Both the position numbers and the translations under genes were made by a program. Shown here piece by piece: positions 1 through 64,000 of a DNA stretch of 64,000 nt. The stretch is taken from NCBI GenBank assembly GCA_041747555.1, contig JBGTEY010000007.1, positions 11,426 to 75,425 on the forward strand, in the 5' to 3' direction. Each line of letters opens with the position of its first letter. Within the stretch, counting starts at the first letter, position 1. The notes beneath the pieces are model-generated. The model did not search any database and was not told where the DNA came from. It saw only the letters and a program-made list of their open reading frames with translations. The stretch is from Patescibacteria group bacterium (lineage in GTDB: Bacteria > Patescibacteriota > Microgenomatia > UBA1400 > PJMF01).

Positions 1-1217
1 ACGGCATCTGAAAGAGACGTGATCTGATGACTTATGAGTGTGGGAGCCGTTTGCCCACTCCCTGGACTGGCAGTTGGTCCTGGAGTTGAGCCGAGCCCAT
101 CACAGAGGTCGTTGTGAGGGTTCTCGCTATTTCGACACCGCCCCACGTCCATTCGACAGTAATTTGAATTGCACTCACTATCCGAACTGCAAAGCTCATT
201 ACATGATTTTTTCTCTGGAGTGGCAGGATTCTCATCGGGGGAGTCATATTGGAATGTTTTGGTGACTTCAGAGTCAGCGGTGCTTGAGGGCGCAGTGATT
301 CTTGCAGCGGTCGTCCAATTAACCGAACTTGTGCCTGTGTATCCACCTGTTTCTAGTGTAAATTGAACAGTTTGACCTACAGTATTAGCAGGGACATTTG
401 AAATACTCCAAGTGATTGTGCGGTTTACCGTATCAATGACGGGAGTTGTGCCACCATATGCGGTGGATGCGGAGCCATTGACGTAGCTAACAACTTCAAC
501 AGAAGGTGTACCTTGACCAGAAATAGTGCCAAGACTCCATTCGGCCTGAACAGTGAGATTGGTTGAGTAGGCTAATTCTGAACCATAGGTAATTTCATAG
601 ACAACATCCTGATCTTGACTAAAGGTTGTCCCCGAGGTTAGAGCTGTAAGCTGTGCACTCAAGTCGTTCGTGTCAGCTGCTACAGTCGCAGTTACACCAA
701 TTTGATCAAACGAGACGACTGATACTTTTGGGGCAGCTGTATCTACAGTGCTTCCAAGTGATCTGGTGGCAAGGTACCATTGGTATCCCGTGCCACTTCC
801 TGCAGCAGGATTAGTGGTGATTCCGCCCGTAATATAAAAACCATAGAGTGTTCCTGGGGCAATATTTCCACCCGGAAAACTAACTGTAGATCCACTGACG
901 CCAGTGGCAGTAACTATGCCTGGATAGGCAGTTACTCCAGGCGGGAGAGATGCAGTTGAAACTGTGTAATTACTAGCAGTAGGGCTGATGTTCCAGGCTG
1001 AGCCGACTGTAACGTCGATACCATCCTCAACGGCAGTGCTAGTTGGGGTTACAAGTATTAAAATTGGTGTAGGAGTTTCACCTGATGCTTGTCTTTGAAG
1101 TCGTATAGCAGCACTAGTAAGGTCAGCTGCCATGATTGAACTTGCCAGACTAAAACTAGTGAGTAACAGTGCAAAAAAAACAACACAACCAAGCCAGATT
1201 TTTTCTGGGAATTTCAT
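1..1217 (-). CDS. Partial secreted surface protein; the N-terminal ~405 aa are in the window and the C-terminus lies beyond position 1. Thr/Ser/Gly-rich, with a repetitive beta-rich ectodomain.
   Basis: Manual translation of the minus strand from ATG at 1217-1215 gives MKFPEKIWLGCVVFFALLLTSFSLASSIMAADL, a signal peptide. The frame stays open to position 1. The ORF track omits it because there is no in-window stop. Composition is T/S/G/V-rich. Confidence 0.6.
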   Translation of the reverse strand, partial: MKFPEKIWLGCVVFFALLLTSFSLASSIMAADLTSAAIRLQRQASGETPTPILILVTPTSTAVEDGIDVTVGSAWNISPTASNYTVSTASLPPGVTAYPGIVTATGVSGSTVSFPGGNIAPGTLYGFYITGGITTNPAAGSGTGYQWYLATRSLGSTVDTAAPKVSVVSFDQIGVTATVAADTNDLSAQLTALTSGTTFSQDQDVVYEITYGSELAYSTNLTVQAEWSLGTISGQGTPSVEVVSYVNGSASTAYGGTTPVIDTVNRTITWSISNVPANTVGQTVQFTLETGGYTGTSSVNWTTAARITAPSSTADSEVTKTFQYDSPDENPATPEKKSCNELCSSDSECNSNYCRMDVGRCRNSENPHNDLCDGLGSTPGPTASPGSGQTAPTLISHQITSLSDA

Positions 1218-1338
1218 TACTCTATGATGACACAATACACACCCTCGCGTAAAGACACACCAGACATAAAAAAATCTTATAAAATGAGTATCTTTGGTGC
1301 TAGTAGATATGACACTCGACCTATGTATAATGGTGAAT

Positions 1339-2085
1339 ATGATGGCAAAAATTAAGAACGTAATAATGGGCGGCACAGGTGCTAGAGTACTCGTCGTAGT
1401 CATAGTATTACTATCACTTGCTACAGCAGGTTATTTTTACTGGCAGTATGAAAAAGAGCGGACCCAAAACCCATCGCATGAAATAGAAGAGGTGATCCAA
1501 CAAGTGGGCCGTCACATGGTTTTACCAGAAGGCACACCTGTATTAGCAACTGTCACCGACAAAGAAGCGCTTTCAGAGCAAGCCTTTTTCCAGAAAGCCG
1601 AAAATGGTGATAAGGTACTTATTTACCCTGATTCACAGCGTGTAATACTTTATCGTCCGAGTTTAGGAAAAATAATCGATGTCACTTCTGTCCGCACTCA
1701 GCAGACAGATACTGAAAACGACACAGGCACATCTGTATCTGTAGAATCAATTTCAAGCGGGAGTGAAACTGTCTCTGAACCTCAGGCAGAGGGTGATGCA
1801 GTGCGAATTGCAATTTATAATGGAACGTTGAGGTCTGGACTCACCAGACAGGTTCAAGATTTAGTTGAGGCGAGTATTTTTGATGTTTCAATTGTACGAC
1901 GAGAAAACGCAGCCAGGCAAGATTATACAGAAACACAAATTGTCAATCTTTCAGCCACAAATCAAGAGGCGCAATCATTAGCAGAATCACTCGGAGGAAC
2001 ACTGGGGAGTCTGCCAGAAGGTGAGTCACAACCCGAAGCTGATATTTTAATAATTGTTGGTAGCTCGTTTGGTTCAGGAGAATAA
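1339..2085 (+). CDS. LytR_C-domain membrane protein, with an N-terminal TM helix plus the C-terminal domain of the LytR/CpsA/Psr family
   Basis: N-terminal TM (VLVVVIVLLSLATAGYFYW). The C-terminus VRIAIYNGTLRSGLTRQVQDLVEASIFDVSIVRRENAARQDYTETQIV matches the LytR_C pattern. A TATAAT at 1326-1331 argues that the true start is ATG 1339/1342 rather than ORF-track 1294. Confidence 0.55.
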   Translation: MMAKIKNVIMGGTGARVLVVVIVLLSLATAGYFYWQYEKERTQNPSHEIEEVIQQVGRHMVLPEGTPVLATVTDKEALSEQAFFQKAENGDKVLIYPDSQRVILYRPSLGKIIDVTSVRTQQTDTENDTGTSVSVESISSGSETVSEPQAEGDAVRIAIYNGTLRSGLTRQVQDLVEASIFDVSIVRRENAARQDYTETQIVNLSATNQEAQSLAESLGGTLGSLPEGESQPEADILIIVGSSFGSGE

Positions 2086-2088
2086 GGT

Positions 2089-2454
2089 ATGACAAGCGCG
2101 AATAACACGCCTCAACATCGTGAATCTAAAACTGACGATTTTGTAACTGAAAAATCACAAGAACGCGATACATCAGGAAAACACCTGAAAGATTTGGAGC
2201 ACGCGCTCAGCACTTTGACAATGAGTGTTGATGCGCTTAGGAGGGATGTTGACCGACTCAATTCCTTCAGATTTGCATTTGGCACGTCTGTTTTGAGGGG
2301 TGTCGGGTATGCACTTGGTGCAACAGTGGTGGTCAGTTTGGTTGCAGCTGGTTTAGTGAGAACGGTAGAGTCAGTGGACTTTGTTCCTGTTGTACAAACT
2401 TTTTTTGATTCAGACTTTTTTCAGCAACTCCTTCTTGAGCTGAACCAACTGTAA
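2089..2454 (+). CDS. Hypothetical small membrane protein, with a coiled-coil N-terminus and a C-terminal TM helix
   Basis: ORF with GGAG 8 nt upstream. Hydrophobic segment VGYALGATVVVSLVAAGLV. Confidence 0.45.
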   Translation: MTSANNTPQHRESKTDDFVTEKSQERDTSGKHLKDLEHALSTLTMSVDALRRDVDRLNSFRFAFGTSVLRGVGYALGATVVVSLVAAGLVRTVESVDFVPVVQTFFDSDFFQQLLLELNQL

Positions 2455-2490
2455 TCTACCTTTAAGAATGCTGTGTGTACTGTCGCTGTA

Positions 2491-2519
2491 TTGAGCATAC
2501 GAACGCGTTGGCGTACAAT
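2491..2519 (+). promoter_or_regulatory. Sigma70-like promoter (TTGAGC-N17-TACAAT) firing into a convergent intergenic region. Candidate sRNA or antisense promoter.
   Basis: TTGAGC at 2491-2496, a 17-nt spacer, TACAAT at 2514-2519. There is no convincing CDS downstream, since the 76-aa ORF at 2475..2705 lacks an RBS. Confidence 0.3.
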
Positions 2520-2711
2520 GCTGTGGTAAGCATGGAGTACCCGCCACTACATCAATCGCCTATTCTGTATTTTCAGACATCGTCATTCAGAGCCGGAATT
2601 CAGTCACCCCCGCACTATCGATACTTCCATTCACCAGAATTACTTGAAAACCAGGAACAAGCAGCTAAAGAAGGTGAGCATTCAGAGGGTTTGTCAGTAG
2701 AGTGAGTATCC

Positions 2712-3191
2712 TCAAATTCGCTCGATAATCTCATCGAGTGATCCACCGAGCCATTTGGAGGAAATATTCATATTTTCGTCAAGAACTACGAAGGTATGTT
2801 GATTGACAATTTCATATTGCTGGACGAGTTCAGCTTCTGTGTCGTAATCAACTTTAAAAATTTTGACGTTCTCTGGAATTGAGTCCATTCTGGAAACAAT
2901 GTCTTTTTCGGCAGCGCGGCATGTTGAGCACCATTCAGCGTGGAAGAATAATACCGTTGTGTTGCCCATTGCTACGGATGATTCAACTTCGGACTGACTG
3001 TAATCTTGGAATGTGCCGGGGGTTTTAACTACTGACGGTGTGTCACTAACTGTGTCTAGTGGGGCCACAGGTGTCGTGTCAGCAGCGCTTGGCTCCTGAT
3101 TTTGTGAGGCCTGGGGTGTACACCCGGCGAGCAATACACTTGAGATTAGAGCAGTGGTAAAAAATAGTATTTTGTGGTGATAGTGTTTCAT
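2712..3191 (-). CDS. Thioredoxin-fold thiol-disulfide oxidoreductase lipoprotein (TlpA/ResA-like)
   Basis: Lipoprotein signal MKHYHHKILFFTTALISSVLLAGC. WCSTC active-site motif (WCxxC). Confidence 0.7.
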   Translation of the reverse strand: MKHYHHKILFFTTALISSVLLAGCTPQASQNQEPSAADTTPVAPLDTVSDTPSVVKTPGTFQDYSQSEVESSVAMGNTTVLFFHAEWCSTCRAAEKDIVSRMDSIPENVKIFKVDYDTEAELVQQYEIVNQHTFVVLDENMNISSKWLGGSLDEIIERI

Positions 3192-3205
3192 ATCGCAACT
3201 ATACC

Positions 3206-3958
3206 TTATTTTCTTGATAAAACCAAAAAACGAACCTTACCAAATGAGTCCTGCAACTGCGTTGCGGACCATTGAGCTGCGTGTTCGGTTCTCAAAATAT
3301 CATCGACCGTATGAATTTCATTAATTTCAAAAAAAAGTGTTGTATCCTGATGCGTGAACGGCATGACTGTAGTAAGGAGTTGGTGAAAGAGCTCTGTACC
3401 GTTTTGCCCCCCGTCGAGTGCTAGATGTGGCTCATGGTTACGCACAGAGTCAGGGAGCGTAGTCATTTCTGATGAAGTCACATATGGCAGATTGGCACTG
3501 ATAATATCAAAGGTTTCACCGGCTGGGATATTTTCAAGTACATTGCTATGAATGAATTGAATCGAATAGTCTTTAGATAGTAGTGCAGCTCTATTTTGAC
3601 GCGCTACATCAAGTGCAGCGGGCGAAATATCAGTGAGCATTACAGTAATCTGATGTGCAGGAAAGCGTCGAGCCACAGAAATGCCGATTGCCCCAGTTCC
3701 GGTACCGACATCAAGGAGTGAAGCTGGTTCAGTGCCAAATTTTTCTTCAATGTGGGTGCAGATATAATCGACGAGTTCTTCAGTTTCAATCCGTGGAATG
3801 AGCGTGTCCGGTGTGCACATAAATTCGCTGTCACAAAAGGTAACGCGCCCTGTAATGTACTCAACCGGCGTGGTATCAGCGTCATGAAACTTGGTTGGAT
3901 TAATGCCAGCTCGAGCGAGTTGGGTAAGTTCGTATGGTGAAAAGCGTCGCTGTGGCAT
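3206..3958 (-). CDS. prmC: HemK/PrmC-family class I SAM-dependent methyltransferase. Probably release-factor glutamine N5-methyltransferase.
   Basis: SAM motif LLDVGTGTGAIGIS. Catalytic FDIISANLPYV is an NPPY-like motif in the HemK position. 250 aa. Confidence 0.5.
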   Translation of the reverse strand: MPQRRFSPYELTQLARAGINPTKFHDADTTPVEYITGRVTFCDSEFMCTPDTLIPRIETEELVDYICTHIEEKFGTEPASLLDVGTGTGAIGISVARRFPAHQITVMLTDISPAALDVARQNRAALLSKDYSIQFIHSNVLENIPAGETFDIISANLPYVTSSEMTTLPDSVRNHEPHLALDGGQNGTELFHQLLTTVMPFTHQDTTLFFEINEIHTVDDILRTEHAAQWSATQLQDSFGKVRFLVLSRK

Positions 3959-4107
3959 ATGTGACTTATTCGTAGAGTTGACATTAGTGGTTGAGTGTTA
4001 AATACTACAACATGTAGTAATAAATACTCGATCACTGCATATTTTTTCCACGAGTGTGGATTTCTACAGACAAAGTATACAGCAACGGCGTACAATACGA
4101 ATCTATC

Positions 4108-4848
4108 ATGCCACAACTCATATTTGATGGCTCACAAGTTACCATACTCATCGCTTTCTTAGGCGGAATTTTGACGTTTTTTGCCTCGTGTCTTTTGCCG
4201 TTGGTACCTACATACCTGGCATATTTAAGCGGTGTACAGCTCAAAAGTGATTCGAAAGGTCGTAGGACTGTGTTTCGGGCTGCATTGTTTTTTGTGTTTG
4301 GGTTCATTTCTGTCTTCATCCTACTTGGCTTGGCAGCCTATCAATTTGCTGCGATTGTCGCTCCGTATCGAGAGATAGTGAGTCGAATGAGTGGGGTTCT
4401 TTTTATTGCAATGGGGCTCTTTATGCTCGGCGTGTTCAAGCACTTTGGTCAGACTGAGAGAAAATTACATCTGGAAAACTTATTTCAAAATCACGTCCAC
4501 ATCCATGCACTACTCACTGGTGTCGCATTTGGTTTTGGGTGGAGTCCTTGTATTGGGCCGGTATTAGCAGTCATTCTGTTTTGGTCGGCTGCACAAGAAA
4601 CTATGTTGATGGGCACGCTACTTTTACTCGTGTATGGTTTTGGTCTAGGTTTGCCATTTTTGTTAGCCGCGCTTGGTCTAGAAAAGGTTTTAAAAAAGAT
4701 TACACAGAACCCGTCAATTGCGCGAAATCTCAATCTTTTCTCAGCAGTATTGATTATCCTTGCAGGATTGGCATTGTTGACTGGAACACTCGACGCAATC
4801 AGCTTTTGGGTGTTATCACGCTTTAACCTGAGCGCACTAGCAGCATGA
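4108..4848 (+). CDS. ccdA: Cytochrome c-type biogenesis/thiol-disulfide transporter CcdA (DsbD transmembrane-domain family)
   Basis: Polytopic membrane protein with the two conserved Cys motifs FASCLLPLVPTYLAYLSG and GFGWSPCIGPVLAVIL. Start moved to ATG 4108, which follows a TACAAT at 4091-4096 and is near-leaderless. Confidence 0.75.
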   Translation: MPQLIFDGSQVTILIAFLGGILTFFASCLLPLVPTYLAYLSGVQLKSDSKGRRTVFRAALFFVFGFISVFILLGLAAYQFAAIVAPYREIVSRMSGVLFIAMGLFMLGVFKHFGQTERKLHLENLFQNHVHIHALLTGVAFGFGWSPCIGPVLAVILFWSAAQETMLMGTLLLLVYGFGLGLPFLLAALGLEKVLKKITQNPSIARNLNLFSAVLIILAGLALLTGTLDAISFWVLSRFNLSALAA

Positions 4849-4925
4849 GTGATGCCAGCGGTCTTATTTGCTCCGAGTGTGTTACAATTTCAGCATACAA
4901 ACGGTGTTTTTAGTAAGAAAAAAAT

Positions 4926-5357
4926 ATGTCTACGCTCCAATTAAAACTCCAAGATGATATGAAAACCGCACTGCGAGCACATGATTCTGTGCGGCTCGGT
5001 GTTATTCGATTCGCACTTTCTTTGATAAAAAATGCAGAAATCGATGGCGGCCCACAATCCGACGATCAAATAGTCTCACTCCTCTCAAAAGAAGTTAAAA
5101 AAATGTCTGAGGCTACCGAGCAGTTTGCGGTTGCGGGTCGAGATGAATTAGTGAAAGAAGAATTGGTTAAAATCGATATTCTCAAATCCTATCTCCCAGA
5201 AAAAATGGACGAATCAGAATTGAGAGCAATCGTAACCACCGTACGAGAAAGCATGCCTGATGCACAGATTGGTCAAATAATCGGTGCAGTAATGAAGCAA
5301 GTTGGCAGTAAAGCCGATGGTGGAATGGTATCTAAATTGGTACGAGAACTACTTTAA
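4926..5357 (+). CDS. yqeY: GatB/YqeY-domain protein
   Basis: 143 aa. Typical YqeY pattern: LKDDMKTALRAHD..RLGVIRFALSLIKNAEID ... QIGQIIGAVMKQVGSKADGGMVSKLVRELL. Confidence 0.8.
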   Translation: MSTLQLKLQDDMKTALRAHDSVRLGVIRFALSLIKNAEIDGGPQSDDQIVSLLSKEVKKMSEATEQFAVAGRDELVKEELVKIDILKSYLPEKMDESELRAIVTTVRESMPDAQIGQIIGAVMKQVGSKADGGMVSKLVRELL

Positions 5358-5363
5358 ATTCCC

Positions 5364-6008
5364 ATGCGCACAAAAAGTATCGGAGAGGTACTGAGGGAGG
5401 AACGGACATCGCATCGTTTTCCATTGGATAAACTTTCTAAACAAACGAGAATACGACTTGAATACCTCAAAGCACTCGAGAATAATCAGTTTGATTTACT
5501 ACCTGCCGCTACGTTTGTGAAGGGGTATATTAAGACCTATGCCAAAGTGTTTGGTTTTGATCACCAACCTGTTTTGGCATTGCTCAGACGTGATTATCGC
5601 GAAAGCGCCAAAGGCAAGCTTGTTCCTAGGGAGTTTATAAAACCCGTCCTTAAGCCACGAATGCGAAATCACCGGGTGACTGGGGTCGTAGTTGGCGCTG
5701 TATTCGTCTTTTTTACCTTGCTGGGGTATGTTGGTGTGCAGTGGTATCACTTGCAACAGCCTCCTTCGCTCTCAATATCTCTCCCAGAAGATCATGCAAC
5801 CGTTGCGGCGACAGTCCCCATTGTTGGCAGAACCACCCCAGAAGCGACCGTACACGTTAATCAAGAACCTGTTGCTATCCAGCCTGACGGTAGCTTTCAA
5901 ACTCAGATCAATATTCCGAAAGAAGGTATAGCATTTATTGAAGTCACTGCTGTTGATCGACGTGGGAAAGAAAATAGCATTATTCGCACGGTAACTGTCG
6001 AATTTTAA
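5364..6008 (+). CDS. RodZ-like protein with an N-terminal HTH (HTH_25), a TM helix and a C-terminal beta domain
   Basis: N-terminus SIGEVLREERTSHRFPLDKLSKQTRIRLEYLKALENNQFDLLPAATFVKGYIKTYAKVFGFD matches the RodZ HTH. A TM helix follows at VVVGAVFVFFTLLGYVGV. Confidence 0.6.
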   Translation: MRTKSIGEVLREERTSHRFPLDKLSKQTRIRLEYLKALENNQFDLLPAATFVKGYIKTYAKVFGFDHQPVLALLRRDYRESAKGKLVPREFIKPVLKPRMRNHRVTGVVVGAVFVFFTLLGYVGVQWYHLQQPPSLSISLPEDHATVAATVPIVGRTTPEATVHVNQEPVAIQPDGSFQTQINIPKEGIAFIEVTAVDRRGKENSIIRTVTVEF

Positions 6009-6092
6009 TCAAGCTCGAAGCTGCCAGCTGACAAGAGAGTCCAATCTGTAGTAGGATGGTGCTGAGCTGTACTTACTCAAAAAAAGGTTTTT

Positions 6093-6359
6093 ATGGAAAT
6101 TGTTCCCATTGTATTTTCGGTTGTGCTGGTGATTTTGGCTATTGTTTTAAGCGTGGTTGGAATTCAGGTAATTCTGGTGCTGATGGAAGTTCGAAAAACT
6201 CTAACTCGAGTAAATACGACTATTGATTTGGCAGAAATGAAGTTGCAATCAATAGTACAGCCTCTCCAAAGTTTAGGAGGAGCAGCTGCTGGACTCAAAA
6301 CTGGTCTAAAGGTATTCGAAACCTTCGTTACCTGGCTAAGACGCGATGAAAAAGAATAA
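6093..6359 (+). CDS. Small membrane protein (DUF948-like), overlapping the next gene
   Basis: 88 aa with an N-terminal TM helix then a coiled-coil. Overlaps the YtxH-like gene by 14 nt, as in the DUF948/YtxH pairs of Firmicutes. Confidence 0.35.
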   Translation: MEIVPIVFSVVLVILAIVLSVVGIQVILVLMEVRKTLTRVNTTIDLAEMKLQSIVQPLQSLGGAAAGLKTGLKVFETFVTWLRRDEKE

Positions 6360-6714
6360 TTCTACCGATGATTCAGGATCATTTTTCTCAGGACTGACAA
6401 TTGGCCTTTTTGCTGGGGCAGTCGGGTATTATCTGTTTGCGTCAGAAAAAGGGTCAAAATTGGTTAAAAAAGTCTCTTCAGAATGGGAAAAAGCTCAAAA
6501 AGAGTTTCCTGCAAAAGTTGAAGAGAGTGCTCCAGCCACAACCATTAAGACAGGAGTGCTGAGTTTTATACACGAATTGATTTCCAGTTTAGAGGATGCG
6601 AACGAGTCGCAAATTACTAGAAATAATTCAAACGACGACGATTCGCTAACTAATAGTGCATCCAAGCGAGTTCGAAAAAAATCTACGAAGTCCCAGTTTA
6701 AAAACACAAACTAA
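6346..6714 (+). CDS. YtxH-like small membrane protein
   Basis: FFSGLTIGLFAGAVGYYLFASEKGSKLVKKV matches the YtxH signature (G..G...G.LFAPKSG). Acidic, Ser-rich tail. Confidence 0.4.
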   Translation: MKKNNSTDDSGSFFSGLTIGLFAGAVGYYLFASEKGSKLVKKVSSEWEKAQKEFPAKVEESAPATTIKTGVLSFIHELISSLEDANESQITRNNSNDDDSLTNSASKRVRKKSTKSQFKNTN

Positions 6715-6757
6715 CTACTTCAGTTTTAATTTTTAACTTTAATACATCAAAAAAATG

Positions 6758-7360
6758 TTATTGTTGATCTAATTCTTGCTGAAATTGGCCAGCTTCTCGA
6801 CAATACTTACCTAATAGATCTGGATCCAAACCGAAAAATTGATTTTCTAAAGTAAGCTCACCTTCGGTGAGAGGAACTAGGCAGGTATAGGGATTAACAA
6901 TTGTTTCAATGACAGATTCAACATTCAGCGCGCAATACTCCGTGGTACCTGTGGACGACTGAACTGGTCGAATGCCATGAACTTCATATGTAGTAGTGGT
7001 ATTTGTGTCTGCGCCATTGAGCGTGTAGGTGCGAGGCTCGCACGTTTTGAAATCTAATACTAAGCTTTCCGCAACGTACTCATTATAGGGTTTATCTGGC
7101 TCGATTATTCCGAGTGGATTCTCTGGCCCAGGTGGATGTTCTTCATCGGGCAAGAAATCATTGCCAGGTATAAAAAGAATAACGCCGATGACCAGAAGCA
7201 CTATCAAAAGGCCGGTGAGTATTTGAGTGGTGCGATGTTTTTTAGGTGTTGAGGGTGAGGCATCAGTCATTGCTGCTTGAGTGCTTGCGACCTCATGGTG
7301 TTGCTGTTGTGTTTCTTGCATTTTTTCTTGGTCTTTGTGGTATGTCCCTATTTTACACAT
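6758..7360 (-). CDS. Hypothetical single-pass membrane protein, with a Pro-rich ectodomain
   Basis: ORF with TM ILTGLLIVLLVIGVILFI. Start uncertain; MQETQQQ at 7321 is possible. Confidence 0.4.
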   Translation of the reverse strand: MCKIGTYHKDQEKMQETQQQHHEVASTQAAMTDASPSTPKKHRTTQILTGLLIVLLVIGVILFIPGNDFLPDEEHPPGPENPLGIIEPDKPYNEYVAESLVLDFKTCEPRTYTLNGADTNTTTTYEVHGIRPVQSSTGTTEYCALNVESVIETIVNPYTCLVPLTEGELTLENQFFGLDPDLLGKYCREAGQFQQELDQQ

Positions 7361-7389
7361 TTGACACGCTGTATCACAAGGACTACAAT
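7361..7389 (+). promoter_or_regulatory. Consensus sigma70 promoter for alaS (TTGACA-N17-TACAAT), leaving an mRNA with almost no leader
   Basis: TTGACA 7361-7366, a 17-nt spacer, TACAAT 7384-7389. The ATG is at 7401 with no SD. Confidence 0.5.
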
Positions 7390-7400
7390 TCCCTCAAGAA

Positions 7401-9263
7401 ATGACCATAAATGATATTCGAAAATCCTATTTAGACTTTTTTGAGGCCCAAAGTCACGCAGTAGTGCCTTCTTCAAATATTGTTCCAGAAAATGACCCCA
7501 CGACATTATTTACCGGTTCTGGCATGCAACCAATGGTGCCGTACCTACTCGGTGAAACCCATCCAAAGGGTACGAGGATTGTCGATTCACAAAAATGTTT
7601 TCGGACGCAAGATATTGAAGAAGTCGGAGATAATCGACACACTACCTTTTTTGAAATGCTGGGAAATTGGTCATTAGGGGATTATTTTAAGAAAGATCAA
7701 CTTACTTGGCTTTTTACATTTCTGACAAGTGAACTTGGTCTTCCCGCAGAGCGATTGTATGCGACGGTGTTTAGTGGGAACAAATCCCTTGGAATTGATC
7801 AGGATGATGAATCGGTTGACATCTGGAAAAAGCTTTTCTCTGATGCAGGGGTGCGCGCAGAAGCCAAGAAACATGCAGAAGAAAAAGGCATGCAGGGAGG
7901 TCGAATTTTTTACTACGATGAAACCAAAAACTGGTGGTCCCGTGCGGGTGTGCCAGACAACATGCCGCCCGGTGAGCCAGGAGGTCCTGATAGTGAAGTT
8001 TTTTACGATTTTGGTGAGGATCGTGGATTTCACGAGCTTTCTGAATGGAAAGATCAGCCGTGTCACGTGAATTGTGATTGTGGACGGTTTATTGAAATTG
8101 GAAATTCTGTGTTTATGGAATTCCAAAAGCAAGAAGATGGGTCGTTTGAACCGCTAGCGCATAAGAATGTTGATTTTGGTGGTGGACTTGAGCGAATCGG
8201 TGCTGCTGTGCTTGATAATCCAGACGTGTTCAGGACCACAGGCTTCATGCCAATCATTCGATTTTTAGAAGAAAAAACAAAGAGAAGTTATGATGAAATA
8301 GAAGTCCAGCATAGTTTTCGGGTGATTGCAGATCATGTTCGTGCTGCAGTTATGATGGCATCCGACGGCGTACGTCCATCAAACAAAGAGCAAGGCTATT
8401 TTTTGAGACGGGTAATTCGTCGCGGTATTCGGTATGCAAAATTGGTCAATATAGATGAATCCATACTTTCTGACCTGGTTCCAATTGTGGCTAAGATCTA
8501 TGCGGACGTCTATCCAGAGGTTGCAGTAAACGCACAAGAGCTTGCAACCGTATTGAGCCAAGAAGAAGCAAAATTTTCCAAGGCTCTCGATAGAGGTTTA
8601 GCAGAAATTGAAAAACTCCCCAAAATTGACGGCGTCATGGCGTTTAAGCTCTATGAAACGTATGGATTTCCTTTTGAATTAACCCAAGAAATCGCAGCAG
8701 AGAGAGGTCAACCTCTAGAAAGAAGAGAATTTGATGACGCCAGAGCTGCTCATGCCAAGAAGTCGCGGACAGCATCTGCGGGTAGATTTAAAGGTGGTCT
8801 CCAAGACAGCAGTGAAATCACAACGCAGTATCACACCGCGACGCATCTCTTGCATGCCGCACTCAGAAAAGTACTAGGGGACCACGTGCAACAAAAGGGC
8901 TCTCATATCACTGCTGAACGGGCTCGATTTGATTTTTCACATGGCCAAGCACTTTCAGAAGATGAATTAAATGCCGTTGAAAGCCAAATTAATAAGTGGA
9001 TTGCAGCCGCGTTACCAATGACTGCACAAACTCTTCTCAAACAAACCGCACTCAAAGCAGGTGCACTTGCTTTTTTTGTTGAAAAGTACCCTGACGAAGT
9101 AACCGTGTACACAATTGGCAAGGATCCAGACACGGATTGGATCTCAAAAGAGCTTTGTGGCGGTCCGCATGTCGAGAACACAGGTGAAATACCACCTATT
9201 GAAGTATTCAAAGAACAAGCTAGCAGTAGCGGTGTTCGTCGTGTGTATCTCAGGGCTCGCTAA
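7401..9263 (+). CDS. alaS: Alanine--tRNA ligase, a short 620-aa form. It has the catalytic, tRNA-recognition and editing domains but no C-terminal C-Ala domain.
   Basis: N-terminus FFEAQSHAVVPSSNIVPENDPTTLFTGSGMQPMVPY ... FEMLGNWSLGDYFK is the class II AlaRS core. Editing-domain motifs HTATHLLHAALRKVLGDHVQQKGSHI and CGGPHVENTG are present. The protein ends about 30 aa after the editing Cys. Confidence 0.9.
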   Translation: MTINDIRKSYLDFFEAQSHAVVPSSNIVPENDPTTLFTGSGMQPMVPYLLGETHPKGTRIVDSQKCFRTQDIEEVGDNRHTTFFEMLGNWSLGDYFKKDQLTWLFTFLTSELGLPAERLYATVFSGNKSLGIDQDDESVDIWKKLFSDAGVRAEAKKHAEEKGMQGGRIFYYDETKNWWSRAGVPDNMPPGEPGGPDSEVFYDFGEDRGFHELSEWKDQPCHVNCDCGRFIEIGNSVFMEFQKQEDGSFEPLAHKNVDFGGGLERIGAAVLDNPDVFRTTGFMPIIRFLEEKTKRSYDEIEVQHSFRVIADHVRAAVMMASDGVRPSNKEQGYFLRRVIRRGIRYAKLVNIDESILSDLVPIVAKIYADVYPEVAVNAQELATVLSQEEAKFSKALDRGLAEIEKLPKIDGVMAFKLYETYGFPFELTQEIAAERGQPLERREFDDARAAHAKKSRTASAGRFKGGLQDSSEITTQYHTATHLLHAALRKVLGDHVQQKGSHITAERARFDFSHGQALSEDELNAVESQINKWIAAALPMTAQTLLKQTALKAGALAFFVEKYPDEVTVYTIGKDPDTDWISKELCGGPHVENTGEIPPIEVFKEQASSSGVRRVYLRAR

Positions 9264-9299
9264 AACGTCCTATTCTCATAACGCCTAGAGTTTGGTTAA

Positions 9300-11711
9300 A
9301 TGGTAAGGATGGCCAAAACTACTTCTGAACCTGTTGCTCAAAATAGAGGGCATGTACTGTGCGTGATTCTTTCTGAAAACCAAGTGCAGTCGTTTCTCGT
9401 TGCGTACGGCTCAGATGGAGTTGAAATTCTAGAACAATCTCAAGCGGTGCCGTATGGCGACACCAAGTCTGTTGTCAAAAGAGTTGATGACAGCCTCCAA
9501 GATCTGGGCAAGGAATCAGAGAACATAGATCAAGTTATTTTTGGTGTTGAGCATACCTGGATTACACGAGGAGATTTAGCACCAGAGAAACAAAAAATTA
9601 TCACCACCATTGCAGACGCACTTTCATTGAAGCCACAGGGCTTTGTAGACTCACTCGAATCATTAATTCAGAAGCAACTTCATATCAGTCCTAGAAGTTC
9701 AGAAATTATGGTGGAAATTAGTCAGGCATCGATTTCTATAGGAGTTGTTATCCATGGAGACCTTCGTGGAATAGAGGTCATTGGTAGATCAGCATCTATT
9801 GTTGACGACATTGGTGAAGGATTTGCGCGTTTTGCGGTAAATTTAGAGCCTGATGGTGTGTATTTGCCTACTAAAATAGTCCTGTCATCACTCGATGTTC
9901 CTGAAGATACGCTTCGCAAATTTCAGCAGGAGTTGTTGGCAATCGACTGGCCATCTCAGTCGAGGTTTTTGCAATCCCCAGCGATTGATGTGTTGTCGCG
10001 AAACTTAAGTGTAACGATTATTGCTGAAGAAGCAGGTAAAGGAGTTGCGCTCGCGAATGATATTCCAGTTGCTGCTGATTTGAGCAGTTCAGGAGAAGTC
10101 AACGAGGTGGTGAATGCAGATGAGGACGAGCCTTCCGAAGACTTTGATTTTAAACCTGTTGCCACCAGTGTGACACCTGTTGCAGCAGCGACTACAGGTG
10201 CAGCTGTCGCAACAGCCAGTTCAGTCACAGCGGGTGAAGCTGTAGTGAGCCCTGATTTACTCGACACTAAATCGGGAGAACCTAAAACTGCACGCCCTAA
10301 AGCTGAATTCTCTGAAGCAAAAACTTTTGGAGTGCCTATTACCTCGAAGCAATTAGCCGAAATAGAACTACAAGCAGTGCGCAAGGGTGAGCTACCTGAC
10401 GATAGTGAAGCGACAGCAGTTGAAACCACGTCAGTCTGGTCAAAGGTATTATCTGGAGTAACCACGCTTTTTAGTCGATCTCAGGCAACTGCTCGACCTG
10501 CGTCAGGGTCACATGCTCATAATCCAAAACGATTTATAGTAATTGGGGTATTGGCTGGCTTGATAGCACTTTTGGGATTGAGTGTCTTGGGGACAGTATT
10601 TTTCTCATCAGCTGTGGTCACAATTATCCCAAATAAACAGTTAGTTAGTAAAACACTATCGCTCACCTTGGATGAATCTGCAACTTCACCAGATGCAGCT
10701 TCACTAACACTTCCTGCAAAACAAGAAACGGCATCACTTTCTGATGAAAGCACCGCACCGACAACAGGCACGACATTGGTAGGAGAATCTGCAAAAGGTA
10801 CGATAGAAATAATAAACAAGACTACATCTAACAAAATATTTGCTGCTGGTACTGAGGTTACAACTGGCGAGCTTACCTTTACGTTCGATGAAGAAGTTGA
10901 AGTACCAGCAGCAGTTGTTGAAGAGGATCCAGAAGAAAAAGAAGAGGTCAAAAAATTTGGTGAAGCAACGGTTGCAGTCACTGCCTCAATAATTGGATCT
11001 GACAGCAATATCGAGGGCGGCACGGAGTTGACCGTAGCATCATTTGATAGCTCGACTTACACTGCGCGCGCAACTGAGGCATTTACTGGAGGAGAAGAGC
11101 GAGAAGTAAAAGTTGTTTCTGAGAAAGATCGCACCGACATCCAAACCGCTATGCTCCAATCATTATTGGAGGAAGTCAATAAAGAATTTAGAGAAAAAGA
11201 ACAAAATGGCACTCGATATTTACCTATCGAGCGTGTTGAGGTAGTAAGTGCTGAATTTAATAGAGAAGTTGGTGATGAAGCCAATGAAATAACACTCAAA
11301 CTTGAGGTGACCGCCGAAACACTTTCATACGATATCTCTGATCTAAAGCTTATTACCCAAGAAGTCTTACAATCTGAAGTTCCAGAAGGATATGCTCTGG
11401 TGAATAAAGAGCCAGATATTCTATCTCAACCCATCGATCCCTCTGAAAATGAAGACGATGAGGAAGGAGTAGACTCGTTTTTAATCAAGGGAGACGTTAG
11501 TTCAGCAGCAGTACCTACATTTGAAAATCAAAATCTTGCGCAAGATATCGCGGGCAAATCTATAGAAGAAGCAACCAGGCAACTCAGAGAACTAGATTCG
11601 GTGAAATCTCTCAGCATCACACTCAGACCCTCTCTGTTACAAAATTTCTATTCGCGGTTACCCAAAGACCAGCAGCGAATTGAAATCAAAGTGTTGGTAG
11701 AGGAGGAGTAG
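9300..11711 (+). CDS. Hypothetical 803-aa bitopic membrane protein. It has a ~400-aa N-terminal cytoplasmic domain, possibly a degenerate actin-like FtsA/PilM fold, then one TM helix and an acidic Thr/Ser/Glu-rich ectodomain.
   Basis: Long ORF with a TM helix at FIVIGVLAGLIALLGLSVLGTVFF, about aa 405-428. N-terminal patterns HVLCVILSENQVQSFLVAYGSDGVEIL and DDIGEGFARFAV loosely resemble actin-fold phosphate loops. The alternative start at 9309 has a better SD. Confidence 0.45.
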   Translation: MVRMAKTTSEPVAQNRGHVLCVILSENQVQSFLVAYGSDGVEILEQSQAVPYGDTKSVVKRVDDSLQDLGKESENIDQVIFGVEHTWITRGDLAPEKQKIITTIADALSLKPQGFVDSLESLIQKQLHISPRSSEIMVEISQASISIGVVIHGDLRGIEVIGRSASIVDDIGEGFARFAVNLEPDGVYLPTKIVLSSLDVPEDTLRKFQQELLAIDWPSQSRFLQSPAIDVLSRNLSVTIIAEEAGKGVALANDIPVAADLSSSGEVNEVVNADEDEPSEDFDFKPVATSVTPVAAATTGAAVATASSVTAGEAVVSPDLLDTKSGEPKTARPKAEFSEAKTFGVPITSKQLAEIELQAVRKGELPDDSEATAVETTSVWSKVLSGVTTLFSRSQATARPASGSHAHNPKRFIVIGVLAGLIALLGLSVLGTVFFSSAVVTIIPNKQLVSKTLSLTLDESATSPDAASLTLPAKQETASLSDESTAPTTGTTLVGESAKGTIEIINKTTSNKIFAAGTEVTTGELTFTFDEEVEVPAAVVEEDPEEKEEVKKFGEATVAVTASIIGSDSNIEGGTELTVASFDSSTYTARATEAFTGGEEREVKVVSEKDRTDIQTAMLQSLLEEVNKEFREKEQNGTRYLPIERVEVVSAEFNREVGDEANEITLKLEVTAETLSYDISDLKLITQEVLQSEVPEGYALVNKEPDILSQPIDPSENEDDEEGVDSFLIKGDVSSAAVPTFENQNLAQDIAGKSIEEATRQLRELDSVKSLSITLRPSLLQNFYSRLPKDQQRIEIKVLVEEE

Positions 11712-11712
11712 C

Positions 11713-12669
11713 GTGAGTACAAACCCTGTCGACATGCATGAACAGTTGGTGTCACTCTATCGGAGAGCGCTTCTTAGTGGAATTGACATGTCAGAGGTTG
11801 ATGACAAGATCTCAGAGTTTTCAGTTCGGCAAGATGCGAGTGAAAAAGTAGAAGAATTCCATGATGCAGAGCGAATCGGTCGAACGAAACGCGCTCTACC
11901 GACGCTGATGCGGGTAGGATCATTCTCGATTCCAGCACTTTTTATTGGAGTTGGCCTGTATTTGGTTGGGACTGCGGTTGTTCCAATCTTGGGATCATAT
12001 ATTTCGGCAACGTCTCAGTTGCAAGCTGCACAACTGATGGCGCCTATTCCTCAAGAAGAAGTTCTTGATGTTACGCCATTAGTGATCACTCAAGAACAAC
12101 CGAGTGAAAAAAGTCAGGTAGATTTGCAATCTGAGCCACAAATTATTGACGAGGCACTTGACTACACCAACTTAAATAATTGGTTTGCAGACGCAACCTT
12201 GCCAGAGTTGGCAAATGCAAAAGAAGTTGAAGGCGAAGAATATATTGTCGATATACCTAAGCTTAATGTAAGCAACGCTCGAGTGAAGGTTGGTGGTACC
12301 GACTTGGATGAGAGTTTAATCGCGTATCCAGGCACTGCGCTCCCAGGCGATGTTGGAGCACCTGTAATTTTTGGACACTCAGTGTTACGGGCCTACTACA
12401 ACCCTAGTGAAAAGAATTCACGCCGCTACAATTCCATATTTAGTACCATTATGACGCTCAAGGCCGGTGATGAAATCTTTGTCACCCAAGATGGGGTAAA
12501 ATATAAATATCTGGTTCAAGAAAAAACAGAAGTAAAACCAGAGGATGTGTATATCCTGAAACAAAACTACTCGGTGAAGCAGCTCAAATTAGTAACGTGC
12601 ACTCCTGAGGGAACATACCTTCGACGCGGCGTGGTTACTGCAACTTTGGTCCCGTTTGCTGAAGAATAA
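11713..12669 (+). CDS. Sortase-family transpeptidase, membrane-anchored
   Basis: GTG start 1 nt after the upstream stop and preceded by AGGAGGAG. N-terminal TM helix. Catalytic His in VIFGHSVLRAYY. The TLxTC motif appears as KLVTCTPEGTYLRRGVVTA, with the active-site Cys and the conserved Arg. Confidence 0.75.
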   Translation: MSTNPVDMHEQLVSLYRRALLSGIDMSEVDDKISEFSVRQDASEKVEEFHDAERIGRTKRALPTLMRVGSFSIPALFIGVGLYLVGTAVVPILGSYISATSQLQAAQLMAPIPQEEVLDVTPLVITQEQPSEKSQVDLQSEPQIIDEALDYTNLNNWFADATLPELANAKEVEGEEYIVDIPKLNVSNARVKVGGTDLDESLIAYPGTALPGDVGAPVIFGHSVLRAYYNPSEKNSRRYNSIFSTIMTLKAGDEIFVTQDGVKYKYLVQEKTEVKPEDVYILKQNYSVKQLKLVTCTPEGTYLRRGVVTATLVPFAEE

Positions 12670-12672
12670 ATC

Positions 12673-13074
12673 ATGACAATCCCACCCAAAACTCTCGGAA
12701 TTGATTTTGGAACCAAGCGAATAGGTTTGGCTGTTACGTATGCGTCACTGGTAGAACCACTTGAGGTGATCAGCTATCAGGAAATTGGGCAAGCTCTAAA
12801 CCGAATAGTGGAAATCTGTGAAGAACATCATGTTGAGCAAATCGTGATCGGAATTTCTGAGGGTGAAATGGCTGACAAGACAGAGGTCTTTATTGGATCT
12901 CTGAGAGAAAAATTAACGCTACCAATTTTCACCACTGACGAGACACTCTCTTCCCAAGAAGTTCTGAGCAAGCTCGCTAGTCAAGGAAAGCAACATAGTG
13001 GTCCCAAGTCAGGACCTATCGACCATTATGCCGCAGCAATAATTCTTGACGAATGGTTGTCTACTCGACCATAA
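12673..13074 (+). CDS. ruvX: Holliday-junction resolvase-like nuclease RuvX/YqgF
   Basis: LGIDFGTKRIGLAVT at the N-terminus is the YqgF signature. 133 aa. Confidence 0.8.
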   Translation: MTIPPKTLGIDFGTKRIGLAVTYASLVEPLEVISYQEIGQALNRIVEICEEHHVEQIVIGISEGEMADKTEVFIGSLREKLTLPIFTTDETLSSQEVLSKLASQGKQHSGPKSGPIDHYAAAIILDEWLSTRP

Positions 13075-13090
13075 TGTTTCATGTAAAATA

Positions 13091-13486
13091 TTATTCGTCT
13101 GAGGTTTTTCGGTGTGACTCTAGTTTTTTTAGAAATTTGTCGTGGATTGCAACATATTCTTGATGAAGGTCTTCTAGCTCGCTATCTGCAAGATCTTCTA
13201 TTTCCAGCAAATGTAGTCTTGCGCCTTTCACCGCGCGAATGAGCTCGTCTAGTTTGAGGTGCACTGCCTTGGTATCTCTGTTTTGCGTATTTTGAATCAG
13301 AAATACCATTAAAAACGTAACAATTGTTGTCATGGTGTTGATAAACAACTGCCAGGTGCTCGAATAATTAAATACGGGTCCGAGAGAGAACCAGATTACA
13401 ACTATGGCAACAGCAGTGAGTGACGCCCAAACTGAGCCGGTAATTCGAGAGACTGTAGATGCTATTTTTCTGAAAGTATCATTCAT
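13091..13486 (-). CDS. Low-affinity iron permease family small membrane protein (PF04120-like)
   Basis: WFSLGPVFNYSSTWQLFINTMTTIVTFLMVFLIQNTQNRDTKAVHLKLDELIRAV matches the conserved core of that family. Confidence 0.6.
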   Translation of the reverse strand: MNDTFRKIASTVSRITGSVWASLTAVAIVVIWFSLGPVFNYSSTWQLFINTMTTIVTFLMVFLIQNTQNRDTKAVHLKLDELIRAVKGARLHLLEIEDLADSELEDLHQEYVAIHDKFLKKLESHRKTSDE

Positions 13487-13580
13487 GCTTACTACTATAG
13501 CATGACATGGAAAACTTGTTCCTGCTGAGATTTATGAGCGCTCCTGGTATACTCGTTTGGTATCAAATTAGGGATTTCAG

Positions 13581-14606
13581 ATGAACGATATTTACTCTGA
13601 TGAATCAATTCCACCTCAACTTACAAGGCCAACACCATGGGCAAGGCTTTTGATTGCACTCGTGATGTTTCTACTGGTAGTGGGTGCAGGCGTCGCTTTT
13701 TTAAGTTTTGAACTTTTGCAACCTACCAATTCTAGTCAAGAGTCAGTCAATTTTATAATTCCAAAAGGTCAGTCGGTTGCAGTTATAGCTCAACGGCTTG
13801 AAGACCAAGGGCTTATTTCTCATCCTTTGGTATTTAGAATAGTTGCACGCTACAAAGGTATTGAACAACAGATACAGGCTGGGACGTTTGAATTGTCTTC
13901 GAGTCAGTCTGTGTTCGAAATAGCAGATACCCTTACCCAAGGTACGGAAGATCTATGGATCACACTGCTTGAGGGATGGAGAGATGAGGAAGTAGCTGAG
14001 TATTTAGCGTCGCAGGATTTGCCACTATTTGATGAATCTGAATTTTTGAACCTCGCCAAAACTACGCCAGGCAGGCTTTTTCCGGATACGTACCTGATTC
14101 CACATGAGATGACCTCCACACAAATTCATTCGTTGCTCGTGAATACCTTTGAGACCAAAGTTATTGAAGGCCTCGAGGCAGAAATTGCAGATAATCCTCG
14201 AGATTTTCAAGATGTGCTCGTTATGGCTTCTTTAGTCGAGCGCGAGGCACGAGAGTATGAGCAGATGAGACACGTAGCTGGCATCCTCTGGCACAGAACA
14301 AACATTGGAATGGCGTTGCAAGTGGATGCAACGTTGCAGTATACACGCGGGTTTGATCCAGCAGCTGATTCCTGGTGGAGTCCACCAAGAGCTACAGACA
14401 AGACAATCTCGTCACCATACAATACATATGCGTCACCAGGTTTGCCACCTACTCCAATTTCAAATCCAGGCCTCAATGCCATCAAAGCGACCCTTGACCC
14501 AATCGACAGTAATGATTTATTCTATCTTCATGCTCGGTCGGGAGAAATGTACTACGCCGAGACGCTACAAGAGCATAACGCAAATATAGATAGATACTTG
14601 CGTTAA
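13581..14606 (+). CDS. mltG: Endolytic murein transglycosylase MltG (YceG family)
   Basis: N-terminal TM helix. MASLVEREAR and the C-terminal YNTYASPGLPPTPISNPGLNAIKATLDPIDSNDLFYL are YceG hallmarks. Confidence 0.8.
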   Translation: MNDIYSDESIPPQLTRPTPWARLLIALVMFLLVVGAGVAFLSFELLQPTNSSQESVNFIIPKGQSVAVIAQRLEDQGLISHPLVFRIVARYKGIEQQIQAGTFELSSSQSVFEIADTLTQGTEDLWITLLEGWRDEEVAEYLASQDLPLFDESEFLNLAKTTPGRLFPDTYLIPHEMTSTQIHSLLVNTFETKVIEGLEAEIADNPRDFQDVLVMASLVEREAREYEQMRHVAGILWHRTNIGMALQVDATLQYTRGFDPAADSWWSPPRATDKTISSPYNTYASPGLPPTPISNPGLNAIKATLDPIDSNDLFYLHARSGEMYYAETLQEHNANIDRYLR

Positions 14607-14626
14607 TTTTGAGTGTTTGTTACAAT
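14599..14626 (+). promoter_or_regulatory. Promoter of the rpoBC operon with an extended -10 (TTGCGT-N16-TGTTACAAT)
   Basis: -35-like TTGCGT 14599-14604. TGn plus TACAAT at 14618-14626. The -10 and start region GTTACAATCAACGTTTCAA is shared almost verbatim with the rpsL promoter. Confidence 0.5.
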
Positions 14627-14702
14627 CAACGTTTCAATGTAGCAGTACCTAGCGGAGTATCTCTTGCTGACGAATACGTTTTTTCAATTACAGAGTTCTG
14701 AA

Positions 14703-14740
14703 AAAGAACCATTTTTTAGTGGTTCTTAATCTGTTTTTTA
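14703..14740 (+). terminator. Hairpin plus U-tract in the rpoB leader. Likely an attenuator or partial terminator.
   Basis: AGAACCAttttttaGTGGTTCT stem-loop followed by CTGTTTTTT, about 100 nt upstream of the rpoB ATG. Confidence 0.4.
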
Positions 14741-14840
14741 ACCGCAATCCAGAAATAAGGGTTGTGGGTCGTCTGCGTCAGTCAAATTTACTGCCAATAC
14801 TACCGCTTGAATTACATACAATCAGATTAGAGAGGAGCGC

Positions 14841-17800
14841 ATGAATCATTCGCCAAGACAAAACTGGGGTAAAACATACAAGCTTCTTCCCGAGCTTGAT
14901 CTCGTCAAGCTACAAATAGATAGCTACTCTCAATTCTTAGACCATGGTATCCGAGAATCCTTACAGGAAGTTAACGGAGAAAATGGCATAGAAGATTACA
15001 CCGGGAAAAACTGGTCACTCCGATTTGGTGAATATCGCTTCGCACTTCCAAAATACACAATTTCACAAGCCAAGAAGAAAGGTGTTACTTACGACATTCC
15101 TTTATATGTCGAGGCAACGCTCGTAAACAAAAAAACTGGTGAAGAGCAAACTCAAGAAGTCTTTTTGGGCGATATGCCTAAGATGACACCGACTGGCACG
15201 TTTGTCGTTAACGGAATTGAGCGCGCAGTTGTGACACAATTAGTGCGTTCACCTGGAGTATTTTTCTCTAGTGATGTTGATTCCAGCACTGGTCGAGAAC
15301 TTTTTCAGGCAGAACTTCGTCCCAAACGTGGCTCATGGCTTGAAATAACTGTTGGTAAGCGAGACATTATCACCGTTAAAATTGACCGTCGACGAAAAAT
15401 GCCGGTGTCCGTTCTGCTCAGAGCCATTGGTTTAAGCAGTGACGAAGAGTTGTTGGAGGCGTTCAAAGACGAGCTTTCAATGGACGAATTTAATTTACTT
15501 CAAAACACCTTAGAAAAAGACGCTACTAAATCTCGAGAAGAAGCTCTTATCGAAATCTACGAAAAAATGAGACCTGGTGAGCCAGCAGTGCTCGACACAG
15601 CCCGCGAGTTCTTAAAGCAATTGTTCTTCGATCCTAGACGGTACGATCTAGGTGGAGTTGGTCGATACAAATTGAATCGCAGACTTTCAGTCACCGTCGA
15701 TCCAGAAACGACCACCCTTTCACCCGATGACATTATTGCTTCAGTCAAATACTTGATTCGATTGCAAAATGGTCAAGGTAAAGTCGATGACATTGACCAC
15801 TTAAGCAATCGACGAGTTCGTCAAATTGGTGAGTTGGTAAAAGACTCAGCACTGAGAATTGGACTTATTAGATTAGAGCGATCAATCCGTGAAAAAATGT
15901 CTTTAACCAAGACAGACGAGTCACTCAGTCCAGCGGCCCTCGTCAACGCTCGACCACTTATCGCCACTATTTCAGAATTCTTCAGAAGAAATAGACTTTC
16001 TACAATCTTGGATCAAACCAACCCACTTTCAGAAATTGATAACTTACGTCGGTTGTCTGTTATGGGTTCTGGTGGTGTTACCAGAGAGCGCGCTTCATTT
16101 TCTATGCGTGATATTAATGCGTCACAGTATTCTCGTATTGACCCGGTTCGTTCTCCAGAAGGTCCAAATATTGGACTCGTTACCTATCTCGCACTCTATA
16201 CCAAGGTCAATGACTTCGGTTTCTTGGAGTCTCCATACCATCCCGTCAAACGGATTGGTGAAAAAATGAAAATCGAAGATGAAATTGTCTACATGGCTGC
16301 AGACGAAGAAGAAGACTACAAAATTACTCACGCTGGTGTAGAAATCAGTGACGCTCGATACATTACCCAAGAGTGGGTCCCGATGCGTCATATGAACAAC
16401 TTTATTGAAGGTCCAATGACAGACGTTCAATATGTTGACGTTGTGCCTCGACAAGTGATTGGTACTTCAGCATCACTCATTCCATTTATTGCTCATGATG
16501 AGGCCAACCGTGCGCTCATGGGAACCCACATGCAATGTCAAGCTGTGCCGCTCATCATGCCTCAAGCACCAACTGTTGGTACGGGTATGGAGCGAGCAGT
16601 TGCAATTTCTATGGGAAGAACAGTTGTTGCTCGACATTCAGGAAAAGTTACCTACGTTGACGCAAATAGAATTGAACTCACTTTGAGCAAAAAAGACGCA
16701 GACGCCGCCAAAAAAGAAATCAGAGACGAAGGTGACGAGAGCACTAAGCTCGATGGAACTGTAGAAACCTACTTCGTCACAAAATTCTTCAGAACCTCAC
16801 AGAGCACCTGTTACTCACAAAAACCAATTGTCAATTTAGGCGATGAAATAACTGCAGGAGACGTTATTATTGATGGTCCATCCGCAGATAATGGTGAGTT
16901 AGCACTTGGTGCAAACCTTGTGATCGCATACGCATCATTCGATGGACTTGGTTATGAAGACGCTATTGTTATTTCTGACCGATTGGTTCAAGAGGATGTC
17001 TTAACCTCAATTCAAATTAACGAATACAAATCACGAGTCATGGACACCAAACTCGGTGTTGAAGAACTCACCAATGACATTCCAAATGTCAGTGAAACCT
17101 ACCTCAGTAACTTAACTGCAGAAGGTATCATTAGAGTTGGAAGTGTTGTTAGCGCAGGCGACATCCTTGTTGGAAAGATTGCTCCTAAAGGTGAAACTGA
17201 ATTGACTCCAGAAGAGCGATTGCTCCGTGCTATCTTTGGTGAAAAATCCCGAGAAGTACGCGATACCTCACTGAGACTCCCTCATGGAGAATCTGGAACA
17301 GTCATTGACGTCCAGGTTCTTGATAGTGATCTTGGTGATGAGCTCGATCCAGGCACACTCAAAGAAGTGATCGTCAAAGTTGCACAAACCAGAAAAATCA
17401 CCGTTGGTGACAAGCTTGCTGGTCGCCATGGTAACAAAGGTGTTATTTCAAAAATCGTGCCAACAGCAGATATGCCTCATTTAGATGACGGTACTGCAGT
17501 CGACATTATTATTTCACCACTTTCTGTGCTTGCTCGTATGAACCTTGGGCAATTGCTCGAGTCTCATGCGGGATGGGCAGCGTCTAAACTTGGGTACAAA
17601 ATTGCCGTTCCAGCCTTTGAACAGTTCGATGAAAAACGAATTTGGGATGAATTGGAGCGCGCAGGTTTGCCAGTCACCGGAAAAGCAACCCTTATCGACG
17701 GCCGAACAGGTGAAAAATTCAGCGAACCAACAACAGTCGGTATCGGATACATCTTGAAACTTTCACACATGGTGGAAGACAAGATGCATGCTCGATCAAC

Positions 17801-18341
17801 TGGTCCATACTCACTCGTTACCCAACAGCCACTCGGTGGTAAAGCACAAATGGGTGGACAGCGACTGGGAGAAATGGAAGTCTGGGCACTCGAAGCACAT
17901 CGTGCAGCGCATACGCTTCAGGAAATGTTGACTATAAAATCTGATGACGTCACCGGACGTGCCAAAGCGTTTGAAGCAATCGTTAAAGGTCTCGAGATTC
18001 CTGCACCAACCGTGCCTGAGTCGTTCAGGGTCTTGATGCGCGAGCTCAATTCACTTGGTGTGAACGTTGTCCCTCATGAAGCCCAAGAAGAAGAGGAAAT
18101 CATCCCGGTAGTTGTTTCAGATGATGATCAGGGTGACGATCCAGTCAGCGATGATCAGTCAGATGATGATGACACCGACGATGACGATTCAGAAGATGAG
18201 CTCATCGATGAGGATACTGATGAAGAAAAGAGCGAACCAGACGAAGACGAAATCAAACGCCTGGAAGACGGAGACATCGATGACGAAACTGAAGACGATG
18301 TTGAAGTTGAGAGTGAACAAGATGAGGAAGTAAGGGAGTAA
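14841..18341 (+). CDS. rpoB: DNA-directed RNA polymerase subunit beta, with a ~110-aa strongly acidic C-terminal extension
   Basis: 1166 aa. Canonical beta motifs are present, for example NMQRQAVPL-like MGTHMQCQAVPL, GDKLAGRHGNKGVISKI and GGQRLGEMEVWALEAH. The tail DDDQGDDPVSDDQSDDDDTDDDDSEDELIDEDTDEE... is lineage-specific. Confidence 0.97.
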   Translation: MNHSPRQNWGKTYKLLPELDLVKLQIDSYSQFLDHGIRESLQEVNGENGIEDYTGKNWSLRFGEYRFALPKYTISQAKKKGVTYDIPLYVEATLVNKKTGEEQTQEVFLGDMPKMTPTGTFVVNGIERAVVTQLVRSPGVFFSSDVDSSTGRELFQAELRPKRGSWLEITVGKRDIITVKIDRRRKMPVSVLLRAIGLSSDEELLEAFKDELSMDEFNLLQNTLEKDATKSREEALIEIYEKMRPGEPAVLDTAREFLKQLFFDPRRYDLGGVGRYKLNRRLSVTVDPETTTLSPDDIIASVKYLIRLQNGQGKVDDIDHLSNRRVRQIGELVKDSALRIGLIRLERSIREKMSLTKTDESLSPAALVNARPLIATISEFFRRNRLSTILDQTNPLSEIDNLRRLSVMGSGGVTRERASFSMRDINASQYSRIDPVRSPEGPNIGLVTYLALYTKVNDFGFLESPYHPVKRIGEKMKIEDEIVYMAADEEEDYKITHAGVEISDARYITQEWVPMRHMNNFIEGPMTDVQYVDVVPRQVIGTSASLIPFIAHDEANRALMGTHMQCQAVPLIMPQAPTVGTGMERAVAISMGRTVVARHSGKVTYVDANRIELTLSKKDADAAKKEIRDEGDESTKLDGTVETYFVTKFFRTSQSTCYSQKPIVNLGDEITAGDVIIDGPSADNGELALGANLVIAYASFDGLGYEDAIVISDRLVQEDVLTSIQINEYKSRVMDTKLGVEELTNDIPNVSETYLSNLTAEGIIRVGSVVSAGDILVGKIAPKGETELTPEERLLRAIFGEKSREVRDTSLRLPHGESGTVIDVQVLDSDLGDELDPGTLKEVIVKVAQTRKITVGDKLAGRHGNKGVISKIVPTADMPHLDDGTAVDIIISPLSVLARMNLGQLLESHAGWAASKLGYKIAVPAFEQFDEKRIWDELERAGLPVTGKATLIDGRTGEKFSEPTTVGIGYILKLSHMVEDKMHARSTGPYSLVTQQPLGGKAQMGGQRLGEMEVWALEAHRAAHTLQEMLTIKSDDVTGRAKAFEAIVKGLEIPAPTVPESFRVLMRELNSLGVNVVPHEAQEEEEIIPVVVSDDDQGDDPVSDDQSDDDDTDDDDSEDELIDEDTDEEKSEPDEDEIKRLEDGDIDDETEDDVEVESEQDEEVRE

Positions 18342-18351
18342 GAAAGGGATT

Positions 18352-21300
18352 ATGCAGAACACAAATCAAACCGGAACCGCCGTAAAGCACATAGTCGATT
18401 TTGCTGCTCTTGAGATTCGAATCGCATCTCCCGACACAATCAAGTCATGGTCTTATGGTGAGGTTAAAAAACCAGAAACAATCAATTACCGATCTTTAAA
18501 AGCAGAAAAAGACGGACTTTTTGATGAAAAAATCTTTGGACCGATCAAAGACTATGAATGTTACTGCGGAAAGTACAAGCGAATTCGCTACAAGGGTATT
18601 ATTTGTGACAAATGTGGTGTCGAAGTGACTCAATCACGAGTACGTAGAGAGCGCATGGGACATATTACACTTGCAGCTCCCGTTGCTCACATCTGGTACT
18701 TCAAGGGTGCTCCCTCAAAATTATCACTTCTTCTTGGAATTTCACCAAGAAATCTTAATTCAATCATCTACTTCTCAAAATACATCGTACTCGATGTTGA
18801 TCAAGACGAAAAAATTGCCGTCATGGATCAGCTCGTGGTCGACGCAGAAGCAGCACAAGATGAATTAAAAGATTCAACCAAGCTCCAGATGGAGAACGTA
18901 ACCAAACAGCTCGATCAAGACGTTGTCAAACTAAAAGAAAAAGTTACCAACAAAGAAACACTCCAGCTCAAGGTTAGCGAACTCCAGCTCAAAGCCAAGA
19001 ACAAACTGATGTCACTCAAGAAGCAACTTGAGACACAATTAGAGCAGACTGATGAAATCTACAAACAGCTACAACAAATGGTCAAGAGAATTAAGACCGG
19101 CACTATCCTCAGTGAAGATGAGTACATCAAGCTCTCTGAGTACGATGCCGCCAGTCATGTTCGAGTCGGCATGGGTGCTGAAAGTATTCTAGAAATGGTT
19201 GAGGCGCTTGATCTTGATCAGCTTACCGATGACTTGAGAGAAGAAATGGTCGAGGCCAAAGGTGTTAAGAGAATCAAAGCAACCAAGAGACTTAGGGTTA
19301 TAGGTGGATTTACTAAAGCGCATATCAAACCAGAATGGATGTTCTTAAACATCTTGCCCGTCATCCCTCCAGATTTGAGACCGATGGTTCAGCTTTCTGG
19401 TGGTCGATTTGCTACTTCTGACTTGAACGATCTGTATCGTCGCGTCATTAACAGAAATAATCGCTTGAAGCACCTCATTGATCTTGGCGCACCTGAAATT
19501 ATTTTGAGAAATGAAAAGCGAATGCTTCAAGAGGCAGTTGACTCATTGATTGATGGCACACAAGCTCGACAATCACGACGACGTTCAAATAGAAGACCGC
19601 TCAAGTCCCTCTCAGAAATGCTTAAGGGTAAGCAAGGTCGATTTAGACAAAATCTTCTCGGAAAACGTGTTGACTACTCAGGTCGTTCAGTCATCGTTGT
19701 GGGTCCAGAGCTCAAATTAAACGAGTGTGGACTTCCAAAAGATATGGCTCTTGAGATGTTTAAGCCATATGTGCTTCGAGAACTCATTGTCCACGGTACC
19801 GCGCCAAACGTGAAAAGTGCCAAGCATTTAATCGAGCGACGAGAGCCGGTAGTGTATGACATTCTTGAGCAAGTTACTGCCAATCATCCCGTGATTTTGA
19901 ACCGTGCACCAACACTTCATAAGTTGGGTATGCAGTCATTTTTCCCAATTTTGATCGAGGGAAATGCTATCCAGCTCCATCCTTGTGTCTGTTCTGGATA
20001 CAATGCTGACTTTGATGGTGACCAAATGGCTGTTCATGTTCCGCTGACGCAGCAAGCTCGAGAGGAATGTTCGACATTGATGATGTCTTCACATAACTTA
20101 CTCAAGCCTGCAAACGGTGAGCCAATCACAGTGCCTAATAAAGAAATGGCAATGGGTGTCTACTATCATACTGTGCTTGATACCGATCAAGAAAAGTTTA
20201 GCTCAGTGTTTGCATCAGAAGATGAAGCATTCCATGCGCATCAAACTGACAGAGTTAAACTACGACAGCCAATCAGTGTTCGCGTTCAGACTCCAGAAGG
20301 TGCAAAAATCGTTGATACATCTATTGGTCGACTTGAGTTTAATACACTCTTGCCAGCATCAATGAGATTCATCAACGAAGAAGTAGGTGACAAGAAGATC
20401 AAAGAATTAGTGACGTTTGCCATTCAGACCCAACCTCGAGAAGTTGTGGCTCAATTAATTGACGACATCAAAAATCTTGGATTTAGAGCTGCCACCATCT
20501 CAGGTCTCTCAGTTTCTGTTGCAGACTGCGAAATGATCGTCGAAAAGAAGCAAATTGTTGCTCAAGCCAACAAAAAGGCAGAGGCAATTCAAGAGCAATT
20601 CCAAGATGGTCTGATTTCTACAGAAGAGCGAAAGAAAATGTCCTTCGACGTCTGGATCGACACCACCGAAGAAGTTGCAGAAAAGACTTGGGATTCTTAT
20701 TCAGACAAGAATGCAGTCAAGGTTATCATCAACTCAGGAGGTACTCGTGCTTCTAAAGATCAGGTGAAACAGCTTGCCGCTATGCGGGGACTCGTTGTTG
20801 ATCCGCTCGGAAATATTGTGGAAATGCCTACAAAATCCAACTTTAGAGAAGGTCTCACCATTTTTGAATATGTGACATCTGCTCGTGGATCACGAAAAGG
20901 TCTGACTGACTCAGCAATTAAAACTGCTGACGCCGGATATCTCACTCGTCGTCTCTGTGACGTATCACATGACGTGATTATTCGACTTGAAGATTGTGGA
21001 ACCAAAACTGGTGTTCGATTTAGCACCAAGAACAGACCTACAGTCTTTAGCACTCGAATCTCAGGACGCGTGGCACTCGAAGACATAAAAGATGGTCGCA
21101 AGGTATTGGTAAAAGCAGATGAGTACATTACTCCAGAATTAGCCAAACAGATCACTGAAGCTGGTATTGACGAGGTCTATGCTCGATCACCACTCACCTG
21201 CGAGGCAGAAAAAGGAATGTGTGCTAAGTGTTATGGTTGGGATTTCTCAACCAGAGACAAGGTTTCAATCGGTGTTCCGGTTGGAATTGTTGCTGCACAA

Positions 21301-22077
21301 TCAATCGGTGAGCCGGGTACTCAGCTGACTATGCGTGTCAAGCACTCAGGAGGTATCGTTGGACTCGACGTGACGCAAGGTTTGCCACGTGTCGAGGAAA
21401 TGCTCGAGGCCAGAAATCCAAAGCGACCAGCAGTAATTAGCGAGTTGGCAGGTAAAGTTTTGATCGAAGAAGGTGATAAAGAAACCATCATCACTGTTCG
21501 TACCACAACCAAGCCTGTTGAGGAAGTTACTTACAAGGTCAATACCAATATTCCACTTCAAGTAGAATCTGGTGATTTGGTAGGAATTGGTCAGCAGCTT
21601 TCAGAAGGTTCAATCGATCTTCAGGAGTTACTGCAGATCAAAGGCTTGCAACACACCCAGCTCTATGTGCTCGATCAAGTTCAACACGTGTACGAGTCAC
21701 AAGGTATTCCAATTCATGACAAACATTTTGAAGTCATCATTCGTAAAATGAGTGACAAACTTCAAATCGAGCAGTCAGGTGATACCGATTATCTGCCAGG
21801 TGAAATTGTTGAGCGAAGTCGCTTCATCCAATCCAATGATGAAACCATGGCGGCAGGTGGTGAGCCAGCAACAGCTAAGATTCTCTTCCTCGGAATTACC
21901 CGCTCGTCACTCTTCACCTATTCCTGGTTATCAGCTGCATCATTCCAGCACACCAAAAATGTGTTGACCGACGCCGCGTCATCAGGAGCAATAGACGAGC
22001 TCGAAGGCCTCAAGGAAAATGTGATTATTGGTCGGTTAATTCCAACCACTCCAGAGAGGGCATCAATAGAAATGTAA
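18352..22077 (+). CDS. rpoC: DNA-directed RNA polymerase subunit beta', with a coiled-coil insertion near the N-terminus
   Basis: 1241 aa. Zn-finger [23 protein letters not shown]. Catalytic [15 protein letters not shown]. Insertion at about aa 150-260 is rich in heptad-like KLQ repeats. Confidence 0.97.
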
Positions 22078-22084
22078 ACGATCA

Positions 22085-22112
22085 CGGCACTCGACTTTGA
22101 AAAGCCGAGTGC
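22085..22112 (+). terminator. Stem-loop with no U-tract after rpoC, overlapping the rpsL promoter. Partial terminator or processing site.
   Basis: GGCACTCGactttgaaaagcCGAGTGCC, an 8-bp stem, lies immediately before the TGTTACAAT -10. Confidence 0.35.
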
Positions 22113-22124
22113 CTGTGTTACAAT
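22097..22124 (+). promoter_or_regulatory. Promoter of the str operon (TTGAAA-N16-TGTTACAAT)
   Basis: TTGAAA 22097-22102. Extended -10 TGTTACAAT 22116-22124. The downstream region CAACGATTCAA is nearly identical to the rpoB promoter. Confidence 0.5.
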
Positions 22125-22142
22125 CAACGATTCAAACAACCT

Positions 22143-22556
22143 ATGCCAACAATTAATCAACTCATCAGAAAAGGTCGCAAGTCGAAGCCAAATAAAGTTA
22201 AGGCAACAGCACTGCGACGCAGCTACAACTCAAACACGGGAAGAATGGTTAAAACCACTAACCCACAAAAAAGAGGTGTCTGTACAGTAGTTAAAACCAT
22301 GACTCCAAAGAAACCGAACTCAGCGCTTCGTAAAGTTGCGCGTGTTCGACTTTCAAACAAAATGGAAGTCACCGCTTACATCATGGGAGAAGGTCACTCA
22401 CTCGCAGAGCACAGCATTGTGCTCATCAGAGGCGGAAGAGTCAAAGACTTACCTGGCGTGAAATACCATGTTGTTCGAGGTAAATATGACGCTGCTGGCG
22501 TTGATGGTCGTAAGACTAGCCGCAGTAAATATGGAGTAAAAAGACCTTCAGCATAA
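22143..22556 (+). CDS. rpsL: 30S ribosomal protein S12
   Basis: [28 protein letters not shown] ... [18 protein letters not shown]; 137 aa. Confidence 0.97.
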
Positions 22557-22613
22557 AACGTATTACTATGTAGGAGTATTGCCTCGCGCTAGCGAGGTGA
22601 GAATGGAACTACT

Positions 22614-23090
22614 ATGAGAACCAAACGAGCGCCGAAACGAACGGCAGCCCCCGATGCTAAATACGGCTCAGTCAGAGTCGCAAAGTTAATCAACTATGTC
22701 ATGCGAGATGGCAAAAAGCACGTTGCTATGAAGCACGTGTACAACTGTCTTGATGCATTGGCAAAAGCCACCAACAAAAAACCTATTGAAGCGTTCGAAG
22801 AAGTGATTAAAAACGTCACTCCTCAAATGGAAGTTCGCTCAAGACGTGTCGGTGGTGCAGCCTATCAAGTTCCAATGCCAGTGCATCCAAAACGAGGATA
22901 TTCACTCGCATTGAGATGGCTTGTTCTTGAAGCACGCAAGCGACCAAACAAACAATTCCATACCTTTGGTGAAAAACTTTTTGTAGAAATGCAAGACGCC
23001 CTTGATAACCAAGGTGGTGCTATACAAAAGAAGATCAATTCGCATAAAATGGCTGATGCTAATAAAGCATTCGCACATTTCAGATGGTAA
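22614..23090 (+). CDS. rpsG: 30S ribosomal protein S7
   Basis: 158 aa. S7 pattern KYGSVRVAKLINYVMRDGKK ... RRVGGAAYQVP. Confidence 0.95.
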   Translation: MRTKRAPKRTAAPDAKYGSVRVAKLINYVMRDGKKHVAMKHVYNCLDALAKATNKKPIEAFEEVIKNVTPQMEVRSRRVGGAAYQVPMPVHPKRGYSLALRWLVLEARKRPNKQFHTFGEKLFVEMQDALDNQGGAIQKKINSHKMADANKAFAHFRW

Positions 23091-23114
23091 AGTATTCATA
23101 CTAGGAGAACAGAT

Positions 23115-25262
23115 ATGGCAGCCCAGACGGTTAGCGCGAGTGATCGCGGTAAGATTCCACTTAAACGAATTAGAAACATCGGTATTATCGCGCACATTGA
23201 TGCCGGTAAAACTACCACCACAGAGCGTATTCTCTATTTCACCGGTCGCTCATACAAAATGGGAGAGGTTCACGAAGGTGAAGCAACCATGGACTGGATG
23301 GAGCAAGAGCAAGAGCGTGGAATTACTATCGTATCTGCGGCTACAACCACATTTTGGACACCACATTTTGGCGTGCATCTAGAGGAGCTTCCTTATCGGT
23401 TTAATATTATTGACACCCCAGGACACGTCGACTTTACAGCAGAAGTAGAACGAAGTTTGCGCGTGCTAGACGGTGGTGTAACGGTGCTCGATGCTTCAGA
23501 AGGTGTGCAGTCACAATCAGAGACTGTCTGGAGACAAGCCGACAAATATAACGTTCCAAGAATTTGTTTTGTCAATAAAATGGACAAATTAGGTGCTGAT
23601 TTTATGGCCACTGTCCAAGACATTATCGATAAATTTGGTGTCAAGCCAGCTGTCATGGTCATGCCGATGGGTGCTGAGAATGATTTTAGAGGAGTTATCC
23701 AATTACTCGAAGAAAAAGCATTGTTCTGGAAAGACACCGCAGCAGACACAGAGCCAGAAGTTATGGAAATTCCAGAAGAATATCGTGAAAAAGCCGCTGA
23801 AATGCGAAAGACATTGGTCGAAGCAATTGCAGAAACTGATGACGCATTAATGGAAAAATTCTTCGCAGATGAAGAGCTATCACTCACTGAACTCAAAGTA
23901 GCACTGCGAAAAGCAGTTATTAACTACGATCTCGTGCCAGTATACGCCGGTTCTTCACTTAAAAACACTGGTGTACAGCCACTTTTGGACGCTGTTGTTG
24001 AATATTTGCCTTCACCAGTTGATATCGATCACATTAGCGGAGAAAACCCTGATACCAAAGAAGAAGAAGATCGACAACTCGTACCAGAAGAAAATTTCTG
24101 TGCGTTATCTTTTAAAATTCAAACTGATCCGCACGTTGGTAAGTTAACCTACACTCGTGTTTACTCAGGAGTGCTGAAGGCAGGTTCATACACGTACAAT
24201 TCAACACGTCAAGAAAAAGAGCGCGTTGGTCGATTGTTACTCATGCACGCCAATCAACGAGAAGAAATTGATGAGGCTCGCGCAGGAGAAATTGTTGCGG
24301 TCGTTGGACTCAAAAGCACTAAAACTGGCGACACACTTTGTGATGACAAACACCCAATTGTACTCGAGGGAATTACCTTTGCAGATCCAGTTATTTCCTT
24401 GGCAATTGAACCAAAAACCAAGTCAGACCAAGAGAAAATGGGTATGGCGCTAGCCAAGCTCAGCGAAGAAGATCCAACCTTCACGATCAAGTCCAATCCA
24501 GAAACAGGACAAACCATTATCGGTGGTATGGGAGAGCTTCATCTTGAAATTTTGGTAGATAGATTGAAGCGTGAATTTAAAGTAGACGCCAACGTTGGAG
24601 CACCTCAAGTTGCGTACCGTGAAACCATCACTAAAGCAGCAGAGGGAGAAGGTAAGTACATCAAGCAAACTGGTGGACGTGGTCAATACGGTCACGCACT
24701 TGTTAAAATTGAGCCGAAAGATCGTGGCACAGGATATGAATTTGAAAATGCTATTACAGGTGGAACTATTCCTCGAGAGTTTATCGAGCCAACCAACAAA
24801 GGTATTATCGAATCATTAGAACGAGGTTTTGTTGCTAATTACCCAATGTCAGATATCAAAGTTACGCTCTACGATGGTTCATATCACGATGTTGACTCGA
24901 GTGAAATTGCCTTTAAGATGGCAGGTTCATTAGCAATGCGTGATGGTGTAGCAAAAGCTGCTCCAGTACTACTTGAACCTATCATGAAAATCGAGGTCTC
25001 AAGCCCAGAAGAATACATGGGAGATGTGATCGGTGACCTAGGTTCACGCCGCGCTCAAGTGCAAGGTACAACGCAAAGAGGTCCCGTAGTCATCATTACT
25101 GCACTCGCACCCTTGGCGGAGATGCAGGGCTATGTTACAATTTTGAGAAGCATGACGAAAGGTCGGGCGTCTTCAGTGATGCTTCCAAGTCATTATGAGC
25201 CAGTTCCACAGAATATAGCCGCGCAAGTCATTGCAGAGCGAAAAGGGGCTGAGCACAGGTAG
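23115..25262 (+). CDS. fusA: Elongation factor G
   Basis: 715 aa. G-domain motifs [23 protein letters not shown] and NKMDK. Confidence 0.97.
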
Positions 25263-25374
25263 TAATATACTGTATACGTTGCTGTAGCGGTGTGATAAAA
25301 TCATCGTTTGCTTACATCGGCATATACTGTACAAGTAAATACGCGTAAAATCGCATAAAAAACAGGGAGGAATC

Positions 25375-26571
<1,197 letters not shown>

Positions 26572-26577
26572 GAAATT

Positions 26578-26633
26578 GCCCCGCCGCAGGCGGGGCAAAC
26601 CCACGTAAACCCCGCCATTGTGCGGGGTTTACT
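26578..26633 (+). terminator. Tandem GC-rich hairpins after tuf. Rho-independent terminator.
   Basis: GCCCCGCCgcagGCGGGGC, then AAACCCCGCcattgtGCGGGGTTTACTTCT. A TAGTATAAT -10 for rpsJ follows at about 26648. Confidence 0.7.
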
Positions 26634-26698
26634 TCTGGGGGACGATCTAGTATAATCTCCTCCTATCGCATGGCACTAAAGAAATACATTAACAACAT

Positions 26699-27028
26699 AT
26701 GGCAAACAAGAAAAAAACCCAAGCATCATACAAGATTAGAGTTCGGCTTAAGTCGTACGATCATCGAGTAATTGATGATGCAAGTCGAAAAATTCTTGAA
26801 ACCGCACTTTCAACAGGTGCTCAGGTAGTAGGTCCAGTACCGCTTCCAACACATCTCAAGGAATTCACAGTTTTGGTTTCGCCACATGCTGACAAGAATG
26901 CTCAAGAGCATTATGGAATGAGAACACATAAGCGTTTGATTGACATTGTCAATCCAACAAGTAAAACAATTGATTCGCTTATGCATTTGGAACTCCCTGC
27001 CGGTGTTGCCATCCAAATAAAGATGTAA
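26699..27028 (+). CDS. rpsJ: 30S ribosomal protein S10
   Basis: [39 protein letters not shown]. Confidence 0.95.
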
Positions 27029-27130
27029 CAGAACGCAGGACACAAGAAACAATAACTACTAACGGAGTTACTCTGCTAATAGTAAAGAATAAACTAATAA
27101 TACAAAACGAAAATCAGTGGGTACACACTA

Positions 27131-27940
27131 ATGCTACAGGATATTTTTGCGACCAAAATCGGCATGACACAAGCCTGGACCAAAACAGGAAAGCGTCTTG
27201 CGGTAACTCGTTGTGCAGCTGACAACAATATGATTGTTGGTGTGCAGCACGCCACTTCCAAGAACGGTGATCAAACACAAGATATTTCAATTTTTGAACT
27301 TGGATACGGATCAAAGAAACTCAAAAACATAGCTAAACCACTCAGAGCACGATTGCAGAAGAGTGGTTTTTCAGTTGGTCCCACAGGAATCGTCGGAACT
27401 CGTGCTACAGAAACCAACGAAGATGGCACGCCAGCTAGAGTCGCTGTTGGTGATACAGTCACTGCTCTCGACGTTTTAGAAGTCGGGGACATCGTCAAGG
27501 TGCAAGGTGTAACCAAAGGCCGTGGATTTGCTGGTGGCATGAAGCGACATGGATTTCATGGCGGCCCAAAGACACATGGTCAATCAGACAGAGCTCGTGC
27601 AGTTGGTTCAATCGGTGCAGGTACTGATCCAGGAAAAGTCTGGAAAGGTAAAAAAATGCCTGGTCGATATGGAAATGACACTCAGACAGTTAAAGGTTTG
27701 GTCGTCGTTCATATTGACGCAGACGCCAATGAAATTTGGCTCAGTGGCCCAGTTCCAGGTGTTATCTCATCAAGCGTTAAAATTACCAAAACTGGCTCAC
27801 AAAAAACAATCGAACTTGACGCAAAAGCCTCAGGTTTATCAGAGAAAGTCGTCGAACCAGAAATTGCTGTTGAAACAGAGGTAGAACCTGCAGTTGAAGA
27901 AACCGCAGAAACCGTTACCAAAGACGGAGCACAAGCATGA
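27131..27940 (+). CDS. rplC: 50S ribosomal protein L3, with a ~55-aa acidic C-terminal extension
   Basis: FATKIGMTQAWTKTGKRLAVT at the N-terminus. 269 aa against about 210 typical. Confidence 0.93.
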   Translation: MLQDIFATKIGMTQAWTKTGKRLAVTRCAADNNMIVGVQHATSKNGDQTQDISIFELGYGSKKLKNIAKPLRARLQKSGFSVGPTGIVGTRATETNEDGTPARVAVGDTVTALDVLEVGDIVKVQGVTKGRGFAGGMKRHGFHGGPKTHGQSDRARAVGSIGAGTDPGKVWKGKKMPGRYGNDTQTVKGLVVVHIDADANEIWLSGPVPGVISSSVKITKTGSQKTIELDAKASGLSEKVVEPEIAVETEVEPAVEETAETVTKDGAQA

Positions 27941-28755
27941 AATTAGTATCACACACCAAAACAGGCAACGAAGGTTCAGTTACCGTCAGTGACGCACTCT
28001 TTGGCGCTCCTGTAAATCAAACACTCTTGGCACAAGCAGTGAGAGTGTATCGAGCAAACGCTCGACAAGGGACAGCTAAAGTTAAGACTCGATCAGAAGT
28101 TGCTCGAACCAAGAAAAAATGGTACAAGCAAAAAGGTACAGGCAACGCTCGACATGGCGCACGATCCGCTCACATTTTTGTTGGTGGAGGTGTTGCGCAT
28201 GGTCCAGATGGTACACAGAATTGGTCACTCTCACTTTCACAACGCATGAAGCATAAAGCACTTATTTCTGCATTGAGTGCACAAGTAGAACAATCCAGTG
28301 TTTGTGATGCAGTTACAGAGTTAAGCGGAAAAACAAAAGAAGCAGTTGCGTTGTTCGAATCAATGGGATTGGCAGATCAACGAATACTCGTTATCGTTCA
28401 CGAACAAGTTGAAGAACTCCGCAGAGCAACACAAAATTTACAAAATGTGTTCGTTACTACCGCATACAGAACAAATGCTTTTGAAGTTGCGCAGGCAAAT
28501 CACATTGTCTTTACCAGTGAGGCAATTTCAGCACTCGAAAATCGAGTAGCAGACAAAAAGCAGTCAGCTCCGAAGTCAACTGCGCCAAAAGCATCAAAGA
28601 TAGATGCAGCAGAAAAAACATCAGAGAAAAAAGCTACCAAGAAAACATCTACCAAGGCAGAACCCAAAAAAGCCGCACCTAAGAAAGTTGCAACCAAGAA
28701 ACCAGCCACAAAAACCGCAGCAAAACCAAAGAAAACAGAAAAAACTGAGAAATAA
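27937..28755 (+). CDS. rplD: 50S ribosomal protein L4, with a Lys/Ala/Thr-rich C-terminal extension
   Basis: ATGA overlap with rplC. L4 core. The tail is KKQSAPKSTAPKASKIDAAEKTSEKKATKKTSTKAEPKKAAPKK... Confidence 0.93.
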   Translation: MKLVSHTKTGNEGSVTVSDALFGAPVNQTLLAQAVRVYRANARQGTAKVKTRSEVARTKKKWYKQKGTGNARHGARSAHIFVGGGVAHGPDGTQNWSLSLSQRMKHKALISALSAQVEQSSVCDAVTELSGKTKEAVALFESMGLADQRILVIVHEQVEELRRATQNLQNVFVTTAYRTNAFEVAQANHIVFTSEAISALENRVADKKQSAPKSTAPKASKIDAAEKTSEKKATKKTSTKAEPKKAAPKKVATKKPATKTAAKPKKTEKTEK

Positions 28756-28757
28756 TC

Positions 28758-29066
28758 ATGAATCCATATATTTTAAAACGACCAATCATTACTGAAAAAT
28801 CTCTCAGACTTGCTGAAACTGAAAACAAGTACACGTTTGAGGTGGATCCAAATGCTACGAAGAATCAAGTCGTGGCTGCAGTTGAGGAATTATTCAGCGT
28901 GAACGTACTGGGTGTTAGAACAATCAAACTCCAGCCAACCACCAGACGAACAGGCAAAAAACGCGTTGAGGTCAGAACTGGTAAAACCAAAAAAGCCGTT
29001 GTTCATTTAGCGGCAAAACAAACCATCGATCTCTTTGATCTTGGTGGAGGTGAAAACGAAGCATAA
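28758..29066 (+). CDS. rplW: 50S ribosomal protein L23
   Basis: 102 aa. ILKRPIITEKS ... L23 pattern. Confidence 0.93.
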   Translation: MNPYILKRPIITEKSLRLAETENKYTFEVDPNATKNQVVAAVEELFSVNVLGVRTIKLQPTTRRTGKKRVEVRTGKTKKAVVHLAAKQTIDLFDLGGGENEA

Positions 29067-29080
29067 TTCGAAAGTATACT

Positions 29081-29914
29081 ATGGTAATTACACGAAAACC
29101 TACCAGCAGTGGACGAAGACATCAAGTCGATATCGATCGATCTGAGCTTCACAAGGGTAGCCCAGAGAAATCACTCCTCGTGCCTGGTCACAAAAAACGA
29201 CAGGGTCGGGGGTTTAAAGGTCAAATCACCGTTCGACATCGTGGTGGTGGTGTCAAGAAACGAATGAGAAAGATTGATTGGCGTAGAGAGAAACATGGTG
29301 TACCAGCAAAAGTCGATCGTATTGAATACGACCCAATGAGAAGCGCACACGTTGCACTTTTGGTATACGCAGATGGTGAGAAACGATATATACTTCGACC
29401 TCAGAATCTAGAAGCTGGTGCCACAATCGAATCGGGTCCAGATGCTGAAGCACGTGTCGGCAATGCACTTCCGCTTAAATCAGTGCCAATCGGTATGTTT
29501 ATACACAACATCGAAATGAGTATTGGTAAGGGCGCACAATTGGTGCGCGGTGCAGGAACTGGCGCCATTGTTCAATCCAAGGAAGGAAAGTACGTTACCG
29601 TTCAGCTTCCATCCAAAGAGCTACGATTGATAAATGCCGAGTGTTTCGCTACAATCGGCGAGGTCGGTAATCAAGAGTGGAAAAATCGAAAAATTGGTAA
29701 GGCTGGTCGAAAACGACTAATGGGTATTCGTCCAACAGTTCGAGGAACTGCACAACACCCTGGTAGCCACCCACATGGAGGTGGTGAGGGTAAAACTGGC
29801 GTTGGTATGAAGTATCCAAAGACTCCATGGGGTAAGCATGCCCACGGTACCAAGACACGCAAGCGAAATCACCGCTCTAACAAGTGGATCGTTCGCGATC
29901 GGAGAGTAAAATAA
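29081..29914 (+). CDS. rplB: 50S ribosomal protein L2
   Basis: 277 aa. [16 protein letters not shown] ... HPHGGGEGK. Confidence 0.97.
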
Positions 29915-29915
29915 T

Positions 29916-30200
29916 ATGTCAAGATCAAGTAAAAAAGGACCATTCGTTGATCCAAAATTGCTCAAAAAAGTCCACGCTCAAAAAGCAAGCGGTGACAAAA
30001 CAGCAATTAAAACTTGGAGTCGTTCATGCGTGATCACTCCAGACTTTGTGGGTCACACCTTTGCAGTACATCAGGGTAAAAACTTTATTGATGTGTATTG
30101 TACTGAGGCGATGGTGGGACACAAACTTGGTGAATTTTCGCCAACAAGAACGTTTAGAGGGCACGGTAAGATTGTAAAACGGGTCTTAACCAAGACGTAA
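29916..30200 (+). CDS. rpsS: 30S ribosomal protein S19
   Basis: [19 protein letters not shown] ... [15 protein letters not shown]. Confidence 0.97.
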
Positions 30201-30204
30201 TCTG

Positions 30205-30717
30205 ATGATAATCAAAGCAACACAAAAAAATACCAGACAAGCACCCCGAAAAGTTCGATTAGTCGCCAACGCGGTTAAGAACATGAGTCTTGAGGATGCA
30301 CTCAGAAATCTTGCGGTTATTGAGCGTCGCTCAACCATAGTGGTCCTCAAAACGCTCAGACAAGCTATTGCAAATGCTGTCAACAACTATGGTCATGCAC
30401 CTGAGAATTTAATCCTAAAGAACATTTTGGTTACCGAGGGTCCAAGATTCCGCAGATTTCGCGCAGTAAGTCGAGGTCGAGCGCACACTGTTATCAAGAA
30501 AACAAGTCATGTGACGGTTGAGCTCGAAGTAAAAGATGCAGTAATGGCTGATAAAAACAAAACTGCAACAGAAAAAACACAATCTGCAGAGACAAAAAAG
30601 TCAGAAACAACCAAAGTTGCAAAGAAACCAGCCACCAAAACAGCTGGTAAGAAACTTACAAAAACACCAGAGAAAAAATCAACGACAAAAAAAGTAACAT
30701 CTAAGGCTAAAAAGTAA
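30205..30717 (+). CDS. rplV: 50S ribosomal protein L22, with a Lys/Thr-rich C-terminal extension
   Basis: L22 core, about 110 aa. The tail is KNKTATEKTQSAETKKSETTKVAKKPATKTAGKK... Confidence 0.93.
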   Translation: MIIKATQKNTRQAPRKVRLVANAVKNMSLEDALRNLAVIERRSTIVVLKTLRQAIANAVNNYGHAPENLILKNILVTEGPRFRRFRAVSRGRAHTVIKKTSHVTVELEVKDAVMADKNKTATEKTQSAETKKSETTKVAKKPATKTAGKKLTKTPEKKSTTKKVTSKAKK

Positions 30718-30749
30718 TAAAAAGTATTGTATAATACAGAGTTCAATTT

Positions 30750-31400
30750 ATGGGACAAAAAGTACATCCTACCGGCTTTCGACTTGGCACCACATTTACC
30801 TGGAAGTCTCGTTGGTTTGCAGACAAAGGTAAGTACTCTGATAAGGTGCTTGAAGACTACAAACTGAGACAATACTTTAAGCAAAAACTCGACAGTGCCG
30901 GACTAGTCCGTGTCGATATCGAACGATCATTAACAGCGCTAAAGATTTTCATCCACGTTGCCAAACCCGGTGTCGTGATCGGTAAAGGTGGATCAAACCT
31001 GGAAGATGTTAAAAAAGACGTTAATAGACTCTTAAACATTGGTAAGCAGAAAAAAGATCAAGTAAAAATTGATCTCAGAGTCGAAGAAGTACAAAAGCCA
31101 GATTTAAGTGCAAAATTAGTTGCAGAGCGAATCGCTCAGCAATTAATGAAGCGCTACCCACATCGCAGGGCAGTTTCACAAGCACTCGACAAAGTCACGC
31201 AAGCGGGTGCCAAGGGTGTAAAGATCGTCCTCTCTGGAAGAATCGGCGGATCAGATATTGGAAGAACAGAAAAATACTTCAATGGCAGTGTGCCAACACA
31301 AACATTGAGAGCAAATATTGATTATCATCAGTCCCCAGCGCTCACCCGCTCAGGATATGTCGGAATCAAAGTTTGGATATATAAGGGTCAGGTAATTTAG
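30750..31400 (+). CDS. rpsC: 30S ribosomal protein S3
   Basis: MGQKVHPTGFRLGTTFTWKSRWFADKGKYSD; 216 aa. Confidence 0.97.
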   Translation: MGQKVHPTGFRLGTTFTWKSRWFADKGKYSDKVLEDYKLRQYFKQKLDSAGLVRVDIERSLTALKIFIHVAKPGVVIGKGGSNLEDVKKDVNRLLNIGKQKKDQVKIDLRVEEVQKPDLSAKLVAERIAQQLMKRYPHRRAVSQALDKVTQAGAKGVKIVLSGRIGGSDIGRTEKYFNGSVPTQTLRANIDYHQSPALTRSGYVGIKVWIYKGQVI

Positions 31401-31401
31401 C

Positions 31402-31806
31402 ATGCTACAACCAAAAAAGAGCAAATACCGGAAAGAATTTCGAGGCAAGCGACGCGGCTTAGCACAGCGTGGTGCTGACATCGCTTTTGGAGAATATGGT
31501 CTGAAAGCCACAACCAGAGGTTGGGTGTCTGCACGACAGATTGAGGCCGCACGTAAGAAAATTACGTACATGACCAAGCGTGCAGGAAAGTATTGGATCA
31601 GAGTCTTTCCATCTAAGCCAATCACCAAAAAACCTGTTGGTGTGAAAATGGGTTCTGGAAAAGGCGCAATAGAAGAATATGTAGCAGTAGTAAAACCTGG
31701 AATGATTTTGTTCGAACTATCTGGCGTAACACCAGAAGTTGCAAGTGAAGCATTCAGAAAAGCAGGTCACAAAATATCAGTCAAAACTGAATTGGTTCAA
31801 AAATAA
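31402..31806 (+). CDS. rplP: 50S ribosomal protein L16
   Basis: MLQPKKSKYRKEFRGKRRGLAQRG; 134 aa. Confidence 0.97.
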   Translation: MLQPKKSKYRKEFRGKRRGLAQRGADIAFGEYGLKATTRGWVSARQIEAARKKITYMTKRAGKYWIRVFPSKPITKKPVGVKMGSGKGAIEEYVAVVKPGMILFELSGVTPEVASEAFRKAGHKISVKTELVQK

Positions 31807-32015
31807 TGAAACGAAACGACATAACAGCACTACACACCATGACTGCTGCAGAGCTCCAAACCAAGCTCTCAACGTTGCAGCAAGAACTGGCAACTGCTCG
31901 ACTTGGCCACCGAGTTGGTAAAGCATCAGTCACAACTATTGCGCGAGTCAGAGATGACATCGCTCGCATCAAAACAGTCTTAAGAGAGCAACAATTAGCA
32001 AAAAAAGTAGCATAG
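31806..32015 (+). CDS. rpmC: 50S ribosomal protein L29
   Basis: TAATG overlap with rplP. 69 aa. ELQTKLSTLQQELATARL. Confidence 0.9.
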   Translation: MKRNDITALHTMTAAELQTKLSTLQQELATARLGHRVGKASVTTIARVRDDIARIKTVLREQQLAKKVA

Positions 32016-32024
32016 AGTGATTTT

Positions 32025-32258
32025 ATGAAACAAATACAAGGCAAAGTCATCGCATTACACACACCAAAAACTGCAAAAGTTGAGGTGACGAGACAGTGGC
32101 AGCATCCAATTTATCTTAAGAGGATGAACCGCACCAAAGCATATGCTTGTCACGTTGATGGCATTGAAATTGCGGTAGGAGACACCGTACACATTGAACC
32201 GTGTCGTCCTGTCAGCAAAACCAAAAAATTTGTGGTTACAGGAAAAGTAGAGAACTAA
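32025..32258 (+). CDS. rpsQ: 30S ribosomal protein S17
   Basis: 77 aa. [28 protein letters not shown]. Confidence 0.93.
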
Positions 32259-32262
32259 TTAT

Positions 32263-32637
32263 ATGATACAACTACGATCAGTACTCCATGTGGCTGACAA
32301 CAGCGGTGCCAAGCGGCTTCGCGTCATCCAGGTCTATGGCGGCTCAAAACGAAGGTTTGGCGGTGTAGGTGATGTGGTGATCGCATCAGTCATCGTTTCT
32401 GATCCAGGTGGTACGGTCAAACGTGGCGAGATGGTCAAAGCTGTCATTGTTCGAACCAGAAAAGAACAGCGAAGACCAAACGGTGGATACATTCGATTTG
32501 ACGACAACGCTGCAGTAGTTATTGAATCACTTAAGAATCCAAACCCAATTGGCACTCGAGTGTTCGGACCCATTGCTCGTGAAGTTAAGAACAGAGGATT
32601 TAATAAAATAGCGAGTTTAGCACCAGAGGTTCTATGA
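32263..32637 (+). CDS. rplN: 50S ribosomal protein L14
   Basis: [24 protein letters not shown]; 124 aa. Confidence 0.97.
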
Positions 32638-32969
32638 AATTCAAAGTAGGCGACACAGTTCGCGTCACAGCTGGCAAAGACAAGGGTGTTACAGGAGAAA
32701 TCTTGGCAGTTGATGCAACTGCGAACACCGTTATCGTCCAAGGTGCAAATCTCTACACCAAGCACATCAAGCCTATGGCAGGACGAGCTGGTGACAAGGT
32801 AAGACGAGAGCGACCTCTCTCCACTGCCAAAGTCGCACTCTTGAATGATAAAGGAGAATTAGATCGAGTTGGATACGTGATTGCCAAAGATGGCACCAAA
32901 TCAAGAGTTTTTAGGAAAACGGGAAAAGCTGTTCCAGCACCTAAGAAAACAGAGAAAAAGAAGAAATAA
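32634..32969 (+). CDS. rplX: 50S ribosomal protein L24
   Basis: [26 protein letters not shown]; overlaps rplN by 4 nt. Confidence 0.95.
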
Positions 32970-32972
32970 TAT

Positions 32973-33533
32973 ATGTCAGACACACGTTTAGTACACTACT
33001 ATCAGAACACTGTTGTTCCAGAGCTCAAGAAGGAGCTGAAGAGAACGTCTTCATTTGCAGTGCCTCGGATTACCAAAATTGTGGTTAACACTGGTGTAGC
33101 AGATCCACAAGAACCTCGTGCTCGTCAAACAGTACTCGAGAACATTGCAGCACAGTTTTCACAAATCACAGGTCAAAAAGCACAAATCACGGTTGCCAAA
33201 AAATCTATTGCAAACTTCAAACTTCGTGAGGGTGATCCCTTGGGAGTTCGTGTTACACTACATGGTCAGCGAATGTGGGAGTTTATTGAAAAATTAATTT
33301 CGGTTGCATTGCCTCGGGTTAAAGATTTTAGAGGTGTGTCACGGACTGCTTTTGATGGACAGGGAAACTATAGCCTTGGCCTTGAAGAGCAAATCGTATT
33401 CCCAGAAATTGACTACGATACAATAGAGAGTGTCAGAAGTTTGCAAATCACATTTGTAACAACTGCAGAGACCAATGAAGAAGCATTCTTGCTCCTAGAG
33501 AAACTAGGAATGCCGTTTGCAAAAGAAGAGTAA
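32973..33533 (+). CDS. rplE: 50S ribosomal protein L5
   Basis: 186 aa. L5 pattern [13 protein letters not shown] ... [28 protein letters not shown]. Confidence 0.97.
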
Positions 33534-33541
33534 AGGGATTT

Positions 33542-33772
33542 ATGGCAAAAACATCTAAAATTGTTAAATCAAGAAAACTATTAAAGAAACGAAGCGAATA
33601 CCTTCTCAAAGGTGACCGAAAGACAAATAAGGTCTCGACTCGAGGAGTAAATCGGTGTAAAATCACAGGCCGACCCAAAGGATACATGAGATTCTTCGGT
33701 TTGAGCCGATTAACTTTTCGTGAATTAGCTTCAAAGGGTGAATTACCAGGAGTCGTAAAACTCAGTAAGTAA
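33542..33772 (+). CDS. rpsN: 30S ribosomal protein S14, a short 76-aa form with a single Cys, so apparently non-zinc
   Basis: Position between rplE and rps[13 protein letters not shown] ... [36 protein letters not shown]. Confidence 0.9.
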
Positions 33773-33780
33773 AGAAACGT

Positions 33781-34170
33781 ATGACCGATCCGATCGCAGA
33801 TTTCATCATCAGAATAAAGAACGCATTCCTCGCAAAGCGTCATGAGGTTCTCGTTCCGTACTCAAAAATGAAGCATTCACTTGCAGAAATTTTGATAAAA
33901 GAGGGATACTTGGATTCTGTTGCAATTGATGAGACAGGTCCATTCAAACAAATTGTATTGCAGCTTAAGTATGTAAAGGATTTGCCATCAGTCACTGATG
34001 TAAAAAGACTTTCAAAACCAGGACGCAGACTCTATTCAACAGCAGCGGATATTCCCCGAGCACTGGGTGGATACGGAATCACCATCGTTTCAACCAGCCG
34101 AGGAATCATGACCGATAAACAAGCTAAGAAACAAAATGTTGGTGGAGAATTACTTTGTCAAGTTTGGTAA
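33781..34170 (+). CDS. rpsH: 30S ribosomal protein S8
   Basis: MTDPIADFIIRIKNAFLAKRHEV; 129 aa. Confidence 0.97.
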   Translation: MTDPIADFIIRIKNAFLAKRHEVLVPYSKMKHSLAEILIKEGYLDSVAIDETGPFKQIVLQLKYVKDLPSVTDVKRLSKPGRRLYSTAADIPRALGGYGITIVSTSRGIMTDKQAKKQNVGGELLCQVW

Positions 34171-34182
34171 CAGAAAATATAT

Positions 34183-34719
34183 ATGTCAAGAATTGGAAGA
34201 AAATCAATCCCAGTCCCCTCCGGCGTCACTGTTACCCAAACAGCTGATGAAGTTGTGGTTAAGGGACCAAAAGGACAGCTTAAAGTACAGCTTTTGCCCA
34301 AAATTGTACTCGAAATAACTGCAACTGAAGTCACGGTAACCAGAAAAAATGAAGAAAAGCAGACCAAAGCATTTCATGGTTTGATCAGAAGCTTACTTCA
34401 AAACTGCATCATCGGTGTTACAGAAGGCTACAAGAAAACATTAAAATTAGTAGGTACTGGCTACAGAGTCCAGGCAAAAGGAAAAGGTGTTTCGCTCGCG
34501 GTTGGATATTCACATCCAATCGAATTCACACCGATTGATGGCGTTAATCTTCAAGTTGAAGGAAACGACACCATTCATATTGAAGGAATAGACAAACAAG
34601 CTGTTGGCCAAACAGCAGCCAACATTAGAAAACATCGCCCACCAGAACCTTACAAGGGTAAAGGAATTCGCTACAGTGATGAAGTTGTCAGAAGAAAACA
34701 AGGTAAAACAGCAGCATAA
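34183..34719 (+). CDS. rplF: 50S ribosomal protein L6
   Basis: MSRIGRKSIPVPSGVTV; 178 aa. Confidence 0.97.
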   Translation: MSRIGRKSIPVPSGVTVTQTADEVVVKGPKGQLKVQLLPKIVLEITATEVTVTRKNEEKQTKAFHGLIRSLLQNCIIGVTEGYKKTLKLVGTGYRVQAKGKGVSLAVGYSHPIEFTPIDGVNLQVEGNDTIHIEGIDKQAVGQTAANIRKHRPPEPYKGKGIRYSDEVVRRKQGKTAA

Positions 34720-34742
34720 TAGCAACTGAAAAAAAACACATA

Positions 34743-35102
34743 ATGCCAAGAATAAGCCATCATCAAACACCAGCACAAAAACGAAAACTACGCGTTCGTC
34801 GTGAGCTCAAGGGCACTGCAGAACGACCACGAGTTTCTGTGCATCGATCAAATCAACATATTTTCGTTCAGGCAATTGATGATGTTGCACAAAAGACAAT
34901 TGCTTCAGCACACGACACAATGGTGGCAGGAAAGAAAAAACAAACCAAAACAGAAAAAGCGATAGCAACTGCTCAGCTCATCGCTCAACTTTTAGAAAAA
35001 AACAAAATATCCAAAGTCATTTTTGACAGAGGGTCACATCGGTATCATGGCAGAGTCAAAGCTGTCGCAGAAGCATTACGAGAAGCAGGCATAACGCTGT
35101 AG
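34743..35102 (+). CDS. rplR: 50S ribosomal protein L18
   Basis: 119 aa. RPRVSVHRSNQHIFVQAIDD ... FDRGSHRYHGRVKAVAEALREAG. Confidence 0.95.
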   Translation: MPRISHHQTPAQKRKLRVRRELKGTAERPRVSVHRSNQHIFVQAIDDVAQKTIASAHDTMVAGKKKQTKTEKAIATAQLIAQLLEKNKISKVIFDRGSHRYHGRVKAVAEALREAGITL

Positions 35103-35112
35103 AAAGGTCTAT

Positions 35113-35880
35113 ATGGCTCGTCCGAGTCAACCAACATCAGAATTTGATGAAAAAGTAATCCAGATCTCCCGTGTTTCAAAGAAAACCAAGGGTGGTAATA
35201 AGATTGGCTTTTCGGTACTCATGGTTGTGGGCGACAAAAAGGGTAACGTTGGCGTTGGGCTTGGAAAAGCCGGCGACGTGTTATCTGCCATCAAAAAAGG
35301 CGTCAAAAAAGCAAAGAAGAAAATGATTAAGGTTCCATTAAATGGAACAACAATCCCATTCCCAATCACTGCCAAAAAAGGTGCAGGCAGAGTCATGCTC
35401 AAGCCCGCTCCCAAAGGTTCTGGAGTTATTGCAGGTGGACCAGTTCGTGCAGTGGTAGAAGCTGCAGGCGTTAGAGACATTTCTAGCAAAATTCTTGGTT
35501 CAGAAAATCAAGCATCAAGTGTGTACGCAACTTTTGAAGCATTGCACCAAATTGAAAGAATCGTAACGCTTAAAGGTATCTCGCTCAAATCAATCGCAGA
35601 AACAGAAGCAGAAGAAGAAAAACGACTCGAAGCGATGCAAGAGAAGCACAAAAAGAGAGCTGAAGGTAAAGATCAAGACGCCAAGGACGCAAAGCAAGTC
35701 AAAGACGTCAAAACAAAAGACAGCAAAAAAACCAGTAAACAGGGAGCTGAAAAAAAGACTGCAAAAAATGAGTCAAAACCAGCACCGAAAGCTGAAAAGA
35801 AAACAGAAGCAAAAGTACCATCAGAAAAACCAGCAGCAAAAACTCCAGCCAAAAAAGAAACGACCAAAAAAGCAAAGTAA
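35113..35880 (+). CDS. rpsE: 30S ribosomal protein S5, with a ~95-aa Lys/Asp/Ala-rich C-terminal extension
   Basis: S5 core VIQISRVSKKTKGGNKIGFSVLMVVGDKKGNVGVGLGKA. The tail is AEEEKRLEAMQEKHKKRAEGKDQDAKDAKQVKDVKTKDSKK... rplO begins 6 nt later, so there is no rpmD. Confidence 0.95.
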   Translation: MARPSQPTSEFDEKVIQISRVSKKTKGGNKIGFSVLMVVGDKKGNVGVGLGKAGDVLSAIKKGVKKAKKKMIKVPLNGTTIPFPITAKKGAGRVMLKPAPKGSGVIAGGPVRAVVEAAGVRDISSKILGSENQASSVYATFEALHQIERIVTLKGISLKSIAETEAEEEKRLEAMQEKHKKRAEGKDQDAKDAKQVKDVKTKDSKKTSKQGAEKKTAKNESKPAPKAEKKTEAKVPSEKPAAKTPAKKETTKKAK

Positions 35881-35886
35881 GGAACC

Positions 35887-36327
35887 ATGTCATTACTACA
35901 CCGACTCAAATCCATCACTGATCGACAAAAAAAACGTGTCGGGCGTGGGTATGCATCTGGAAAAGGTGGCCATACTTCTGGTAAGGGAACCAAGGGTCAA
36001 AAATCACGACAAGGTGGAAGTATTCCATTATGGTTTGAAGGTGGACAATTGCCACTCATCAAACGAATGCCAATGCTGAGAGGTAAGGGATTGCTCAAGG
36101 CGGTTCGTCCAACAGCAGAAGTTTCACTGAAGAAACTTGAAAACATGGAAGCTGTCACAATCACGCTAGAAACACTCAAACTTGAAAAGGTCATTGATAA
36201 AAGATTTAAAAAGGCTAAAATAATTGGTCCAGGTCCTGTATCGAAGAAACTTACTATCAAAGGTCTGCCTGTTTCAGCCGGTGCTCGCGCGGAGATAGAA
36301 AAAGCAGGTGGTCAGATCGAGTCATAA
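35887..36327 (+). CDS. rplO: 50S ribosomal protein L15
   Basis: 146 aa. KKRVGRGYASGKGGHTSGKGTKGQKSR. Confidence 0.95.
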   Translation: MSLLHRLKSITDRQKKRVGRGYASGKGGHTSGKGTKGQKSRQGGSIPLWFEGGQLPLIKRMPMLRGKGLLKAVRPTAEVSLKKLENMEAVTITLETLKLEKVIDKRFKKAKIIGPGPVSKKLTIKGLPVSAGARAEIEKAGGQIES

Positions 36328-36329
36328 CT

Positions 36330-37616
36330 GTGTTTAACTCAGTGATACAAACACTACAAAAGGTGTACCAAACTCATGAGCTCCGTCGTAAACTTCTGTT
36401 TACTCTAGGTGTCTTCTTTATTTTTAGATTTTTAGCACACATTCCACTTCCGTCGATTAATTTAGATCAACTTCAGATACTTTTTAATTCAAATCAACTT
36501 CTCAATTTACTCAATGTATTTTCCGGTGGAACGTTAGCTAACTTCTCGGTTGCAGCGGTGGGTATTAGTCCTTACATTACAGCATCAATTATTATGCAGC
36601 TTGGGGGAATGGTAATTCCGCAGATCAAGGAATTGCAAAAGGATGGAGAGTCAGGAAGAGAACGTCTCAATCAATATACTCGTCTGATGACTGTACCATT
36701 AGCTATTGTCCAGAGCATATCAGTGCTTGCTTTGCTGAGGACGCAGGGATTATTGCAAACAAATGATCCAATCGCACTCGCAGCAATGATTATGAGTTTA
36801 GTTGCAGGTGCCATGATTGTAACTTGGCTTGGAGAAATGATTTCTGAGTACGGCATTGGGAATGGTATCTCGATGATCTTATTTGGAGCTATTATTAGTC
36901 AACTCCCTGCAAGTTTGTCACAAGCACTCTTTTCTGTGACATCTGACCAGACCCTAACGATCTTAACCTTCGGTGCTTTATTCATCGCGATTATTGGCTT
37001 AATCGTATTTATGAATGAAGCGATCAGAAAAGTCACGATTCAATATGCCAAACGGCAGCGAGGCAGTCGAGTATATGGTGGGCAAATGACCCATCTTCCG
37101 ATTCGAGTAAATGTCGCGGGCGTGATGCCAATTATTTTTGCAGTTTCGATTTTGATGGTGCCGCCGTTTTTCGCAGGATTTATGATTTCGAGTGGACAGA
37201 GAGAGCTGGTTGAAATTGGTCAGTGGTTAACAATTAACTTTGCACAAACTGCTCCAGTATTTATGATCACTTATTTTGTCGTTGTGTTTTTCTTCACGTT
37301 TTTCTCAGCACTGATTTTCTTTAATGCTGAAAATATTTCTGATGAACTCAAGAAAAGTGGCGCATTTATCCCCGGAATTAGACCAGGTGCCGCCACCAAA
37401 AAATATCTTGAATTCGTGGTATCTCGCATAACGTTAGCAGGTGCGTTTTTCTTGGGTGTAATTGCGTTGCTCCCTTCATTTGCTCAAGTGTTTACCAATA
37501 TTGGTACGCTTGCAATTAGTGGAACAAGCGTACTTATTGTGGTTTCGGTCATTCTTGAAACCATGAAACAGGTGGATAGTATGCTTGTTGAACAAGACTA
37601 CGAGCGGTACTTGTAG
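36330..37616 (+). CDS. secY: Preprotein translocase subunit SecY
   Basis: GTG start. 428 aa, 10-TM. LRRKLLFTLGVFFIFRFLAHIPLP, and the plug and hinge regions are conserved. Confidence 0.95.
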   Translation: MFNSVIQTLQKVYQTHELRRKLLFTLGVFFIFRFLAHIPLPSINLDQLQILFNSNQLLNLLNVFSGGTLANFSVAAVGISPYITASIIMQLGGMVIPQIKELQKDGESGRERLNQYTRLMTVPLAIVQSISVLALLRTQGLLQTNDPIALAAMIMSLVAGAMIVTWLGEMISEYGIGNGISMILFGAIISQLPASLSQALFSVTSDQTLTILTFGALFIAIIGLIVFMNEAIRKVTIQYAKRQRGSRVYGGQMTHLPIRVNVAGVMPIIFAVSILMVPPFFAGFMISSGQRELVEIGQWLTINFAQTAPVFMITYFVVVFFFTFFSALIFFNAENISDELKKSGAFIPGIRPGAATKKYLEFVVSRITLAGAFFLGVIALLPSFAQVFTNIGTLAISGTSVLIVVSVILETMKQVDSMLVEQDYERYL

Positions 37617-37640
37617 CAGTAACTTACGGGAGGCGACCTC

Positions 37641-38198
37641 ATGCGACTCATTCTTATTGGCATTCAGGGTGCTGGTAAATCAACACAGGGCAATTTCTTG
37701 TCTGAAAAGTATCAAATACCCTACCTTTCTTCTGGTCATATCTTTCGAGAAATGTCTAAGGAGAAGAATAAGTTAGGACGATGGCTCAAAGAGACCATGA
37801 ATTCTGGAGCGCTCATCCCCGATGAGACGACTTTAGAGATCGTCTTAACCTATCTCGAAAATCCCGAATACAAAACAGGGTTTATTCTTGACGGTTTCCC
37901 TCGAACTGTGCCTCAGGCAGAAGCATTTAATGGTGGAATTGATTACGTCGTTTTCCTCGAAGTTTCTGACAAAGAAGCGCTTTGGAGAATTGCTGGTCGA
38001 GTCAGTGATCGAGAAGATGAGACACTTTCTGCAATCAGAACCCGAATACAGCTCTTTCACGATGTTACCGAGCCGGTGATTCGATACTATGAAAAAGAAG
38101 GTAAGTTAATATCTGTAGATGGTGAACTCGATATGGATGGCGTATTTGCGCAGATCGTAGAGAAAATCGAGAAAGCTGAAGCAAAAAAGAAAAAATAA
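37641..38198 (+). CDS. adk: Adenylate kinase, short form with no zinc LID
   Basis: 185 aa. P-loop GIQGAGKSTQ. DGFPRTVPQAEAF. Confidence 0.93.
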   Translation: MRLILIGIQGAGKSTQGNFLSEKYQIPYLSSGHIFREMSKEKNKLGRWLKETMNSGALIPDETTLEIVLTYLENPEYKTGFILDGFPRTVPQAEAFNGGIDYVVFLEVSDKEALWRIAGRVSDREDETLSAIRTRIQLFHDVTEPVIRYYEKEGKLISVDGELDMDGVFAQIVEKIEKAEAKKKK

Positions 38199-38211
38199 TG
38201 GAAGATACTAG

Positions 38212-38241
38212 AAAAGCGAGCTGATTCTCAGCTCGCTTTTT
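38212..38241 (+). terminator. Rho-independent terminator after adk
   Basis: AAAAGCGAGCTGAttctcAGCTCGCTTTTT. Confidence 0.65.
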
Positions 38242-38275
38242 GGTAGGCACAACCATATCAGGCAGAAAACAAACC

Positions 38276-39016
38276 ATGGACACACAAAAAATTCCCAGCA
38301 TGATTGAAGGCGGTAAGCGACTCGCCAAGGTCAAGCGTGCGTTAGTTGATTTTACCAAACCAGGTGTCACATTTGAAGAAATCGAAGCGCTCGCACAAAA
38401 AAGCATTCGAAAAACGGGTGACGTGCCTAGTTTTTCAACTGTGAAAGGCTACGACTGGGCAACGTGCATCATGATTAATGAAGAGCTCTGCCATGGCATT
38501 CCTGTGGATGGTGTTATTGAAAAAGGAGACATTGTTACCATTGATGTGGGCCTTATTCATAATGGGTACCATCTCGATACCACTACAACATTTGCTGCAG
38601 GTGATGTTGCACCAGATGTGCTTGATTTTCTAGAGAGAGGGAGAAAGATTCTTGATGCATCGATCGCCCGCGCTACGGTTGGTAATTCCGTATATGGGAT
38701 TAGTCATGAGATGGAGTCTGGGCTAAAAAAATACGGGTATGGAGTTGTGAGGCAGCTCACAGGGCACGGTATCGGCAAAGAACTGCATATGTATCCTTCA
38801 ATTCCATGTTTTGCACAACGGGCAGACAAGCGAATTATCTTAGAAGAAGGTCAAACATTAGCAATAGAGGTCATGTATACGATGGGAAGCCCGGTTGTTG
38901 TTGAAGCAGAAGATGGATGGACATTTGTGACAGATGATGACTCGTTGTCTGCGATGTTTGAGGAGACAGTGTTGGTATCCAAGGATGGGCCAAAAATTCT
39001 AACTGCAGCTGAGTAA
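38276..39016 (+). CDS. map: Type I methionine aminopeptidase
   Basis: Metal ligands sit in the conserved order. The residues are D (DVGLIHNGYHLD), D, H (HGIGKELH), E (LAIEVMYT) and E (FEETVLVSKDG). The ORF-track start at 38240 is TTG, so ATG 38276 is preferred. Confidence 0.9.
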   Translation: MDTQKIPSMIEGGKRLAKVKRALVDFTKPGVTFEEIEALAQKSIRKTGDVPSFSTVKGYDWATCIMINEELCHGIPVDGVIEKGDIVTIDVGLIHNGYHLDTTTTFAAGDVAPDVLDFLERGRKILDASIARATVGNSVYGISHEMESGLKKYGYGVVRQLTGHGIGKELHMYPSIPCFAQRADKRIILEEGQTLAIEVMYTMGSPVVVEAEDGWTFVTDDDSLSAMFEETVLVSKDGPKILTAAE

Positions 39017-39071
39017 TCGGATTATGTTAGAAATCTGACGTTCATGGTATCCTTGGTCTAATAAGGATTAT

Positions 39072-39752
39072 ATGGCGGGTGGAGAAAAAAAATCAGAGTA
39101 TGTACCGGGAACGCGACTCGCTGAAAAAACTCAGAAGAATGTTGACAAAATACTCAGAAAGATGCTCAATCATATTGGAGCACAAAATTTTGCAAAACTT
39201 GATCCTGCCGCTACACCTAAGGAAGTTGAATACTATGTTTCATACCATTTGAAGACCTTTGATATTGAAGCTTTGCGCGACTCATATTCACCTGGCGAAA
39301 TCATGCATGCTTTGCGGCAAATAGGCCAACGTCTGCAGGAAGAAGCGCTAGAAAACGAGCGTAAGATATCAAAAGCTAGTAGGGTAGTTAGCACTCTCAA
39401 ATCGTACTTTCCTTGGGCTGAAACATCTGTTGAGAAAGCAAAAAAAGAGTTTGAGTTAAAGGAGATACAGAGAAAATTACTTGAGCGCGTGCTACCTCCA
39501 GGGGCAGACGAATCTATGAAATCAATTGTGTTATTTGTGCATGCACTACTCGCAGATGAGGACTTTCCGAACCAGATCGACAATTGGAAGAGTGGTGGTA
39601 AAGGGTTCAGCGGCTATGCTGCGAAGGTTTACTTTGATCTTTTTAAGCGCTCACGCGACCCAGTGTTTTCTACAGAAATACTTGGACGCATTACCAAAGT
39701 CGCCATGGATTTGTACGAAGATCAAACTCAACAACAGAGACGTAGACGCTAA
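39072..39752 (+). CDS. Hypothetical soluble 226-aa protein inserted between map and infA. Basic C-terminus ending QQQRRRR.
   Basis: Clean ORF on the same strand as the flanking genes, with SD AAGGA 6 nt upstream. No TM helix and no recognisable motif. Confidence 0.55.
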   Translation: MAGGEKKSEYVPGTRLAEKTQKNVDKILRKMLNHIGAQNFAKLDPAATPKEVEYYVSYHLKTFDIEALRDSYSPGEIMHALRQIGQRLQEEALENERKISKASRVVSTLKSYFPWAETSVEKAKKEFELKEIQRKLLERVLPPGADESMKSIVLFVHALLADEDFPNQIDNWKSGGKGFSGYAAKVYFDLFKRSRDPVFSTEILGRITKVAMDLYEDQTQQQRRRR

Positions 39753-39804
39753 TTCACCCCCGTGACATCCCCTGACTAATTTGGTATAATAAAGAGTTCT
39801 AAAT

Positions 39805-40134
39805 ATGGGAAAAGTACAAGATCATAAACGAGCAGCCAAGGCCAAACGCCAAGTTGATCAAACCGACAAGAAGTCTAAGCAGACTGACCGGTTTGCAATT
39901 GAGGGTGTGGTTGAAGAATGCTTGCCAAATACTATGTTTCGAGTCAAGGTAACTGACTCTGAGGTGCCTCAGATGGTTGACCGAATTTTGCTCGGGACAT
40001 TGGTTGGAAAAATGAGATTGTTTCGAATTCGGGTCATGCCTGGCGATGTAGTCAAGGGCTATGTCACAAAATATGACCTCGATAAATGTAAAATAACCTA
40101 TAGATCAACGAAAAATAGCTCGCAGTCAATTTAA
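39805..40134 (+). CDS. infA: Translation initiation factor IF-1, with a ~30-aa Lys-rich N-terminal extension
   Basis: Core EGVVEECLPNTMFRVKVTDSEVPQMVDRILLGTLVGKMRLFRIRVMPGDVVKGYVTKYDLDKCKITYR is the S1-like IF-1 fold. 109 aa against about 72 typical. Confidence 0.85.
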   Translation: MGKVQDHKRAAKAKRQVDQTDKKSKQTDRFAIEGVVEECLPNTMFRVKVTDSEVPQMVDRILLGTLVGKMRLFRIRVMPGDVVKGYVTKYDLDKCKITYRSTKNSSQSI

Positions 40135-40196
40135 TACTTTTCAATTAGCTGTTTCTGAGGTATAGTCGTACCCTATTCGTTTGACTTGAGGAAATA

Positions 40197-40328
40197 ATGA
40201 AAGTAAGAACGTCAGTAAAAAAAATGTGCATGCACTGCAAACTAATCCGTCGAAAAGGAGTAGTCCGAGTGATTTGTACCGATCCAAAACATAAACAACG
40301 TCAAAAAAGTAAACCAAATACAAAGTAA
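40197..40328 (+). CDS. rpmJ: 50S ribosomal protein L36
   Basis: Found by manual translation; it is below the ORF-track size cutoff. [43 protein letters not shown], with the C..C...C....H zinc ribbon. Confidence 0.9.
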
Positions 40329-40334
40329 TCAATT

Positions 40335-40745
40335 ATGCCTAGAATACTCGGTGTCGACATCCCAGAAAATAAGAAAATACTGTTCTCTCTACAGTATATC
40401 TATGGAATTGGACCAAAACGCGCAGAATACGCGCTCAAACAAGCCAGTGTCGACCCAGAAAAGAGAGCAAATGAAGTTACCAGAGATGAAGTTAGTCGCA
40501 TTACTCGAGCACTTGAGCAGTATCCCCTTGAGGGAGACCTGAGACGTCAAGTAAACGACAATGTTGATCGACTCAAAAGAATTAAGGCATATCGTGGTAT
40601 TAGACATATCATGAAATTGCCGGTTCGTGGACAACGAACTAGAACCAACTCTCGTGTTTCACGATCAAGTGCAGGACGAAGACGAACAGTCGGTTCGATG
40701 ACAAAAGAAATGGCATCAAAACTAGAAACAGCAAAAAAGAAGTAA
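40335..40745 (+). CDS. rpsM: 30S ribosomal protein S13
   Basis: MPRILGVDIPENKKILFSLQYIYGIGPKRAE; 136 aa. Confidence 0.97.
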   Translation: MPRILGVDIPENKKILFSLQYIYGIGPKRAEYALKQASVDPEKRANEVTRDEVSRITRALEQYPLEGDLRRQVNDNVDRLKRIKAYRGIRHIMKLPVRGQRTRTNSRVSRSSAGRRRTVGSMTKEMASKLETAKKK

Positions 40746-40753
40746 AGTAATCT

Positions 40754-41164
40754 ATGGCACGGACAAAAGCGACCACCAAATCAAAAAAACCAACCAAGAA
40801 AAAGGTACAAAAAGCTGTACCAAAAGGTCGGTTGTACGTCACAGCGACATTTAATAGCACTCTCGTCAGCATCACTGACGATACTGGAAATGTCCTCTGC
40901 TGGTCTTCAGCTGGCGAATCTGGTTTCTCTGGTTCAAGAAAATCAACCCCATACGCAGCAACTATTACTGTAGAAAATGCAGTCAATAAAGCTCGAAACT
41001 ATGGAATGAATCAAATGGATGTCTTCATCAAGGGTCCAGGACCTGGACGCGACGTTGCGCTCAGAGTACTCAAGGCTCAAGGCATTCGCGTATCAATGAT
41101 TGCTGATGTGACTCCAATTCCACACAATGGAACTCGACCACGCAAGGCAAAGCACAATAAATAA
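40754..41164 (+). CDS. rpsK: 30S ribosomal protein S11
   Basis: GRLYVTATFNSTLVSITDDTGNVLCWSSAG ... GPGPGRDVALRVLKAQGI. Confidence 0.97.
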   Translation: MARTKATTKSKKPTKKKVQKAVPKGRLYVTATFNSTLVSITDDTGNVLCWSSAGESGFSGSRKSTPYAATITVENAVNKARNYGMNQMDVFIKGPGPGRDVALRVLKAQGIRVSMIADVTPIPHNGTRPRKAKHNK

Positions 41165-41186
41165 TAGTTTAATTAAGAGGTAGATC

Positions 41187-41795
41187 ATGGCTCGATACAC
41201 AGGACCAAAAAACAAGCTCGCACGAAAAATCGGTGAAGATCTTGGACTCAAGACAAACGCACTGAAGGTTGCGCGTCGATTAATGGTTCGACCCGGTCAG
41301 CATGGTATGCGCGGTCGAAGAAAATTATCTGACTTCGGTATTCAGCTCAAAGAAAAGCAAAAAATTAAATATATTTATGGAATTTTAGAGAATCAATTGA
41401 GAAGACAGTACGATGCTGCGAGCAAGAATCCAGCAGCTACAGGCTCGGTACTTTTGAGTCTTCTTGAACGACGACTCGACAACGCGGTGTATAGGGCAGG
41501 ATGGACCAATACACGAGCTCAGGCTCGTCAATTAGTCGGTCACGGTCATGTACAAGTAAACGGTAAGAAAATGGATGTCCCATCATACAGAACACAAGTT
41601 GAAGATGTAATCACACTCAGCAATAAAGCAGTTAAGATTCCGTATGTCGCTGATTTACTTAAGGAAGATGATAAAAATTTGCCATCTTGGATTGAACGAA
41701 AAAGTGGCGTCGCTAAAATAACACGATTACCAGTCAGAGACGACGTGACTGAAACAATCGAGGAACAACTAGTCGTCGAGTATTATAGTCGGTAG
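41187..41795 (+). CDS. rpsD: 30S ribosomal protein S4
   Basis: MARYTGPKNKLARKIGEDLGLK; 202 aa, with an S4 domain. Confidence 0.97.
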   Translation: MARYTGPKNKLARKIGEDLGLKTNALKVARRLMVRPGQHGMRGRRKLSDFGIQLKEKQKIKYIYGILENQLRRQYDAASKNPAATGSVLLSLLERRLDNAVYRAGWTNTRAQARQLVGHGHVQVNGKKMDVPSYRTQVEDVITLSNKAVKIPYVADLLKEDDKNLPSWIERKSGVAKITRLPVRDDVTETIEEQLVVEYYSR

Positions 41796-41817
41796 TAGAT
41801 AGTAGTAAAAATAGTAA

Positions 41818-41838
41818 GCGCGTGCCGCAGGCACGCAC
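41818..41838 (+). other. Short GC hairpin between rpsD and rpoA with no U-tract. Possible processing or attenuation site.
   Basis: GCGTGCCgcaGGCACGC. Confidence 0.25.
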
Positions 41839-41892
41839 CCACTAGTAACGGATTCCTGAAAATCAGGGAGATGAAACAAGGAGGAACAATAT

Positions 41893-42840
41893 ATGGCAAG
41901 AGACATAACTCTATACCCGGTGATGACACCAACCTTTGAAGTAACCGCAGAAGCTGGCGCAACCCCTACGGTCGCAACAATTTCTATGGAACCACTTGAG
42001 CAAGGATATGGTCATACAGTAGGAAACGCGCTTCGACGCGTACTGCTTTCATCACTTCCAGGTTCAGCAATCACAGAAGTTCACATTGATGGAGCAGATC
42101 ATCTTTACTCAACACTCGATGGAATGAAGGAAGATGTGCTTGAGCTCGTACTCAACCTCAAATTGGTTCGCGTACATGCAGAAACAGAAGAAGAGGGCAC
42201 ACTCCGATTGCAAGCAAAAGGTCCTGGAGTTGTAACGGCTAGCAGCATTGAATGTGGTGCAGGCTATAGCATCGTTAACCCAGATCAACACATCGCCACC
42301 CTAGAAAAAGGCTCTAATCTTGATATCACCATGACTGTCAGTTCTGGAGTTGGATACATGGTTGTTGGTGATGAAAAATCATCCCAAGTTGGTCAGATTA
42401 AAGTTGATGCATTGTTTTCACCAGTCGAAAAGGTTTCTTACAGAGTTGAGGCAACTCGTGTTGGAAGAAGAACAGACTATGATAAACTGGTTCTCGAAAT
42501 TCAAACCGATGGTACTATTGAACCACTCGAAGCAGTTAGACAAGCAGCACAGATTTTGCAGAGACAATTTAGTCAAATTGTGAATCCAGTTATCCCCGTT
42601 ACAGAAGAGCCAGAAGTATCTTTGAGTCCAGAAGAGGCAGAAGTACTTCGACTTACCGTAGAAGAGCTTGATTTACCAACCAGAATTGCTAACGCACTTC
42701 GAAAAGGTGGATTCAAGACAGTCGGAGATTTGGTTACCACAAGTCGATCGGTTGTTTCTAAAGTCAAGAATCTTGGTGGTAAAAGTGTAGAAGTTATTGA
42801 CGAAGCGCTTCAGAAAAAAGGCGTCAGTCTTTCTGAGTAA
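41893..42840 (+). CDS. rpoA: DNA-directed RNA polymerase subunit alpha
   Basis: 315 aa. The N-terminal domain has EPLEQGYGHTVGNALRRVLLSSLPGSAITEV. The C-terminal domain has LDLPTRIANALRKGGFKTVGDLV. Confidence 0.97.
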   Translation: MARDITLYPVMTPTFEVTAEAGATPTVATISMEPLEQGYGHTVGNALRRVLLSSLPGSAITEVHIDGADHLYSTLDGMKEDVLELVLNLKLVRVHAETEEEGTLRLQAKGPGVVTASSIECGAGYSIVNPDQHIATLEKGSNLDITMTVSSGVGYMVVGDEKSSQVGQIKVDALFSPVEKVSYRVEATRVGRRTDYDKLVLEIQTDGTIEPLEAVRQAAQILQRQFSQIVNPVIPVTEEPEVSLSPEEAEVLRLTVEELDLPTRIANALRKGGFKTVGDLVTTSRSVVSKVKNLGGKSVEVIDEALQKKGVSLSE

Positions 42841-42843
42841 ATC

Positions 42844-43446
42844 ATGAGACACAGAATAGCAGGTAAAAAATTTAATCGAGACACGAACGCGCGCAAGAAT
42901 TTGCTCAGCGGGTTGGTGAGAAGTCTTGTTGAGCACGGTAAAATCGTGACTACACAAGCGAAAGCCAAAGAAGTGAAGCGTCTCACAGATAAACTCGTCT
43001 CAATTGCACAGCGGGATGACAATGTCGCTGCACGCAGACTCCTCCACCGTTTCTTTGGAAAGAGAGACGTGGTAAATACCTTGGTTGATCGAATTGCACC
43101 GCTCTTTACCGACAGAGTTTCTGGTTTTACTACCATTAAATCTGCGGGAGTCAGACGTGGTGACAACACCGCACTGTTTCAGCTCAGCTTTATAAAAATG
43201 CCAGAAGTAACTGGAGTTCTGAAAGCACCGGCCAGCGTCAAAGAAGCAGCCGCTGCATCGAGAGCAACTGGTGCCAAGAAATCTTCAAAGGCTGCGCCAA
43301 AAGCAACCAAAAAAGATTCGGTAGAAAAAACTGCTCCAGCAGCAAAAAAAGTCGAAGCCAAACCAAAAAAAGCAGCTCCAAAAAAGACTGCACCAAAACC
43401 AGCAGCAAAGAAGAAATCGGCACCCAAAAAGGAAGCTAAGAAGTAA
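42844..43446 (+). CDS. rplQ: 50S ribosomal protein L17, with an Ala/Lys-rich histone-H1-like C-terminal extension
   Basis: MRHRIAGKKFNRDTNARKNL core. Tail AAKKVEAKPKKAAPKKTAPKPAAKKKSAPKKEAKK. Confidence 0.95.
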   Translation: MRHRIAGKKFNRDTNARKNLLSGLVRSLVEHGKIVTTQAKAKEVKRLTDKLVSIAQRDDNVAARRLLHRFFGKRDVVNTLVDRIAPLFTDRVSGFTTIKSAGVRRGDNTALFQLSFIKMPEVTGVLKAPASVKEAAAASRATGAKKSSKAAPKATKKDSVEKTAPAAKKVEAKPKKAAPKKTAPKPAAKKKSAPKKEAKK

Positions 43447-43449
43447 ATC

Positions 43450-43893
43450 ATGCAAAAAACGTATCAACAGAAAACAAGTGAAGTGGTGAGAGCATGGCAT
43501 ATGATTGATGCAAAAGGCCAAATTCTCGGTAGAGTAGCAACAGAAATTGCCAAACACTTAATCGGCAAGCATAAACCCACCTACACTCCTCATATTGATG
43601 CAGGGGATTATGTTGTAGTGCTTAACGCTGCAGACATTACGGTCACCGGAAACAAAGCAACCCAAAAACAATACTTCCGTCACTCTGGATATCCAGGTGC
43701 ACTCAAGGGAGAAAATTTCGAAGAATTGCTTGAAAGACAACCAACTAAAATTATTGAGAAAGCGGTATATAATATGCTTCCTAAGAACAAACTTAGAAGT
43801 GATCGTATGGCCCGACTCAAGATTTATGCTGACGATCAACACAAGCACTCAAGCCAATTGGGAAATACATCTACAACACCTGAGGCAGAATAA
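43450..43893 (+). CDS. rplM: 50S ribosomal protein L13
   Basis: VVRAWHMIDAKGQILGRVATEIAKHLIGKHKPTYTPHIDAGDYVVVLNA. Confidence 0.97.
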   Translation: MQKTYQQKTSEVVRAWHMIDAKGQILGRVATEIAKHLIGKHKPTYTPHIDAGDYVVVLNAADITVTGNKATQKQYFRHSGYPGALKGENFEELLERQPTKIIEKAVYNMLPKNKLRSDRMARLKIYADDQHKHSSQLGNTSTTPEAE

Positions 43894-43901
43894 GGATCAC
43901 T

Positions 43902-44417
43902 ATGGCACTTAAACTAAGCAAAAAGAATAAAAAAGTCAAAAAAATAATCAAAAAAGCCAATACCTCGCAGCGACAAGCTCGAGCTCATGAGGCAGATCCA
44001 TTGGCAAATCTTAATGTGCCAACCGGTACTTACACTGGTGCAGTTGGACGACGTAAAGTTGCTACCGCTCGAGTCAGAATCTATGAATCCGAAGGTGATT
44101 TTATTGTGAACAACCAGCTGGCTCGTGATTATTTTGACACCATCCCACATGCTGCAGTTCGATACATGGAACCATTCGTAGTTACAGAGACTAAAGGTAA
44201 ATTCTCTGTCAGAGTCACGGTCAATGGATCAGGAATGTCTGCACAGCTCGATGCCATGGTACATGGAATTGCTCGTGCATTAATCGCTTTTGACCCAGAT
44301 TTGAGACCTTCTCTCAAAGAAAAAGGTCTTCTCACCAGAGACGATCGCATGAAAGAAACACGAAAAATCGGTACGGGTGGAAAAGCTCGACGCAAGAGAC
44401 AGTCACCAAAACGATAA
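43902..44417 (+). CDS. rpsI: 30S ribosomal protein S9, with a Lys-rich N-terminal extension
   Basis: GRRKVATARVRIYESEGDFIVNNQ ... C-terminal GGKARRKRQSPKR. 171 aa. Confidence 0.95.
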   Translation: MALKLSKKNKKVKKIIKKANTSQRQARAHEADPLANLNVPTGTYTGAVGRRKVATARVRIYESEGDFIVNNQLARDYFDTIPHAAVRYMEPFVVTETKGKFSVRVTVNGSGMSAQLDAMVHGIARALIAFDPDLRPSLKEKGLLTRDDRMKETRKIGTGGKARRKRQSPKR

Positions 44418-44461
44418 TCTGGCCAGAAATTCTTTTATTTTTTCAGTTTTTGAAACTTTTT

Positions 44462-45259
44462 TTAAGAGCTTGCACTTGAGTATTGTTTGAGTCCCCATTT
44501 CCATAGCCAGAGACTGCCTAGGAGGGATCCAACACCGACTCCAAACGCGAGCAAAATGCTGTAAGAGGGTGTGACATTCATCAATACTTCAGCCGGTACC
44601 GTCACCATCATTCCAACAGGAATTAAGAAAAAAAGTGCAAGTCTAATCGGCTCAAGATAGACGCTCACGGGGAATCTCGCTAGTTGCATCATGTCTCGAT
44701 ACAGCCAAATTACCCCATCTACCTCTGTAGTCAAAATTCCTACAACTAGCACTACAATATGGAGTGAAGTAGCAATGAGCAAGCTATTAAACATGAGAAC
44801 ACCAAACAAAAAAAGTGAGACTGGGGTCAGTGTTACCGTGAGTTGAGAAATAATCCACGCACACGCCGCTACGGTTGGAATTAAGAAGAGCGCATCATTG
44901 ACATCTGGTTTTCCAGTGAGCGCTTGAAACAATGGACTGATTGGTTTTGCTAAATAAAAATCAAAGTTCCCATCGCGTACTAAATTGCTAAATAAATAGA
45001 CACCCCGATAAAAAATTTGTGCGATTGTATCAACGATCGTATATGTCAGGAAAAATACCACCAACTGATCAGTCGTATACCCCTGAAAGCTTGTAACATT
45101 TTCTTTAATAATATAGAGAAACACCAGCGTCATGATAAATCGAATAGTTTTACCAAGCATAAACAGCAGATTTGATCCACGGTTCACAAACGCTTCCTGA
45201 AAAGCGTTAATGGCAGTTATTGACCACACGGTCCAGTATTTTTTGAGTGTTTTAATCAT
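44462..45259 (-). CDS. ABC-2 family transporter permease, type A copy 1
   Basis: 6-TM permease ending GLKQYSSASS. Paralogous to 47132..47932. Confidence 0.75.
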   Translation of the reverse strand: MIKTLKKYWTVWSITAINAFQEAFVNRGSNLLFMLGKTIRFIMTLVFLYIIKENVTSFQGYTTDQLVVFFLTYTIVDTIAQIFYRGVYLFSNLVRDGNFDFYLAKPISPLFQALTGKPDVNDALFLIPTVAACAWIISQLTVTLTPVSLFLFGVLMFNSLLIATSLHIVVLVVGILTTEVDGVIWLYRDMMQLARFPVSVYLEPIRLALFFLIPVGMMVTVPAEVLMNVTPSYSILLAFGVGVGSLLGSLWLWKWGLKQYSSASS

Positions 45260-45260
45260 G

Positions 45261-46052
45261 TTAGTGACCTGCGGAGCTGTAGTTCTTGATACCCTTTTTC
45301 CAAATATACCAGACCATGAGCCAAAGTATCGCGATCCAGAATGAAAGTGTCATTGTGTGTTGAAGTGCGGTTGTGGTATCGAATCGTTCTAAAAATACTT
45401 GCGTCGGTACAAAGGTGAAGAATGGCAATGGCGTCAGAAAAATAATCTTTTGAATAAATTCTGGGAAAATATCAAGCGGAAATAGCTTGCCAGCGGTGAA
45501 ATCTACGATCATAAAGAAGATAAATCGGGGTCCCCACGTATCAGGACTCCAAAAACCAATCGCACCAAAGAGCAATGTAATCAAAAAATTAAGCACAATC
45601 GCACCGCCTGTGAGTAGCAAAAAAAATAAGCCATTGATCAGTGAAGGCAGTACTAATTGTGGCAGAAACAGAAAGTACAGTGCTAACGATTCAAGAATCA
45701 GAAAAAAGAAATTTTTTAGTTTATCAGCGGCTTCTTGTGACGCTAAGTATCCATACATGTTAACGGGTTTGAGTAGCTGATTGCTAAATTCCCCAGAGTA
45801 AATAGTATTTGCTAATCCCATCAGTGCCGATGACAGTACCACAGACTGCAGCATGCTTGCCAAAAAAACGTACGTAATCATCGAACTTTGGGTGTAGCCA
45901 AGTGTATCGGTAGTGCCTTGGTAAATGACTTGCCAAACGGTGAGTGCCATCAGGGTACTCATCAGTTGTCGAAACCGCCATAATAGCACACTGGTGCGGT
46001 AGACCAACCCATTTTGCCAGTTAATCAGGAAGAGATTTGCGTACTTTCGCAT
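45261..46052 (-). CDS. ABC-2 family transporter permease, type B copy 1
   Basis: 6-TM permease beginning MRKYANLFLINWQNGLVYR. Paralogous to 47929..48711. Confidence 0.75.
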   Translation of the reverse strand: MRKYANLFLINWQNGLVYRTSVLLWRFRQLMSTLMALTVWQVIYQGTTDTLGYTQSSMITYVFLASMLQSVVLSSALMGLANTIYSGEFSNQLLKPVNMYGYLASQEAADKLKNFFFLILESLALYFLFLPQLVLPSLINGLFFLLLTGGAIVLNFLITLLFGAIGFWSPDTWGPRFIFFMIVDFTAGKLFPLDIFPEFIQKIIFLTPLPFFTFVPTQVFLERFDTTTALQHTMTLSFWIAILWLMVWYIWKKGIKNYSSAGH

Positions 46053-46058
46053 TACGTA

Positions 46059-47078
46059 TTATTTTGCTTTCGAACCATTTACGCCATCACTACTAGAAAA
46101 GACTTCTCTAATGATTGCTTCAATAGGGGGTTCTTCAATATTGAGGTCTTGCACGGGGAGTTTTTTGAGCAAATTACCCGCAACTTTGGTTGCGTCAGTT
46201 CGGTCTACCAGGAGAGTTGCGGTATATGCAGATCCATCTTCTGTAAATTCCTTGATAATCCCAAAAGGCTTAAGATCAGTTTTGGTGACTGGTTTGCTAA
46301 AGACTACAGATAAAATTTTATTGCGTGCGTAACGATCGATAATGTCTTGGAGTGCGCCGTCAAAAATTTTATGGCCTGTGTCTATAATAATGGCACGCTT
46401 GCAGAGTTCTTTGACATCATCCATGTAGTGACTGGTGAGAATAATTGTTGCATTAAATTCTTTATTGTACTGTTTGATAAAGTCACGGAGTGTTTTTTGC
46501 ATAATCACGTCAAGACCGATCGTTGGTTCATCGAGGAATAACACTTGAGGGTTGTGAAGGAGTGCGGCAATTAGTTCGCACTTCATGCGCTGGCCAAGTG
46601 AAAGTTTGCGGACTTGGACGTTGAGTACTTCAGATACATCGAGTAAATTGACGAGCTTGTCGAGTGTTTTCTTAAACACTGAATCAGGGACTTCGTAAAT
46701 AGCTTTATTGAGTAAAAAAGTCTCCATAGCAGGCAAATCCCACCAGAGTTGGTTTTTTTGACCCATGACTAATGAAAATTGCTTTTGAAATGCTGCCTGG
46801 CGATCCCAAGGATTGTAGCCAAGTACGCTCACCTCACCTGCGGTGGGATAGAGAAGGCCTGACAAGACTTTGAGTGTGGTGGTTTTGCCGGCGCCATTTT
46901 GACCGATAAATCCGACGACTTCACCGGGTTCGATTTCAAAAGAAATGTCGTCTACTGCTTTGACCGTTTCGTATTTCCTGTTCCAGAGTGAGGTGATAGA
47001 ACCCATGAGTCCCGGTTGTTTTTGATAGACCTCATAGTACTTCTTGAGATTTTTGACAGAGATAGCTGAAGATGACAT
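46059..47078 (-). CDS. ABC transporter ATP-binding protein, with a ~100-aa C-terminal extension
   Basis: Walker A GQNGAGKTTTLKVLSG. Signature LSLGQRMKCEL. Walker B VLFLDEPTIGLD. 339 aa. Confidence 0.9.
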   Translation of the reverse strand: MSSSAISVKNLKKYYEVYQKQPGLMGSITSLWNRKYETVKAVDDISFEIEPGEVVGFIGQNGAGKTTTLKVLSGLLYPTAGEVSVLGYNPWDRQAAFQKQFSLVMGQKNQLWWDLPAMETFLLNKAIYEVPDSVFKKTLDKLVNLLDVSEVLNVQVRKLSLGQRMKCELIAALLHNPQVLFLDEPTIGLDVIMQKTLRDFIKQYNKEFNATIILTSHYMDDVKELCKRAIIIDTGHKIFDGALQDIIDRYARNKILSVVFSKPVTKTDLKPFGIIKEFTEDGSAYTATLLVDRTDATKVAGNLLKKLPVQDLNIEEPPIEAIIREVFSSSDGVNGSKAK

Positions 47079-47131
47079 AGGTTTTTATTGTACCACTACT
47101 GATCGCATGCGAACGTTTGATCTGAAAGTAA

Positions 47132-47932
47132 TTAAGAGCTAGCAGAGCTATAGTGTTTAAGGCCTTCCTTCCAGGCTTTTTGATTGATAAAAAAAAGAAT
47201 TACCATGAGTAAAATTTCACTCGGGAGAAACCACCAGATCTCCTTGCCCAGCAAAAAAGAAGTGGGCACATAGCCAAAAAATGCAATTGGAATTAAAGTA
47301 AATGCAAACCACCGCAAACTGACCGGAAAAATTGATGTGGGGTATTGGGCAAAGTCTGAAGTTTTGTCAAAAAATTCAATCACTTGTGAGGCGCGAGTCA
47401 TTTTAAAACCCAGCGTCATAAGTGTGGAGCTTGATAAATACATAAGTATTAGTCCAAGCGTAAATGAAACCGCAAATAACAGCACACTCTGTAGTGTAAA
47501 AAGCTCTTGCATCACCCAAACTTGCCTCACAAAAAATACAGTGATTGCTGCTAGAAGTGGTAATTGTTGTACGTCAGGTTTGCTAAAGGTGACGATGAAC
47601 TGAGTGTTGACCGGTTTGGTCAGCATCATGTCCAGATCACCTCTGCGTAAACCTTCCCACAAAAAGTGGCGCACTCCTTTGAGAAAAACCACGATTCCAA
47701 TGACATAGAGTAGTTGAAATGAAAGGAAAAGGAGCACTCCTTCAGTTTTTGACCAACCACCAAGCTCCCCAGCGCGATCAAATGCAAGAGATAGAATGCC
47801 GTACATCATCCCTACATATGCCGGTCCATGCAGAATTTGTAAGATAAAATTTAGTCGATATTCCATAAGGGACTTGGTGCTGAAAACGAAAAAATTCCAT
47901 GCAAGTGACGTATAGCGGGTAATTTTTCTCAT
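47132..47932 (-). CDS. ABC-2 family transporter permease, type A copy 2
   Basis: Ends GLKHYSSASS, the same C-terminal motif as 44462..45259. Confidence 0.75.
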   Translation of the reverse strand: MRKITRYTSLAWNFFVFSTKSLMEYRLNFILQILHGPAYVGMMYGILSLAFDRAGELGGWSKTEGVLLFLSFQLLYVIGIVVFLKGVRHFLWEGLRRGDLDMMLTKPVNTQFIVTFSKPDVQQLPLLAAITVFFVRQVWVMQELFTLQSVLLFAVSFTLGLILMYLSSSTLMTLGFKMTRASQVIEFFDKTSDFAQYPTSIFPVSLRWFAFTLIPIAFFGYVPTSFLLGKEIWWFLPSEILLMVILFFINQKAWKEGLKHYSSASS

Positions 47933-48711
47933 AATCCAGTGCCCTCAAAGTGCCTCAATCCTTGACGCCATATAAATGATCTAAGGAGGGTGAATACGAT
48001 TAACCAGACAGCTAGAATTCCGAGACTTTGTAAACCAACAGGTACAGTCATTTCACCCTGGAGTAATCTAATTGGGGTAAATGCAAGATGTTGGAATGGT
48101 AGGTAAAATGAAACGTTCTGAAATGCTTCCGGAAAAAATGAAATTGGAATCAGCGTCCCGGCCAAAAAACGATTTGTGCTGGTAAGCGCCCAGCGGAGCG
48201 AATAGATTTCAGTAAACCAAAATGTGAAAATTGAAATTAAACTCAAAAAAGTAAAAGAAAACAGAAAGATCAGGGGCGCAAAGACTGTTGCAAGAAGTAT
48301 GTGCTGCAGTGATGGAGGCGTCCAGGCATTGAGCAAGATGAGAGCGGGTAAAAGTATGACCACCTTCATCAGCGTTTCAACGACAACTTTAGCAGTCTCG
48401 AATGACACATAGTACCCAAGTGGAGAAATTGGTTTAACTAAATATTTGGTGAGATGTCCCAATCGAATGTCGTCCTCGATATACCAAGGATGCATATTTG
48501 AAAGACTATAAAGCATCGCAGAAAACACAAAGTAGGTGATGGTTTCAGATTGTGAGAAGGTACTCCCTGGATTGCTGGATTCAACAGCCAGCCATACAAA
48601 CGTCATCATCAAAACCATGCCAGCGTACTTAAAGGTACTCAAAAACAAGTCTGCGCGATACGTTAGTACATCCTGAAAACTAGAGAAAAACACCAACCAA
48701 TACTTTTGCAT
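47929..48711 (-). CDS. ABC-2 family transporter permease, type B copy 2
   Basis: Begins MQKYWLVFFSSFQDVLTYR. Overlaps the next gene by 4 nt. Confidence 0.75.
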   Translation of the reverse strand: MQKYWLVFFSSFQDVLTYRADLFLSTFKYAGMVLMMTFVWLAVESSNPGSTFSQSETITYFVFSAMLYSLSNMHPWYIEDDIRLGHLTKYLVKPISPLGYYVSFETAKVVVETLMKVVILLPALILLNAWTPPSLQHILLATVFAPLIFLFSFTFLSLISIFTFWFTEIYSLRWALTSTNRFLAGTLIPISFFPEAFQNVSFYLPFQHLAFTPIRLLQGEMTVPVGLQSLGILAVWLIVFTLLRSFIWRQGLRHFEGTGL

Positions 48712-48815
48712 CAGAAGCGTATTGTACCAGGGAATATCGGGTGGTTGAAACGGTAGGTTGCGTCAGCCACAAAAAACTGCCGTAGCGTTTTTATTGAATA
48801 AGAAAAGCTATAGCT

Positions 48816-49091
48816 TTACCAAACTTTTTTCTTGAGAGGTTTACCTACGCGGAAGTTGACAACTCGGTGGCCTTTGATGATCTGGCGTTTCTTCTCATTG
48901 CCGAACGGTACGACTTCTTTGTCCTTTACACCGCTGACATAAAACGTGCCAAAGCCTGATATGACAACTTTTTCACCCTTTTGGAGGGCTCTGATAATTT
49001 CATCAAAAAGTGCTTCGACTGCTTCAGTGGCTGCACGTTTGGTGAGGTGAGCTTTTTTGGCAACGATGGCGATGAGTTGTGATTTGGTCAT
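48816..49091 (-). CDS. hup: HU-family nucleoid-associated DNA-binding protein
   Basis: 91 aa. MTKSQLIAIVAKKAHLTKRAATEAVEALFDEI ... GFGTFYV ... RVVNFRVGKPLK. Confidence 0.93.
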   Translation of the reverse strand: MTKSQLIAIVAKKAHLTKRAATEAVEALFDEIIRALQKGEKVVISGFGTFYVSGVKDKEVVPFGNEKKRQIIKGHRVVNFRVGKPLKKKVW

Positions 49092-49147
49092 TAATCCTTT
49101 CTAAAAAGATTATGTGCTATTAGTAAAAAAAGACCGTTGAGACTGGC

Positions 49148-49175
49148 ATTATAGCGACTGTGGGTGAGGTGTAAA
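49148..49175 (-). promoter_or_regulatory. Sigma70 promoter for hup (TTTACA-N16-TATAAT on the minus strand)
   Basis: Plus-strand ATTATA at 49148-49153 and TGTAAA at 49170-49175. Confidence 0.5.
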
Positions 49176-49199
49176 GACTCAGTCCACCTGTAATTTGAA

Positions 49200-49634
49200 T
49201 CATCTGCTTGTTTTGAATACGTTTGATCGTATCATAACTGATAGCGATGCACCAATCATGTCATAACCGACGTCGTAGATACTCGCGAATCTACCGGGCG
49301 TGAAAGATTGGTGGTATTCATCTGAAGCTGCATAGAAGAGGCAGATCAAAAGGCTGGTGAGTCCAATTATTTTTGGTTTGAGTGAAGTTGAGATATGTAG
49401 TGCTCGTTGCAAAAGCCAAGCTAGTACAAAGTAGACAAAAATATGTGCTGATTTTTTAAACAGATAATCGAGAGCGGAAACTGACGGGCCAGGGAGCGTT
49501 TGCTGAGAAGAAAGAAAAAATATGAGGGCTGCCCACGCAATTGGGGGGAGGTATGCAGAAAGTATGGTTCTCAAAGATGTTGAGATTAGGATTGGAGAAT
49601 GATTTGAAGATTTGCTAGGTGAGTGTTTCGACAT
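49200..49634 (-). CDS. VanZ-like family membrane protein
   Basis: FKKSAHIFVYFVLAWLL and DEYHQSFTPGRFASIYDV are VanZ signatures. Start taken at the internal M, MSKHSPSK, to avoid a long overlap. Confidence 0.6.
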   Translation of the reverse strand: MSKHSPSKSSNHSPILISTSLRTILSAYLPPIAWAALIFFLSSQQTLPGPSVSALDYLFKKSAHIFVYFVLAWLLQRALHISTSLKPKIIGLTSLLICLFYAASDEYHQSFTPGRFASIYDVGYDMIGASLSVMIRSNVFKTSR

Positions 49635-50838
49635 ATAGGGCTGGCAACGTTTTTTTACGATTTTGAGTTGGTTGATAGAGTAGTATTGCTGCGCTTGCAA
49701 GCAGGAGCGACCCACCAAGTATAACACTTTGGATACCGAGGAGTGAGGGTTCGCGTTTGATCCATATTTTTTCATAAGAAGTAGTTAAATCATCCTGAGT
49801 GAGTGAGTAGCTGTCTGTTGTGGGTGGAGTTAGATGGGCACTATACTTTTGGTAGTCGCGGGCAAAGGTAGATTTTGAGAGTGTTCGAGGGAGCTTGGTA
49901 TCTGACTGGCTGTTTGAACTAGGTGAATCGAAACTATTTCCTGATACTGTGGCAGAACTGGTGGCGACCGAATCAGGGACATGGGTAGTAAAGATTTCTC
50001 CAGTGCACGTTTGGTAGGCAGCTGACGCGATCAACTCAGATTGTGCGGTGTGTACTGCAAAACTGTCTCCGGAGTTATTAAGTAGAGCTCCCGACCAATC
50101 TAGTTTTGTTTTCTGATTAGGAACGAGTGTGCCTGCAAGCGTACGGGTGTTTCCTGATTCATCCGTTATGATCCAGTCATTGAAGGTGTGGAGTGCTGGT
50201 CCAGTATAGTTGAGTGATAGCCATTCCTTTTCACCACTGGGAGGACAAGGATGGTATGAAGTCAGGGAGATTGTTGAAGAATCGAGATTCTGTGAGGCGG
50301 GACTGGGTGTTGGCGATGGAGTGGGTGGTGGTGTTGTTGTCGGAGTTGGTGATGGCGATGGACTGGGAGAAGGAAGAGGTGACGCAAAATGAAATGGGTT
50401 AGGGTCGGTTTCGAAGTAGTTTTCAAAATCAGATGCAGTAAGACTCCAGGTTTTTCCCGGAGTTGAGCCTGAATAGCTCATCGAGGCGACTAGTTGATAT
50501 TCGCTGTTAAAGAGTGTCACACCATCTCCACTGTTATTTAGTTTCGCAGAACTGAGTGACACTACAAAAAATGCATTGGGAGATAGCAGCCACTTATCTG
50601 GCTGAGAGACATCATGCGCAAAATCAAAAATTCGTGCAGGACTTGCCAGATGATCCTCCAGATACCATTCGGTCAGGTCAACGACCTCTGGTCCGCTATT
50701 ATAGAGCTCGACCCATTCAGGTCCGGCTGTGGGTGCGGGGGCTACCTCGGATATAATGATGGCGGCTTGTGCATGATCAACAGCTAGTATCATGAACAAC
50801 GCACAAGCTGTCAGCCAATACAGGATTTTCCAGAGCAT
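49615..50838 (-). CDS. Secreted, membrane-anchored protein with two lamin-tail domains (LTD) separated by a Pro/Ser/Thr linker, and a C-terminal TM helix
   Basis: Signal peptide MLWKILYWLTACALFMILAVDHAQA. First LTD IIISEVAPAPTAGPEWVELYNSGPEVVDLTEWYLED. Linker PSPSPSPSPTPTTTPPPTPSPTPSP. Second LTD-like EKEWLSLNYTGPALHTFNDWIITDESGN. C-terminal TM LLGIQSVILGGSLLLASAAILLY. Confidence 0.65.
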   Translation of the reverse strand: MLWKILYWLTACALFMILAVDHAQAAIIISEVAPAPTAGPEWVELYNSGPEVVDLTEWYLEDHLASPARIFDFAHDVSQPDKWLLSPNAFFVVSLSSAKLNNSGDGVTLFNSEYQLVASMSYSGSTPGKTWSLTASDFENYFETDPNPFHFASPLPSPSPSPSPTPTTTPPPTPSPTPSPASQNLDSSTISLTSYHPCPPSGEKEWLSLNYTGPALHTFNDWIITDESGNTRTLAGTLVPNQKTKLDWSGALLNNSGDSFAVHTAQSELIASAAYQTCTGEIFTTHVPDSVATSSATVSGNSFDSPSSNSQSDTKLPRTLSKSTFARDYQKYSAHLTPPTTDSYSLTQDDLTTSYEKIWIKREPSLLGIQSVILGGSLLLASAAILLYQPTQNRKKTLPALYVETLT

Positions 50839-50926
50839 GTGCTGAGTATGACAAGGAATTCTTACACTCAGCTGACAGTAACTAAAAATGAGCGCTTCTA
50901 TCCGGAAGTGTGAGTATAAAGAAAAT

Positions 50927-53900
50927 TTATCCCAACACTTTGCGCACATTCTGTTGCACTTCACGAGATCGAGAGAGGTGGGTGCGTGGCAGGGTTACAG
51001 GTTGTTGTCTGGTAGCCACAATCAACCATCCAAAAATAATTGGCAATACCAACAAACCTATTAGTTCCAAGTACTGCGGCCAAAAAAGCATTGTAATAGT
51101 TACTGTTTGCGCGCCATCATCAGCTCCTGGTGAAATCACCCAAGCATTCTGCCAACCATTGGCAACTGTATGAGGGTACGGTCGCCAGAATTGAAATCCG
51201 GAAAATGCAATCCAGCCAGCATCATACGATTGAGAGAGTAGTAGTGTGGTTTCTGACACGGGATCTATTTGAACGTCGGCTGAATATCTAGTTGGAGTAA
51301 TTTTCTGGGAAGTGTTTACCACTGCCGTTGTCGTGTGCTCGACAGTTGCTGCTGGCTCAAGTCTAATCCCAGACAAGTACTCTAGAGTAACTGGGAGTGA
51401 GTAGCTTTCTGCTACGAGGAGCGTATTCACTGAATCCTCACCCGCTACAGAACGATTTTCAACCGATGCCCAATATGAACCGGCATACATTCCTCCCCAA
51501 TTGGGTATAGTAAACACTTCATCGAAATCACCCCCACTACCCAAATGTTCTAGCTCAAGTCGCTGATTATTATTATTTTCGAGATATAACTTAAGACTCC
51601 TACCCACGTCGTTGTACCCGATCATGCGAATAATTTGCGTACCCGGCAATTCGACGGTCGAGCCGAGACATACTGCACCGTTATCTTCTGAAGATAAAAC
51701 AAGTGCAGACCGAATCCGATCTTTGCCAACAGAAATATTTCCCCGTTGATACAAATCACAATTAAGCGGTGTAATTTGTGCAAAGTTAGCCAAAATATTA
51801 TTTCTTTGAAGGGGCGCAAATAGTAATTCAAGTGATCCAGTTCCTGAAGTATCAAGTGCAAACCGCTGCTCACTGATGAGGTCATTCCATATTGTGCCTG
51901 CAAAATCTTGCGAAAGAATTCCGCTTACTGGTAACTCAACCATCACAGAAACGGACTCACCGACTTGCAGTCCTTTTAGTTGCTTAGTTTCAGACTGATC
52001 TGTAGTAACCGTAAATTGTGTATCACCTATGGTGATCTGTGCAGCAGAGATTGGTTCCGCAGTCTGTATTTCAAGACTAGGAAGGTGGCCAACGGGATAG
52101 GTTTTTTCTCCTTGCTTCACTAGGGCAAGCGGGGAGAAGGTGATTTCTATTCCAGAAGCAGTCACGGCTGCAGTTGCCACAGGATAGACCATCGTCCCAG
52201 CTTCAAGTGCAGGTACCACGAGATCGTCAGATACAGATATTTCACTCGATGCATTGAGAAGTAAATCACCCGATTTATCGAAGGTGTGTGCTACCCGATG
52301 TTCGGTAATTTTTGAAAACGGAAATGTGCTAGCTTTTTCGGAAAAAAAAGGCTGGCGATATTCCCCAAGAGTAGCAGAAACAGGATCAAATCGAGTAAAC
52401 TCGGTATCAGATTCAACTACCGTCACGGTAGTAGGAATTGAAACTGCACCTTGTTCAGAGCTTGGTAGCTGATAGACAGTCAATAAATCCTCAGACCAAA
52501 CAGGCCGTGCTCCAATCTCTGCCAGGAGTGTCTTGCTCCCAGAAATCCACACTACCGATTGCGACCGCCGTTGCGGGGCAATGATACTCTCATCAAGCAC
52601 AAAATAATCAATATCATATTGATGAGCAGTAGTTCTAAATCCTTCGGCATCTAGCTCGTACAAATTGGTTGAAAGTTGTTTGTACAGTGTTTCATTGGTA
52701 GCGTTCCATCGGTCGAAATCTCGAACGACCGTCGCTTGTGGTAACCCAAACCAAATAAATCCTGGGCCTTCATATCCCCAAGACATATAATCCCAGCCAT
52801 GGAGCGTTTGCATTGGTAACTGCACGACCCGACTTTCCTCAGGTTGAGTTTTCATGAACTCAAAGAGCGTGCTGTAGCTCTGCGGAATGTCATTATGAAG
52901 TTTGGGCGATATCAATTCTCCAGACAGCAGCGGGTATCCAAAGTACATAAGCATACCTACAAAAATACCCGCAACCAGCGAACTACCAGGCACAGCATCA
53001 GATTTTTTCTCAATTTTTTTAATCCCTGTGAGTAAGAATGCAGTGGATACACTTAGCAATAGCGCTGTCGCAATCATAAATACCAGTGAAAATTTTGTAA
53101 ACGGAAACCGCAAGCCTTCCTCAAAAAAGCTGTTATTAGTTCTTAAAAAATTAAAAATGCTCGTAAATGGTGGGTTTTCATTGATCAACATAAATACAGA
53201 AAATACCCAAGCTGGGACAATCAGAAACAATGCACGCCATTTTTTTAACAATACTATTGAAAAAGAGAGGAGCACCGTCAATGCCACGAGCAATCCAATA
53301 GCACTTACCCCAAATCTTCCCAGATGCGTAATCCAAGGCTCGAGTAGTGGACCAAACGCATGTTCTTGGTTGTCATACACCGACCAATTAAACAAAAAAT
53401 TTCTCAACAGCGGTAAATGCTCAAAAGTGCCAAACGCTTTATTCTGCAAAAATGCCTCTGTACTAAATAATTCATTAATATGTGCATTTTTGGGATTTGC
53501 AGAAGCCCCAGAAAATAAAAAATAAAAATTAGGCAGTAACCAAAATAAATTTGTCATCACCAACACAATTCCAACTTGTGTAGCACTCCAAAAACGTTTC
53601 AAAGATTTCGTCAATATTGCCCGAAACACCACCGTCATTCCCAACGCCCCTGCAAACGCAAACCACAGCGTACTCGCATAGGCCATAGGCGCTGCCAAAA
53701 GACTCACTACCGCAAAATACAACAGCGTCCGCTTGTCGCGATCCTCCAAGTATTTCAGTGCATAATAAAACAACCACCCAATCGCCGCATACTGCACCGC
53801 AAACATTTCAAACACCACATAAAAATGCTGGACCGCTCCCAGATTAAAAATATACCAAACCCCAGCAACGAGCGCCGACAATTCGGCAATTTTTCTAGAA

Positions 53901-54283
53901 GTCTTCGCATAGTTTTGCAACGCAAAACGAACCAATTGAAACACCCCAATCGGCCCGAGCACCAGACAAATCAATACATATATTTTTTTTACCGTATAAA
54001 TCGGTGCAATAAGAGACAAAAGCCACAAGATAGCCACCCGCGGTAAATCACTCATATGCGCATGAGCCGCCACCGCTCCAAGACCTTGATCCTCGCGCCA
54101 GACTCCAAACAAAAGTCGCTTGAAGTTCAGTGCAAAATCAAATTCTGGATGCAGCGTATCCCAGCCCGTCAGCCAAGTAGAACCATCAAAATTACGCACT
54201 GCCACAATAAACGCAATAAAAAACAACACCATCAACGGTATCTCACCCTTTAGAAAACGGAAAAATCTGGACAGGACTTTCAT
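50927..54283 (-). CDS. Giant polytopic membrane protein, 1118 aa, with a GT-C-fold-like architecture. It has an N-terminal multi-TM block, a large extracytoplasmic domain and a C-terminal TM helix. Putative polyprenyl-phosphate-sugar-dependent glycosyltransferase (YfhO/PMT-like).
   Basis: At least 12 predicted TM helices in the first ~560 aa, about 500 aa of soluble domain, and a final TM helix LIGLLVLPIIFGWLIVA. Start ATGA-overlaps the upstream BNR gene. It sits directly downstream of a GT2 polyprenyl-phosphate glycosyltransferase. Confidence 0.45.
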   Translation of the reverse strand: MKVLSRFFRFLKGEIPLMVLFFIAFIVAVRNFDGSTWLTGWDTLHPEFDFALNFKRLLFGVWREDQGLGAVAAHAHMSDLPRVAILWLLSLIAPIYTVKKIYVLICLVLGPIGVFQLVRFALQNYAKTSRKIAELSALVAGVWYIFNLGAVQHFYVVFEMFAVQYAAIGWLFYYALKYLEDRDKRTLLYFAVVSLLAAPMAYASTLWFAFAGALGMTVVFRAILTKSLKRFWSATQVGIVLVMTNLFWLLPNFYFLFSGASANPKNAHINELFSTEAFLQNKAFGTFEHLPLLRNFLFNWSVYDNQEHAFGPLLEPWITHLGRFGVSAIGLLVALTVLLSFSIVLLKKWRALFLIVPAWVFSVFMLINENPPFTSIFNFLRTNNSFFEEGLRFPFTKFSLVFMIATALLLSVSTAFLLTGIKKIEKKSDAVPGSSLVAGIFVGMLMYFGYPLLSGELISPKLHNDIPQSYSTLFEFMKTQPEESRVVQLPMQTLHGWDYMSWGYEGPGFIWFGLPQATVVRDFDRWNATNETLYKQLSTNLYELDAEGFRTTAHQYDIDYFVLDESIIAPQRRSQSVVWISGSKTLLAEIGARPVWSEDLLTVYQLPSSEQGAVSIPTTVTVVESDTEFTRFDPVSATLGEYRQPFFSEKASTFPFSKITEHRVAHTFDKSGDLLLNASSEISVSDDLVVPALEAGTMVYPVATAAVTASGIEITFSPLALVKQGEKTYPVGHLPSLEIQTAEPISAAQITIGDTQFTVTTDQSETKQLKGLQVGESVSVMVELPVSGILSQDFAGTIWNDLISEQRFALDTSGTGSLELLFAPLQRNNILANFAQITPLNCDLYQRGNISVGKDRIRSALVLSSEDNGAVCLGSTVELPGTQIIRMIGYNDVGRSLKLYLENNNNQRLELEHLGSGGDFDEVFTIPNWGGMYAGSYWASVENRSVAGEDSVNTLLVAESYSLPVTLEYLSGIRLEPAATVEHTTTAVVNTSQKITPTRYSADVQIDPVSETTLLLSQSYDAGWIAFSGFQFWRPYPHTVANGWQNAWVISPGADDGAQTVTITMLFWPQYLELIGLLVLPIIFGWLIVATRQQPVTLPRTHLSRSREVQQNVRKVLG

Positions 54284-55404
54284 GCAGTCTGTACAGTATA
54301 GGGCATTTTAACCATTTTGTGTGGTTCGTCCATCCATGTTCCCTGACTGCAGAGCAAGATTCCAGACGTGCCGTCCTCGGACGTTGGGACGAGCGTGGGA
54401 TAGCTATACCAAACGTCGCCTTCTTTGCGTTGGTCGTGTGAAGTTGGGAAGGAAAGCATTTGCTTGGGTTGGGTCCAGGTAATGCCATATACAGAGGTGC
54501 AACTATAAAATCCATTACTTGATTCGAAGCTGAGGAGATAGCAATCTTGATCTGGCACATACTGGATTCCCGCCAGAGATTTATATGCCTCATGTACTCC
54601 ATCAACGACTCCAGGCTCAAGCTCTAGTTGTGATTCGAACGATTCCCAGGCATCGGGTTGGTCCACTTGATCAATTAATGCGCGTTTTATTTGTATCGAA
54701 TGCATAGAAGCTGCCCACTCAGTGTGATAGACATAGACGTATGGACCAATAATTATGGCTGAGGGCTGACCAACTCCACTCACTGCAGTTGGCTCTTCAT
54801 CGGGAAATGGGGCGGTGATAATCGGTTGTGTTTCGCTCCAAGTTTGCCCACTGTCTGAGGAAATGGTAATGGCAATTTGAGCATGAAAGGGAAAACTACC
54901 ATTATCACCATGAAATTCTTGATGGACGAAGCCAATGCGAATATTTGGGGTAGGCGCGACAACAGAGCTGATCGCTGAGTAGCGCAATCTTCCGTACCCT
55001 GATGTTTGTTCATAGTTAGGTGACGTGATCACGACAGGATCAGTAATTTGCTCAATCGCTCCTTCTTTAGAAATATCCCATTCAGCGCGATATCCACGAG
55101 TGCCCGCAGAAAAATACACCTCAGCCTGATTAGGATTAGATGGATTTGGAATGACGCTCGTATGCGTATCGGGGTAATGGGTGAGCTCAGGGATTGGCAC
55201 TTCTTCAAGCTGTGAAACGTCAACTATAATTTCCAGGTTAGGTGGCGTGCGCGTTACTTCTGGTGTAGGAATTGAGATTTTTCTATCAAATCCACAGCCA
55301 GTGCCCAACAGACCAGCTAATGCACTTCCAAAGAGTAATTTAAGTGCGTTTCTTCGCGATATTCGTTCGGGTAGTACAGTAGATCGCCCAGATTTTTCAT
55401 CCAT
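54280..55404 (-). CDS. Secreted BNR/Asp-box-containing beta-propeller-like protein (sialidase-like fold), with a twin-arginine signal and a possible lipobox
   Basis: N-terminus RISRRNALKLLFGSALAGLLGTGCG, with an RR motif and a Cys. An Asp-box SSDSGQTWS is present, and a second, degenerate GITWT. Confidence 0.45.
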   Translation of the reverse strand: MDEKSGRSTVLPERISRRNALKLLFGSALAGLLGTGCGFDRKISIPTPEVTRTPPNLEIIVDVSQLEEVPIPELTHYPDTHTSVIPNPSNPNQAEVYFSAGTRGYRAEWDISKEGAIEQITDPVVITSPNYEQTSGYGRLRYSAISSVVAPTPNIRIGFVHQEFHGDNGSFPFHAQIAITISSDSGQTWSETQPIITAPFPDEEPTAVSGVGQPSAIIIGPYVYVYHTEWAASMHSIQIKRALIDQVDQPDAWESFESQLELEPGVVDGVHEAYKSLAGIQYVPDQDCYLLSFESSNGFYSCTSVYGITWTQPKQMLSFPTSHDQRKEGDVWYSYPTLVPTSEDGTSGILLCSQGTWMDEPHKMVKMPYTVQTA

Positions 55405-55438
55405 GCGTTTTAGTATACCTCATCTGGAGAACTGAGTA

Positions 55439-56182
55439 TTAGGCTTGCGCTACTGCCTGAATCATGGCTCGCTTAATCAACCGTGCTCTCAACATAAACG
55501 TTTCACGCACAGCCTTGAAAATCACTCCCAGATTAGATCCAGTTGGATTTCCAAAACGACGCTCATAGTGGGTCACCCCAACTTGTTCGTAGTGAAAGCC
55601 TGCATGATATGCCTTGAGCAGCAATTCTGTAGAGATCATAGCTCCGTCAGAGAAGAGCGGCTCGATAGCACGCAGGACGTCTTTGTGAATTAATTTAAAG
55701 GCACAGTCGGTGTCTTTGATGTTGCTTGGGAATCCAAGCAGTACACGACTCCAGATTTTGAGCATTTTCGCGAGCATGGCTCGTTTGAAGCCTTCTGCGC
55801 GATTTTTGCGGAATCCTAAGACCATGTCATTATGCTGGGAATGTTTCAGAAATTTACCGAGTTCTCGCAGGTTAAACTGCAAGTCACTATCGGTAAAGAA
55901 TACCCAGTCATACTTGGCGGTCTTGAAGCCGCGTTTGAGCGCGCCACCGTACCCAAGATTCTTCTGGGAAATGACACGAACGGTTTTATATTTTTTAGCC
56001 AAGGCCTTAGCGCGATGAAAAGTTTCATCGGTACTGCCGTCATTGACTACGATAATCTCGTATTTTTTGGCAATGGTTGGCAAGACCTGAAGCGCTTGCT
56101 TGACTGCTGGCCCGATATTCTCCTGCTCATTGTAGGCAGGGAAAAACAGGGACAGTGATGATAGTTTTGGGTATTTTGGCAT
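55439..56182 (-). CDS. GT2 family polyprenyl-phosphate glycosyltransferase, Dpm1/GtrB/ArnC-like soluble form
   Basis: LSLFFPAYNEQENIGPAV ... EIIVVNDGSTDET ... FFTDSDLQF, which supplies the DxD. No C-terminal TM helices. Confidence 0.75.
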   Translation of the reverse strand: MPKYPKLSSLSLFFPAYNEQENIGPAVKQALQVLPTIAKKYEIIVVNDGSTDETFHRAKALAKKYKTVRVISQKNLGYGGALKRGFKTAKYDWVFFTDSDLQFNLRELGKFLKHSQHNDMVLGFRKNRAEGFKRAMLAKMLKIWSRVLLGFPSNIKDTDCAFKLIHKDVLRAIEPLFSDGAMISTELLLKAYHAGFHYEQVGVTHYERRFGNPTGSNLGVIFKAVRETFMLRARLIKRAMIQAVAQA

Positions 56183-56213
56183 AGTGCCTTTCTACAATCT
56201 CTCTTGAGATTGG

Positions 56214-56429
56214 TTATAACCCCTTATCTTTAAGACATTTTGTATACATGTCGGCTACTGGGTACCAGACTTCGACTCCATCTGCACTTCTGGTGAGATA
56301 GCGCGAACTCTGGGCACATTGGTAGCGAGCTTCGTTATTGACCTGCATTTGGTAGAGGTAAAGACCAAAACCAACGAGACCAGCGAAAATCAAACCAATG
56401 ATGAGGGTGGGTATTGTATTATTTTGCAT
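56214..56429 (-). CDS. Small single-pass membrane protein, 71 aa, first gene of the GT2 operon
   Basis: MQNNTIPTLIIGLIFAGLVGFGLYLYQ then a Cys-containing tail. It lies 31 nt upstream of GT2. The ORF-track N-extension was rejected. Confidence 0.4.
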   Translation of the reverse strand: MQNNTIPTLIIGLIFAGLVGFGLYLYQMQVNNEARYQCAQSSRYLTRSADGVEVWYPVADMYTKCLKDKGL

Positions 56430-56626
56430 GTTTTTCTTTCTGTTTTCTTTGTACAGACACCGGATGCTCGTTGCTTTGTGCCTTGTGCTGGGTCTGCTTC
56501 TATTGAAGTAGATTGTCCAGCGCCTTGTGGCGTGAGCATTGAGCAAGCCTGGTGTTCCGAGACCACCTCTTTTTGGAGATGAGCTCAGAACACCAGGCTA
56601 CAGGGTTGTAGTGGTGTTTTGTTACT

Positions 56627-56658
56627 AACCAGGTGACGGCTTTTAGGCCGTCACCTGG
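56627..56658 (-). terminator. Bidirectional rho-independent terminator
   Basis: ACCAGGTGACGGCttttaGGCCGTCACCTGGT. Confidence 0.65.
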
Positions 56659-56672
56659 TACCTCATAGAGGC

Positions 56673-57842
56673 CTAGGGGGTAGGGCGTTCGTAATCGACT
56701 TCTCCGTGAATCAGGACTTCGATACCTGACGTCACGAAAAACTGATTATTTACACCGAGACAACCTTCAATAAAGCTGCAGTTGCCTCCCGCATTCGCGA
56801 GTTCCGTTGGGTTTAACTCACTGACACCATCTGTCATGTTCCACGTTGCGTGGGCCATGACGGCAGTAATTGCCTCGGGGAGGTGATCCCCATGGAAATA
56901 ATTGCCAGTGACAATGAAAGTGTTATCCAGGGTACCCGTAAATTCGGCCGAAGCGTAGCCCACATTTACGATGAGCAACGCGCAACCCAAGGGTTGATCT
57001 TCAGTAGTTACACAAGATCCCAGCCCGTCTAAGGACCAAGACCCTGTTACGAGCGTGTAATGCTCGCCCGCAACTACCAAATCACACTGGTCATTAGCCG
57101 CCCCACAGAATTGAGTTTGGTCCTGTGCGTAGTACATACCCCATTCGGCCGGAAAATCGGCTTCGGGGTTGTCTACGTCAGGGAACTCAACCCACAGGGG
57201 GGGATCCAGTGTGGGGAAGGCTGCCCAAGGGATTGAGCCTTGTCCGAGCATCTGGAGGGTTGCACCCTCGAAATACTCGACATACCAGCCGTTCACATCT
57301 GCTACCTGAGCGGCAGCAGGTAAACTGCTAGTTGTAACGTTTGTGTCGGTCGTGGTCGTGACTTTTACGCCATTCTCAACCTTCACCTCAGTTTCCAGAC
57401 CTCTCGCTTCCTCTACTTGATCCCGATACTCCTCAAGGGAGCTGGGAATACCACCGAGAATGCCGTTTGAGCTTTCAGTGGTTTCGGTCGAGGGTTGTGC
57501 GGGGGTTAGCGCAAGCGCCACTTGGTTTGAAACATCCTCTAAGAATTCCGTGTCCGTAATGATACGGGCGACGATCTCCTCAGTGTCAGCATCTTCACCG
57601 TCGGCACCTGCAACGCCTTGTGTACCGCGAGGGCCCTGAGGGCCTTGTGGGCCGGTTGTCGGCTCGATTTTCTCAAGCTCGGCAACCCTTTGGTACAAAT
57701 CATTAACTGCTACACGGTTTTCCGTGATTGCAGGGTTGGCCTCTGCCTGGTTTTCATTCCAGAACCACAGACCAACCATTGCCAGTACCAAGAAAAAAGA
57801 GAGAAGGGCGAAGCTAATCGCCAGGTTTACTTTTGCGTTCAT
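56673..57842 (-). CDS. Membrane-anchored protein with a short collagen-like (Gly-X-Y)7 stalk and a ~250-aa Cys-containing C-terminal globular domain
   Basis: Start at MNAKVNLAISFALLSFFLVLAMVGLWFW, with GGAGG 8 nt upstream. GPQGPQGPRGTQGVAGADGED. Confidence 0.55.
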   Translation of the reverse strand: MNAKVNLAISFALLSFFLVLAMVGLWFWNENQAEANPAITENRVAVNDLYQRVAELEKIEPTTGPQGPQGPRGTQGVAGADGEDADTEEIVARIITDTEFLEDVSNQVALALTPAQPSTETTESSNGILGGIPSSLEEYRDQVEEARGLETEVKVENGVKVTTTTDTNVTTSSLPAAAQVADVNGWYVEYFEGATLQMLGQGSIPWAAFPTLDPPLWVEFPDVDNPEADFPAEWGMYYAQDQTQFCGAANDQCDLVVAGEHYTLVTGSWSLDGLGSCVTTEDQPLGCALLIVNVGYASAEFTGTLDNTFIVTGNYFHGDHLPEAITAVMAHATWNMTDGVSELNPTELANAGGNCSFIEGCLGVNNQFFVTSGIEVLIHGEVDYERPTP

Positions 57843-58405
57843 TTTTTTGCCTCCTTGACAATTGATGAACATGGTCGCCGAGATCATGGTGGCGACCAAA
57901 GTTGACGTGCCGGATACCATCCGGCCATTTTTTCCTTCCGCGAAAACCGCGGATCGTCTAGCATCAAAGCGGGGCGGAAGGGGTACCAGACGTGCGATCG
58001 TTTGATCACACACCTAATGCCCCTTCCGCGAGGAGAACATGAACGTGCATTTACCCTTTTGTAATAAAAAACACTATAAATACATTCATCACTCGTAACT
58101 TAATACGCGTGATTCCCTGTAGCCTGTTAAAGATCGACTGTTTCGAACCGAAGTTCAATTCAGTCAATTTGTTTGTTTAAGCCGAAGCTTAAACGCTGCT
58201 CTGTCCCGTTTCGCCAAACATCGGCGCGATGCCGAGCTGGCAAGTGAGCTGAGCAGGGCAGTGGTTGTATCGCTCTTCAAAACTTACAACCACTGCTCTA
58301 CGCAGCTTGGTGTCGCTCTAAAATTCATGAAATGGGGTCGGGGTTTGAAGAGCGACTGACAGTTTTTTATTTAATGTACGTACTCATTGAGTACCACTAT
58401 GAATA

Positions 58406-58434
58406 ACTATATCACTGTATAACTAACTTGTCAA
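58406..58434 (-). promoter_or_regulatory. Sigma70 promoter on the minus strand (TTGACA-N17-TATAGT) within the shared CCCATAGTATTGACA motif
   Basis: Plus-strand ACTATA at 58406-58411 and TGTCAA at 58429-58434. It fires toward the collagen-like gene about 560 nt away. Confidence 0.45.
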
Positions 58435-58687
58435 TACTATGGGATGTAAAAATGGGTTATCCAGGCTAAATCAGTCTATTTTGCTTGGTTTATTGGTTGA
58501 TTTGTGGTGCTGGTTTGCCTGGGAAGGGAAACCAGAGTGGACCGGAGTTGAGTTAAGCCTTTTTTAGGGGCACAGGTGTTTTTAGGCACCTGCTCAAGCT
58601 CCGGTCCGGTGGGATCCTCGCCGTTACGACTTGCCTAGCGCGAGGCTAGGCTGGCGTGCGGGGGAGGAGTTCTGGTAAGTTGGGGAA

Positions 58688-59308
58688 TTAATCGCTTATC
58701 GTGATCTCGAAGGGGAAGCTTTGGCTACCAAGTGTCAGTAGTCCGTCAAAGCTTTTGGTACCTCCCGGGGTGTAGGAATACCAGTGACTCGTTTGTGCTG
58801 AGCCATTAGTAAATTCCACATCTGTTTCCGTTCCGTCTCCAAAAGAAACATTTCCCCACCCATTGGTGGTTGGGGAGCAGTTAAAATTGATGACGATATG
58901 GTTAACAGCTTGACCCTGAGAAGTGACGGTTGTGCAGTTGTTTATTGGGGGGGAGTCGTCAATCACAACTTTGTAGTGAAACGTGCTGTTTCCTACAGTA
59001 AAGAATGTGTTGTACTCCATGATACCACCAGGCGTGTAGCTGTAGTCATGGCTTGTCGTTCCGGGAGGAACGCTAAGCCCGGTGCCAGTACCGTCTCCAA
59101 AATCAAGGAAACCTTCAACATCCCCATCGCACTCGACGGTGAAATTGAAGCTGTTGATAGTCCCTTGTTTGACGACAGCAGTTGAGGTACAGCTGAGCCC
59201 ACCTACTGTTTCAGCTTGGGCTGTTTGAGTTCGAGTTGCGCCTGCAAGCAGTGCAATTAAACCCAAAAGTAGCACTAAAAATGCGATTTTTTTCACTATT
59301 TGTTTCAT
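58688..59308 (-). CDS. Secreted protein with two tandem PKD-like domains
   Basis: Signal peptide MKQIVKKIAFLVLLLGLIALLAGA. Repeat 1 FLDFGDGTGTGLSVPPGTTSHDYSYTPGGIMEYNTFFTV. Repeat 2 VSFGDGTETDVEFTNGSAQTSHWYSYTPGGTKSFDGLLTL. Both fit the PKD pattern FGDG ... H.Y ... G.Y. Confidence 0.65.
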   Translation of the reverse strand: MKQIVKKIAFLVLLLGLIALLAGATRTQTAQAETVGGLSCTSTAVVKQGTINSFNFTVECDGDVEGFLDFGDGTGTGLSVPPGTTSHDYSYTPGGIMEYNTFFTVGNSTFHYKVVIDDSPPINNCTTVTSQGQAVNHIVINFNCSPTTNGWGNVSFGDGTETDVEFTNGSAQTSHWYSYTPGGTKSFDGLLTLGSQSFPFEITISD

Positions 59309-59782
59309 TTTCTTACTTTTTTCCTTTTTCAGAATATTGTTGTCTTCTAATGAAACCCCAAGTATTGAACTTGAGTCAGGGAATCACACCCCGTCTGCCA
59401 AACGCCCGGCTAGGCCTTGAGTCATTTACACCTCCTTTTGGTTTTTCTGTAGACTCGTCATAAACTCCAGTTTCCTCAAGTACATGACGAGTCTACCGAA
59501 TTGCCGAAGGAAGTCCCTTTGATCAATCCTTTTTCCTTACCAGATGTTAAAGAGCGGCGATGCGTGTGCATCGCGTCCTACGCGCGCGACTCAACACCAG
59601 ATGCAATATCTGGGTGAGGGTTGCGAGCAGGCGGATGGGGACAACGTTTGTTGTTTGGTTGGGGAGATGGAGGCGAATTGGTTGTCTCCAACCGTGTGCT
59701 CACAGTGTATATAAGCGTATCACCTCTAGGTCTATAAGTCAATACTATGGGATGTTAAAGAGAAATGTCTTGACCAAAAAAA

Positions 59783-59812
59783 TGACCGCCCCCTCGAGAG
59801 AGGGCGGTCTGT
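59783..59812 (-). terminator. Bidirectional GC-rich terminator, a member of the repeated CCGCCCCC-core family
   Basis: AAAAAAATGACCGCCCCCtcgagagaGGGCGGTCtgtt. Confidence 0.65.
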
Positions 59813-59817
59813 TAGTT

Positions 59818-60162
59818 CTATCTGCGAATCACACCTCCTTTTGGTACCTTGTGTATGACCCAAGTACCAAATATGGTTGCAAGAGGTACGACCCCTGCTA
59901 TGCCACAAGAAAAAAGTCCCAGTCCAAGTAGTTGTAGCCCCATTATTAGTAGGTTGCTTGTACTGGCGGTCATCGCGGTCGTAGCGCTCAATCCCAGACC
60001 ATATGTCGCTGCGAAACCAGCAACGTACGATAGTATGAGAATAAACCACCACCTACCTCTTTTTTCTTTGGTAAAAATGGTGGCACAAACGAGCCACCAC
60101 ATCACCCCTGTCCAGAGCCCAAACCAATAAGGCCAGTTCTCTGGATTAAAAATTGATAGCAT
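59818..60162 (-). CDS. Small 3-TM membrane protein, 114 aa, in the WWF family shared with 60453..60725 and 62963..63235
   Basis: SD AAGGAGGT 7 nt upstream. MLSIFNPENWPYWFGLWTGVMWWLV ... RGRWWFILILSYVAG. Confidence 0.5.
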   Translation of the reverse strand: MLSIFNPENWPYWFGLWTGVMWWLVCATIFTKEKRGRWWFILILSYVAGFAATYGLGLSATTAMTASTSNLLIMGLQLLGLGLFSCGIAGVVPLATIFGTWVIHKVPKGGVIRR

Positions 60163-60420
60163 ATAGCTACCTCCTTCGAATAATCTCCTCCGAAGAGGGA
60201 AGCTCTACGCACCGTAATGCGCACAGCTCCCCTCTTCGAGAGATCGTTTGGAGGTCCAGAGGTGAAATGTTAAATAGCAGATAGATGATGCAAGCTCAAA
60301 CTCCACGACTTTTGACGCAAATGTCAGGATCGTTTTGTGCAAACTTCATCAGGATAATTATACAGGAAGTAGTATTAGAATGTACTATGGGATGTATTAA
60401 AAGTGTTTTTGAGCAAAAAA

Positions 60421-60464
60421 ATGGCCGCCCCCCTTGGGGAGCGGCCGTAGCTCTATTTTTTTTC
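60421..60464 (-). terminator. Bidirectional terminator, near-identical to the copy at 62926..62966
   Basis: AAAAAAATGGCCGCCCCCCttggGGAGCGGCCgtagctctaTTTTTTTT. Confidence 0.7.
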
Positions 60465-60725
60465 ACCTCTTCTCAGACTAAGAAACGCCACGCCAACAGA
60501 TATTACGATTGGCGTCAATTTTTGGACAATTTCCAGCCAGCCGCCGTCGGCGGCGGGTGAAACCTGTAAAATTGTGTTTTCAATGTTGATCATTGAAAAC
60601 CATAAAGATGTGGCAATTGCTACAAACCACCATTTAGAACTATTTTGTCGCAGGCCAATCTGTATGGTGATATAGACTAATGCCAGTGTACTAATTGCTG
60701 TCAAAAAATAAACTAAAAAAATCAT
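60453..60725 (-). CDS. Small 3-TM membrane protein, 90 aa, paralog of 62963..63235
   Basis: GGAGG then ATG at 60725. MIFLVYFLTAISTLALVY ... KWWFVAIATSLWF. The ORF-track N-extension to 60887 was rejected because it runs through the conserved leader. Confidence 0.5.
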   Translation of the reverse strand: MIFLVYFLTAISTLALVYITIQIGLRQNSSKWWFVAIATSLWFSMINIENTILQVSPAADGGWLEIVQKLTPIVISVGVAFLSLRRGEKK

Positions 60726-60990
60726 TTGTTTCCTCCATGAGAGTTTTATTCCCTTTCCTCGTGAAAGGGCCACCAAACACGATGATGCAGATACATCATG
60801 TGCAGCGTCCCTTTCTCGAGATGGAGGCGTGGTTTTATGAGCCTTAGTGAAAAGGTGTTTTAAAGAGCTAAATCGATAGATGCTCATTTATATGTAACAG
60901 TATCTGATGCGATTTCAGGCTGTTCCACACAAACTACATCAATTCTATTATGACATTAAACGGCCAAGTGTCAATACTATAGGACTATAA
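60726..60990 (-). repeat. Conserved promoter-plus-leader repeat, copy 1. It holds TTGACA-N16-CATAAT and a ~215-nt structured 5' UTR.
   Basis: About 85% identical to 63236..63492. Anti-SD CCUCCAU at plus 60821-60827 can pair with the SD region at 60732-60738. Alternative GAAAGGG/CCCUUUC pairings are possible. Confidence 0.55.
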
Positions 60991-61016
60991 GAGATATTTT
61001 GTGAAATGGCTCGATC

Positions 61017-62870
61017 TCAGGCCGCTACTGCCCCATACCCAATCGTCGACTCTAAACACCGCATCCAGTTGCAGTGCGGGTACGAAATTATTTTTTTATA
61101 AAATCCCCAATTTTCTGCAGCTTTAAAGAGTTTTGCGGTCTGCGAGTCATTTTCCAGCTCAAAACGGTGTACTCCAGAGGAAATCACTGCACTTGGTTCT
61201 TCAAGTAAGTGCATAAATAATTTAGCAAATGTCTTGAAATCATCAACGGGGTGCGAGCCCACAACAGGCACATACACCTCATTAAGAAACGTAAAGAAAC
61301 TATCTATTACCTGTTGTTCTGGAGCAAAGGTAAGCGTCGACTTATGGAGCGGCCGGTGACCCGTTAGCTCCCAGGCGGGGGAGGCTTCTCGCTTTGAAAG
61401 TCCAATAAATGATGCAAACGCGAGATGATTGGGGTTATTTTGATCAAATTGAGCTTGAGTGCGAGTCTCGATTGCTTCACGACCCAAATCATACACTGAT
61501 CGCGCATATATCATGCCTGTCCTTAACTGAAATTGCGTAGAAAACTCAAGTTGCGTCACGGTTGCTTCTGTTTTTCTGGTTATGTGGAGTAGTTCGTCGC
61601 CTTGTTCTTTAAATTTTTTTGCAGTTTGTAGGAGTGAGGCTGCTTGTTCGTCGCCATTTTTGGCCTTTTGATCAAGTAATTTTATAAATTTAGGATTACT
61701 GAATTGATCGAGCACAAAATGTTTGATGCCTTCTGGTGAATTGTATGTTTCTATTGTTTTTTGGAGCGCTAATTCTTCAATAAGTTCGCGCTTAGAACTG
61801 TATGAACTTGCGCCTTGTTGATAACTTATTTCTGTCACGTGTGACCAATATGCCGTTGTTCTTACAAACTGATATCCATCGACGCGTGTTTCTGAATCGG
61901 TCAGAAAATTCCTCAAGAATTCTGGATTTTGAAGGGAAGTAAGCAACGATTGATACTGTGTAGACTCGAGATCTTTTGCAATCTGCTCAGATTTAGCATT
62001 GAAGCGATAAAACTCGACTAAAAGATCAGGCATAGTGGTGAGAAATTCAGGAGCTTGCGCATGGATTTGCTTGAAGAGTGTACCCCAGCCTTGGGAGTTC
62101 ATATCTCTAAAATATGCAATAGCTTTTACAACTTCTATAAGTTCAATATCATGAATACCAATGGATTGGGGACCTTCGGCTCGGGGAAGGGAGTAATAAA
62201 CACCGTCTGAGATATGCCTGGTAGATGCCAGGAGTTCTGCAACTGCTTTTTCACCAATGAGAATTGTAGCCACACCCGTGCCAACTCGAGCAGTTTCTGC
62301 AACGACGTCAAGATTGTATGCCTTGATGGAGTTGGTATTTGCTCCGGAAATCTGGAATGCCATGAGGGCTGCTTCTGGTGGGATATCGGTCAGCGATGCA
62401 TATTGAAGAAAAAGTTCCATGAAAACCTGTAAATATTCTTGAAACTCTTGATCTTGCTCTGTTTGCGTTTCAGTTTGAGGGTAAAAATAGAGCGTAGCGA
62501 GGCGCGCAACTCTAGGGAGGAGGACAGCGATAGCTTTTTTTCTTTGTTCTGAAAGTGTTGTATTTTCTTCTAGTAGGCTAAGAAAATGGTGTTTCGCTTC
62601 TTCACTTATGATTTTAGATGGATCTAAGGGGGTGTATGAGTCTTTTTTAAGTCGTAAACGGCGTTCATTCATGGATTCGAGTACAGGGTCGATTTCAGCA
62701 TGATTAATCCCTAGCCGAGCGGTCGCGTAGGCAGCAGCACCTATTGCAGCGCGGCCAAACAGACCTCGTCTACTCACCTTAATTAGGTTGAGTGCGCGAC
62801 TAATGGGACCAAGTTGTTTATCTGGATGATCTGATGGTGGGGAGGAACTTGTTTCTACTGATGAATTCAT
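61017..62870 (-). CDS. Hypothetical 617-aa exported protein with a twin-arginine (Tat) signal
   Basis: VSRRGLFGRAAIGAAAYATARLG at aa 30-52. No other recognisable motifs. Confidence 0.5.
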   Translation of the reverse strand: MNSSVETSSSPPSDHPDKQLGPISRALNLIKVSRRGLFGRAAIGAAAYATARLGINHAEIDPVLESMNERRLRLKKDSYTPLDPSKIISEEAKHHFLSLLEENTTLSEQRKKAIAVLLPRVARLATLYFYPQTETQTEQDQEFQEYLQVFMELFLQYASLTDIPPEAALMAFQISGANTNSIKAYNLDVVAETARVGTGVATILIGEKAVAELLASTRHISDGVYYSLPRAEGPQSIGIHDIELIEVVKAIAYFRDMNSQGWGTLFKQIHAQAPEFLTTMPDLLVEFYRFNAKSEQIAKDLESTQYQSLLTSLQNPEFLRNFLTDSETRVDGYQFVRTTAYWSHVTEISYQQGASSYSSKRELIEELALQKTIETYNSPEGIKHFVLDQFSNPKFIKLLDQKAKNGDEQAASLLQTAKKFKEQGDELLHITRKTEATVTQLEFSTQFQLRTGMIYARSVYDLGREAIETRTQAQFDQNNPNHLAFASFIGLSKREASPAWELTGHRPLHKSTLTFAPEQQVIDSFFTFLNEVYVPVVGSHPVDDFKTFAKLFMHLLEEPSAVISSGVHRFELENDSQTAKLFKAAENWGFYKKIISYPHCNWMRCLESTIGYGAVAA

Positions 62871-62925
62871 TTAGCTAGTATGTCAGGGATTCAAGGAGAT
62901 GTAAATTATTGTGCGTTTTTGTCAA

Positions 62926-62966
62926 AAAAATGGCCGCCCCCCTTGGGGAGCGGCCTGTAGCTCTAT
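62926..62966 (-). terminator. Bidirectional terminator, copy of 60421..60464
   Basis: AAAAAAATGGCCGCCCCCCttggGGAGCGGCCtgtagctctaTTT. Confidence 0.7.
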
Positions 62967-63235
62967 TTATTATTACCTCCTATGAGTCCTAACAAGACTA
63001 TGAGTCCAGCCGCCGAAACAGGGGCCAAGACCATTACCAAATAAGCTTCCCAACCCTCGTTGGGAACTTGATTTGTTGTCAAAGCGACCCATTCTAGGGC
63101 CTCAACGGCAAGTAGATACAGTGCTACGGTGGTTGCCCACCATAGCAATCCGCCCGTTCGCGCAATCTTCCATGCGGAAAAATAGAGCCCTATAAGGGAG
63201 GTGACAGCTACAATGACCGAAAACATAAAAATCAT
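62963..63235 (-). CDS. Small 3-TM membrane protein, 90 aa, paralog of 60453..60725
   Basis: GGAGG then ATG at 63235. MIFMFSVIVAVTSLIGLY ... LLWWATTVALYLL. Same length as its paralog and the same Trp-Trp position. Confidence 0.5.
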   Translation of the reverse strand: MIFMFSVIVAVTSLIGLYFSAWKIARTGGLLWWATTVALYLLAVEALEWVALTTNQVPNEGWEAYLVMVLAPVSAAGLIVLLGLIGGNNK

Positions 63236-63492
63236 TTTTTTGCCTCCAAAGTGTATTCCTTTCTCAAGAAAGGGCCACTAAACACGAAAAAGAAGTACTC
63301 GTGCGCAGCGTCCCTTCCTCGAGATGGAGGCGTGGTTTTATGAGCCTTAGTGAGAAGGTGTTTTAAAGAGCAAATCGAAAGATGCATGTTAGTGTCTTAC
63401 AGTGTCTGATGCTATATCAGGCTGTCTAACACAAACTACATCTATTCTATTATGACATTAAACGGCCAAGTGTCAATACTATAAGGACTTAA
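63236..63492 (-). repeat. Conserved promoter-plus-leader repeat, copy 2
   Basis: TGTCAA at 63471-63476 and ATTATG at 63449-63454 on the plus strand. Anti-SD ATGGAGG at 63324-63330. Confidence 0.55.
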
Positions 63493-63542
63493 AATAGCGC
63501 AAGTAACATGTAAGCTACTTTCACATTGGTATCACACCAAAA

Positions 63543-63570
63543 ACCGCCCCCTAAGGAGCGGTTTGATTTG
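63543..63570 (-). terminator. Terminator downstream of 63612..63950
   Basis: AAAAACCGCCCCctaagGAGCGGTTTgatttg. Confidence 0.55.
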
Positions 63571-63611
63571 TAAATTTGGTACTCAAGCCGAAGGGCCAAG
63601 TAAAGTGAGGT

Positions 63612-63950
63612 TTAGCTCAATTTTCGTTTGATGACGAGTGCGCCAACGCCTGACAACATGCTTACAGCAGCGGTTGCAGTGGTTTGGGCATCGAGGGCTG
63701 TGTCAGCGGGAGTGTGTGTTTTCCCAAGGACTTGGCCTTCACGAAACTTAATTGATTGCTCTTGTTCACCGAATTGTTCTGCTTTGGCTTTACATTTTGA
63801 TGTTTGGCCATAAGCGCCAACTTCGCATTCAATCTCGATTTCTTGTTCGAGTGTTTGCTTTTGTGTGGCATCGGTTTCAGCTTGGGCCTGTGCAGGAGCA
63901 CTGACCATAAGTGCTGAAATGAGCAGAGCGGCAACGATAAGTTTGTTCAT
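63612..63950 (-). CDS. Small secreted protein, 112 aa. N-terminal signal peptide, a Cys pair, and a C-terminal hydrophobic segment plus KRK tail.
   Basis: AAGGAG upstream. MNKLIVAALLISALMVSAPAQAQA ... the C-terminal AAVSMLSGVGALVIKRKLS resembles the TM-plus-basic tail of cell-wall sorting signals, but no LPXTG is present. Confidence 0.5.
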   Translation of the reverse strand: MNKLIVAALLISALMVSAPAQAQAETDATQKQTLEQEIEIECEVGAYGQTSKCKAKAEQFGEQEQSIKFREGQVLGKTHTPADTALDAQTTATAAVSMLSGVGALVIKRKLS

Positions 63951-64000
63951 AGTGCTCCTTTTTTGTCTTACTACTTGACTACGCGGTTGATAATAAAAAT

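Follow-up and report, generated by a model that had tools for sequence, protein, structure and literature searches.

Conserved boxA-bearing leader RNAs in a variable envelope-gene island of a Microgenomates-group bacterium: putative Nus-loading and translation-gating modules

Exceptionally conserved leader RNAs, each with one single-stranded boxA-like element, precede fast-evolving surface and membrane-protein genes in a tiny, uncultivated Microgenomates-group (CPR) bacterium. We read the region, with moderate confidence, as a hypervariable cell-envelope gene island, inserted between ftsX, an M23 peptidase gene and DUF1295 on one side and a GT2 glycosyltransferase gene on the other, in which rrn- or λ nut-like expression units would combine Nus-factor loading with translational gating. 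If true, this would be the first gene-control module described in CPR/Microgenomates, placing a signal otherwise typical of ribosomal RNA operons in front of surface and membrane genes.

The window (the whole stretch of 64 kb that was analysed) carries eight ORFs between 56.2 and 64 kb, each of them read from the minus strand, and its ORF listing agrees with the initial annotation on this point (TU1 to TU8, Table 1). Coding sequence makes up 65% of the island, where gaps range over 92–845 nt, and 93% of the rest of the window, where the median gap is 14 nt; so much non-coding DNA is out of the ordinary for this genome. The comparison of relatives that had been proposed to see whether the island is variable revealed that its gene content differs among related genomes. 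Glycosyltransferase genes adjoin the secreted and membrane-protein genes of the island.

Leaders and start sites were predicted from the promoter consensus. A long 5' UTR, which had been claimed for every gene, was found for TU2, TU4, TU5, TU6 and TU7 (about 188–557 nt) and not for the other three, the TU1 leader being about 85 nt and the TU3 intergenic space at most 92 nt in all. The stable hairpins described in the leaders are well borne out, with folding z values from -4.7 to -7.0 relative to shuffles. When comparing genomes, nt 1–348 of the TU7 leader show 98.3–98.6% identity in all three genome pairs (5–6 differences per pair, the three genomes about equidistant) and the first 223 aligned nt of the TU6 leader, which end at about 59486, have 99.1% identity with the related genome L011. 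In contrast, the GT2 gene has a pS of 0.38 and the 1118-aa and 374-aa genes have 0.67–0.70, and the TU6 and TU7 proteins are just 33% (TU6 compared with its L011 orthologue) and 51% identical between genomes. The leaders are under purifying selection and, judging from these alignments, the dominant conserved signal is the transcribed leaders, not the promoter. Leader identity of 98–99%, the boxA-like element and the sequestered SD together point to a post-initiation control step.

The boxA reference was E. coli GYTCTTTAANA (PMC5725501), which is γ-proteobacterial and may differ from the rRNA-operon boxA of this lineage. Only three perfect matches occur in the 64 kb, all on the sense strand, in the TU2, TU4 and TU6 leaders; allowing up to one mismatch gives seven, of which five fall one to a leader (TU2, TU4, TU5, TU6, TU7) and another is also in the island, a short way upstream of the TU6 promoter. 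From the window background rate, the chance expectation of an 11-nt match in every leader is about 0.02. The leader boxA type can be represented as GCUCUUUAACA, with a conserved 3' extension ACAGGC(A)UACAGG; the TU5 element has A at C4, a position critical in E. coli, and that of TU7 has A at position 2. In L011, L024, L026 and L039, TU6-like and TU7-like genes have perfect copies in their leaders, and between the L024 and L026 leaders a 24-nt boxA-containing block is the only significant similarity left. Pairing of boxA is below the average for the leader in 10 out of 10 cases.

In TU7-type leaders (4 sequence types, 5 genomes) boxA lies between two hairpins, and searching with a hairpin-boxA-hairpin model derived from the window type brings up L024 and L039 at E about 1e-5. 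The alignment of this nut-like site, comprising 4 distinct sequences and fitted to the model, has 98.7% of cells paired and compensatory changes in 14 of 20 pairs; 0 of 500 shuffles attain this and slid controls are 32–42% paired. Nine compensatory pairs were found in the type-A leaders, and the three substitutions in the TU6 hairpin's outer stem all keep pairing.

On the 3' side of boxA the leaders share an order of anti-SD segment, long hairpin (about 20 bp or more) or multi-branch domain, and sequestered SD/AUG, the sequestration being visible in the MFE structures. The SD pairing probability is 0.84–0.87 for TU2, TU4, TU5 and the TU6 uORF and 0.68 for TU7, against a mean of 0.47 for 53 control genes. 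The TU7 anti-TIR and TIR show covariation when the window is compared with L032, and MFE-based SD sequestration in TU7-type leaders shifts with sequence context. In TU6 the sequestered SD is that of the uORF only; the SD of the main ORF is weak and unpaired.

A window-wide search for ATAGTATTGAC gave exactly four sites (shuffles mean 0.9), which are confined to the minus strand from 58.4 to 63.5 kb, and CCYATAGTATTGACA with up to one mismatch returned the same four; a fifth copy, (T)ACATCCCATAGTA at 60383–60396, has lost TTGACA and kept the extended -10 TGTATAAT. The putative promoter module of TU2, TU4, TU5, TU6 and TU7 is of σ70 type with a -35 preceded by (ACAT)CCYATARYA-TTGAC, and the promoters are near-consensus (11/12 hexamer matches, TG-extended -10). 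The extension is real. As it is absent from the other 56 kb, including rpoB/C and the ribosomal-protein operons, it is, by the initial annotation's own criterion, not the housekeeping -35 context. It is kept before orthologous genes in L011, L032, L024, L026 and L039, with unchanged spacing in distant relatives where the flanks have diverged (L024 CCCATAACATTGACT; L026 and L039 CCTATAACTTGACA). Among the five motif promoters that had been listed, four sites are intact and the TU5 copy lacks its -35; the second, placed at 59747–59765, is actually at 59737–59755. TU1 has a variant promoter motif and no boxA leader.

The TU2, TU4 and TU5 modules are paralogues, with promoter, leader and terminator 80–100% identical and the TU5 leader being a diverged copy of the other two. 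Between TU2 and TU4 identity is 98% in the promoter, 80% in the leader and 100% in the terminator, compared with 44% (nt) and 24% (aa) in the CDS. The three promoters are alike because whole promoter-leader modules are paralogous, and promoter and terminator similarity is partly plain paralogy. Of the shared terminator core (CCGC[CT]C..G[GA]GCGG with a T-tract) there are indeed four copies in 64 kb, in the island only. A terminator of its own, assigned earlier to each gene, was recognised for TU1, TU2, TU4 and TU5, i.e. four of eight; no recognisable terminator was seen at TU3, TU6 or TU8, which leaves strict monocistrony unsupported, and the TU7 hairpin has no U-tract. The proposed bidirectionality is weak, since the U·G pair of the minus-strand hairpin is replaced on the plus strand by a mismatched C·A, and the T-run there is 9 nt off the stem.

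Table 1. Features of the island (positions in the window).
Feature	Position	Strand	Description
ATAGTATTGAC sites	58430-58440, 59738-59748, 60970-60980, 63472-63482	-	window-wide search
TU1 promoter	just beyond window end (L033)	-	putative; CCCTATAACTATTGACA-17-TATAAT, variant of extension
TU1 CDS	63612..63950	-	112 aa, signal peptide and C-terminal hydrophobic anchor
TU1 intrinsic terminator	63544..63561	-	CCGCTCCTTAGGGGGCGG then TTTTT
TU2 promoter	63449..63489	-	putative; CTTATAGTA extension, TTGACA, 16-nt spacer, TG-CATAAT
TU2 type-A leader	63236..63442	-	5' hairpin, boxA GCTCTTTAAAA 63371-63361, anti-SD CCUCC 63330-63326, long hairpin, SD GGAGG 63248-63244
TU2 CDS	62963..63235	-	90-aa multi-TM protein
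TU2 terminator	62932..62955	-	33-nt stretch identical to TU4 terminator
TU3 CDS	61017..62870	-	617 aa, Tat-like SRRGLF signal
TU4 promoter	60947..60987	-	putative; CCTATAGTA, TTGACA, 16-nt spacer, TG-CATAAT
TU4 type-A leader	60726..60940	-	boxA GCTCTTTAAAA 60868-60858, anti-SD 60827-60823, SD 60736-60732
TU4 CDS	60453..60725	-	90-aa multi-TM protein, 24% identical to TU2
TU4 terminator	60423..60446	-	core and T-tract
TU5 promoter	60357..60396	-	putative; TACATCCCATAGTA extension kept, -35 degenerate, extended -10 TGTATAAT
TU5 type-A leader	60163..60350	-	boxA-like GCTATTTAACA 60278-60268, anti-SD 60254-60250, SD 60174-60170
TU5 CDS	59818..60162	-	114-aa multi-TM protein
TU5 terminator	59784..59809	-	core and T-tract
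TU6 promoter	59714..59755	-	putative; ACATCCCATAGTA, TTGACT, 17-nt spacer, TG-n-TACGCT
TU6 leader	59309..59707	-	hairpin, boxA GCTCTTTAACA 59555-59545, anti-SD 59514-59507, long hairpin, strong SD and 13-codon uORF 59425-59384
TU6 CDS	58688..59308	-	206 aa, signal peptide, two Ig-like β-sandwich domains (modelled)
TU6 3' UTR	58445..58687	-	structured, no U-tract, 73-75% conserved
TU7 promoter	58406..58447	-	putative; ACATCCCATAGTA, TTGACA, 17-nt spacer, TG-n-TATAGT
TU7 leader 5' domain	58052..58399	-	nut-like site 58166-58088: hairpin, boxA GATCTTTAACAGGCTACAGG (boxA 58135-58125), hairpin
TU7 leader 3' domain	57843..58051	-	anti-TIR CGUUCAUGUUCUCC 58045-58032 pairs with SD GGAGG 57854-57850 and AUGAACG 57842-57836
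TU7 CDS	56673..57842	-	389 aa, TM anchor, short collagen-like linker, conserved Cys-rich C-terminal domain
TU8 CDS	56214..56429	-	71-aa single-TM protein, last gene before conserved GT2 gene

The module of TU2, TU4, TU5, TU6 and TU7 would consist of a σ70-type promoter with the conserved extension, a long 5' leader with strong folding, a boxA-like element that is single-stranded and in most cases immediately follows a hairpin, an anti-SD followed by a long hairpin or multi-branch domain and by an SD/AUG pairing back to it and, in four genes, a strong intrinsic terminator. The boxA would load RNA polymerase with NusB/NusE (S10) and further Nus factors, as happens in rRNA leaders, λ nut, suhB and CRISPR leaders, and the loaded polymerase might cross the long untranslated structured leader without Rho termination, Nus loading at the same time guiding co-transcriptional folding. 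The closing anti-SD:SD helix would block translation until opened or cleaved (e.g. by RNase III, a helicase or another factor), and the common promoter extension may be a shared transcriptional input by which the units are co-regulated.

The modules resemble rRNA leaders (boxB-boxA-boxC; NusB/NusE/NusA/NusG/SuhB) in boxA matches to the consensus with a hairpin directly 5', and in a strong σ70 promoter driving a long untranslated, highly structured transcript where long-range helices close downstream; they differ in preceding envelope-protein genes and in having the 3' extension and no recognised boxC. With the λ nutL/N-gene leader they share boxA and a hairpin some 100–300 nt upstream of the ORF, structured RNA between and a long duplex close to the SD; translation in λ is repressed when Nus/N binds, and RNase III lifts the repression (PMC5725501). 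However, the island is chromosomal, not phage, has no known N-like protein and has a hairpin both before and after boxA. boxA outside rRNA (suhB, other E. coli mRNAs, CRISPR-array leaders) controls translation or Rho termination of particular transcripts and is phylogenetically widespread (PMC5725501, PMC7665894), and no such case from CPR bacteria is reported. Like these, the island transcripts are boxA-bearing RNAs outside rRNA, but several non-homologous leaders in one island carry the element, and while in suhB no more than 50 nt separate boxA from the start codon, the boxA elements of the island are 106–283 nt upstream and have a dedicated anti-SD helix.

Taken alone, the model of the initial annotation makes the shared sequence the site of a dedicated transcription factor, sigma or UP-like contact, with transcriptional control defining a surface-protein regulon; the leaders would then be incidental. 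As a full account this is possible but doubtful. The motif is island-specific within the window, its fixed spacing persists in distant orthologous promoters, its retention in TU5 despite the lost -35 fits a factor-binding site, and the TU1 variant without a boxA leader indicates that leader and promoter can come apart; upstream of the promoters, a segment rich in T and containing TAA is also partly boxA-like (TCTCTTTAACA at 59763–59753), which leaves some room for a DNA-level reading of the motif. Nothing in the analysis identifies a dedicated factor or sigma, nor was a regulator gene identified; the similarity of TU2, TU4 and TU5 is whole-module paralogy, and 98–99% conservation over 220–350 transcribed nt, boxA and SD sequestration would be left unexplained. 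The factor model is compatible with Nus-loading modules, not an alternative to them. The host-interaction regulon suggested earlier is a possible reading of the secretion signals. S-layer and ompA mRNAs are monocistronic and strongly expressed, with long stabilising 5' UTRs and stable initial hairpins; the island likewise has envelope-protein genes, near-consensus promoters, adjoining glycosyltransferase genes and long 5' UTRs starting with a stable hairpin. Ordinary high-expression cassettes for abundant S-layer-like proteins or adhesins, in which promoters and terminators are strong, 5' UTR hairpins do no more than stabilise the mRNA and the boxA resemblance is fortuitous, are nevertheless unlikely, as a purely structural stabiliser should covary and not remain 99% identical, boxA recurs in every leader and is the sole block retained in distant relatives, and sequestered SDs are at odds with maximal constitutive translation. 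To our knowledge, neither boxA, SD sequestration nor rRNA-like conservation is reported for S-layer or ompA leaders.

Concerted evolution, with the non-coding blocks acting as homology arms for the exchange of coding cassettes among strains or paralogues and being held alike by gene conversion or recombination, not by RNA function, would account for the mosaic of conserved flanks and non-homologous or hyper-diverged CDS parts, the identical 33 nt of the TU2 and TU4 terminators and the varying island content. We hold it to be more unlikely still, for the equidistance of the three genomes in the TU7 block speaks for constraint as opposed to a single recent transfer, the conserved block is bounded by the promoter and by the end of the nut-like site, stems change in a compensatory way in diverged relatives, and neither recombinase, integrase or attC-like sites nor a template/variable repeat pair were found. 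Conserved unpaired linkers, SD sequestration, the rRNA-like conservation of TU6 and TU7 with fairly sharp 3' borders and the small hydrophobic products behind the type-A leaders could also suggest ligand-sensing riboswitches or small RNA genes in their own right, or else that TU2, TU4 and TU5 are type I toxin mRNAs whose 5' UTRs are folded. This is very improbable: the leaders have no Rfam match at gathering score or E up to 10, the three unrelated leader types have only boxA and architecture in common, no terminator separates conserved domain and CDS, and the genes encode neither transporters nor enzymes of a common pathway. Proteins of 90–114 aa with 2–4 TM segments exceed typical toxin size, and no antisense RNA gene was identified.

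All TU products except that of TU3 have a hydrophobic N-terminus or TM segment. TU3, with no motif promoter, long leader or terminator, belongs to a small, divergent protein family (26 representative clusters). The TU6 protein, earlier described as double-PKD, has no Pfam PKD match and is modelled as two tandem Ig-like β-sandwiches. In TU7 the collagen-like part consists of 7 G-X-Y triplets followed by the Cys-rich C-terminal domain, and the TU8 protein is 94% identical to its L011 orthologue.

The leaders in the island at ~56.2-64 kb of the window share one architecture: a conserved extension directly upstream of the -35 box, a 5' domain, a hairpin with a boxA, a segment complementary to the Shine-Dalgarno sequence (anti-SD), a long hairpin and the Shine-Dalgarno sequence (SD) itself. 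The window belongs to a metagenome-assembled genome of the Microgenomates group (CPR). All eight ORFs between 56.2 kb and the window end (units TU1-TU8, with TU1 nearest the window end) are on the minus strand, 65% of the sequence there is coding and the gaps reach 845 nt; in the first 56 kb, containing alaS, a sortase gene, rpoB/C and ribosomal-protein operons, 93% of the sequence is coding and the intergenic gaps have a median of 14 nt. TU1 is the first gene of the island, and a Logan contig from the same sample places ftsX, an M23 peptidase gene and a DUF1295 gene upstream of it, while a conserved GT2 glycosyltransferase gene lies downstream of TU8. Among the related loci from other genomes, L024 has the same two borders with a different gene set between them, and L011 carries a DUF4143 ATPase gene and further genes, absent from the window, upstream of its TU6-like gene. 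The island is thus a variable locus, a point that the initial annotation had proposed to test. A diversity-generating retroelement or an integron cassette array was rejected, since no TR/VR-type repeats occur in the 54-64 kb region scanned, where the sole repeated hairpins are the 24-nt terminators, and no island protein has a Pfam match to a reverse transcriptase or integrase. In L024 a tRNA-like 3' fragment (…GCGGGTTCGATTCCCGTCACCTCCA, ~8600-8680), not called by ARAGORN or Rfam, is situated immediately upstream of the island's first promoter and may be the remnant of an integration site.

The leaders of TU6 and TU7 were compared with those of their orthologues in L011 (NCBI MAG) and L032 (Logan contig). 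The proportion of synonymous differences, 0.38 for the GT2 gene (where dS is 0.54) and 0.67-0.70 for the two genes after it, gives a high neutral baseline, and between the genomes the TU6 protein is 33% and the TU7 protein 51% identical. The TU7 promoter together with transcript nt 1-348 shows 98.3-98.6% identity in all three pairwise comparisons and TU6 transcript nt 1-223 shows 99.1%, with lower identity beside these blocks (73-75% in the adjacent 3' UTR, 43-85% in the distal leader). In the TU7 block each genome pair differs at 5-6 positions and the three genomes are about equidistant, which favours selection over a single recent transfer. Judged from these alignments, the mRNA leaders are under rRNA-like constraint.

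The leaders of TU2, TU4, TU5, TU6 and TU7 each contain a single boxA-type sequence, a putative NusB/NusE-binding element, when compared with the E. coli consensus GYTCTTTAANA (Baniulyte et al. 2017, PMC5725501). Only three perfect copies of the consensus exist in the 64-kb window, all in leaders, and with up to one mismatch the number rises to seven, five of which are the single sense-strand copies of these leaders; ~0.02 would be expected by chance in the 1.6 kb of leaders at the background rate of the rest of the window. All leader copies lie in sense orientation downstream of predicted promoters, the start sites likewise being predicted. A sixth boxA-like copy, outside the leaders, has CTCTTTAACATC in common with the boxA of the TU6 leader. 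Perfect copies were also found in leaders of L011, L024, L026 and L039, in the last three, which are more distant relatives, within TU7-like and TU6-like leaders that are otherwise unalignable; between the leaders of L024 and L026 the sole remaining significant similarity is a 24-nt block, GCTCTTTAACAGGCATACAGGAAA. The predicted pairing of boxA is below that of its leader as a whole in 10/10 leaders (mean probability 0.23-0.55 versus leader means of 0.59-0.68). Neither the window nor the relatives' loci examined contain an rRNA locus, viral contigs scanned with the promoter, with the TU7 RNA and with boxA plus its flank gave nothing relevant, and in the literature searched no paper links boxA to CPR bacteria.

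Positions, strands and sequences of features in the window
Feature	Position	Strand	Sequence	Remark
TU1	63950-63612	minus		first unit of island
TU8	56429-56214	minus		last unit of island
TU2 and TU4 leader boxA		sense	GCTCTTTAAAA	perfect match to E. coli consensus
TU5 leader boxA		sense	GCTATTTAACA	one mismatch to E. coli consensus
TU6 leader boxA		sense	GCTCTTTAACA	perfect match to E. coli consensus
TU7 leader boxA		sense	GATCTTTAACA	one mismatch to E. coli consensus
Sixth boxA-like copy	59753-59763	minus	TCTCTTTAACA	between TU5 terminator and TU6 promoter extension
TU6 uORF	59384-59425	minus	MTQGLAGRLADGV	13 codons
TU6 3' UTR	58445-58687	minus	CCGGACCGGAG…CUCCGGUCC	conserved long-range stem, no U-tract
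12-mer, TU2	63321-63332	minus	CGCCTCCATCTC	in anti-SD arm
12-mer, TU4	60818-60829	minus	CGCCTCCATCTC	in anti-SD arm
12-mer, TU6	59664-59675	minus	CGCCTCCATCTC	unpaired loop near 5' end of leader
15-mer, first copy	59428-59442	minus	ACCAAAAGGAGGTGT	SD of TU6 uORF
15-mer, second copy	59831-59845	minus	ACCAAAAGGAGGTGT	3' end of TU5 CDS
Secreted-protein gene	1-1220	minus		runs off window start
803-aa ORF and sortase-family gene	9300-12669	plus		sortase-family gene at 11713-12669

When analysing the surroundings of boxA a nut-like arrangement appeared. In the TU7-type site, consisting of a hairpin, boxA and a second hairpin, the first hairpin ends 0-1 nt before boxA and the second starts 1-4 nt after ACAGG in six genomes, with hairpin sequences that differ between lineages. 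A covariance model of this site, built from the window type alone, recovers the sites of L024 and L039 (E ~1e-5). In the resulting model-based alignment (MAFFT misaligned the hairpins) 98.7% of the cells pair and 14 of the 20 pairs show compensatory changes, figures that refer to four distinct sequences in an alignment fitted to the model; none of 500 shuffles reached the observed covariation and slid controls were 32-42% paired. In TU6 a hairpin, GCGAUGC-ACAC-GCAUCGC, ends one base before boxA.

Downstream of boxA the predicted order in each leader is a segment complementary to the ribosome binding site, a long hairpin or multi-branch domain and the SD with the AUG. For TU2, TU4 and TU5 CCUCC…GGAGG is predicted to close a stem of at least 20 bp, in TU6 the SD of an upstream ORF (uORF) would pair as ACUUCCUU…AAGGAGGU, and in TU7 CGUUCAUGUUCUCC would pair with both GGAGG and AUGAACG. 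Compared with the window, L032 has an inner domain of unrelated sequence while the closing helix is kept with matching changes (CACAUGAUUUCUCC pairing GGAGGAAAAUCAUG). The predicted pairing probability of the SD is 0.84-0.87 for TU2, TU4, TU5 and the TU6 uORF and 0.68 for TU7, compared to a mean of 0.47 over 53 further genes in the window. In the outer stem of the TU6 hairpin all three substitutions preserve pairing. The uORF, served by the strongest SD of the TU6 leader, is kept in L011 (~4795-4842), where it has 15 codons and an identical stop; as all changes are non-synonymous, its effect may come from the act of translation and not from the peptide made. The 15-mer at its SD recurs exactly at the end of the TU5 coding sequence. 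A 12-mer of the TU2 and TU4 anti-SD arms is likewise found in the TU6 leader, which is otherwise unrelated to these two.

The promoter sequence ATAGTATTGAC has exactly four copies in the 64 kb, which precede TU7, TU6, TU4 and TU2 on the minus strand, and a 15-mer search allowing one mismatch returned the same four sites. The shared promoter motif of the initial annotation was retained as specific to the island within the window, with one coordinate corrected by 10 nt. The motif promoters agree with the σ70 type, for which -35 and -10 hexamers 16-18 nt apart are expected, and the extension is absent from the other 56 kb and from all other consensus-like promoters of the window. A fifth copy of the motif precedes TU5, where (T)ACATCCCATAGTA is kept and TTGACA is lost, with an extended -10 box instead, and the promoter of TU1, ~60 nt past the window end, has the variant CCCTATAACTATTGACA-17-TATAAT. 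TU6 and TU7 share the 18-mer ACATCCCATAGTATTGAC though their leaders are unrelated, and 13-14 nt of it are also present in TU5, so the motif crosses leader types. A scan of metagenome contigs with the promoter 18-mer gave 10 loci, all chance matches (e.g. inside a pyrR gene). No gene for a cognate regulator was identified within the island.

Some of these similarities go back to duplication. An alignment of the TU2 and TU4 units showed 98% identity in the promoter, 80% in the leader and 100% in the terminator but only 44% nucleotide identity in the coding sequence, the proteins being colinear and 24% identical. The leader of TU5, though more diverged, is of the same type (type A) and shares the 5' hairpin, the linker and the long hairpin, with compensatory changes in 9 pairs; because of this common leader family the promoter and terminator "family" is partly a product of module duplication. 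A covariance model of the type-A leader (R1) matches only the TU2, TU4 and TU5 copies and found none in the relatives, and a genome-contig scan with a 19-mer of this leader gave 9 single matches in unrelated phyla, all by chance. An 'ORF' in the TU2 and TU4 leaders (51/54 aa) was discarded as a leader peptide; its frame is shifted by downstream indels while the nucleotides are still conserved.

The terminator core occurs in four copies, in the island only, and a G+C-rich hairpin with an immediate U-tract follows TU1, TU2, TU4 and TU5 and is lacking for TU3, TU6, TU7 and TU8. The assignment of an own terminator to every gene accordingly fails for TU3, TU6 and TU8, which have none of that family, and that of a long 5' UTR has to be narrowed, as TU3 and TU1 are without one. 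That the terminators are bidirectional is doubtful, since the U·G pair of the minus-strand hairpin becomes C·A on the other strand; the hairpins are better in the minus-strand RNA. The fold in the 3' UTR of TU6, whose inner hairpin differs in sequence among three genomes, may serve to stabilise the 3' end or as a non-canonical terminator.

Pfam gives no match for any of the eight island proteins. All except TU3 start with a hydrophobic signal or transmembrane segment, and TU3 has a Tat-like SRRGLF motif. The modelled TU6 protein contains two putative Ig-like β-sandwiches. TU7 consists of a transmembrane anchor, a variable low-complexity linker (collagen-like in the window, L039 and L032, Pro/Thr-rich in L011) and a conserved Cys-rich C-terminal domain with weak jelly-roll/cupin-like fold matches (Z up to 7.5). 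With glycosyltransferase genes as neighbours, "cell-envelope/surface proteins" is a fair label for these products; their role in "host interaction" we infer. The C-termini of TU1 (63612-63700) and its L024 homologue (9290-9382) have K-x-H-x-PADTA, ~20 hydrophobic residues and a basic tail, a pattern that in its sequence resembles a non-LPXTG cell-wall or membrane sorting signal. The ~600-aa proteins related to TU3 form, together with it, a small family of 26 representative clusters; a word-index search had made it an ORFan, which was rejected when an exhaustive HMMER search gave 25 other clusters. In L039 (573-2846 and 2966-4846) a TU3 homologue (39% identical) is divergent to and adjoins a TraG/TrwB-type coupling ATPase gene with an HTH gene, a neighbourhood that may point to a connection with a type IV secretion or conjugative module.

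The comparisons establish the sequence elements, their specificity, their structure and the selection acting on them. The shared leader architecture is most like that of rRNA leaders and, still more, of the λ nutL-N leader and suhB, where boxA-bound Nus factors influence Rho termination and translation (PMC5725501, PMC7665894). On account of this likeness Nus-dependent modules are proposed: the leaders would be Nus-dependent expression modules with translational gating, set on fast-evolving envelope genes. For these modules we infer a trigger, binding of Nus factors and a part played by Rho or RNase III. The idea of a dedicated promoter factor, suggested in the initial annotation, is compatible with them.

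Leaders acting purely as mRNA stabilisers, as recombination arms, as riboswitches or sRNAs, or belonging to type I toxins, explain fewer of the observations than Nus-dependent modules do. A type I toxin is a small (usually <60 aa) protein with a single transmembrane segment combined with an antisense RNA, whereas the island proteins in question have 90-114 aa and several hydrophobic segments, and no separate antisense promoter or RNA was recognised. Nor does any known riboswitch or ncRNA family account for the leaders, there being no covariance-model match in Rfam 15; no family reached its gathering score in the window or the relatives, and with E up to 10 only chance-level matches appeared. 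A wider version of the Nus-dependent modules, which we consider improbable, would make the promoter extension and the nut-like leaders a lineage-specific switch, in which co-opted rRNA-type Nus machinery toggles hypervariable host-contact proteins, possibly with an N-like or NusG-like specificity factor and with the 220-350-nt leader domains, whose conservation is at the level of rRNA, as sensors or trans-acting RNAs. If true, no regulatory circuit would have been defined in CPR/Patescibacteria before it, and its RNAs for processive antitermination and translation gating would form a new class.

Regulation in Patescibacteria is essentially unknown, and translational control is a suspected driver of their host-attached versus free-living states (reviewed in PMC11665869). 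The island supplies testable parts, namely three new families of structured leader RNA, a conserved element in the promoters and a boxA outside rRNA, the latter without a previous report in this phylum in the literature searched, and its promoter, leader and terminator parts are possible expression tools for the emerging genetics of Patescibacteria. Non-coding RNA of 98-99% identity beside proteins diverged to 24-51% is an unusual signature, which could be used to find similar modules elsewhere.

In the remaining part of the window nusG was not found near rpoB among the ten ORFs scanned. A supposed 947-nt non-coding gap at 347-1293 was rejected, as the sequence there is part of a long CDS, with a signal peptide (MKFPEKIWLG…), that extends beyond the window start. 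The 803-aa ORF, which has no NCBIfam match, is directly followed by the sortase-family gene and the two are probably a sortase/substrate pair.

Follow-up and report, generated by a model that had tools for sequence, protein, structure and literature searches.

The window, by which we mean the whole 64-kb stretch of DNA analysed, carries on its minus strand a gene (56673..57842) for a protein of 389 aa. This protein combines a membrane anchor at its N-terminus with a short G-X-Y stalk and a conserved domain of ~200 aa at its C-terminus, and it has no Pfam match. Only its C-terminal half aligns in most homologues, the one at the related locus L002 aligning over most of its length. A search with the product of the upstream 206-aa gene retrieved only that protein itself. 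Between the stop codon of the upstream gene and the promoter described below, a structured segment with a C-rich, G-poor tract (58448..58687, minus strand; GC skew +0.33 on the plus strand at 58450-58599) folds with z = -6.7, shows ~70-85% identity and keeps seven pairs through two-sided changes. This segment is probably the 3' UTR of the upstream gene.

The 389-aa gene is predicted to be preceded by an untranslated leader of ~557 nt that starts at a near-consensus promoter (58406..58446, minus strand). The promoter consists of an upstream motif CATCCCATAGTA, a -35 element TTGACA (58434-58429) and a -10 element TATAGT (58411-58406), with a 17-nt spacer that includes a TG, and it places the predicted transcription start near 58399. 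It matches the consensus at 11 of 12 positions, has an extended -10, and was the sole sigma-70-like hit in 56500-59500. The promoter motif CATCCCATAGTATTGAC occurs again at 59754 and 60986, and variants stand ahead of other leaders of the family described below. Between the promoter (58434-58406) and the ATG no terminator-like site was found on the minus strand, and the promoter and this absence were together counted as support for one transcription unit.

The 3' third of this leader is a block of hairpins (57843-58029), which had been described from the sequence alone as GC-rich and likely to be structured RNA. The four stems claimed in that earlier note are all present on the minus strand, where they are stable and span 57873-58029; two of their start coordinates were off by one. 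Hairpin 1 (58029-57974) has an outer stem GCGGAAGGGG/CCCCUUCCGC that extends inward to ~25 near-continuous bp, and is followed by hairpin 2 (57952-57938; CCGCGG-UUUU-CGCGG), hairpin 3 (57925-57909; GCCGGAU-GGU-AUCCGGC) and hairpin 4 (57897-57873; GGUCGCC...GGCGACC). Dinucleotide shuffles of a 198-nt stretch average -62.7 +/- 4.3 kcal/mol, whereas the stretch itself folds at -90.1 kcal/mol (z = -6.3, with none of 200 shuffles as stable), and the prediction is of structured RNA on the same strand as the downstream gene. The opposite strand of the same stretch gave z = -5.4, and the mean for 200-nt windows across the whole window was -0.58 (sd 1.6). The claim of high GC held against the immediate flanks (0.56 vs 0.41-0.45) but not against the downstream gene body, which is equally GC-rich (0.55-0.59). 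The block does end close to the Shine-Dalgarno (SD) sequence, 17 nt before AAGGAGG (57856-57850), with the ATG at 57842. No U-run follows any of the four hairpins on the transcribed strand, and an intrinsic terminator or attenuator was rejected on finding no minus-strand terminator-like site between 58400 and 57843. Read on the plus strand, a T-run follows hairpin 3; no plus-strand gene approaches the block.

A GTG-started ORF (56673..58013) reads through the block, but it is not credible because the orthologues begin at the ATG with a signal-anchor N-terminus. The earlier suggestion that the block is non-coding is borne out by orthologues that start at the ATG, by indels across the block in the related locus L003, one of them of 21 nt, and by the lack of any alignable sequence there in L002. 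A protein-coding N-terminal extension was rejected on the same grounds: homologues begin at the ATG, and the block is indel-ridden in L003 and replaced by unrelated sequence in L002.

In comparison with L003 and L002, few stretches of the leader are less conserved in sequence than the block. Nothing is alignable in L002. In L003 hairpin 1 is kept, with changes in its terminal loop and one one-sided stem change (A-U to G-U), hairpin 2 is retained with an inserted G/C, hairpin 4 reads GGUCACC/GGUGACC, a G-C to A-U replacement changed on both sides, and hairpin 3 is missing. Hairpins 2-4 lack conservation and possibly serve no particular function. The earlier note had raised a sensor or a stability element. 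Nothing was found for a sensor, with no Rfam match at gathering or relaxed thresholds, while stability may be part of what the block contributes. We read the block as a variable structured spacer between the RBS and the boxA-like module described below.

Searches for known elements returned little. Against Rfam, the whole window gave no match at gathering, the intergenic gap gave only miRNA-like noise at E <= 10, and 24 related loci gave no hits at gathering with Rfam 15. ARAGORN found no tRNA or tmRNA. When the 64-kb window was searched by blastn with the gap, neither a second copy of the block nor any other repeat of the gap was found. Blastn of the gap against phages and plasmids and a search of IMG/VR with a core 26-mer also found nothing. 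A REP/MITE reading was rejected because the window holds no further copy and the phage, plasmid and IMG/VR searches gave no match.

The conserved part of the leader is directly upstream of the block and had been overlooked by the earlier note. This ultra-conserved core of 396 nt (58052..58447, minus strand, promoter included) is ~99% identical in three genomes, with 11 variable columns among the window, L003 and L002. Identity of the flanking coding DNA is 77-90%, that of the downstream protein 57-65%, and that of the flanking genes overall 55-90%. The core folds with z = -7.05 and none of its predicted base pairs varies. Both the MFE and alifold structures include a 5'-proximal hairpin GUACUC-AAU-GAGUAC (58380..58394, minus strand), in which the single change, in L002, falls within the loop. 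The core also carries two cUUCGg tetraloops and a 12-nt perfect complementarity (58355-58344 with 58281-58270). It contains no ORF >38 aa, and a small-ORF search gave nothing convincing. A core 20-mer had one chance Rhodococcus match in GTDB genomes and no match in JGI metagenomes, and a three-sequence nhmmer profile found nothing at distant orthologue loci. The idea that the core is a copy of an rRNA-operon leader kept identical by gene conversion was not supported by the motif-bearing loci, none of which carries rRNA, although it may apply in this genome.

Inside the core is a module made up of a hairpin, GAUCUUUAACA, GGCUACAGGGAA and a second hairpin, all on the minus strand. The first hairpin (58136..58165; GACUG-AA-UUGAAC-UUCG-GUUCGA-AA-CAGUC) is two-tiered and boxB-like, and ends directly at the G of a boxA-like GAUCUUUAACA (58125..58135). 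The latter matches 10 of 11 positions of the boxA consensus GYUCUUUAANA (DNA GYTCTTTAANA; PMC5725501), the mismatch being at position 2 (GAU... vs GYU...). The 3' extension GGCUACAGGGAA (58113..58124; family consensus GGCAUACAGGAA) takes the position held by boxC in rrn leaders, and the second hairpin (58088..58113) flanks the module on its 3' side. The boxA is ~265 nt from the predicted start site, within the predicted untranslated leader, and 283 nt from the AUG. The candidate target of NusB-S10 is the boxA RNA GAUCUUUAACAGGCUACAGGGAA.

The 3' extension is common to the window, L004, L006, L015 and ~16 metagenome loci; a motif scan of JGI metagenomes had returned 21 loci, ~16 of them genuine. 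The sequence GCUCUUUAACA(A)GGCAUACAGGAA was recovered from ~19 distinct leaders of relatives and metagenomes; its first 12 nt are E. coli rrn boxA, and a boxB-like hairpin abuts it. The E. coli rrnB boxA 12-mer, read from the genome, has a full match in five family members, and in rrnB 2 nt separate the end of the boxB hairpin from boxA. At least one exact boxA match is present at the motif in each of 17 non-E. coli loci. Several members form a subgroup with GCACUUUAACA, which differs at boxA position 3. In the clade of the window the family motif is short by 1 nt, a deletion that in retrospect made the core 20-mer an unlucky query for the JGI metagenomes. The only sequence common to leaders of distant orthologues is CUUUAACA(A)GGC(A)UACAGGRA, which was discovered by reading folds. 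Flanking hairpins were counted by anchors with controls, as hairpin lengths were too variable for MAFFT seeding of a covariance model. Of 19 members, 16 have a hairpin whose end is no more than 3 nt from boxA, 18 have one that begins at most 7 nt past the motif, and 15 have hairpins on both sides, against 19% of control anchors (p = 2e-8). A k-mer search for further motifs shared by the family recovered only the promoter and the boxA module, and in the family at large the 5' domain shows no conservation. Two matches to the family motif in IMG/VR were judged to be chance because they lacked the boxA 5' end and the flanking hairpins. A full-text literature search with the motif sequence found no paper, and the family, found in CPR-type bacteria, appears to be previously uncatalogued.

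Every member has a gene of matching orientation 180-770 nt downstream of the module, and the distance from boxA to the start codon is 180-290 nt in most. All 13 readable downstream genes encode exported products with an N-terminal signal peptide, membrane anchor or lipobox, and beyond export they share no metabolic theme. The 64-kb window has three exact boxA sequences, where 0.56 would be expected. All three are on the minus strand, within one 4-kb run of genes for small membrane or secreted proteins; one is in an intergenic leader and two are inside listed ORFs that we re-read as leader. L004 and L006 have further exact boxA matches ahead of their next genes.

The spacers between module and gene are structured in all 13 members tested (z -4.3 to -10.3); that of the window measures 268 nt (z = -5.3) and has a 25-bp helix, which is hairpin 1. 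The longest helix is 18-39 bp in these 13 spacers, its median of 24 comparing with 14 for CDS controls (p = 4.5e-5). Hairpin 1 is, speculatively, a candidate RNase III substrate. The start region itself is predicted to be paired. A local hairpin (57837..57870, minus strand) pairs GUUCAU with AUGAAC, which contains the start codon (57842-57840), and UUGUC with GGCAA, leaving the SD in and beside its loop. The AUG is paired with p = 0.86-1.0, ~0.88 of it within this hairpin, and L003 and L002 form equivalent AUG hairpins from different sequences. Immediately 5' of hairpin 1, a distal anti-RBS segment CGUUCAUGUUCUCCU (58031..58045, minus strand) is complementary to the AUG and SD and is the best RBS duplex partner in the entire leader (-14.8 kcal/mol in the window, -18.5 in L003, -14.9 in L002). 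Both partners of this pairing differ in L002. It makes up ~10% of the predicted ensemble and the local hairpin ~90%. Five other members have comparable anti-SD sites, at 34-132 nt past the motif. RBS pairing in the family was 0.63 vs 0.49 in 53 control genes (p = 0.0018), a modest excess over controls whose start codons are approximate. The predicted RBS pairing is backed by compensatory changes.

On balance we lean towards interpreting the leader as a nut-like Nus-factor leader resembling that of the phage lambda N gene, with the hairpin block as its structured spacer. The family layout would begin with a strong promoter and a structured 5' domain of 190-290 nt, continue with a nut-like module (boxB-like hairpin, GCUCUUUAACA, (A)GGCAUACAGGAA and second hairpin) and a hairpin-packed spacer of 160-745 nt including one ~20-25-bp helix, and finish with a base-paired RBS and the gene for an exported protein. 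As the RNA emerged, NusB-S10 would bind boxA and RNA polymerase would become termination-resistant in the manner of rrn operons and lambda, and such a complex would cross the long untranslated structured leader without Rho-dependent termination. The RNA loop between boxA and polymerase, together with the compact hairpin spacer, would keep the RBS closed, through the local start-codon hairpin for the most part or through pairing of SD and AUG with the anti-RBS segment. More speculatively, RNase III might cut at hairpin 1 and separate the nut module from the message, as for lambda N, thereby resetting both translation and stability. The Nus effect could run in either direction, as pure anti-termination or as repression of the suhB/lambda-N type. 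S10/NusE is encoded in the window (26699-27028) and Rho in a relative; the ORFs tested in the window, which covers 64 kb of the genome, yielded no NusB, NusG, Rho or RNase III.

The closest parallel is the lambda N leader, in which pL is followed by the nutL boxA/boxB, an RNase III-sensitive structured region and the N RBS. Both have a nut-type signal some 200 nt upstream of the regulated start codon and highly structured intervening RNA with a long helix, of ~25 bp in the window, and in both Nus loading is proposed to be coupled to translation of the first gene (PMC5725501, discussion). The likeness of the window to lambda N and suhB is one of geometry only: a boxA upstream of the RBS, a compact spacer and a helix of RNase III size. 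The hairpin here precedes boxA, as in rrn, whereas in lambda boxA precedes boxB; no N-like protein is known here, the genes are chromosomal CPR genes for exported proteins and not phage genes, and the GGCAUACAGGAA extension and the 190-290-nt 5' domain are additional. The anti-termination sites of E. coli rrn leaders (boxB-boxA-boxC, rrnTAC; PMC10250234) share the 12-mer GCUCUUUAACAA, which is identical in several family members, a hairpin ending 0-3 nt before boxA and a long untranslated structured transcript. They differ in preceding rRNA instead of protein-coding genes, in having boxA ~30-60 nt from the start site, in lacking the A at boxA position 2 seen in the window, and in a boxC unrelated to the sequence at the same position here. 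The suhB 5' UTR resembles the family in placing boxA in an mRNA leader and in a genome that has several candidate boxA-regulated genes (Baniulyte et al. 2017, PMC5725501). Its boxA is part of a Nus-factor autoregulation loop and stands no more than ~50 nt from the start codon, whereas the module here is larger and more distant and its targets encode envelope proteins. Elements of boxA type reportedly also stand upstream of CRISPR arrays; as proposed for the present leaders, boxA there shields a long untranslated transcript from Rho, but here the untranslated part is only ~0.5 kb and ends in a translated gene. The rpoS 5' UTR sequesters its RBS at long range, and the leader in the window is predicted to do likewise, an upstream anti-RBS segment pairing with SD and AUG across a structured domain. 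Unlike rpoS, no sRNA/Hfq partner is known here and a competing local hairpin dominates the predicted ensemble.

Other readings give the same features a different weight. The chief effect of Nus factors recruited by the module might be to repress translation of the gene that follows, as in suhB and lambda N, the boxA-polymerase loop compacted by the block exposing the mRNA to Rho, so that these genes would be down-regulated whenever Nus factors are free. A boxA 180-290 nt from the start codon behind a structured spacer reproduces the geometry of lambda nutL/N and suhB, the RBS is predicted to be paired, and boxA can promote Rho-dependent termination (PMC12360218). We regard this as a minority possibility, given that a near-consensus promoter in front of envelope-protein genes suggests high expression and that repression over >200 nt has been demonstrated only with the phage N protein present. 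A plainer view, in which the hairpins stabilise and insulate a highly expressed mRNA by shielding it from RNases and Rho loading and by tuning translation, with the likeness to boxA irrelevant, would fit a block that evolves fast in sequence and retains its degree of structure, the hairpin near the 5' end and the many highly structured leaders in the neighbourhood. It seems unlikely, as it leaves unexplained a 20-24-nt motif kept across otherwise dissimilar leaders, the exact identity of that motif to rrn boxA with its abutting hairpin, and the clustering of exact boxA matches in leaders.

The conserved core invites readings of its own. As a free-standing stable ncRNA of ~350 nt, with its 3' terminus or a processing site at hairpin 1 and with separate expression of the surface-protein gene, it would account for conservation above that of the neighbouring genes, a strong promoter of its own and the two cUUCGg tetraloops. 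Such an RNA is quite improbable, since no minus-strand hairpin with a T run follows the core, no second promoter was detected ahead of the gene, the module always stands upstream of a same-orientation gene, and core 20-mers lack a true match in GTDB genomes or JGI metagenomes. Were the core instead the aptamer of a ligand- or temperature-sensing riboswitch or thermometer, the block would be an expression platform opening the RBS, in keeping with a conserved upstream domain, a variable platform, an RBS sequestered by two alternative pairings and the 12-nt complementarity as an alternative fold inside the core. We consider this very unlikely: no Rfam family matches, the wider family conserves the boxA module and not the 5' domain, and export is the only theme of the associated genes. 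Explanations outside RNA (a protein-coding extension, an extragenic palindrome or MITE, or a bidirectional terminator) could draw on the GTG-started ORF and on the plus-strand T-run after hairpin 3, but ATG starts in orthologues, the L003 indels, the unrelated L002 sequence, the single copy in the window, the lack of phage or plasmid matches and of a plus-strand gene near the block make them extremely improbable. Several points also count against the nut-like reading: the mismatch of the window's boxA at position 2, the position-3 difference in the GCACUUUAACA subgroup, a boxA much more distant from the start site than in E. coli rrn, the modest excess of RBS pairing, the poor conservation of hairpins 2-4, and the failure to find NusB, NusG, Rho or RNase III among the ORFs tested in the window. 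Nor does that reading explain why ~400 nt, and not ~60 nt, should be ~99% conserved. We entertain, as a doubtful extension, that the core is more than a nut site, being either a new large cis-acting RNA domain or a conserved recombination anchor, either of which, unlike boxA alone, would account for ~99% identity beside genes of 55-77%.

To our knowledge, Nus-factor/boxA control has been studied almost solely in rRNA operons, lambdoid phages and a few enterobacterial genes. If the boxA leader family is real, it would extend the Nus mechanism to a large uncultivated lineage, the CPR, and to genes of the cell envelope, and it would offer a cis-element for predicting highly expressed CPR surface proteins. 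For annotation, ORF callers lengthen or invent genes over leaders of this type. The ultra-conserved 396-nt core beside genes for hypervariable surface proteins is an unexplained signal. If it is a cis-acting RNA domain, it could be a sensor or a docking site for a transcription or translation factor specific to the CPR, and together with boxA it would link expression of surface proteins that diversify rapidly to the status of the machinery for transcription and ribosome synthesis; if it is a recombination anchor, alleles of hypervariable surface genes could be swapped between lineages.

The GC-rich hairpin block upstream of the target gene (57843-58029, minus strand) is best read as the variable, hairpin-bearing spacer in a leader of boxA (nut-like) type. 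The window comes from the chromosome of a CPR (Microgenomates-group) bacterium; rpoB/rpoC-sized genes and ribosomal-protein operons, S10 among them, lie at 14.8-44 kb. The block sits in an 845-nt gene-free gap on the minus strand, between a 206-aa secreted-protein ORF (58688..59308, minus) and the ATG at 57842 of the target gene (stop at 56673, minus), whose nearest named homologue is from 'Microgenomates group bacterium'. The target protein has an N-terminal membrane anchor and no Pfam match, C-terminal domain included. The earlier note called it collagen-like; G-X-Y triplets are present but number only about seven, and in homologues (L002, L003, L004, L006, L015, L038) this stalk is swapped for PT-rich or other low-complexity linkers. 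The C-terminal domain (about 200 aa) is kept at 32-65% identity across the same homologues.

The four stems first read in the block are all present, at 58029-57974, 57952-57938, 57925-57909 and 57897-57873 (hairpins 1 to 4), where they had been placed except for two start coordinates that were off by one. The 198-nt fold has a predicted energy of -90.1 kcal/mol (z = -6.3 against dinucleotide shuffles) and the opposite strand is slightly less stable (z = -5.4). Across the whole window, scanned in 200-nt steps, the mean z is -0.58 (sd 1.6), and windows with z < -4 cluster at 55.7-63.4 kb. The GC content of 0.56 does exceed that of the immediate flanks (0.41-0.45), but the gene body is equally GC-rich. 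That the block is non-coding is confirmed by the orthologues, which start at the ATG with a hydrophobic anchor, by indels across the block in L003 and by unrelated sequence there in L002. Hairpins 2-4 have no conserved counterparts in the family of related leaders; hairpin 4 is retained in L003 via a double change (G-C to A-U), and L002 carries another set of hairpins in place of the block's. On the plus strand hairpin 3 (57909-57925), with CATTTTTTCC directly after it, has a terminator-like score; it is absent from L003 and no plus-strand gene is nearby. Other intergenic stretches are also strongly structured as minus-strand folds (22001-22200, 26401-26700, 56401-56700 and 60101-60300; z -6.5 to -8.4), among them the gap that separates a 398-aa, EF-Tu-sized ORF from the S10 gene and the one that follows the stop codon of the target gene.

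Two related contigs align across the gap, L003 (NCBI MAG GCA_049289655.1) and L002 (Logan assembly). Among these two and the window a non-coding core of the leader (58447-58052, minus), promoter included, has 11 variable columns in 396 nt (~99% identity), compared with 77-90% identity in neighbouring coding DNA and 57-65% in the downstream protein (adjacent genes overall 55-90%). Within the core are a near-consensus promoter (TTGACA-17-TGnTATAGT, 58434-58406, minus) and, on the minus strand, two cUUCGg tetraloops; its ORFs do not exceed 38 aa. No predicted pair varies, all substitutions falling in predicted loops or linkers. In L003 conservation still covers hairpin 1 before it breaks down, and in L002 it ends at 58052, so the block is the least conserved part of the leader. 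The earlier interpretation of a structured RNA element stands in part: the block is non-coding and predicted to be structured, but the conserved part of the leader lies upstream of it.

Within the core, UCGCUCUUCAAA (58344-58355) is perfectly complementary over 12 nt to the long-hairpin loop UUUGAAGAGCGA (58270-58281, both minus), a pairing that competes with an 8-bp helix, GUCGCUCU/AGAGCGAC, and which lacks its terminal pair in both L003 and L002; it could represent a pseudoknot or an alternative fold. Upstream of the promoter, the segment following the 206-aa gene's stop codon (58448-58687, minus) is also strongly structured (z = -6.7), with no intrinsic terminator and with seven pairs in which, among the three genomes, both partners changed and the pairing was kept. 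At its end is a tract rich in C and poor in G (about 58510-58465), which resembles a site for Rho loading.

The leaders of the distant orthologues L004, L006 and L015 are equally strongly structured (z -7 to -10), and nhmmer detected no sequence shared among them. Reading their folds revealed a common motif, CUUUAACA(A)GGC(A)UACAGGRA, at 58132-58113 in the window, and a motif scan of JGI metagenomes gave 21 loci, about 16 of them genuine. Read with the two or three bases before it, the motif's 5' half is GCUCUUUAACA(A), which fits the boxA consensus GYTCTTTAANA (Baniulyte et al., PMC5725501); in five family members it equals the 12-mer found in the E. coli rrnB leader, taken directly from the genome, and the window's own copy, GAUCUUUAACA, has a mismatch at position 2. 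In E. coli rrnB the boxB hairpin ends 2 nt 5' of boxA. A hairpin ending within 3 nt of boxA, with a second starting no more than 7 nt past the motif, occurs in 15 of 19 non-redundant members, against 19% at random anchors in the same loci (p = 2e-8), and the sequences of these flanking hairpins vary among members. Computation establishes the motif and its surroundings, how structured the leaders are and that pairings have been kept. The boxB-like hairpin (58136-58165, minus; also in L029, L022, L034 and L004) has a recurring internal loop, 5' (A/G)AUU(G/A) opposite (C/U)GAA(A/C), which sits between two covarying stems and may be a protein-binding motif.

Near-identity over 396 nt is far beyond the need of a 60-nt nut module, and the boxA model has no explanation for it. 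The core's few substitutions are out of step with the relationships seen in the flanks, and either strong constraint for some further function or a recent recombination event may account for the near-identity. In another related pair of loci, L030 and L040, the leader is 82% identical from -236 to +312 relative to the motif, the DNA of the downstream lipoprotein gene is not alignable for about 860 nt past the leader alignment, and the proteins are 51% identical. The combination of a conserved leader with a hypervariable surface-protein gene therefore recurs outside the window's clade.

The boxA reading is supported by further copies and by a promoter-upstream motif common to the units that carry them. 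The 64-kb window contains three exact boxA matches (GCTCTTTAACA or GCTCTTTAAAA; 0.56 expected), at 59545-59555, 60858-60868 and 63361-63371, all on the minus strand upstream of three further small membrane/secreted protein genes in one 4-kb run; a one-mismatch copy lies at 60268-60278 (minus). The copy at 59555 is in an intergenic leader and those at 60868 and 63371 fall inside listed ORFs, re-read here as leader; a hairpin ends 1 nt before boxA at 59555 and 60868. L004 and L006 have additional exact matches 5' of the next genes. The heads of the boxA-bearing units in the window cluster also have a promoter-upstream motif, CATCCCATAGTATTGAC, in common. Its recurrent form CATCCCATAGTA lies directly 5' of the -35 TTGAC(A) at 58430-58446, 59738-59754, 60970-60986 and about 63466-63482 (minus), and in L003 (1055-1071, 2425-2441) and L002 (978-994). 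Variants of it (TCCYATAWNATTGAY, 17 nt, TGATAnAnT) stand at the start of family leaders in L004, L006, L015, L024, L029, L030 and L040, and the motif would be an extended promoter element or else a site bound by a regulator.

Two paralogous units (60453-60986 and 62963-63482, minus) are built alike: a promoter is followed by a boxA leader of ~225 nt, the gene for a 90-aa membrane protein and a canonical terminator. The true start of the 144-aa ORF 60453..60887 is probably at 60725 (GGAGG, 7 nt, ATG), and the 51-aa ORF 63232..63387 is probably leader, not gene. The leader of the 206-aa gene contains a 13-codon ORF, MTQGLAGRLADGV (59384-59425, minus), with a strong SD, AAAAGGAGG, about 75 nt upstream of that gene's start codon; it may encode a leader peptide.

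At 13 loci with a definable start codon, the spacer between boxA module and start codon measures 159-745 nt and is in every case strongly structured (z -4.3 to -10.3). Each spacer has a single helix that is nearly continuous over 18-39 bp (median 24), compared with a median of 14 bp in equal-length CDS controls (p = 4.5e-5); in the window this helix is hairpin 1 (25 bp). For the start codon, pairing is predicted with p about 0.9-1.0 in the window, L003 and L002, and in about 90% of the ensemble it lies within a local hairpin built of different sequence in each genome. In about 10%, SD and AUG are in a long-range helix with 58045-58031, directly 5' of hairpin 1, which of all segments of the leader forms the strongest duplex with the RBS in each of the three genomes (-14.8, -18.5 and -14.9 kcal/mol, respectively); both partners are changed in L002. 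Five other members have comparable anti-SD segments 34-132 nt past the motif. Pairing of the RBS region is 0.63 in the family and 0.49 in 53 window control genes (p = 0.0018), a modest effect with approximate control starts.

The leader runs from a promoter through a nut-type boxA module and a highly structured stretch of about 200 nt or more, which includes a long helix, to the RBS; its closest counterparts in layout are the phage lambda N and rrn leaders. In rrn operons boxA is necessary and sufficient for assembly of the anti-termination complex (PMC10250234). In lambda and suhB, translation is repressed by a boxA-polymerase loop (PMC5725501; see also PMC12360218), and in lambda the structured RNA in between is RNase III-sensitive (PMC5725501). 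From this anatomy and these known roles we propose that NusB-S10 would be loaded at the leader's boxA, making the polymerase Rho-resistant across about 557 nt of structured RNA that is not translated; on this minus strand there is no intrinsic-terminator-like site. The block would then serve as structured spacer and expression platform holding the RBS closed, with hairpin 1 as a candidate for RNase III cleavage; that Nus factors bind, that the RNA is processed and in which direction the effect goes are what we infer here. NusB, NusG, Rho and RNase III had no match among the window ORFs tested, and Rho is present in a relative. The boxA-type leader is absent from Rfam and from the literature searched. 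Every readable downstream gene in the family encodes a signal peptide, a membrane anchor or a lipobox at its start, and only 7 of 13 downstream proteins are homologous to that of the window; the leader thus goes with exported proteins, not with a single protein family.

Follow-up and report, generated by a model that had tools for sequence, protein, structure and literature searches.

The window analysed here, a stretch of 64,000 nucleotides, carries on its minus strand two cassettes described earlier, cas1 and cas2, and a third, cas3, that we newly found beside them (Table 1). Each comprises a sigma-70-type promoter, a leader of 190-217 nt, a gene for a three-helix membrane protein of 90-114 aa and a GC-rich terminator, and a strong promoter and a terminator of its own are predicted for each of the three units. 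The order of promoter, leader, 90-aa gene and terminator given for two cassettes in the preliminary description was confirmed once both were read on the minus strand. The cas1 and cas2 promoters conform to TTGACA-16-(TG)CATAAT, with 11 of 12 positions matched; transcription start sites (TSS) were taken from the promoter matches and are hence predicted, and the 5'-terminal place of the P1 hairpin depends on them. Public annotation makes the cas1 coding sequence 144 aa long, starting at an ATG at 60887 and running across the leader. The locus seems to be different in a close relative.

Table 1. Positions of the cassettes and their parts in the window (SD, Shine-Dalgarno; MFE, minimum free energy).
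Feature	Positions	Strand	Description
cas1 cassette	60414-60990	(-)	
cas1 promoter	60947-60980	(-)	ATAGTATTGAC motif; -35 TTGACA 60969-60974; 16-nt spacer; TG-extended -10 CATAAT 60947-60952
cas1 leader	60726-60942	(-)	217 nt, predicted TSS (~60940-60942) to base preceding ATG; MFE -69.3 kcal/mol, z -4.7
cas1 P1	60879-60940	(-)	5'-terminal long hairpin, GAUGUAGUUUG...GCAUC; begins 2-3 nt from predicted TSS
cas1 linker	60828-60878	(-)	Single-stranded, G-poor; mostly unpaired in MFE and centroid; nearly identical in cas2 (~97-100% identity windows)
cas1 anti-SD	60821-60827	(-)	CCUCCAU; stacked on P2 base; pairs with 60732-60738
cas1 P2	60757-60821	(-)	Long rod-like hairpin; 5' strand X CUCGAGAAAGGG 60809-60820; 3' strand X' CCCUUUCACGAG 60758-60769
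cas1 X2 repeat	60748-60757	(-)	GAAAGGGAAU; able to pair with X' if X unavailable
cas1 SD	60732-60738	(-)	AUGGAGG; 6 nt before AUG; predicted unpaired probability 0.003-0.04 per nt
cas1 CDS	60453-60725	(-)	90 aa, three predicted helices, orphan
cas1 terminator	60414-60446	(-)	Intrinsic; GGCCGCUCCCCAAGGGGGGCGGCC + U7; 10-bp stem (9 G-C pairs) then T7, 60446-60423
cas2 cassette	62919-63492	(-)	
cas2 promoter	63449-63482	(-)	Motif ATAGTATTGAC, spacer and -10 as in cas1; -35 63471-63476; -10 63449-63454
cas2 leader	63236-63444	(-)	209 nt; MFE -73.5 kcal/mol, z -6.9
cas2 P1	63380-63443	(-)	
cas2 anti-SD	63324-63330	(-)	
cas2 X; X'	63312-63323; 63263-63274	(-)	
cas2 SD	63243-63248	(-)	UGGAGG
cas2 CDS	62963-63235	(-)	90 aa, predicted three-helix membrane protein, orphan
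cas2 terminator	62923-62955	(-)	Intrinsic; stem-loop as in cas1; 10-bp stem (9 G-C pairs) then T7, 62955-62932
cas3 cassette	59784-60392	(-)	
cas3 promoter	60357-60392	(-)	CCCATAGTA upstream motif; weak -35; TG-extended -10 TATAAT 60357-60362
cas3 leader	60163-60352	(-)	190 nt; MFE -76.3 kcal/mol, z -5.5
cas3 P1	60286-60351	(-)	
cas3 anti-SD	60250-60255	(-)	ACCUCC
cas3 P2 strands	60225-60245; 60183-60204	(-)	
cas3 SD	60169-60176	(-)	AAGGAGGU
cas3 CDS	59818-60162	(-)	114 aa, three long predicted helices, orphan
cas3 terminator	59784-59809	(-)	Intrinsic; GACCGCCCUCUCUCGAGGGGGCGGUC + U7; ~70% like the cas1/cas2 terminator

The repeat formed by cas1 and cas2 lies far above chance (blastn E=5e-76), and blastn found no further copy of it in the remainder of the window. 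Promoter plus leader align at 84.6% over 272 nt and the 3' end at 90.9% over 66 nt, while no DNA similarity was detected by blastn across the coding core. Taken segment by segment, identity amounts to 40/42 in the promoter (95%), 167/215 in the leader (78% with gaps counted, 81% of ungapped columns), 10/12 in the first four codons, 94/241 in the coding core (39%, which is background level, with third positions saturated), 14/21 in the last six codons and stop, and 43/44 in the terminator with its T-tract (98%). The figure of about 95% first given for the terminators becomes 98% for stem-loop and T-tract and 91% for the whole 66-nt 3' block. Both the central claim, that the leader is more conserved than the gene it precedes (78% against 39%), and that of proteins equal in length and about 20-25% identical were borne out, the two 90-aa products sharing 22/91 positions (24%, pairwise E=3e-4). 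Codon-position identities of 0.37/0.57/0.36 between cas1 and cas2 indicate that synonymous sites are saturated, so that dN/dS is not computable. The cas3 protein has no significant similarity to those of cas1 and cas2 except for a basic-loop-WWF motif, and no relatives of the three proteins were found in the protein databases searched.

When folded independently, all three leaders are predicted to adopt one architecture, with the P1 hairpin first, a single-stranded linker of ~30-50 nt next and the long P2 hairpin last. The cas1 linker, which includes the L segment CCUUUUC (60849-60855, minus strand), is a candidate ribosome-standby platform or factor-binding site. The apical hairpin of cas1 P2 is CACAUGAUG...CAUCAUCGUG, and what had been described as two hairpins is this single apical hairpin of a long stem, as it appears in each copy. 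The model in which an upstream CCUCC sequesters the GGAGG Shine-Dalgarno in each leader is supported, four of the five GGAGG nucleotides having predicted unpaired probabilities of at most 0.04 across the three leaders (a single cas3 position departs from this, at 0.36) and the whole cas2 Shine-Dalgarno at most 0.002. The anti-SD is not compensated between copies as was first thought, CCUCCAU being the same in both and copy 2 falling short of one terminal pair (UGGAGG vs AUGGAGG).

A covariance model, R1, built from cas1 and cas2 only (whose own leaders score 253 and 238 bits) was scanned over the whole window with filters off and recovered the cas3 leader along the model's entire length, just where and on the strand expected (34.4 bits, E=1.8e-7); an nhmmer profile made from sequence alone, with the same alignment as input, missed it at E<=10. 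In the three-way structural alignment, which was fitted to the covariance model, standard pairs fill 96.2% of pair cells and both partners have changed in 20 of the 54 pairs, including 5 of 21 in helices 1 and 2 (P1) and 9 of 23 in helix 5 (P2), where 98.5% of cells are paired. Moving the partners by 1-3 columns gave 38-51% standard pairs and 2-7 doubly changed pairs, and 0/500 shuffles equalled the observed pairing values, a statistic inflated by relatedness because the three sequences are all paralogues of one genome. Between cas1 and cas2, all 10 changed consensus pairs are kept. If one copy alone supplies the structure, the other keeps 11 changed pairs and breaks 4, against a mean of 14.4 and a minimum of 5 broken in 5000 permutations (P<1/5000). 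Differences between the two copies fall on 11/108 paired and 28/94 unpaired columns, which makes substitution about three times rarer in stems than in loops. The strand of the RNA is fixed by conserved G-U pairs and by the much weaker plus-strand matches (28 vs 253 bits). The structural constraint on the leader RNA that had been proposed is upheld by these data, as substitutions keep pairs and the divergent cas3 keeps the architecture before another small membrane-protein gene.

The same comparisons bear on three rival accounts. One holds that the similarity is a footprint left when non-coding flanks were recently duplicated or underwent gene conversion, and that the folds are incidental. The closeness of the copies, all inside the 3.7 kb that they span together, speaks for it, and cas1 and cas2 do not differ at all in promoter spacer or terminator stem-loop (100% identity), which in parts normally without sequence constraint indicates that recency or conversion contributes. 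Such a footprint, however, leaves unexplained the ten out of ten changed pairs kept and the threefold slower change of stems, and likewise cas3, where 20 doubly changed pairs still give the same fold, ahead of a third membrane-protein gene, and primary-sequence similarity is undetectable; we consider this account, already disfavoured, to be very improbable. A DNA-level element, either an operator array for a common transcription factor or homology arms for cassette exchange, would fit the ATAGTATTGAC motif, whose four exact occurrences are restricted to this island and to the minus strand, and the GATGnAGTTTG (first 15 transcribed bases) kept in all three copies. It is nonetheless exceedingly unlikely, considering that G-U wobbles in a compensatory pattern have no meaning in duplex DNA and that strand-specific covariance-model scores and placement relative to the Shine-Dalgarno favour RNA; a promoter-proximal operator may coexist with the RNA but leaves 200 nt of structure unexplained.

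The third account, that the conserved block is coding (an N-terminal extension, an upstream ORF, or a leader peptide that opens P2 on being translated), starts from an ATG-initiated frame running through the block of highest conservation in cas1 and cas2, SLKHL[F/L]TKAHKTTPPSR[E/G]RDAAH, which shares the reading frame of the gene in cas1 and in cas2 ends in an ATGA overlapping the start codon. Yet neither upstream ATG is preceded by a Shine-Dalgarno, the ATG lies within the P1 stem, the upstream start codons of the two copies stand in different registers, and a strong GGAGG at 6-7 nt points to the 90-aa starts. The shared frame has 3 non-synonymous and 2 synonymous changes, beyond two indels the RNA hairpin persists but the peptides bear no relation to each other, and a similar upstream ORF is absent from cas3. 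We therefore find coding scarcely credible as the cause, and the overlapping ORF, an explanation raised in the preliminary description itself, does not refute the structural one.

Structural constraint alone is insufficient to account for the sequence identity of cas1 and cas2, because promoter spacer and terminator loop show 100% identity and because in cas3 the leader fold withstands wholesale sequence change. Judging from the identity pattern, part of the flank identity probably reflects gene conversion; on the 5' side identity declines gradually, without a sharp tract boundary. The flanks (promoter through first codons, and last codons through terminator) may have been homogenised, or the coding cores, which are old and saturated, may have been swapped between conserved flanks. 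The leader would then appear better conserved than the gene through two joint causes, purifying selection on the fold and a mosaic history.

None of 4227 Rfam models matched the leader, even at a weak score, and no relatives of it were found in the genome, metagenome and viral collections scanned; the best reading is of a new, lineage-restricted family without Rfam counterpart. The leaders had been thought to have the shape of a riboswitch or attenuator. A hairpin with U-tract, as an attenuator has, is absent inside the cas1 and cas2 leaders. A ligand-sensing riboswitch would use a kinetic 1:2/3:4 versus 2:3 expression platform, in which a ligand or ion steadies the upstream part, L pairs with X and X' with X2, the anti-SD helix is unstacked and translation is turned on. 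Pyrimidine and purine blocks do alternate in all three leaders, four in each (L, X, X' and X2), and the GAAAGGG/CCCUUUC/GAAAGGG triple reported earlier is present, its second pairing (X':X2) arising in silico once X is blocked. The L:X helix is 94% paired over the three copies, and 2 of the only 4 substitutions separating cas1 from cas2 in an 82-nt stretch form one U-A to C-G double change, but slid controls are nearly equal (78-88% paired) because pyrimidine tracts lie opposite purine tracts. The energy penalty of the alternative state is +12 kcal/mol for cas1 and cas2 (+12.4 for cas1) and +30 for cas3, and the switch logic is not conserved, since in cas3 the X':X2 hairpin itself holds the Shine-Dalgarno. 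Fluoride and guanidine riboswitches precede small membrane-protein genes, a likeness shared by the genes here. The leader fold, however, consists of two rods and a linker with variable apical loops, a multi-helix junction and conserved pocket are absent, and neither orthologues nor gene function point to a ligand, so that with Rfam also without a match we regard a riboswitch as distinctly unlikely.

The reading we favour, and think reasonably probable, is that the three paralogous 5' UTRs form a family of translational-lock leaders with standby-type gated translation, and that the flanks of cas1 and cas2 are mosaic. Each leader would be transcribed from its own promoter upstream of a small three-helix orphan membrane protein gene, and would present P1, then the G-poor linker of ~30-50 nt, then P2, its base lengthened by the CCUCC:GGAGG pairing. 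With the Shine-Dalgarno paired in this way, a free 30S subunit would be barred from binding the start site directly. The modelled fold and lock are established in silico and by covariation. Low, gated translation is proposed because a 5' hairpin, an unpaired platform and a distant sequestered ribosome-binding site (RBS) make up a standby layout, as in the tisB +42 mRNA, where a 5' stem-loop and a single-stranded region precede an RBS sequestered ~100 nt away (PMC6690012). We infer that 30S subunits or a factor could first dock on the linker and then move into the start site as P2 breathes or is opened. The lock predicted from P2 plus the anti-SD helix is highly stable (leader MFE -69 to -85 kcal/mol in total), which makes initiation via breathing alone doubtful; candidate openers would be the X2 purine block, the L pyrimidine block of the linker, a trans-acting RNA or protein, or RNase III cleavage of the 20-plus-bp stem. 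P1 probably also shields the 5' end against decay.

A further possibility is that the cassettes are type I toxin-antitoxin-like modules, with toxic membrane proteins, an inert primary transcript, and an unseen antitoxin RNA and/or nucleolytic processing. The genes are small, hydrophobic and orphan, each with its own promoter and terminator, they are several tandem paralogues at a locus apparently different in a close relative, and a long structured 5' UTR with a CU-rich upstream anti-SD follows the logic of the aapA1, hok, tisB and timP mRNAs (PMC6733600, PMC5416894, PMC6690012, PMC13000454). Against this, the cas proteins have 90-114 aa and three helices, where type I toxins, according to PMC11264685, typically have <60 aa. 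A search for antisense promoters across the leaders gave nothing but weak divergent matches lying upstream of the TSS, and the linker has no complement in the 64-kb window save its own antisense. We consider such modules unlikely, and membership in type I systems is not claimed, given the larger product and no known antitoxin RNA or long-distance interaction.

Among known systems, Shine-Dalgarno-sequestering riboswitch platforms resemble these leaders in tying an anti-SD helix to mutually exclusive helices in the 5' UTR of membrane-protein genes, and differ in that the leaders have no recognisable aptamer or Rfam match and their apical regions vary. The vlp/vsp surface-protein loci of Mycoplasma also consist of tandem genes that are nearly identical from the promoter through the 5' non-coding region to the first codons and diverge strongly in the rest of the coding sequence, and such multigene families are usually attributed to recombination and concerted evolution of flanks. 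Their products, however, are lipoproteins whose phase and size vary via repeats or inversions, whereas the cas loci are without such repeats, invertase or signal peptide and have a covarying RNA fold in their 5' region. With the anti-SD-locked type I toxin mRNAs H. pylori aapA1/IsoA1 (PMC6733600, PMC5416894), hok/Sok (PMC9841398) and timP (PMC13000454) the leaders share CU-rich upstream Shine-Dalgarno sequestration, alternative purine/pyrimidine block pairings, tandem paralogues and orphan hydrophobic products, but the cas products are larger than a typical type I toxin (<60 aa), and an antitoxin RNA or 5'-3' long-distance interaction is not known here. E. coli tisB +42 of the tisB/istR-1 system (Romilly, Deindl & Wagner 2019, PMC6690012) is alike in its 5' stem-loop, single-stranded region and locked RBS at least ~100 nt downstream, and also precedes a small membrane protein gene. 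The tisB toxin has 29 aa against 90-114 aa and three helices here, there is no sequence or Rfam relationship, neither an IstR-like RNA nor signs of 5' processing were found here, and a role of 30S and S1 at these leaders would be by analogy. Unlike tisB, the leaders described here are predicted to form their lock by direct anti-SD:SD pairing, in a helix that stacks on a rod with at least 23 base pairs.

Comparison of cas1 and cas2, two cassettes each made up of a promoter, a leader RNA, a gene for a small three-helix membrane protein and a terminator, bears out the shared layout proposed in the preliminary description, in which the leader is more conserved than the gene that follows it. With blastn the promoter and leader align at 84.6% identity over 272 nt (E=5e-76) and the 3' ends at 90.9% over 66 nt, while the coding cores give no DNA match. 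Counted by region, identical positions are 40/42 in the promoter, 167/215 in the leader and 10/12 in the first four codons, compared with 94/241 (39%) in the coding core, 14/21 in the last six codons plus stop and 43/44 in the terminator and its T-tract. The two proteins share 24% identity, and the identities at the three codon positions (0.37/0.57/0.36) show that synonymous sites are saturated, so that dN/dS is meaningless for this pair. Directly downstream of cas1 we found a third unit, cas3, which was absent from the preliminary description.

Coordinates of the cassettes and of neighbouring features in the window
Feature	Position	Strand	Description
cas1 cassette	60414-60990	minus	
cas2 cassette	62919-63492	minus	
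cas3 cassette	59784-60392	minus	
cas1/cas2 promoter		minus	TTGACA, 16-nt spacer, TG-extended CATAAT; sigma-70-type, near-consensus, 11/12 positions matched
cas1 leader	~60942 to 60726	minus	217 nt
cas2 leader	~63444 to 63236	minus	209 nt
cas1 ORF	60725..60453	minus	90 codons; GGAGG 6-7 nt ahead
cas2 ORF	63235..62963	minus	90 codons; GGAGG 6-7 nt ahead
cas1/cas2 intrinsic terminators		minus	10-bp stem, G-C in 9/10 pairs, then U7
cas3 promoter	60357-60362	minus	TG-extended TATAAT
cas3 leader	60352 to 60163	minus	190 nt
cas3 ORF	60162..59818	minus	114 aa
cas3 terminator	59809-59784	minus	style as in cas1/cas2
cas1 and cas2 transcript 5' ends, AUG	60938-60940 and 63440-63442	minus	UGAUGUAG
cas3 start-codon hairpin	60155-60171	minus	6 bp, GGUAGCUAUAUGCUAUC, then AAUUUUUAAU
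ATAGTATTGAC, exact copies	58430-58440, 59738-59748, 60970-60980, 63472-63482	minus	
ATAGTATTGAC, variant	60379-60392	minus	
5' region of 206-aa secreted orphan protein	59309-59712	minus	~400 nt; z -5.2
Promoter of 446-aa collagen-like membrane protein unit	58434-58406	minus	TTGACA-17-TATAGT, near-consensus
Region between that promoter and the 446-aa gene	57990-58400	minus	~410 nt; z -7.0
617-aa orphan between cas1 and cas2	61017-62870	minus	twin-arginine-like signal SRRGLFGRAAIGAAAYA
S5 and L15 genes	35113-36327		7 nt apart

When folded independently the three leaders yield one architecture, with z-scores of -4.7 (cas1), -6.9 (cas2) and -5.5 (cas3). A 5'-terminal hairpin (P1) begins 2-3 nt from the predicted 5' end and has the common sequence GAUGnAGUUUG...GCAUC; it is followed by a G-poor linker of ~30-50 nt (common sequence GCUnUUUAA.ACA..UCAC) that is largely unpaired in the MFE and centroid structures of all three, and then by a long rod-like hairpin (P2), whose base is lengthened in all three predicted folds by an upstream CCUCC (the anti-SD) pairing with the GGAGG Shine-Dalgarno (SD). 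A covariance model trained on cas1 and cas2 only, and run without filters against both strands of the entire window, recovers the cas3 leader over its full model length (34.4 bits, E=1.8e-7), but a sequence-only profile from the cas1/cas2 alignment leaves cas3 undetected at E<=10, and the shared signal is therefore secondary structure rather than primary sequence. No fourth leader copy was found in the window with either the two- or the three-sequence model, again with filters off.

Several tests bear on whether this fold is maintained by selection. In a model-guided three-way alignment standard pairs occupy 96.2% of pair cells and both sides have changed in 20 of the 54 pairs; sliding the 3' partners by 1-3 columns lowers these figures to 38-51% of cells and 2-7 doubly changed pairs, and none of 500 shuffles matched the observed pairing values. 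Because such an alignment leans towards its model, a separate test was made on the MFE structure predicted from one copy alone: the 39 substitutions of the other copy left 11 changed pairs intact and broke 4, compared with a mean of 14.4 broken pairs (minimum 5) when they were placed at random 5000 times. On the consensus structure all 10 of the pairs changed between cas1 and cas2 still pair, and the two differ at 11/108 paired and 28/94 unpaired columns. The transcript strand is fixed by G-U pairs that are conserved and by plus-strand scores that are much weaker. The anti-SD:SD helix (helix 4) is kept in all three leaders with 100% of its cells paired, and the predicted unpaired probability of GGAGG is at most 0.04 for four of the five nucleotides in each, with one cas3 position at 0.36. 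These data demonstrate that the leader fold is under structural selection; covariation support for the fold is good and internal, coming from three members in a single genome.

Constraint on RNA structure had been put forward as one possible reason why the leader outlasts its gene, and it holds in so far as selection on the structure is demonstrated, but it does not explain everything. Between cas1 and cas2 the promoter spacer, a stretch of ~60 nt in the unpaired linker and the stem-loop of the terminator are 100% identical, parts that are not normally constrained base by base, and cas3 has the same leader fold despite almost complete sequence turnover, so structural selection is insufficient alone. 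Most economical is a mosaic history, in which the flanks would have been homogenised by short-patch gene conversion, or old divergent cores swapped between conserved flanks. After this conversion or exchange the ~20% divergence would have built up in those parts of P1 and P2 that matter less, subject to structural constraint. A signal of the type ‘UTR more conserved than its gene’ can in this way mix true selection on RNA structure with concerted evolution of the flanks, which is relevant to riboswitch mining by UTR conservation.

A frame that begins with ATG does run through the best-conserved block of the cas1 and cas2 leaders, and a conserved small ORF was looked for as an explanation of the conservation and rejected, leaving the claim made for the leader intact. 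No SD precedes either ATG, each lies inside the P1 stem, the two are in different registers and cas3 has no counterpart; in addition the shared frame has 3 non-synonymous vs 2 synonymous differences, and its peptides are unrelated after two indels, with the RNA hairpin still kept. Separately, the predicted cas1 and cas2 transcripts open with an AUG and then a stop at about +4, and that of cas3 with AUGAAG, which opens a 17-codon frame; with no SD and a place within the P1 stem, this 5'-end AUG is probably incidental. Gene starts are also at issue in the public annotation, where cas1 is a 144-aa product from ATG 60887 that reads through the leader (60726-60887) and cas2 an 87-aa product from Met4 (63227-63235). 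Both calls look wrong, and the 90-aa starts are favoured because GGAGG is suitably placed ahead of them (see table); the 144-aa ‘protein’ would then be corrected to a 90-aa protein plus its translated leader.

In silico and by covariation the leader is shown to act as a predicted translational lock, in which the SD is tied up in a helix that stacks on a rod of at least 23 bp. A comparable arrangement of a 5'-end stem-loop, a stretch of single-stranded RNA and a distant sequestered RBS is found in the tisB +42 mRNA, where it is an experimentally shown S1-dependent standby site (PMC6690012), and type I toxin mRNAs as a rule have anti-SD locks with alternative pairings (PMC6733600, PMC5416894, PMC13000454). 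By analogy with both we propose that the cassette genes undergo low-level translation gated through standby loading on the linker, and that P1 would also shield the 5' end. Candidates for opening the lock are two alternative pairings, one between a pyrimidine block of the linker (L, CCUUUUC) and the 5' strand of P2 (X), and the other between the 3' strand of P2 (X') and a purine repeat (X2); the lock might instead be opened by RNase III, through cutting of the long duplex, or by a trans-acting RNA or protein so far unseen. X':X2 forms in silico in all three leaders once X is blocked, and cas1 and cas2 differ in L:X by one U-A to C-G double change. However, controls with slid partners score almost as well, switching to the alternative state takes +12 to +30 kcal/mol and the alternative hairpin of cas3 still covers the SD, and hence a conserved ligand-driven switch is not established. 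A search with RNAduplex for a trans-acting linker partner on both strands of the 64-kb window found only self-antisense.

The window is chromosomal, with rpoBC, ribosomal-protein operons, ABC-2 transporters, VanZ and a GT2 glycosyltransferase, and the cassettes lie within a 6-kb island of secreted and membrane proteins, every one of them an orphan. Readings of the cassettes as integron attC sites, a DGR or a mobile element were rejected, given the lack of terminal repeats, the chromosomal context and nothing phage-like. At the -35 region the five transcription units of the island all carry ATAGTATTGAC in exact or variant form. This 11-mer (upstream element plus -35) has four exact copies, all on the minus strand and none outside this island, with a chance expectation of 0.9 even when one mismatch is allowed; judged from these motifs, the five units may form one regulon, or ATAGTATTGAC may be the binding site of one factor. 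The two non-cassette units have highly structured leaders of ~410 nt with no Rfam match. One is the 5' region of the 206-aa secreted protein, which contains CGCCUCCAUCUC, identical to the anti-SD block of cas1 and cas2, a linker-like GCUCUUUAAC motif, and a 13-codon ORF (MTQGLAGRLADGV) with a strong AAGGAGGUG SD at ~59425. The other, ahead of the collagen-like protein, lacks a credible ORF, is predicted to form several long hairpins that are near-perfect, and may represent either a non-coding RNA of its own or a long leader. Between the stop of the 617-aa gene and the cas1 promoter lie ~40 nt without a terminator, making read-through into cas1 possible. Elsewhere in the window the L15 gene follows S5 with no L30 gene between them, which is compatible with the CPR affiliation guessed in the preliminary description and no proof of it, and several ribosomal-protein genes end in tails of Lys/Ala-rich repeats (families at 28.6, 35.8 and 43.3 kb).

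At present we can only speculate on how these elements belong together. In one scenario, which we regard as rather improbable when taken whole, the three units would be an undescribed kind of module in an uncultivated lineage of reduced genome: promoter, standby-lock leader and terminator would be a portable chassis kept uniform by gene conversion, and small polytopic membrane proteins, highly divergent and serving either as type-I-like toxins or as surface or immunity factors specific to a strain, would enter it by exchange or diversify in place; the invariant linker would be read by a shared trans-acting RNA or protein, and the two other long structured leaders under ATAGTATTGAC promoters would fall in the same post-transcriptional regulon.

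No relative of the leader turned up in genome, metagenome or viral collections, nor one of the cassette proteins in protein databases. The cas1 and cas3 proteins and the 617-aa neighbour have only self-matches among 5.8 billion clusters, a cas1+cas2 profile run against 1.84 billion representatives found only cas1, cas2 and two spurious transmembrane matches, and the cassette proteins have no match in Pfam, NCBIfam, PHROGs and PADLOC. AF2 models cas1 and cas3 as three-helix bundles, at low confidence (pLDDT 62-66). The RNA polymerase beta subunit (RpoB) of the source organism has no cluster mate at 90% identity. A 23-base gapped pattern common to all three leaders has 4 chance matches in GTDB species genomes, of which the covariance model confirms 0, and 0 matches in JGI metagenomes and in IMG/VR, where a linker pattern likewise has 0; the synteny route through the neighbouring DUF1295 protein gave no relatives in metagenomes. 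Exact look-ups returned either the same organism (L005 and L008) or contigs that end short of the leader (L006 and L007). L005 and L008 are independent Logan assemblies (SRR28170463), 100% identical to the window; the first ends inside the repeated cas2 promoter (window 63454) and the second starts inside the repeated cas1 terminator (window 60443), showing that the repeats fragment short-read assemblies. The order of the cas1 and cas2 cores in the deposited contig rests on the assembler's resolution of the 272-nt repeat. L007 (ERZ27332908), from another sample, belongs to a relative ~95% identical in a neighbouring 112-aa gene; in the comparison of L007 552-698 with window 63466-63611 all similarity is lost right after the terminator of that gene, which hints that the cassette island may vary between strains. 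The end of this contig (...CCATAAGTCAGGACA...TTGATGA) is loosely similar to the promoter motif of the island and to the leaders' first bases.

Among known RNA classes, Rfam 15 (4227 models, with all curated riboswitches, leaders and thermometers among them) gave 0 matches in the whole window at gathering thresholds, and scans of 60300-63600 at E<=10 and of 57800-60300 gave noise only, for example the terminator hairpin against the TCV_Pr model in the first. The stems covary, yet the predicted fold is rod-like and its apical loops variable, making a riboswitch rather unlikely. Nor did the attenuator suggested in the preliminary description hold up: P2 is followed by GAAAGGGAAUAAAAC with no U-tract, and a terminator scan finds none inside the cas1 and cas2 leaders. 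A weak 6-bp hairpin with AAUUUUU is confined to cas3, where the start codon lies in the hairpin loop; this could be a second, local start-codon lock or a chance terminator-like match. Type I toxins are described as small and hydrophobic, typically <60 aa (PMC11264685), whereas the cassette products have 90, 90 and 114 aa with three predicted helices each. No plus-strand promoter was found over the leaders, and a search of the 64-kb window found no complementary segment that could be an antitoxin-like RNA. With products above type I size and no antitoxin detectable in the window, we do not file the leader under type I systems. All three leaders resemble a tisB-type standby leader in that they place the RBS in a stable predicted structure and have a predicted P1 starting at nt 2-3, followed by a largely unpaired linker, with the transcription start taken from the promoter. 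The leader is an undescribed RNA family within a known mechanistic kind, its distribution so far a single genome, and offers a covariation-supported candidate cis-regulatory RNA in a lineage where almost nothing is known of gene regulation. By analogy it would work like a standby or type I toxin leader, and if this logic is true for three-helix membrane proteins of 90-114 aa, a wider range of genes would come under translational lock.
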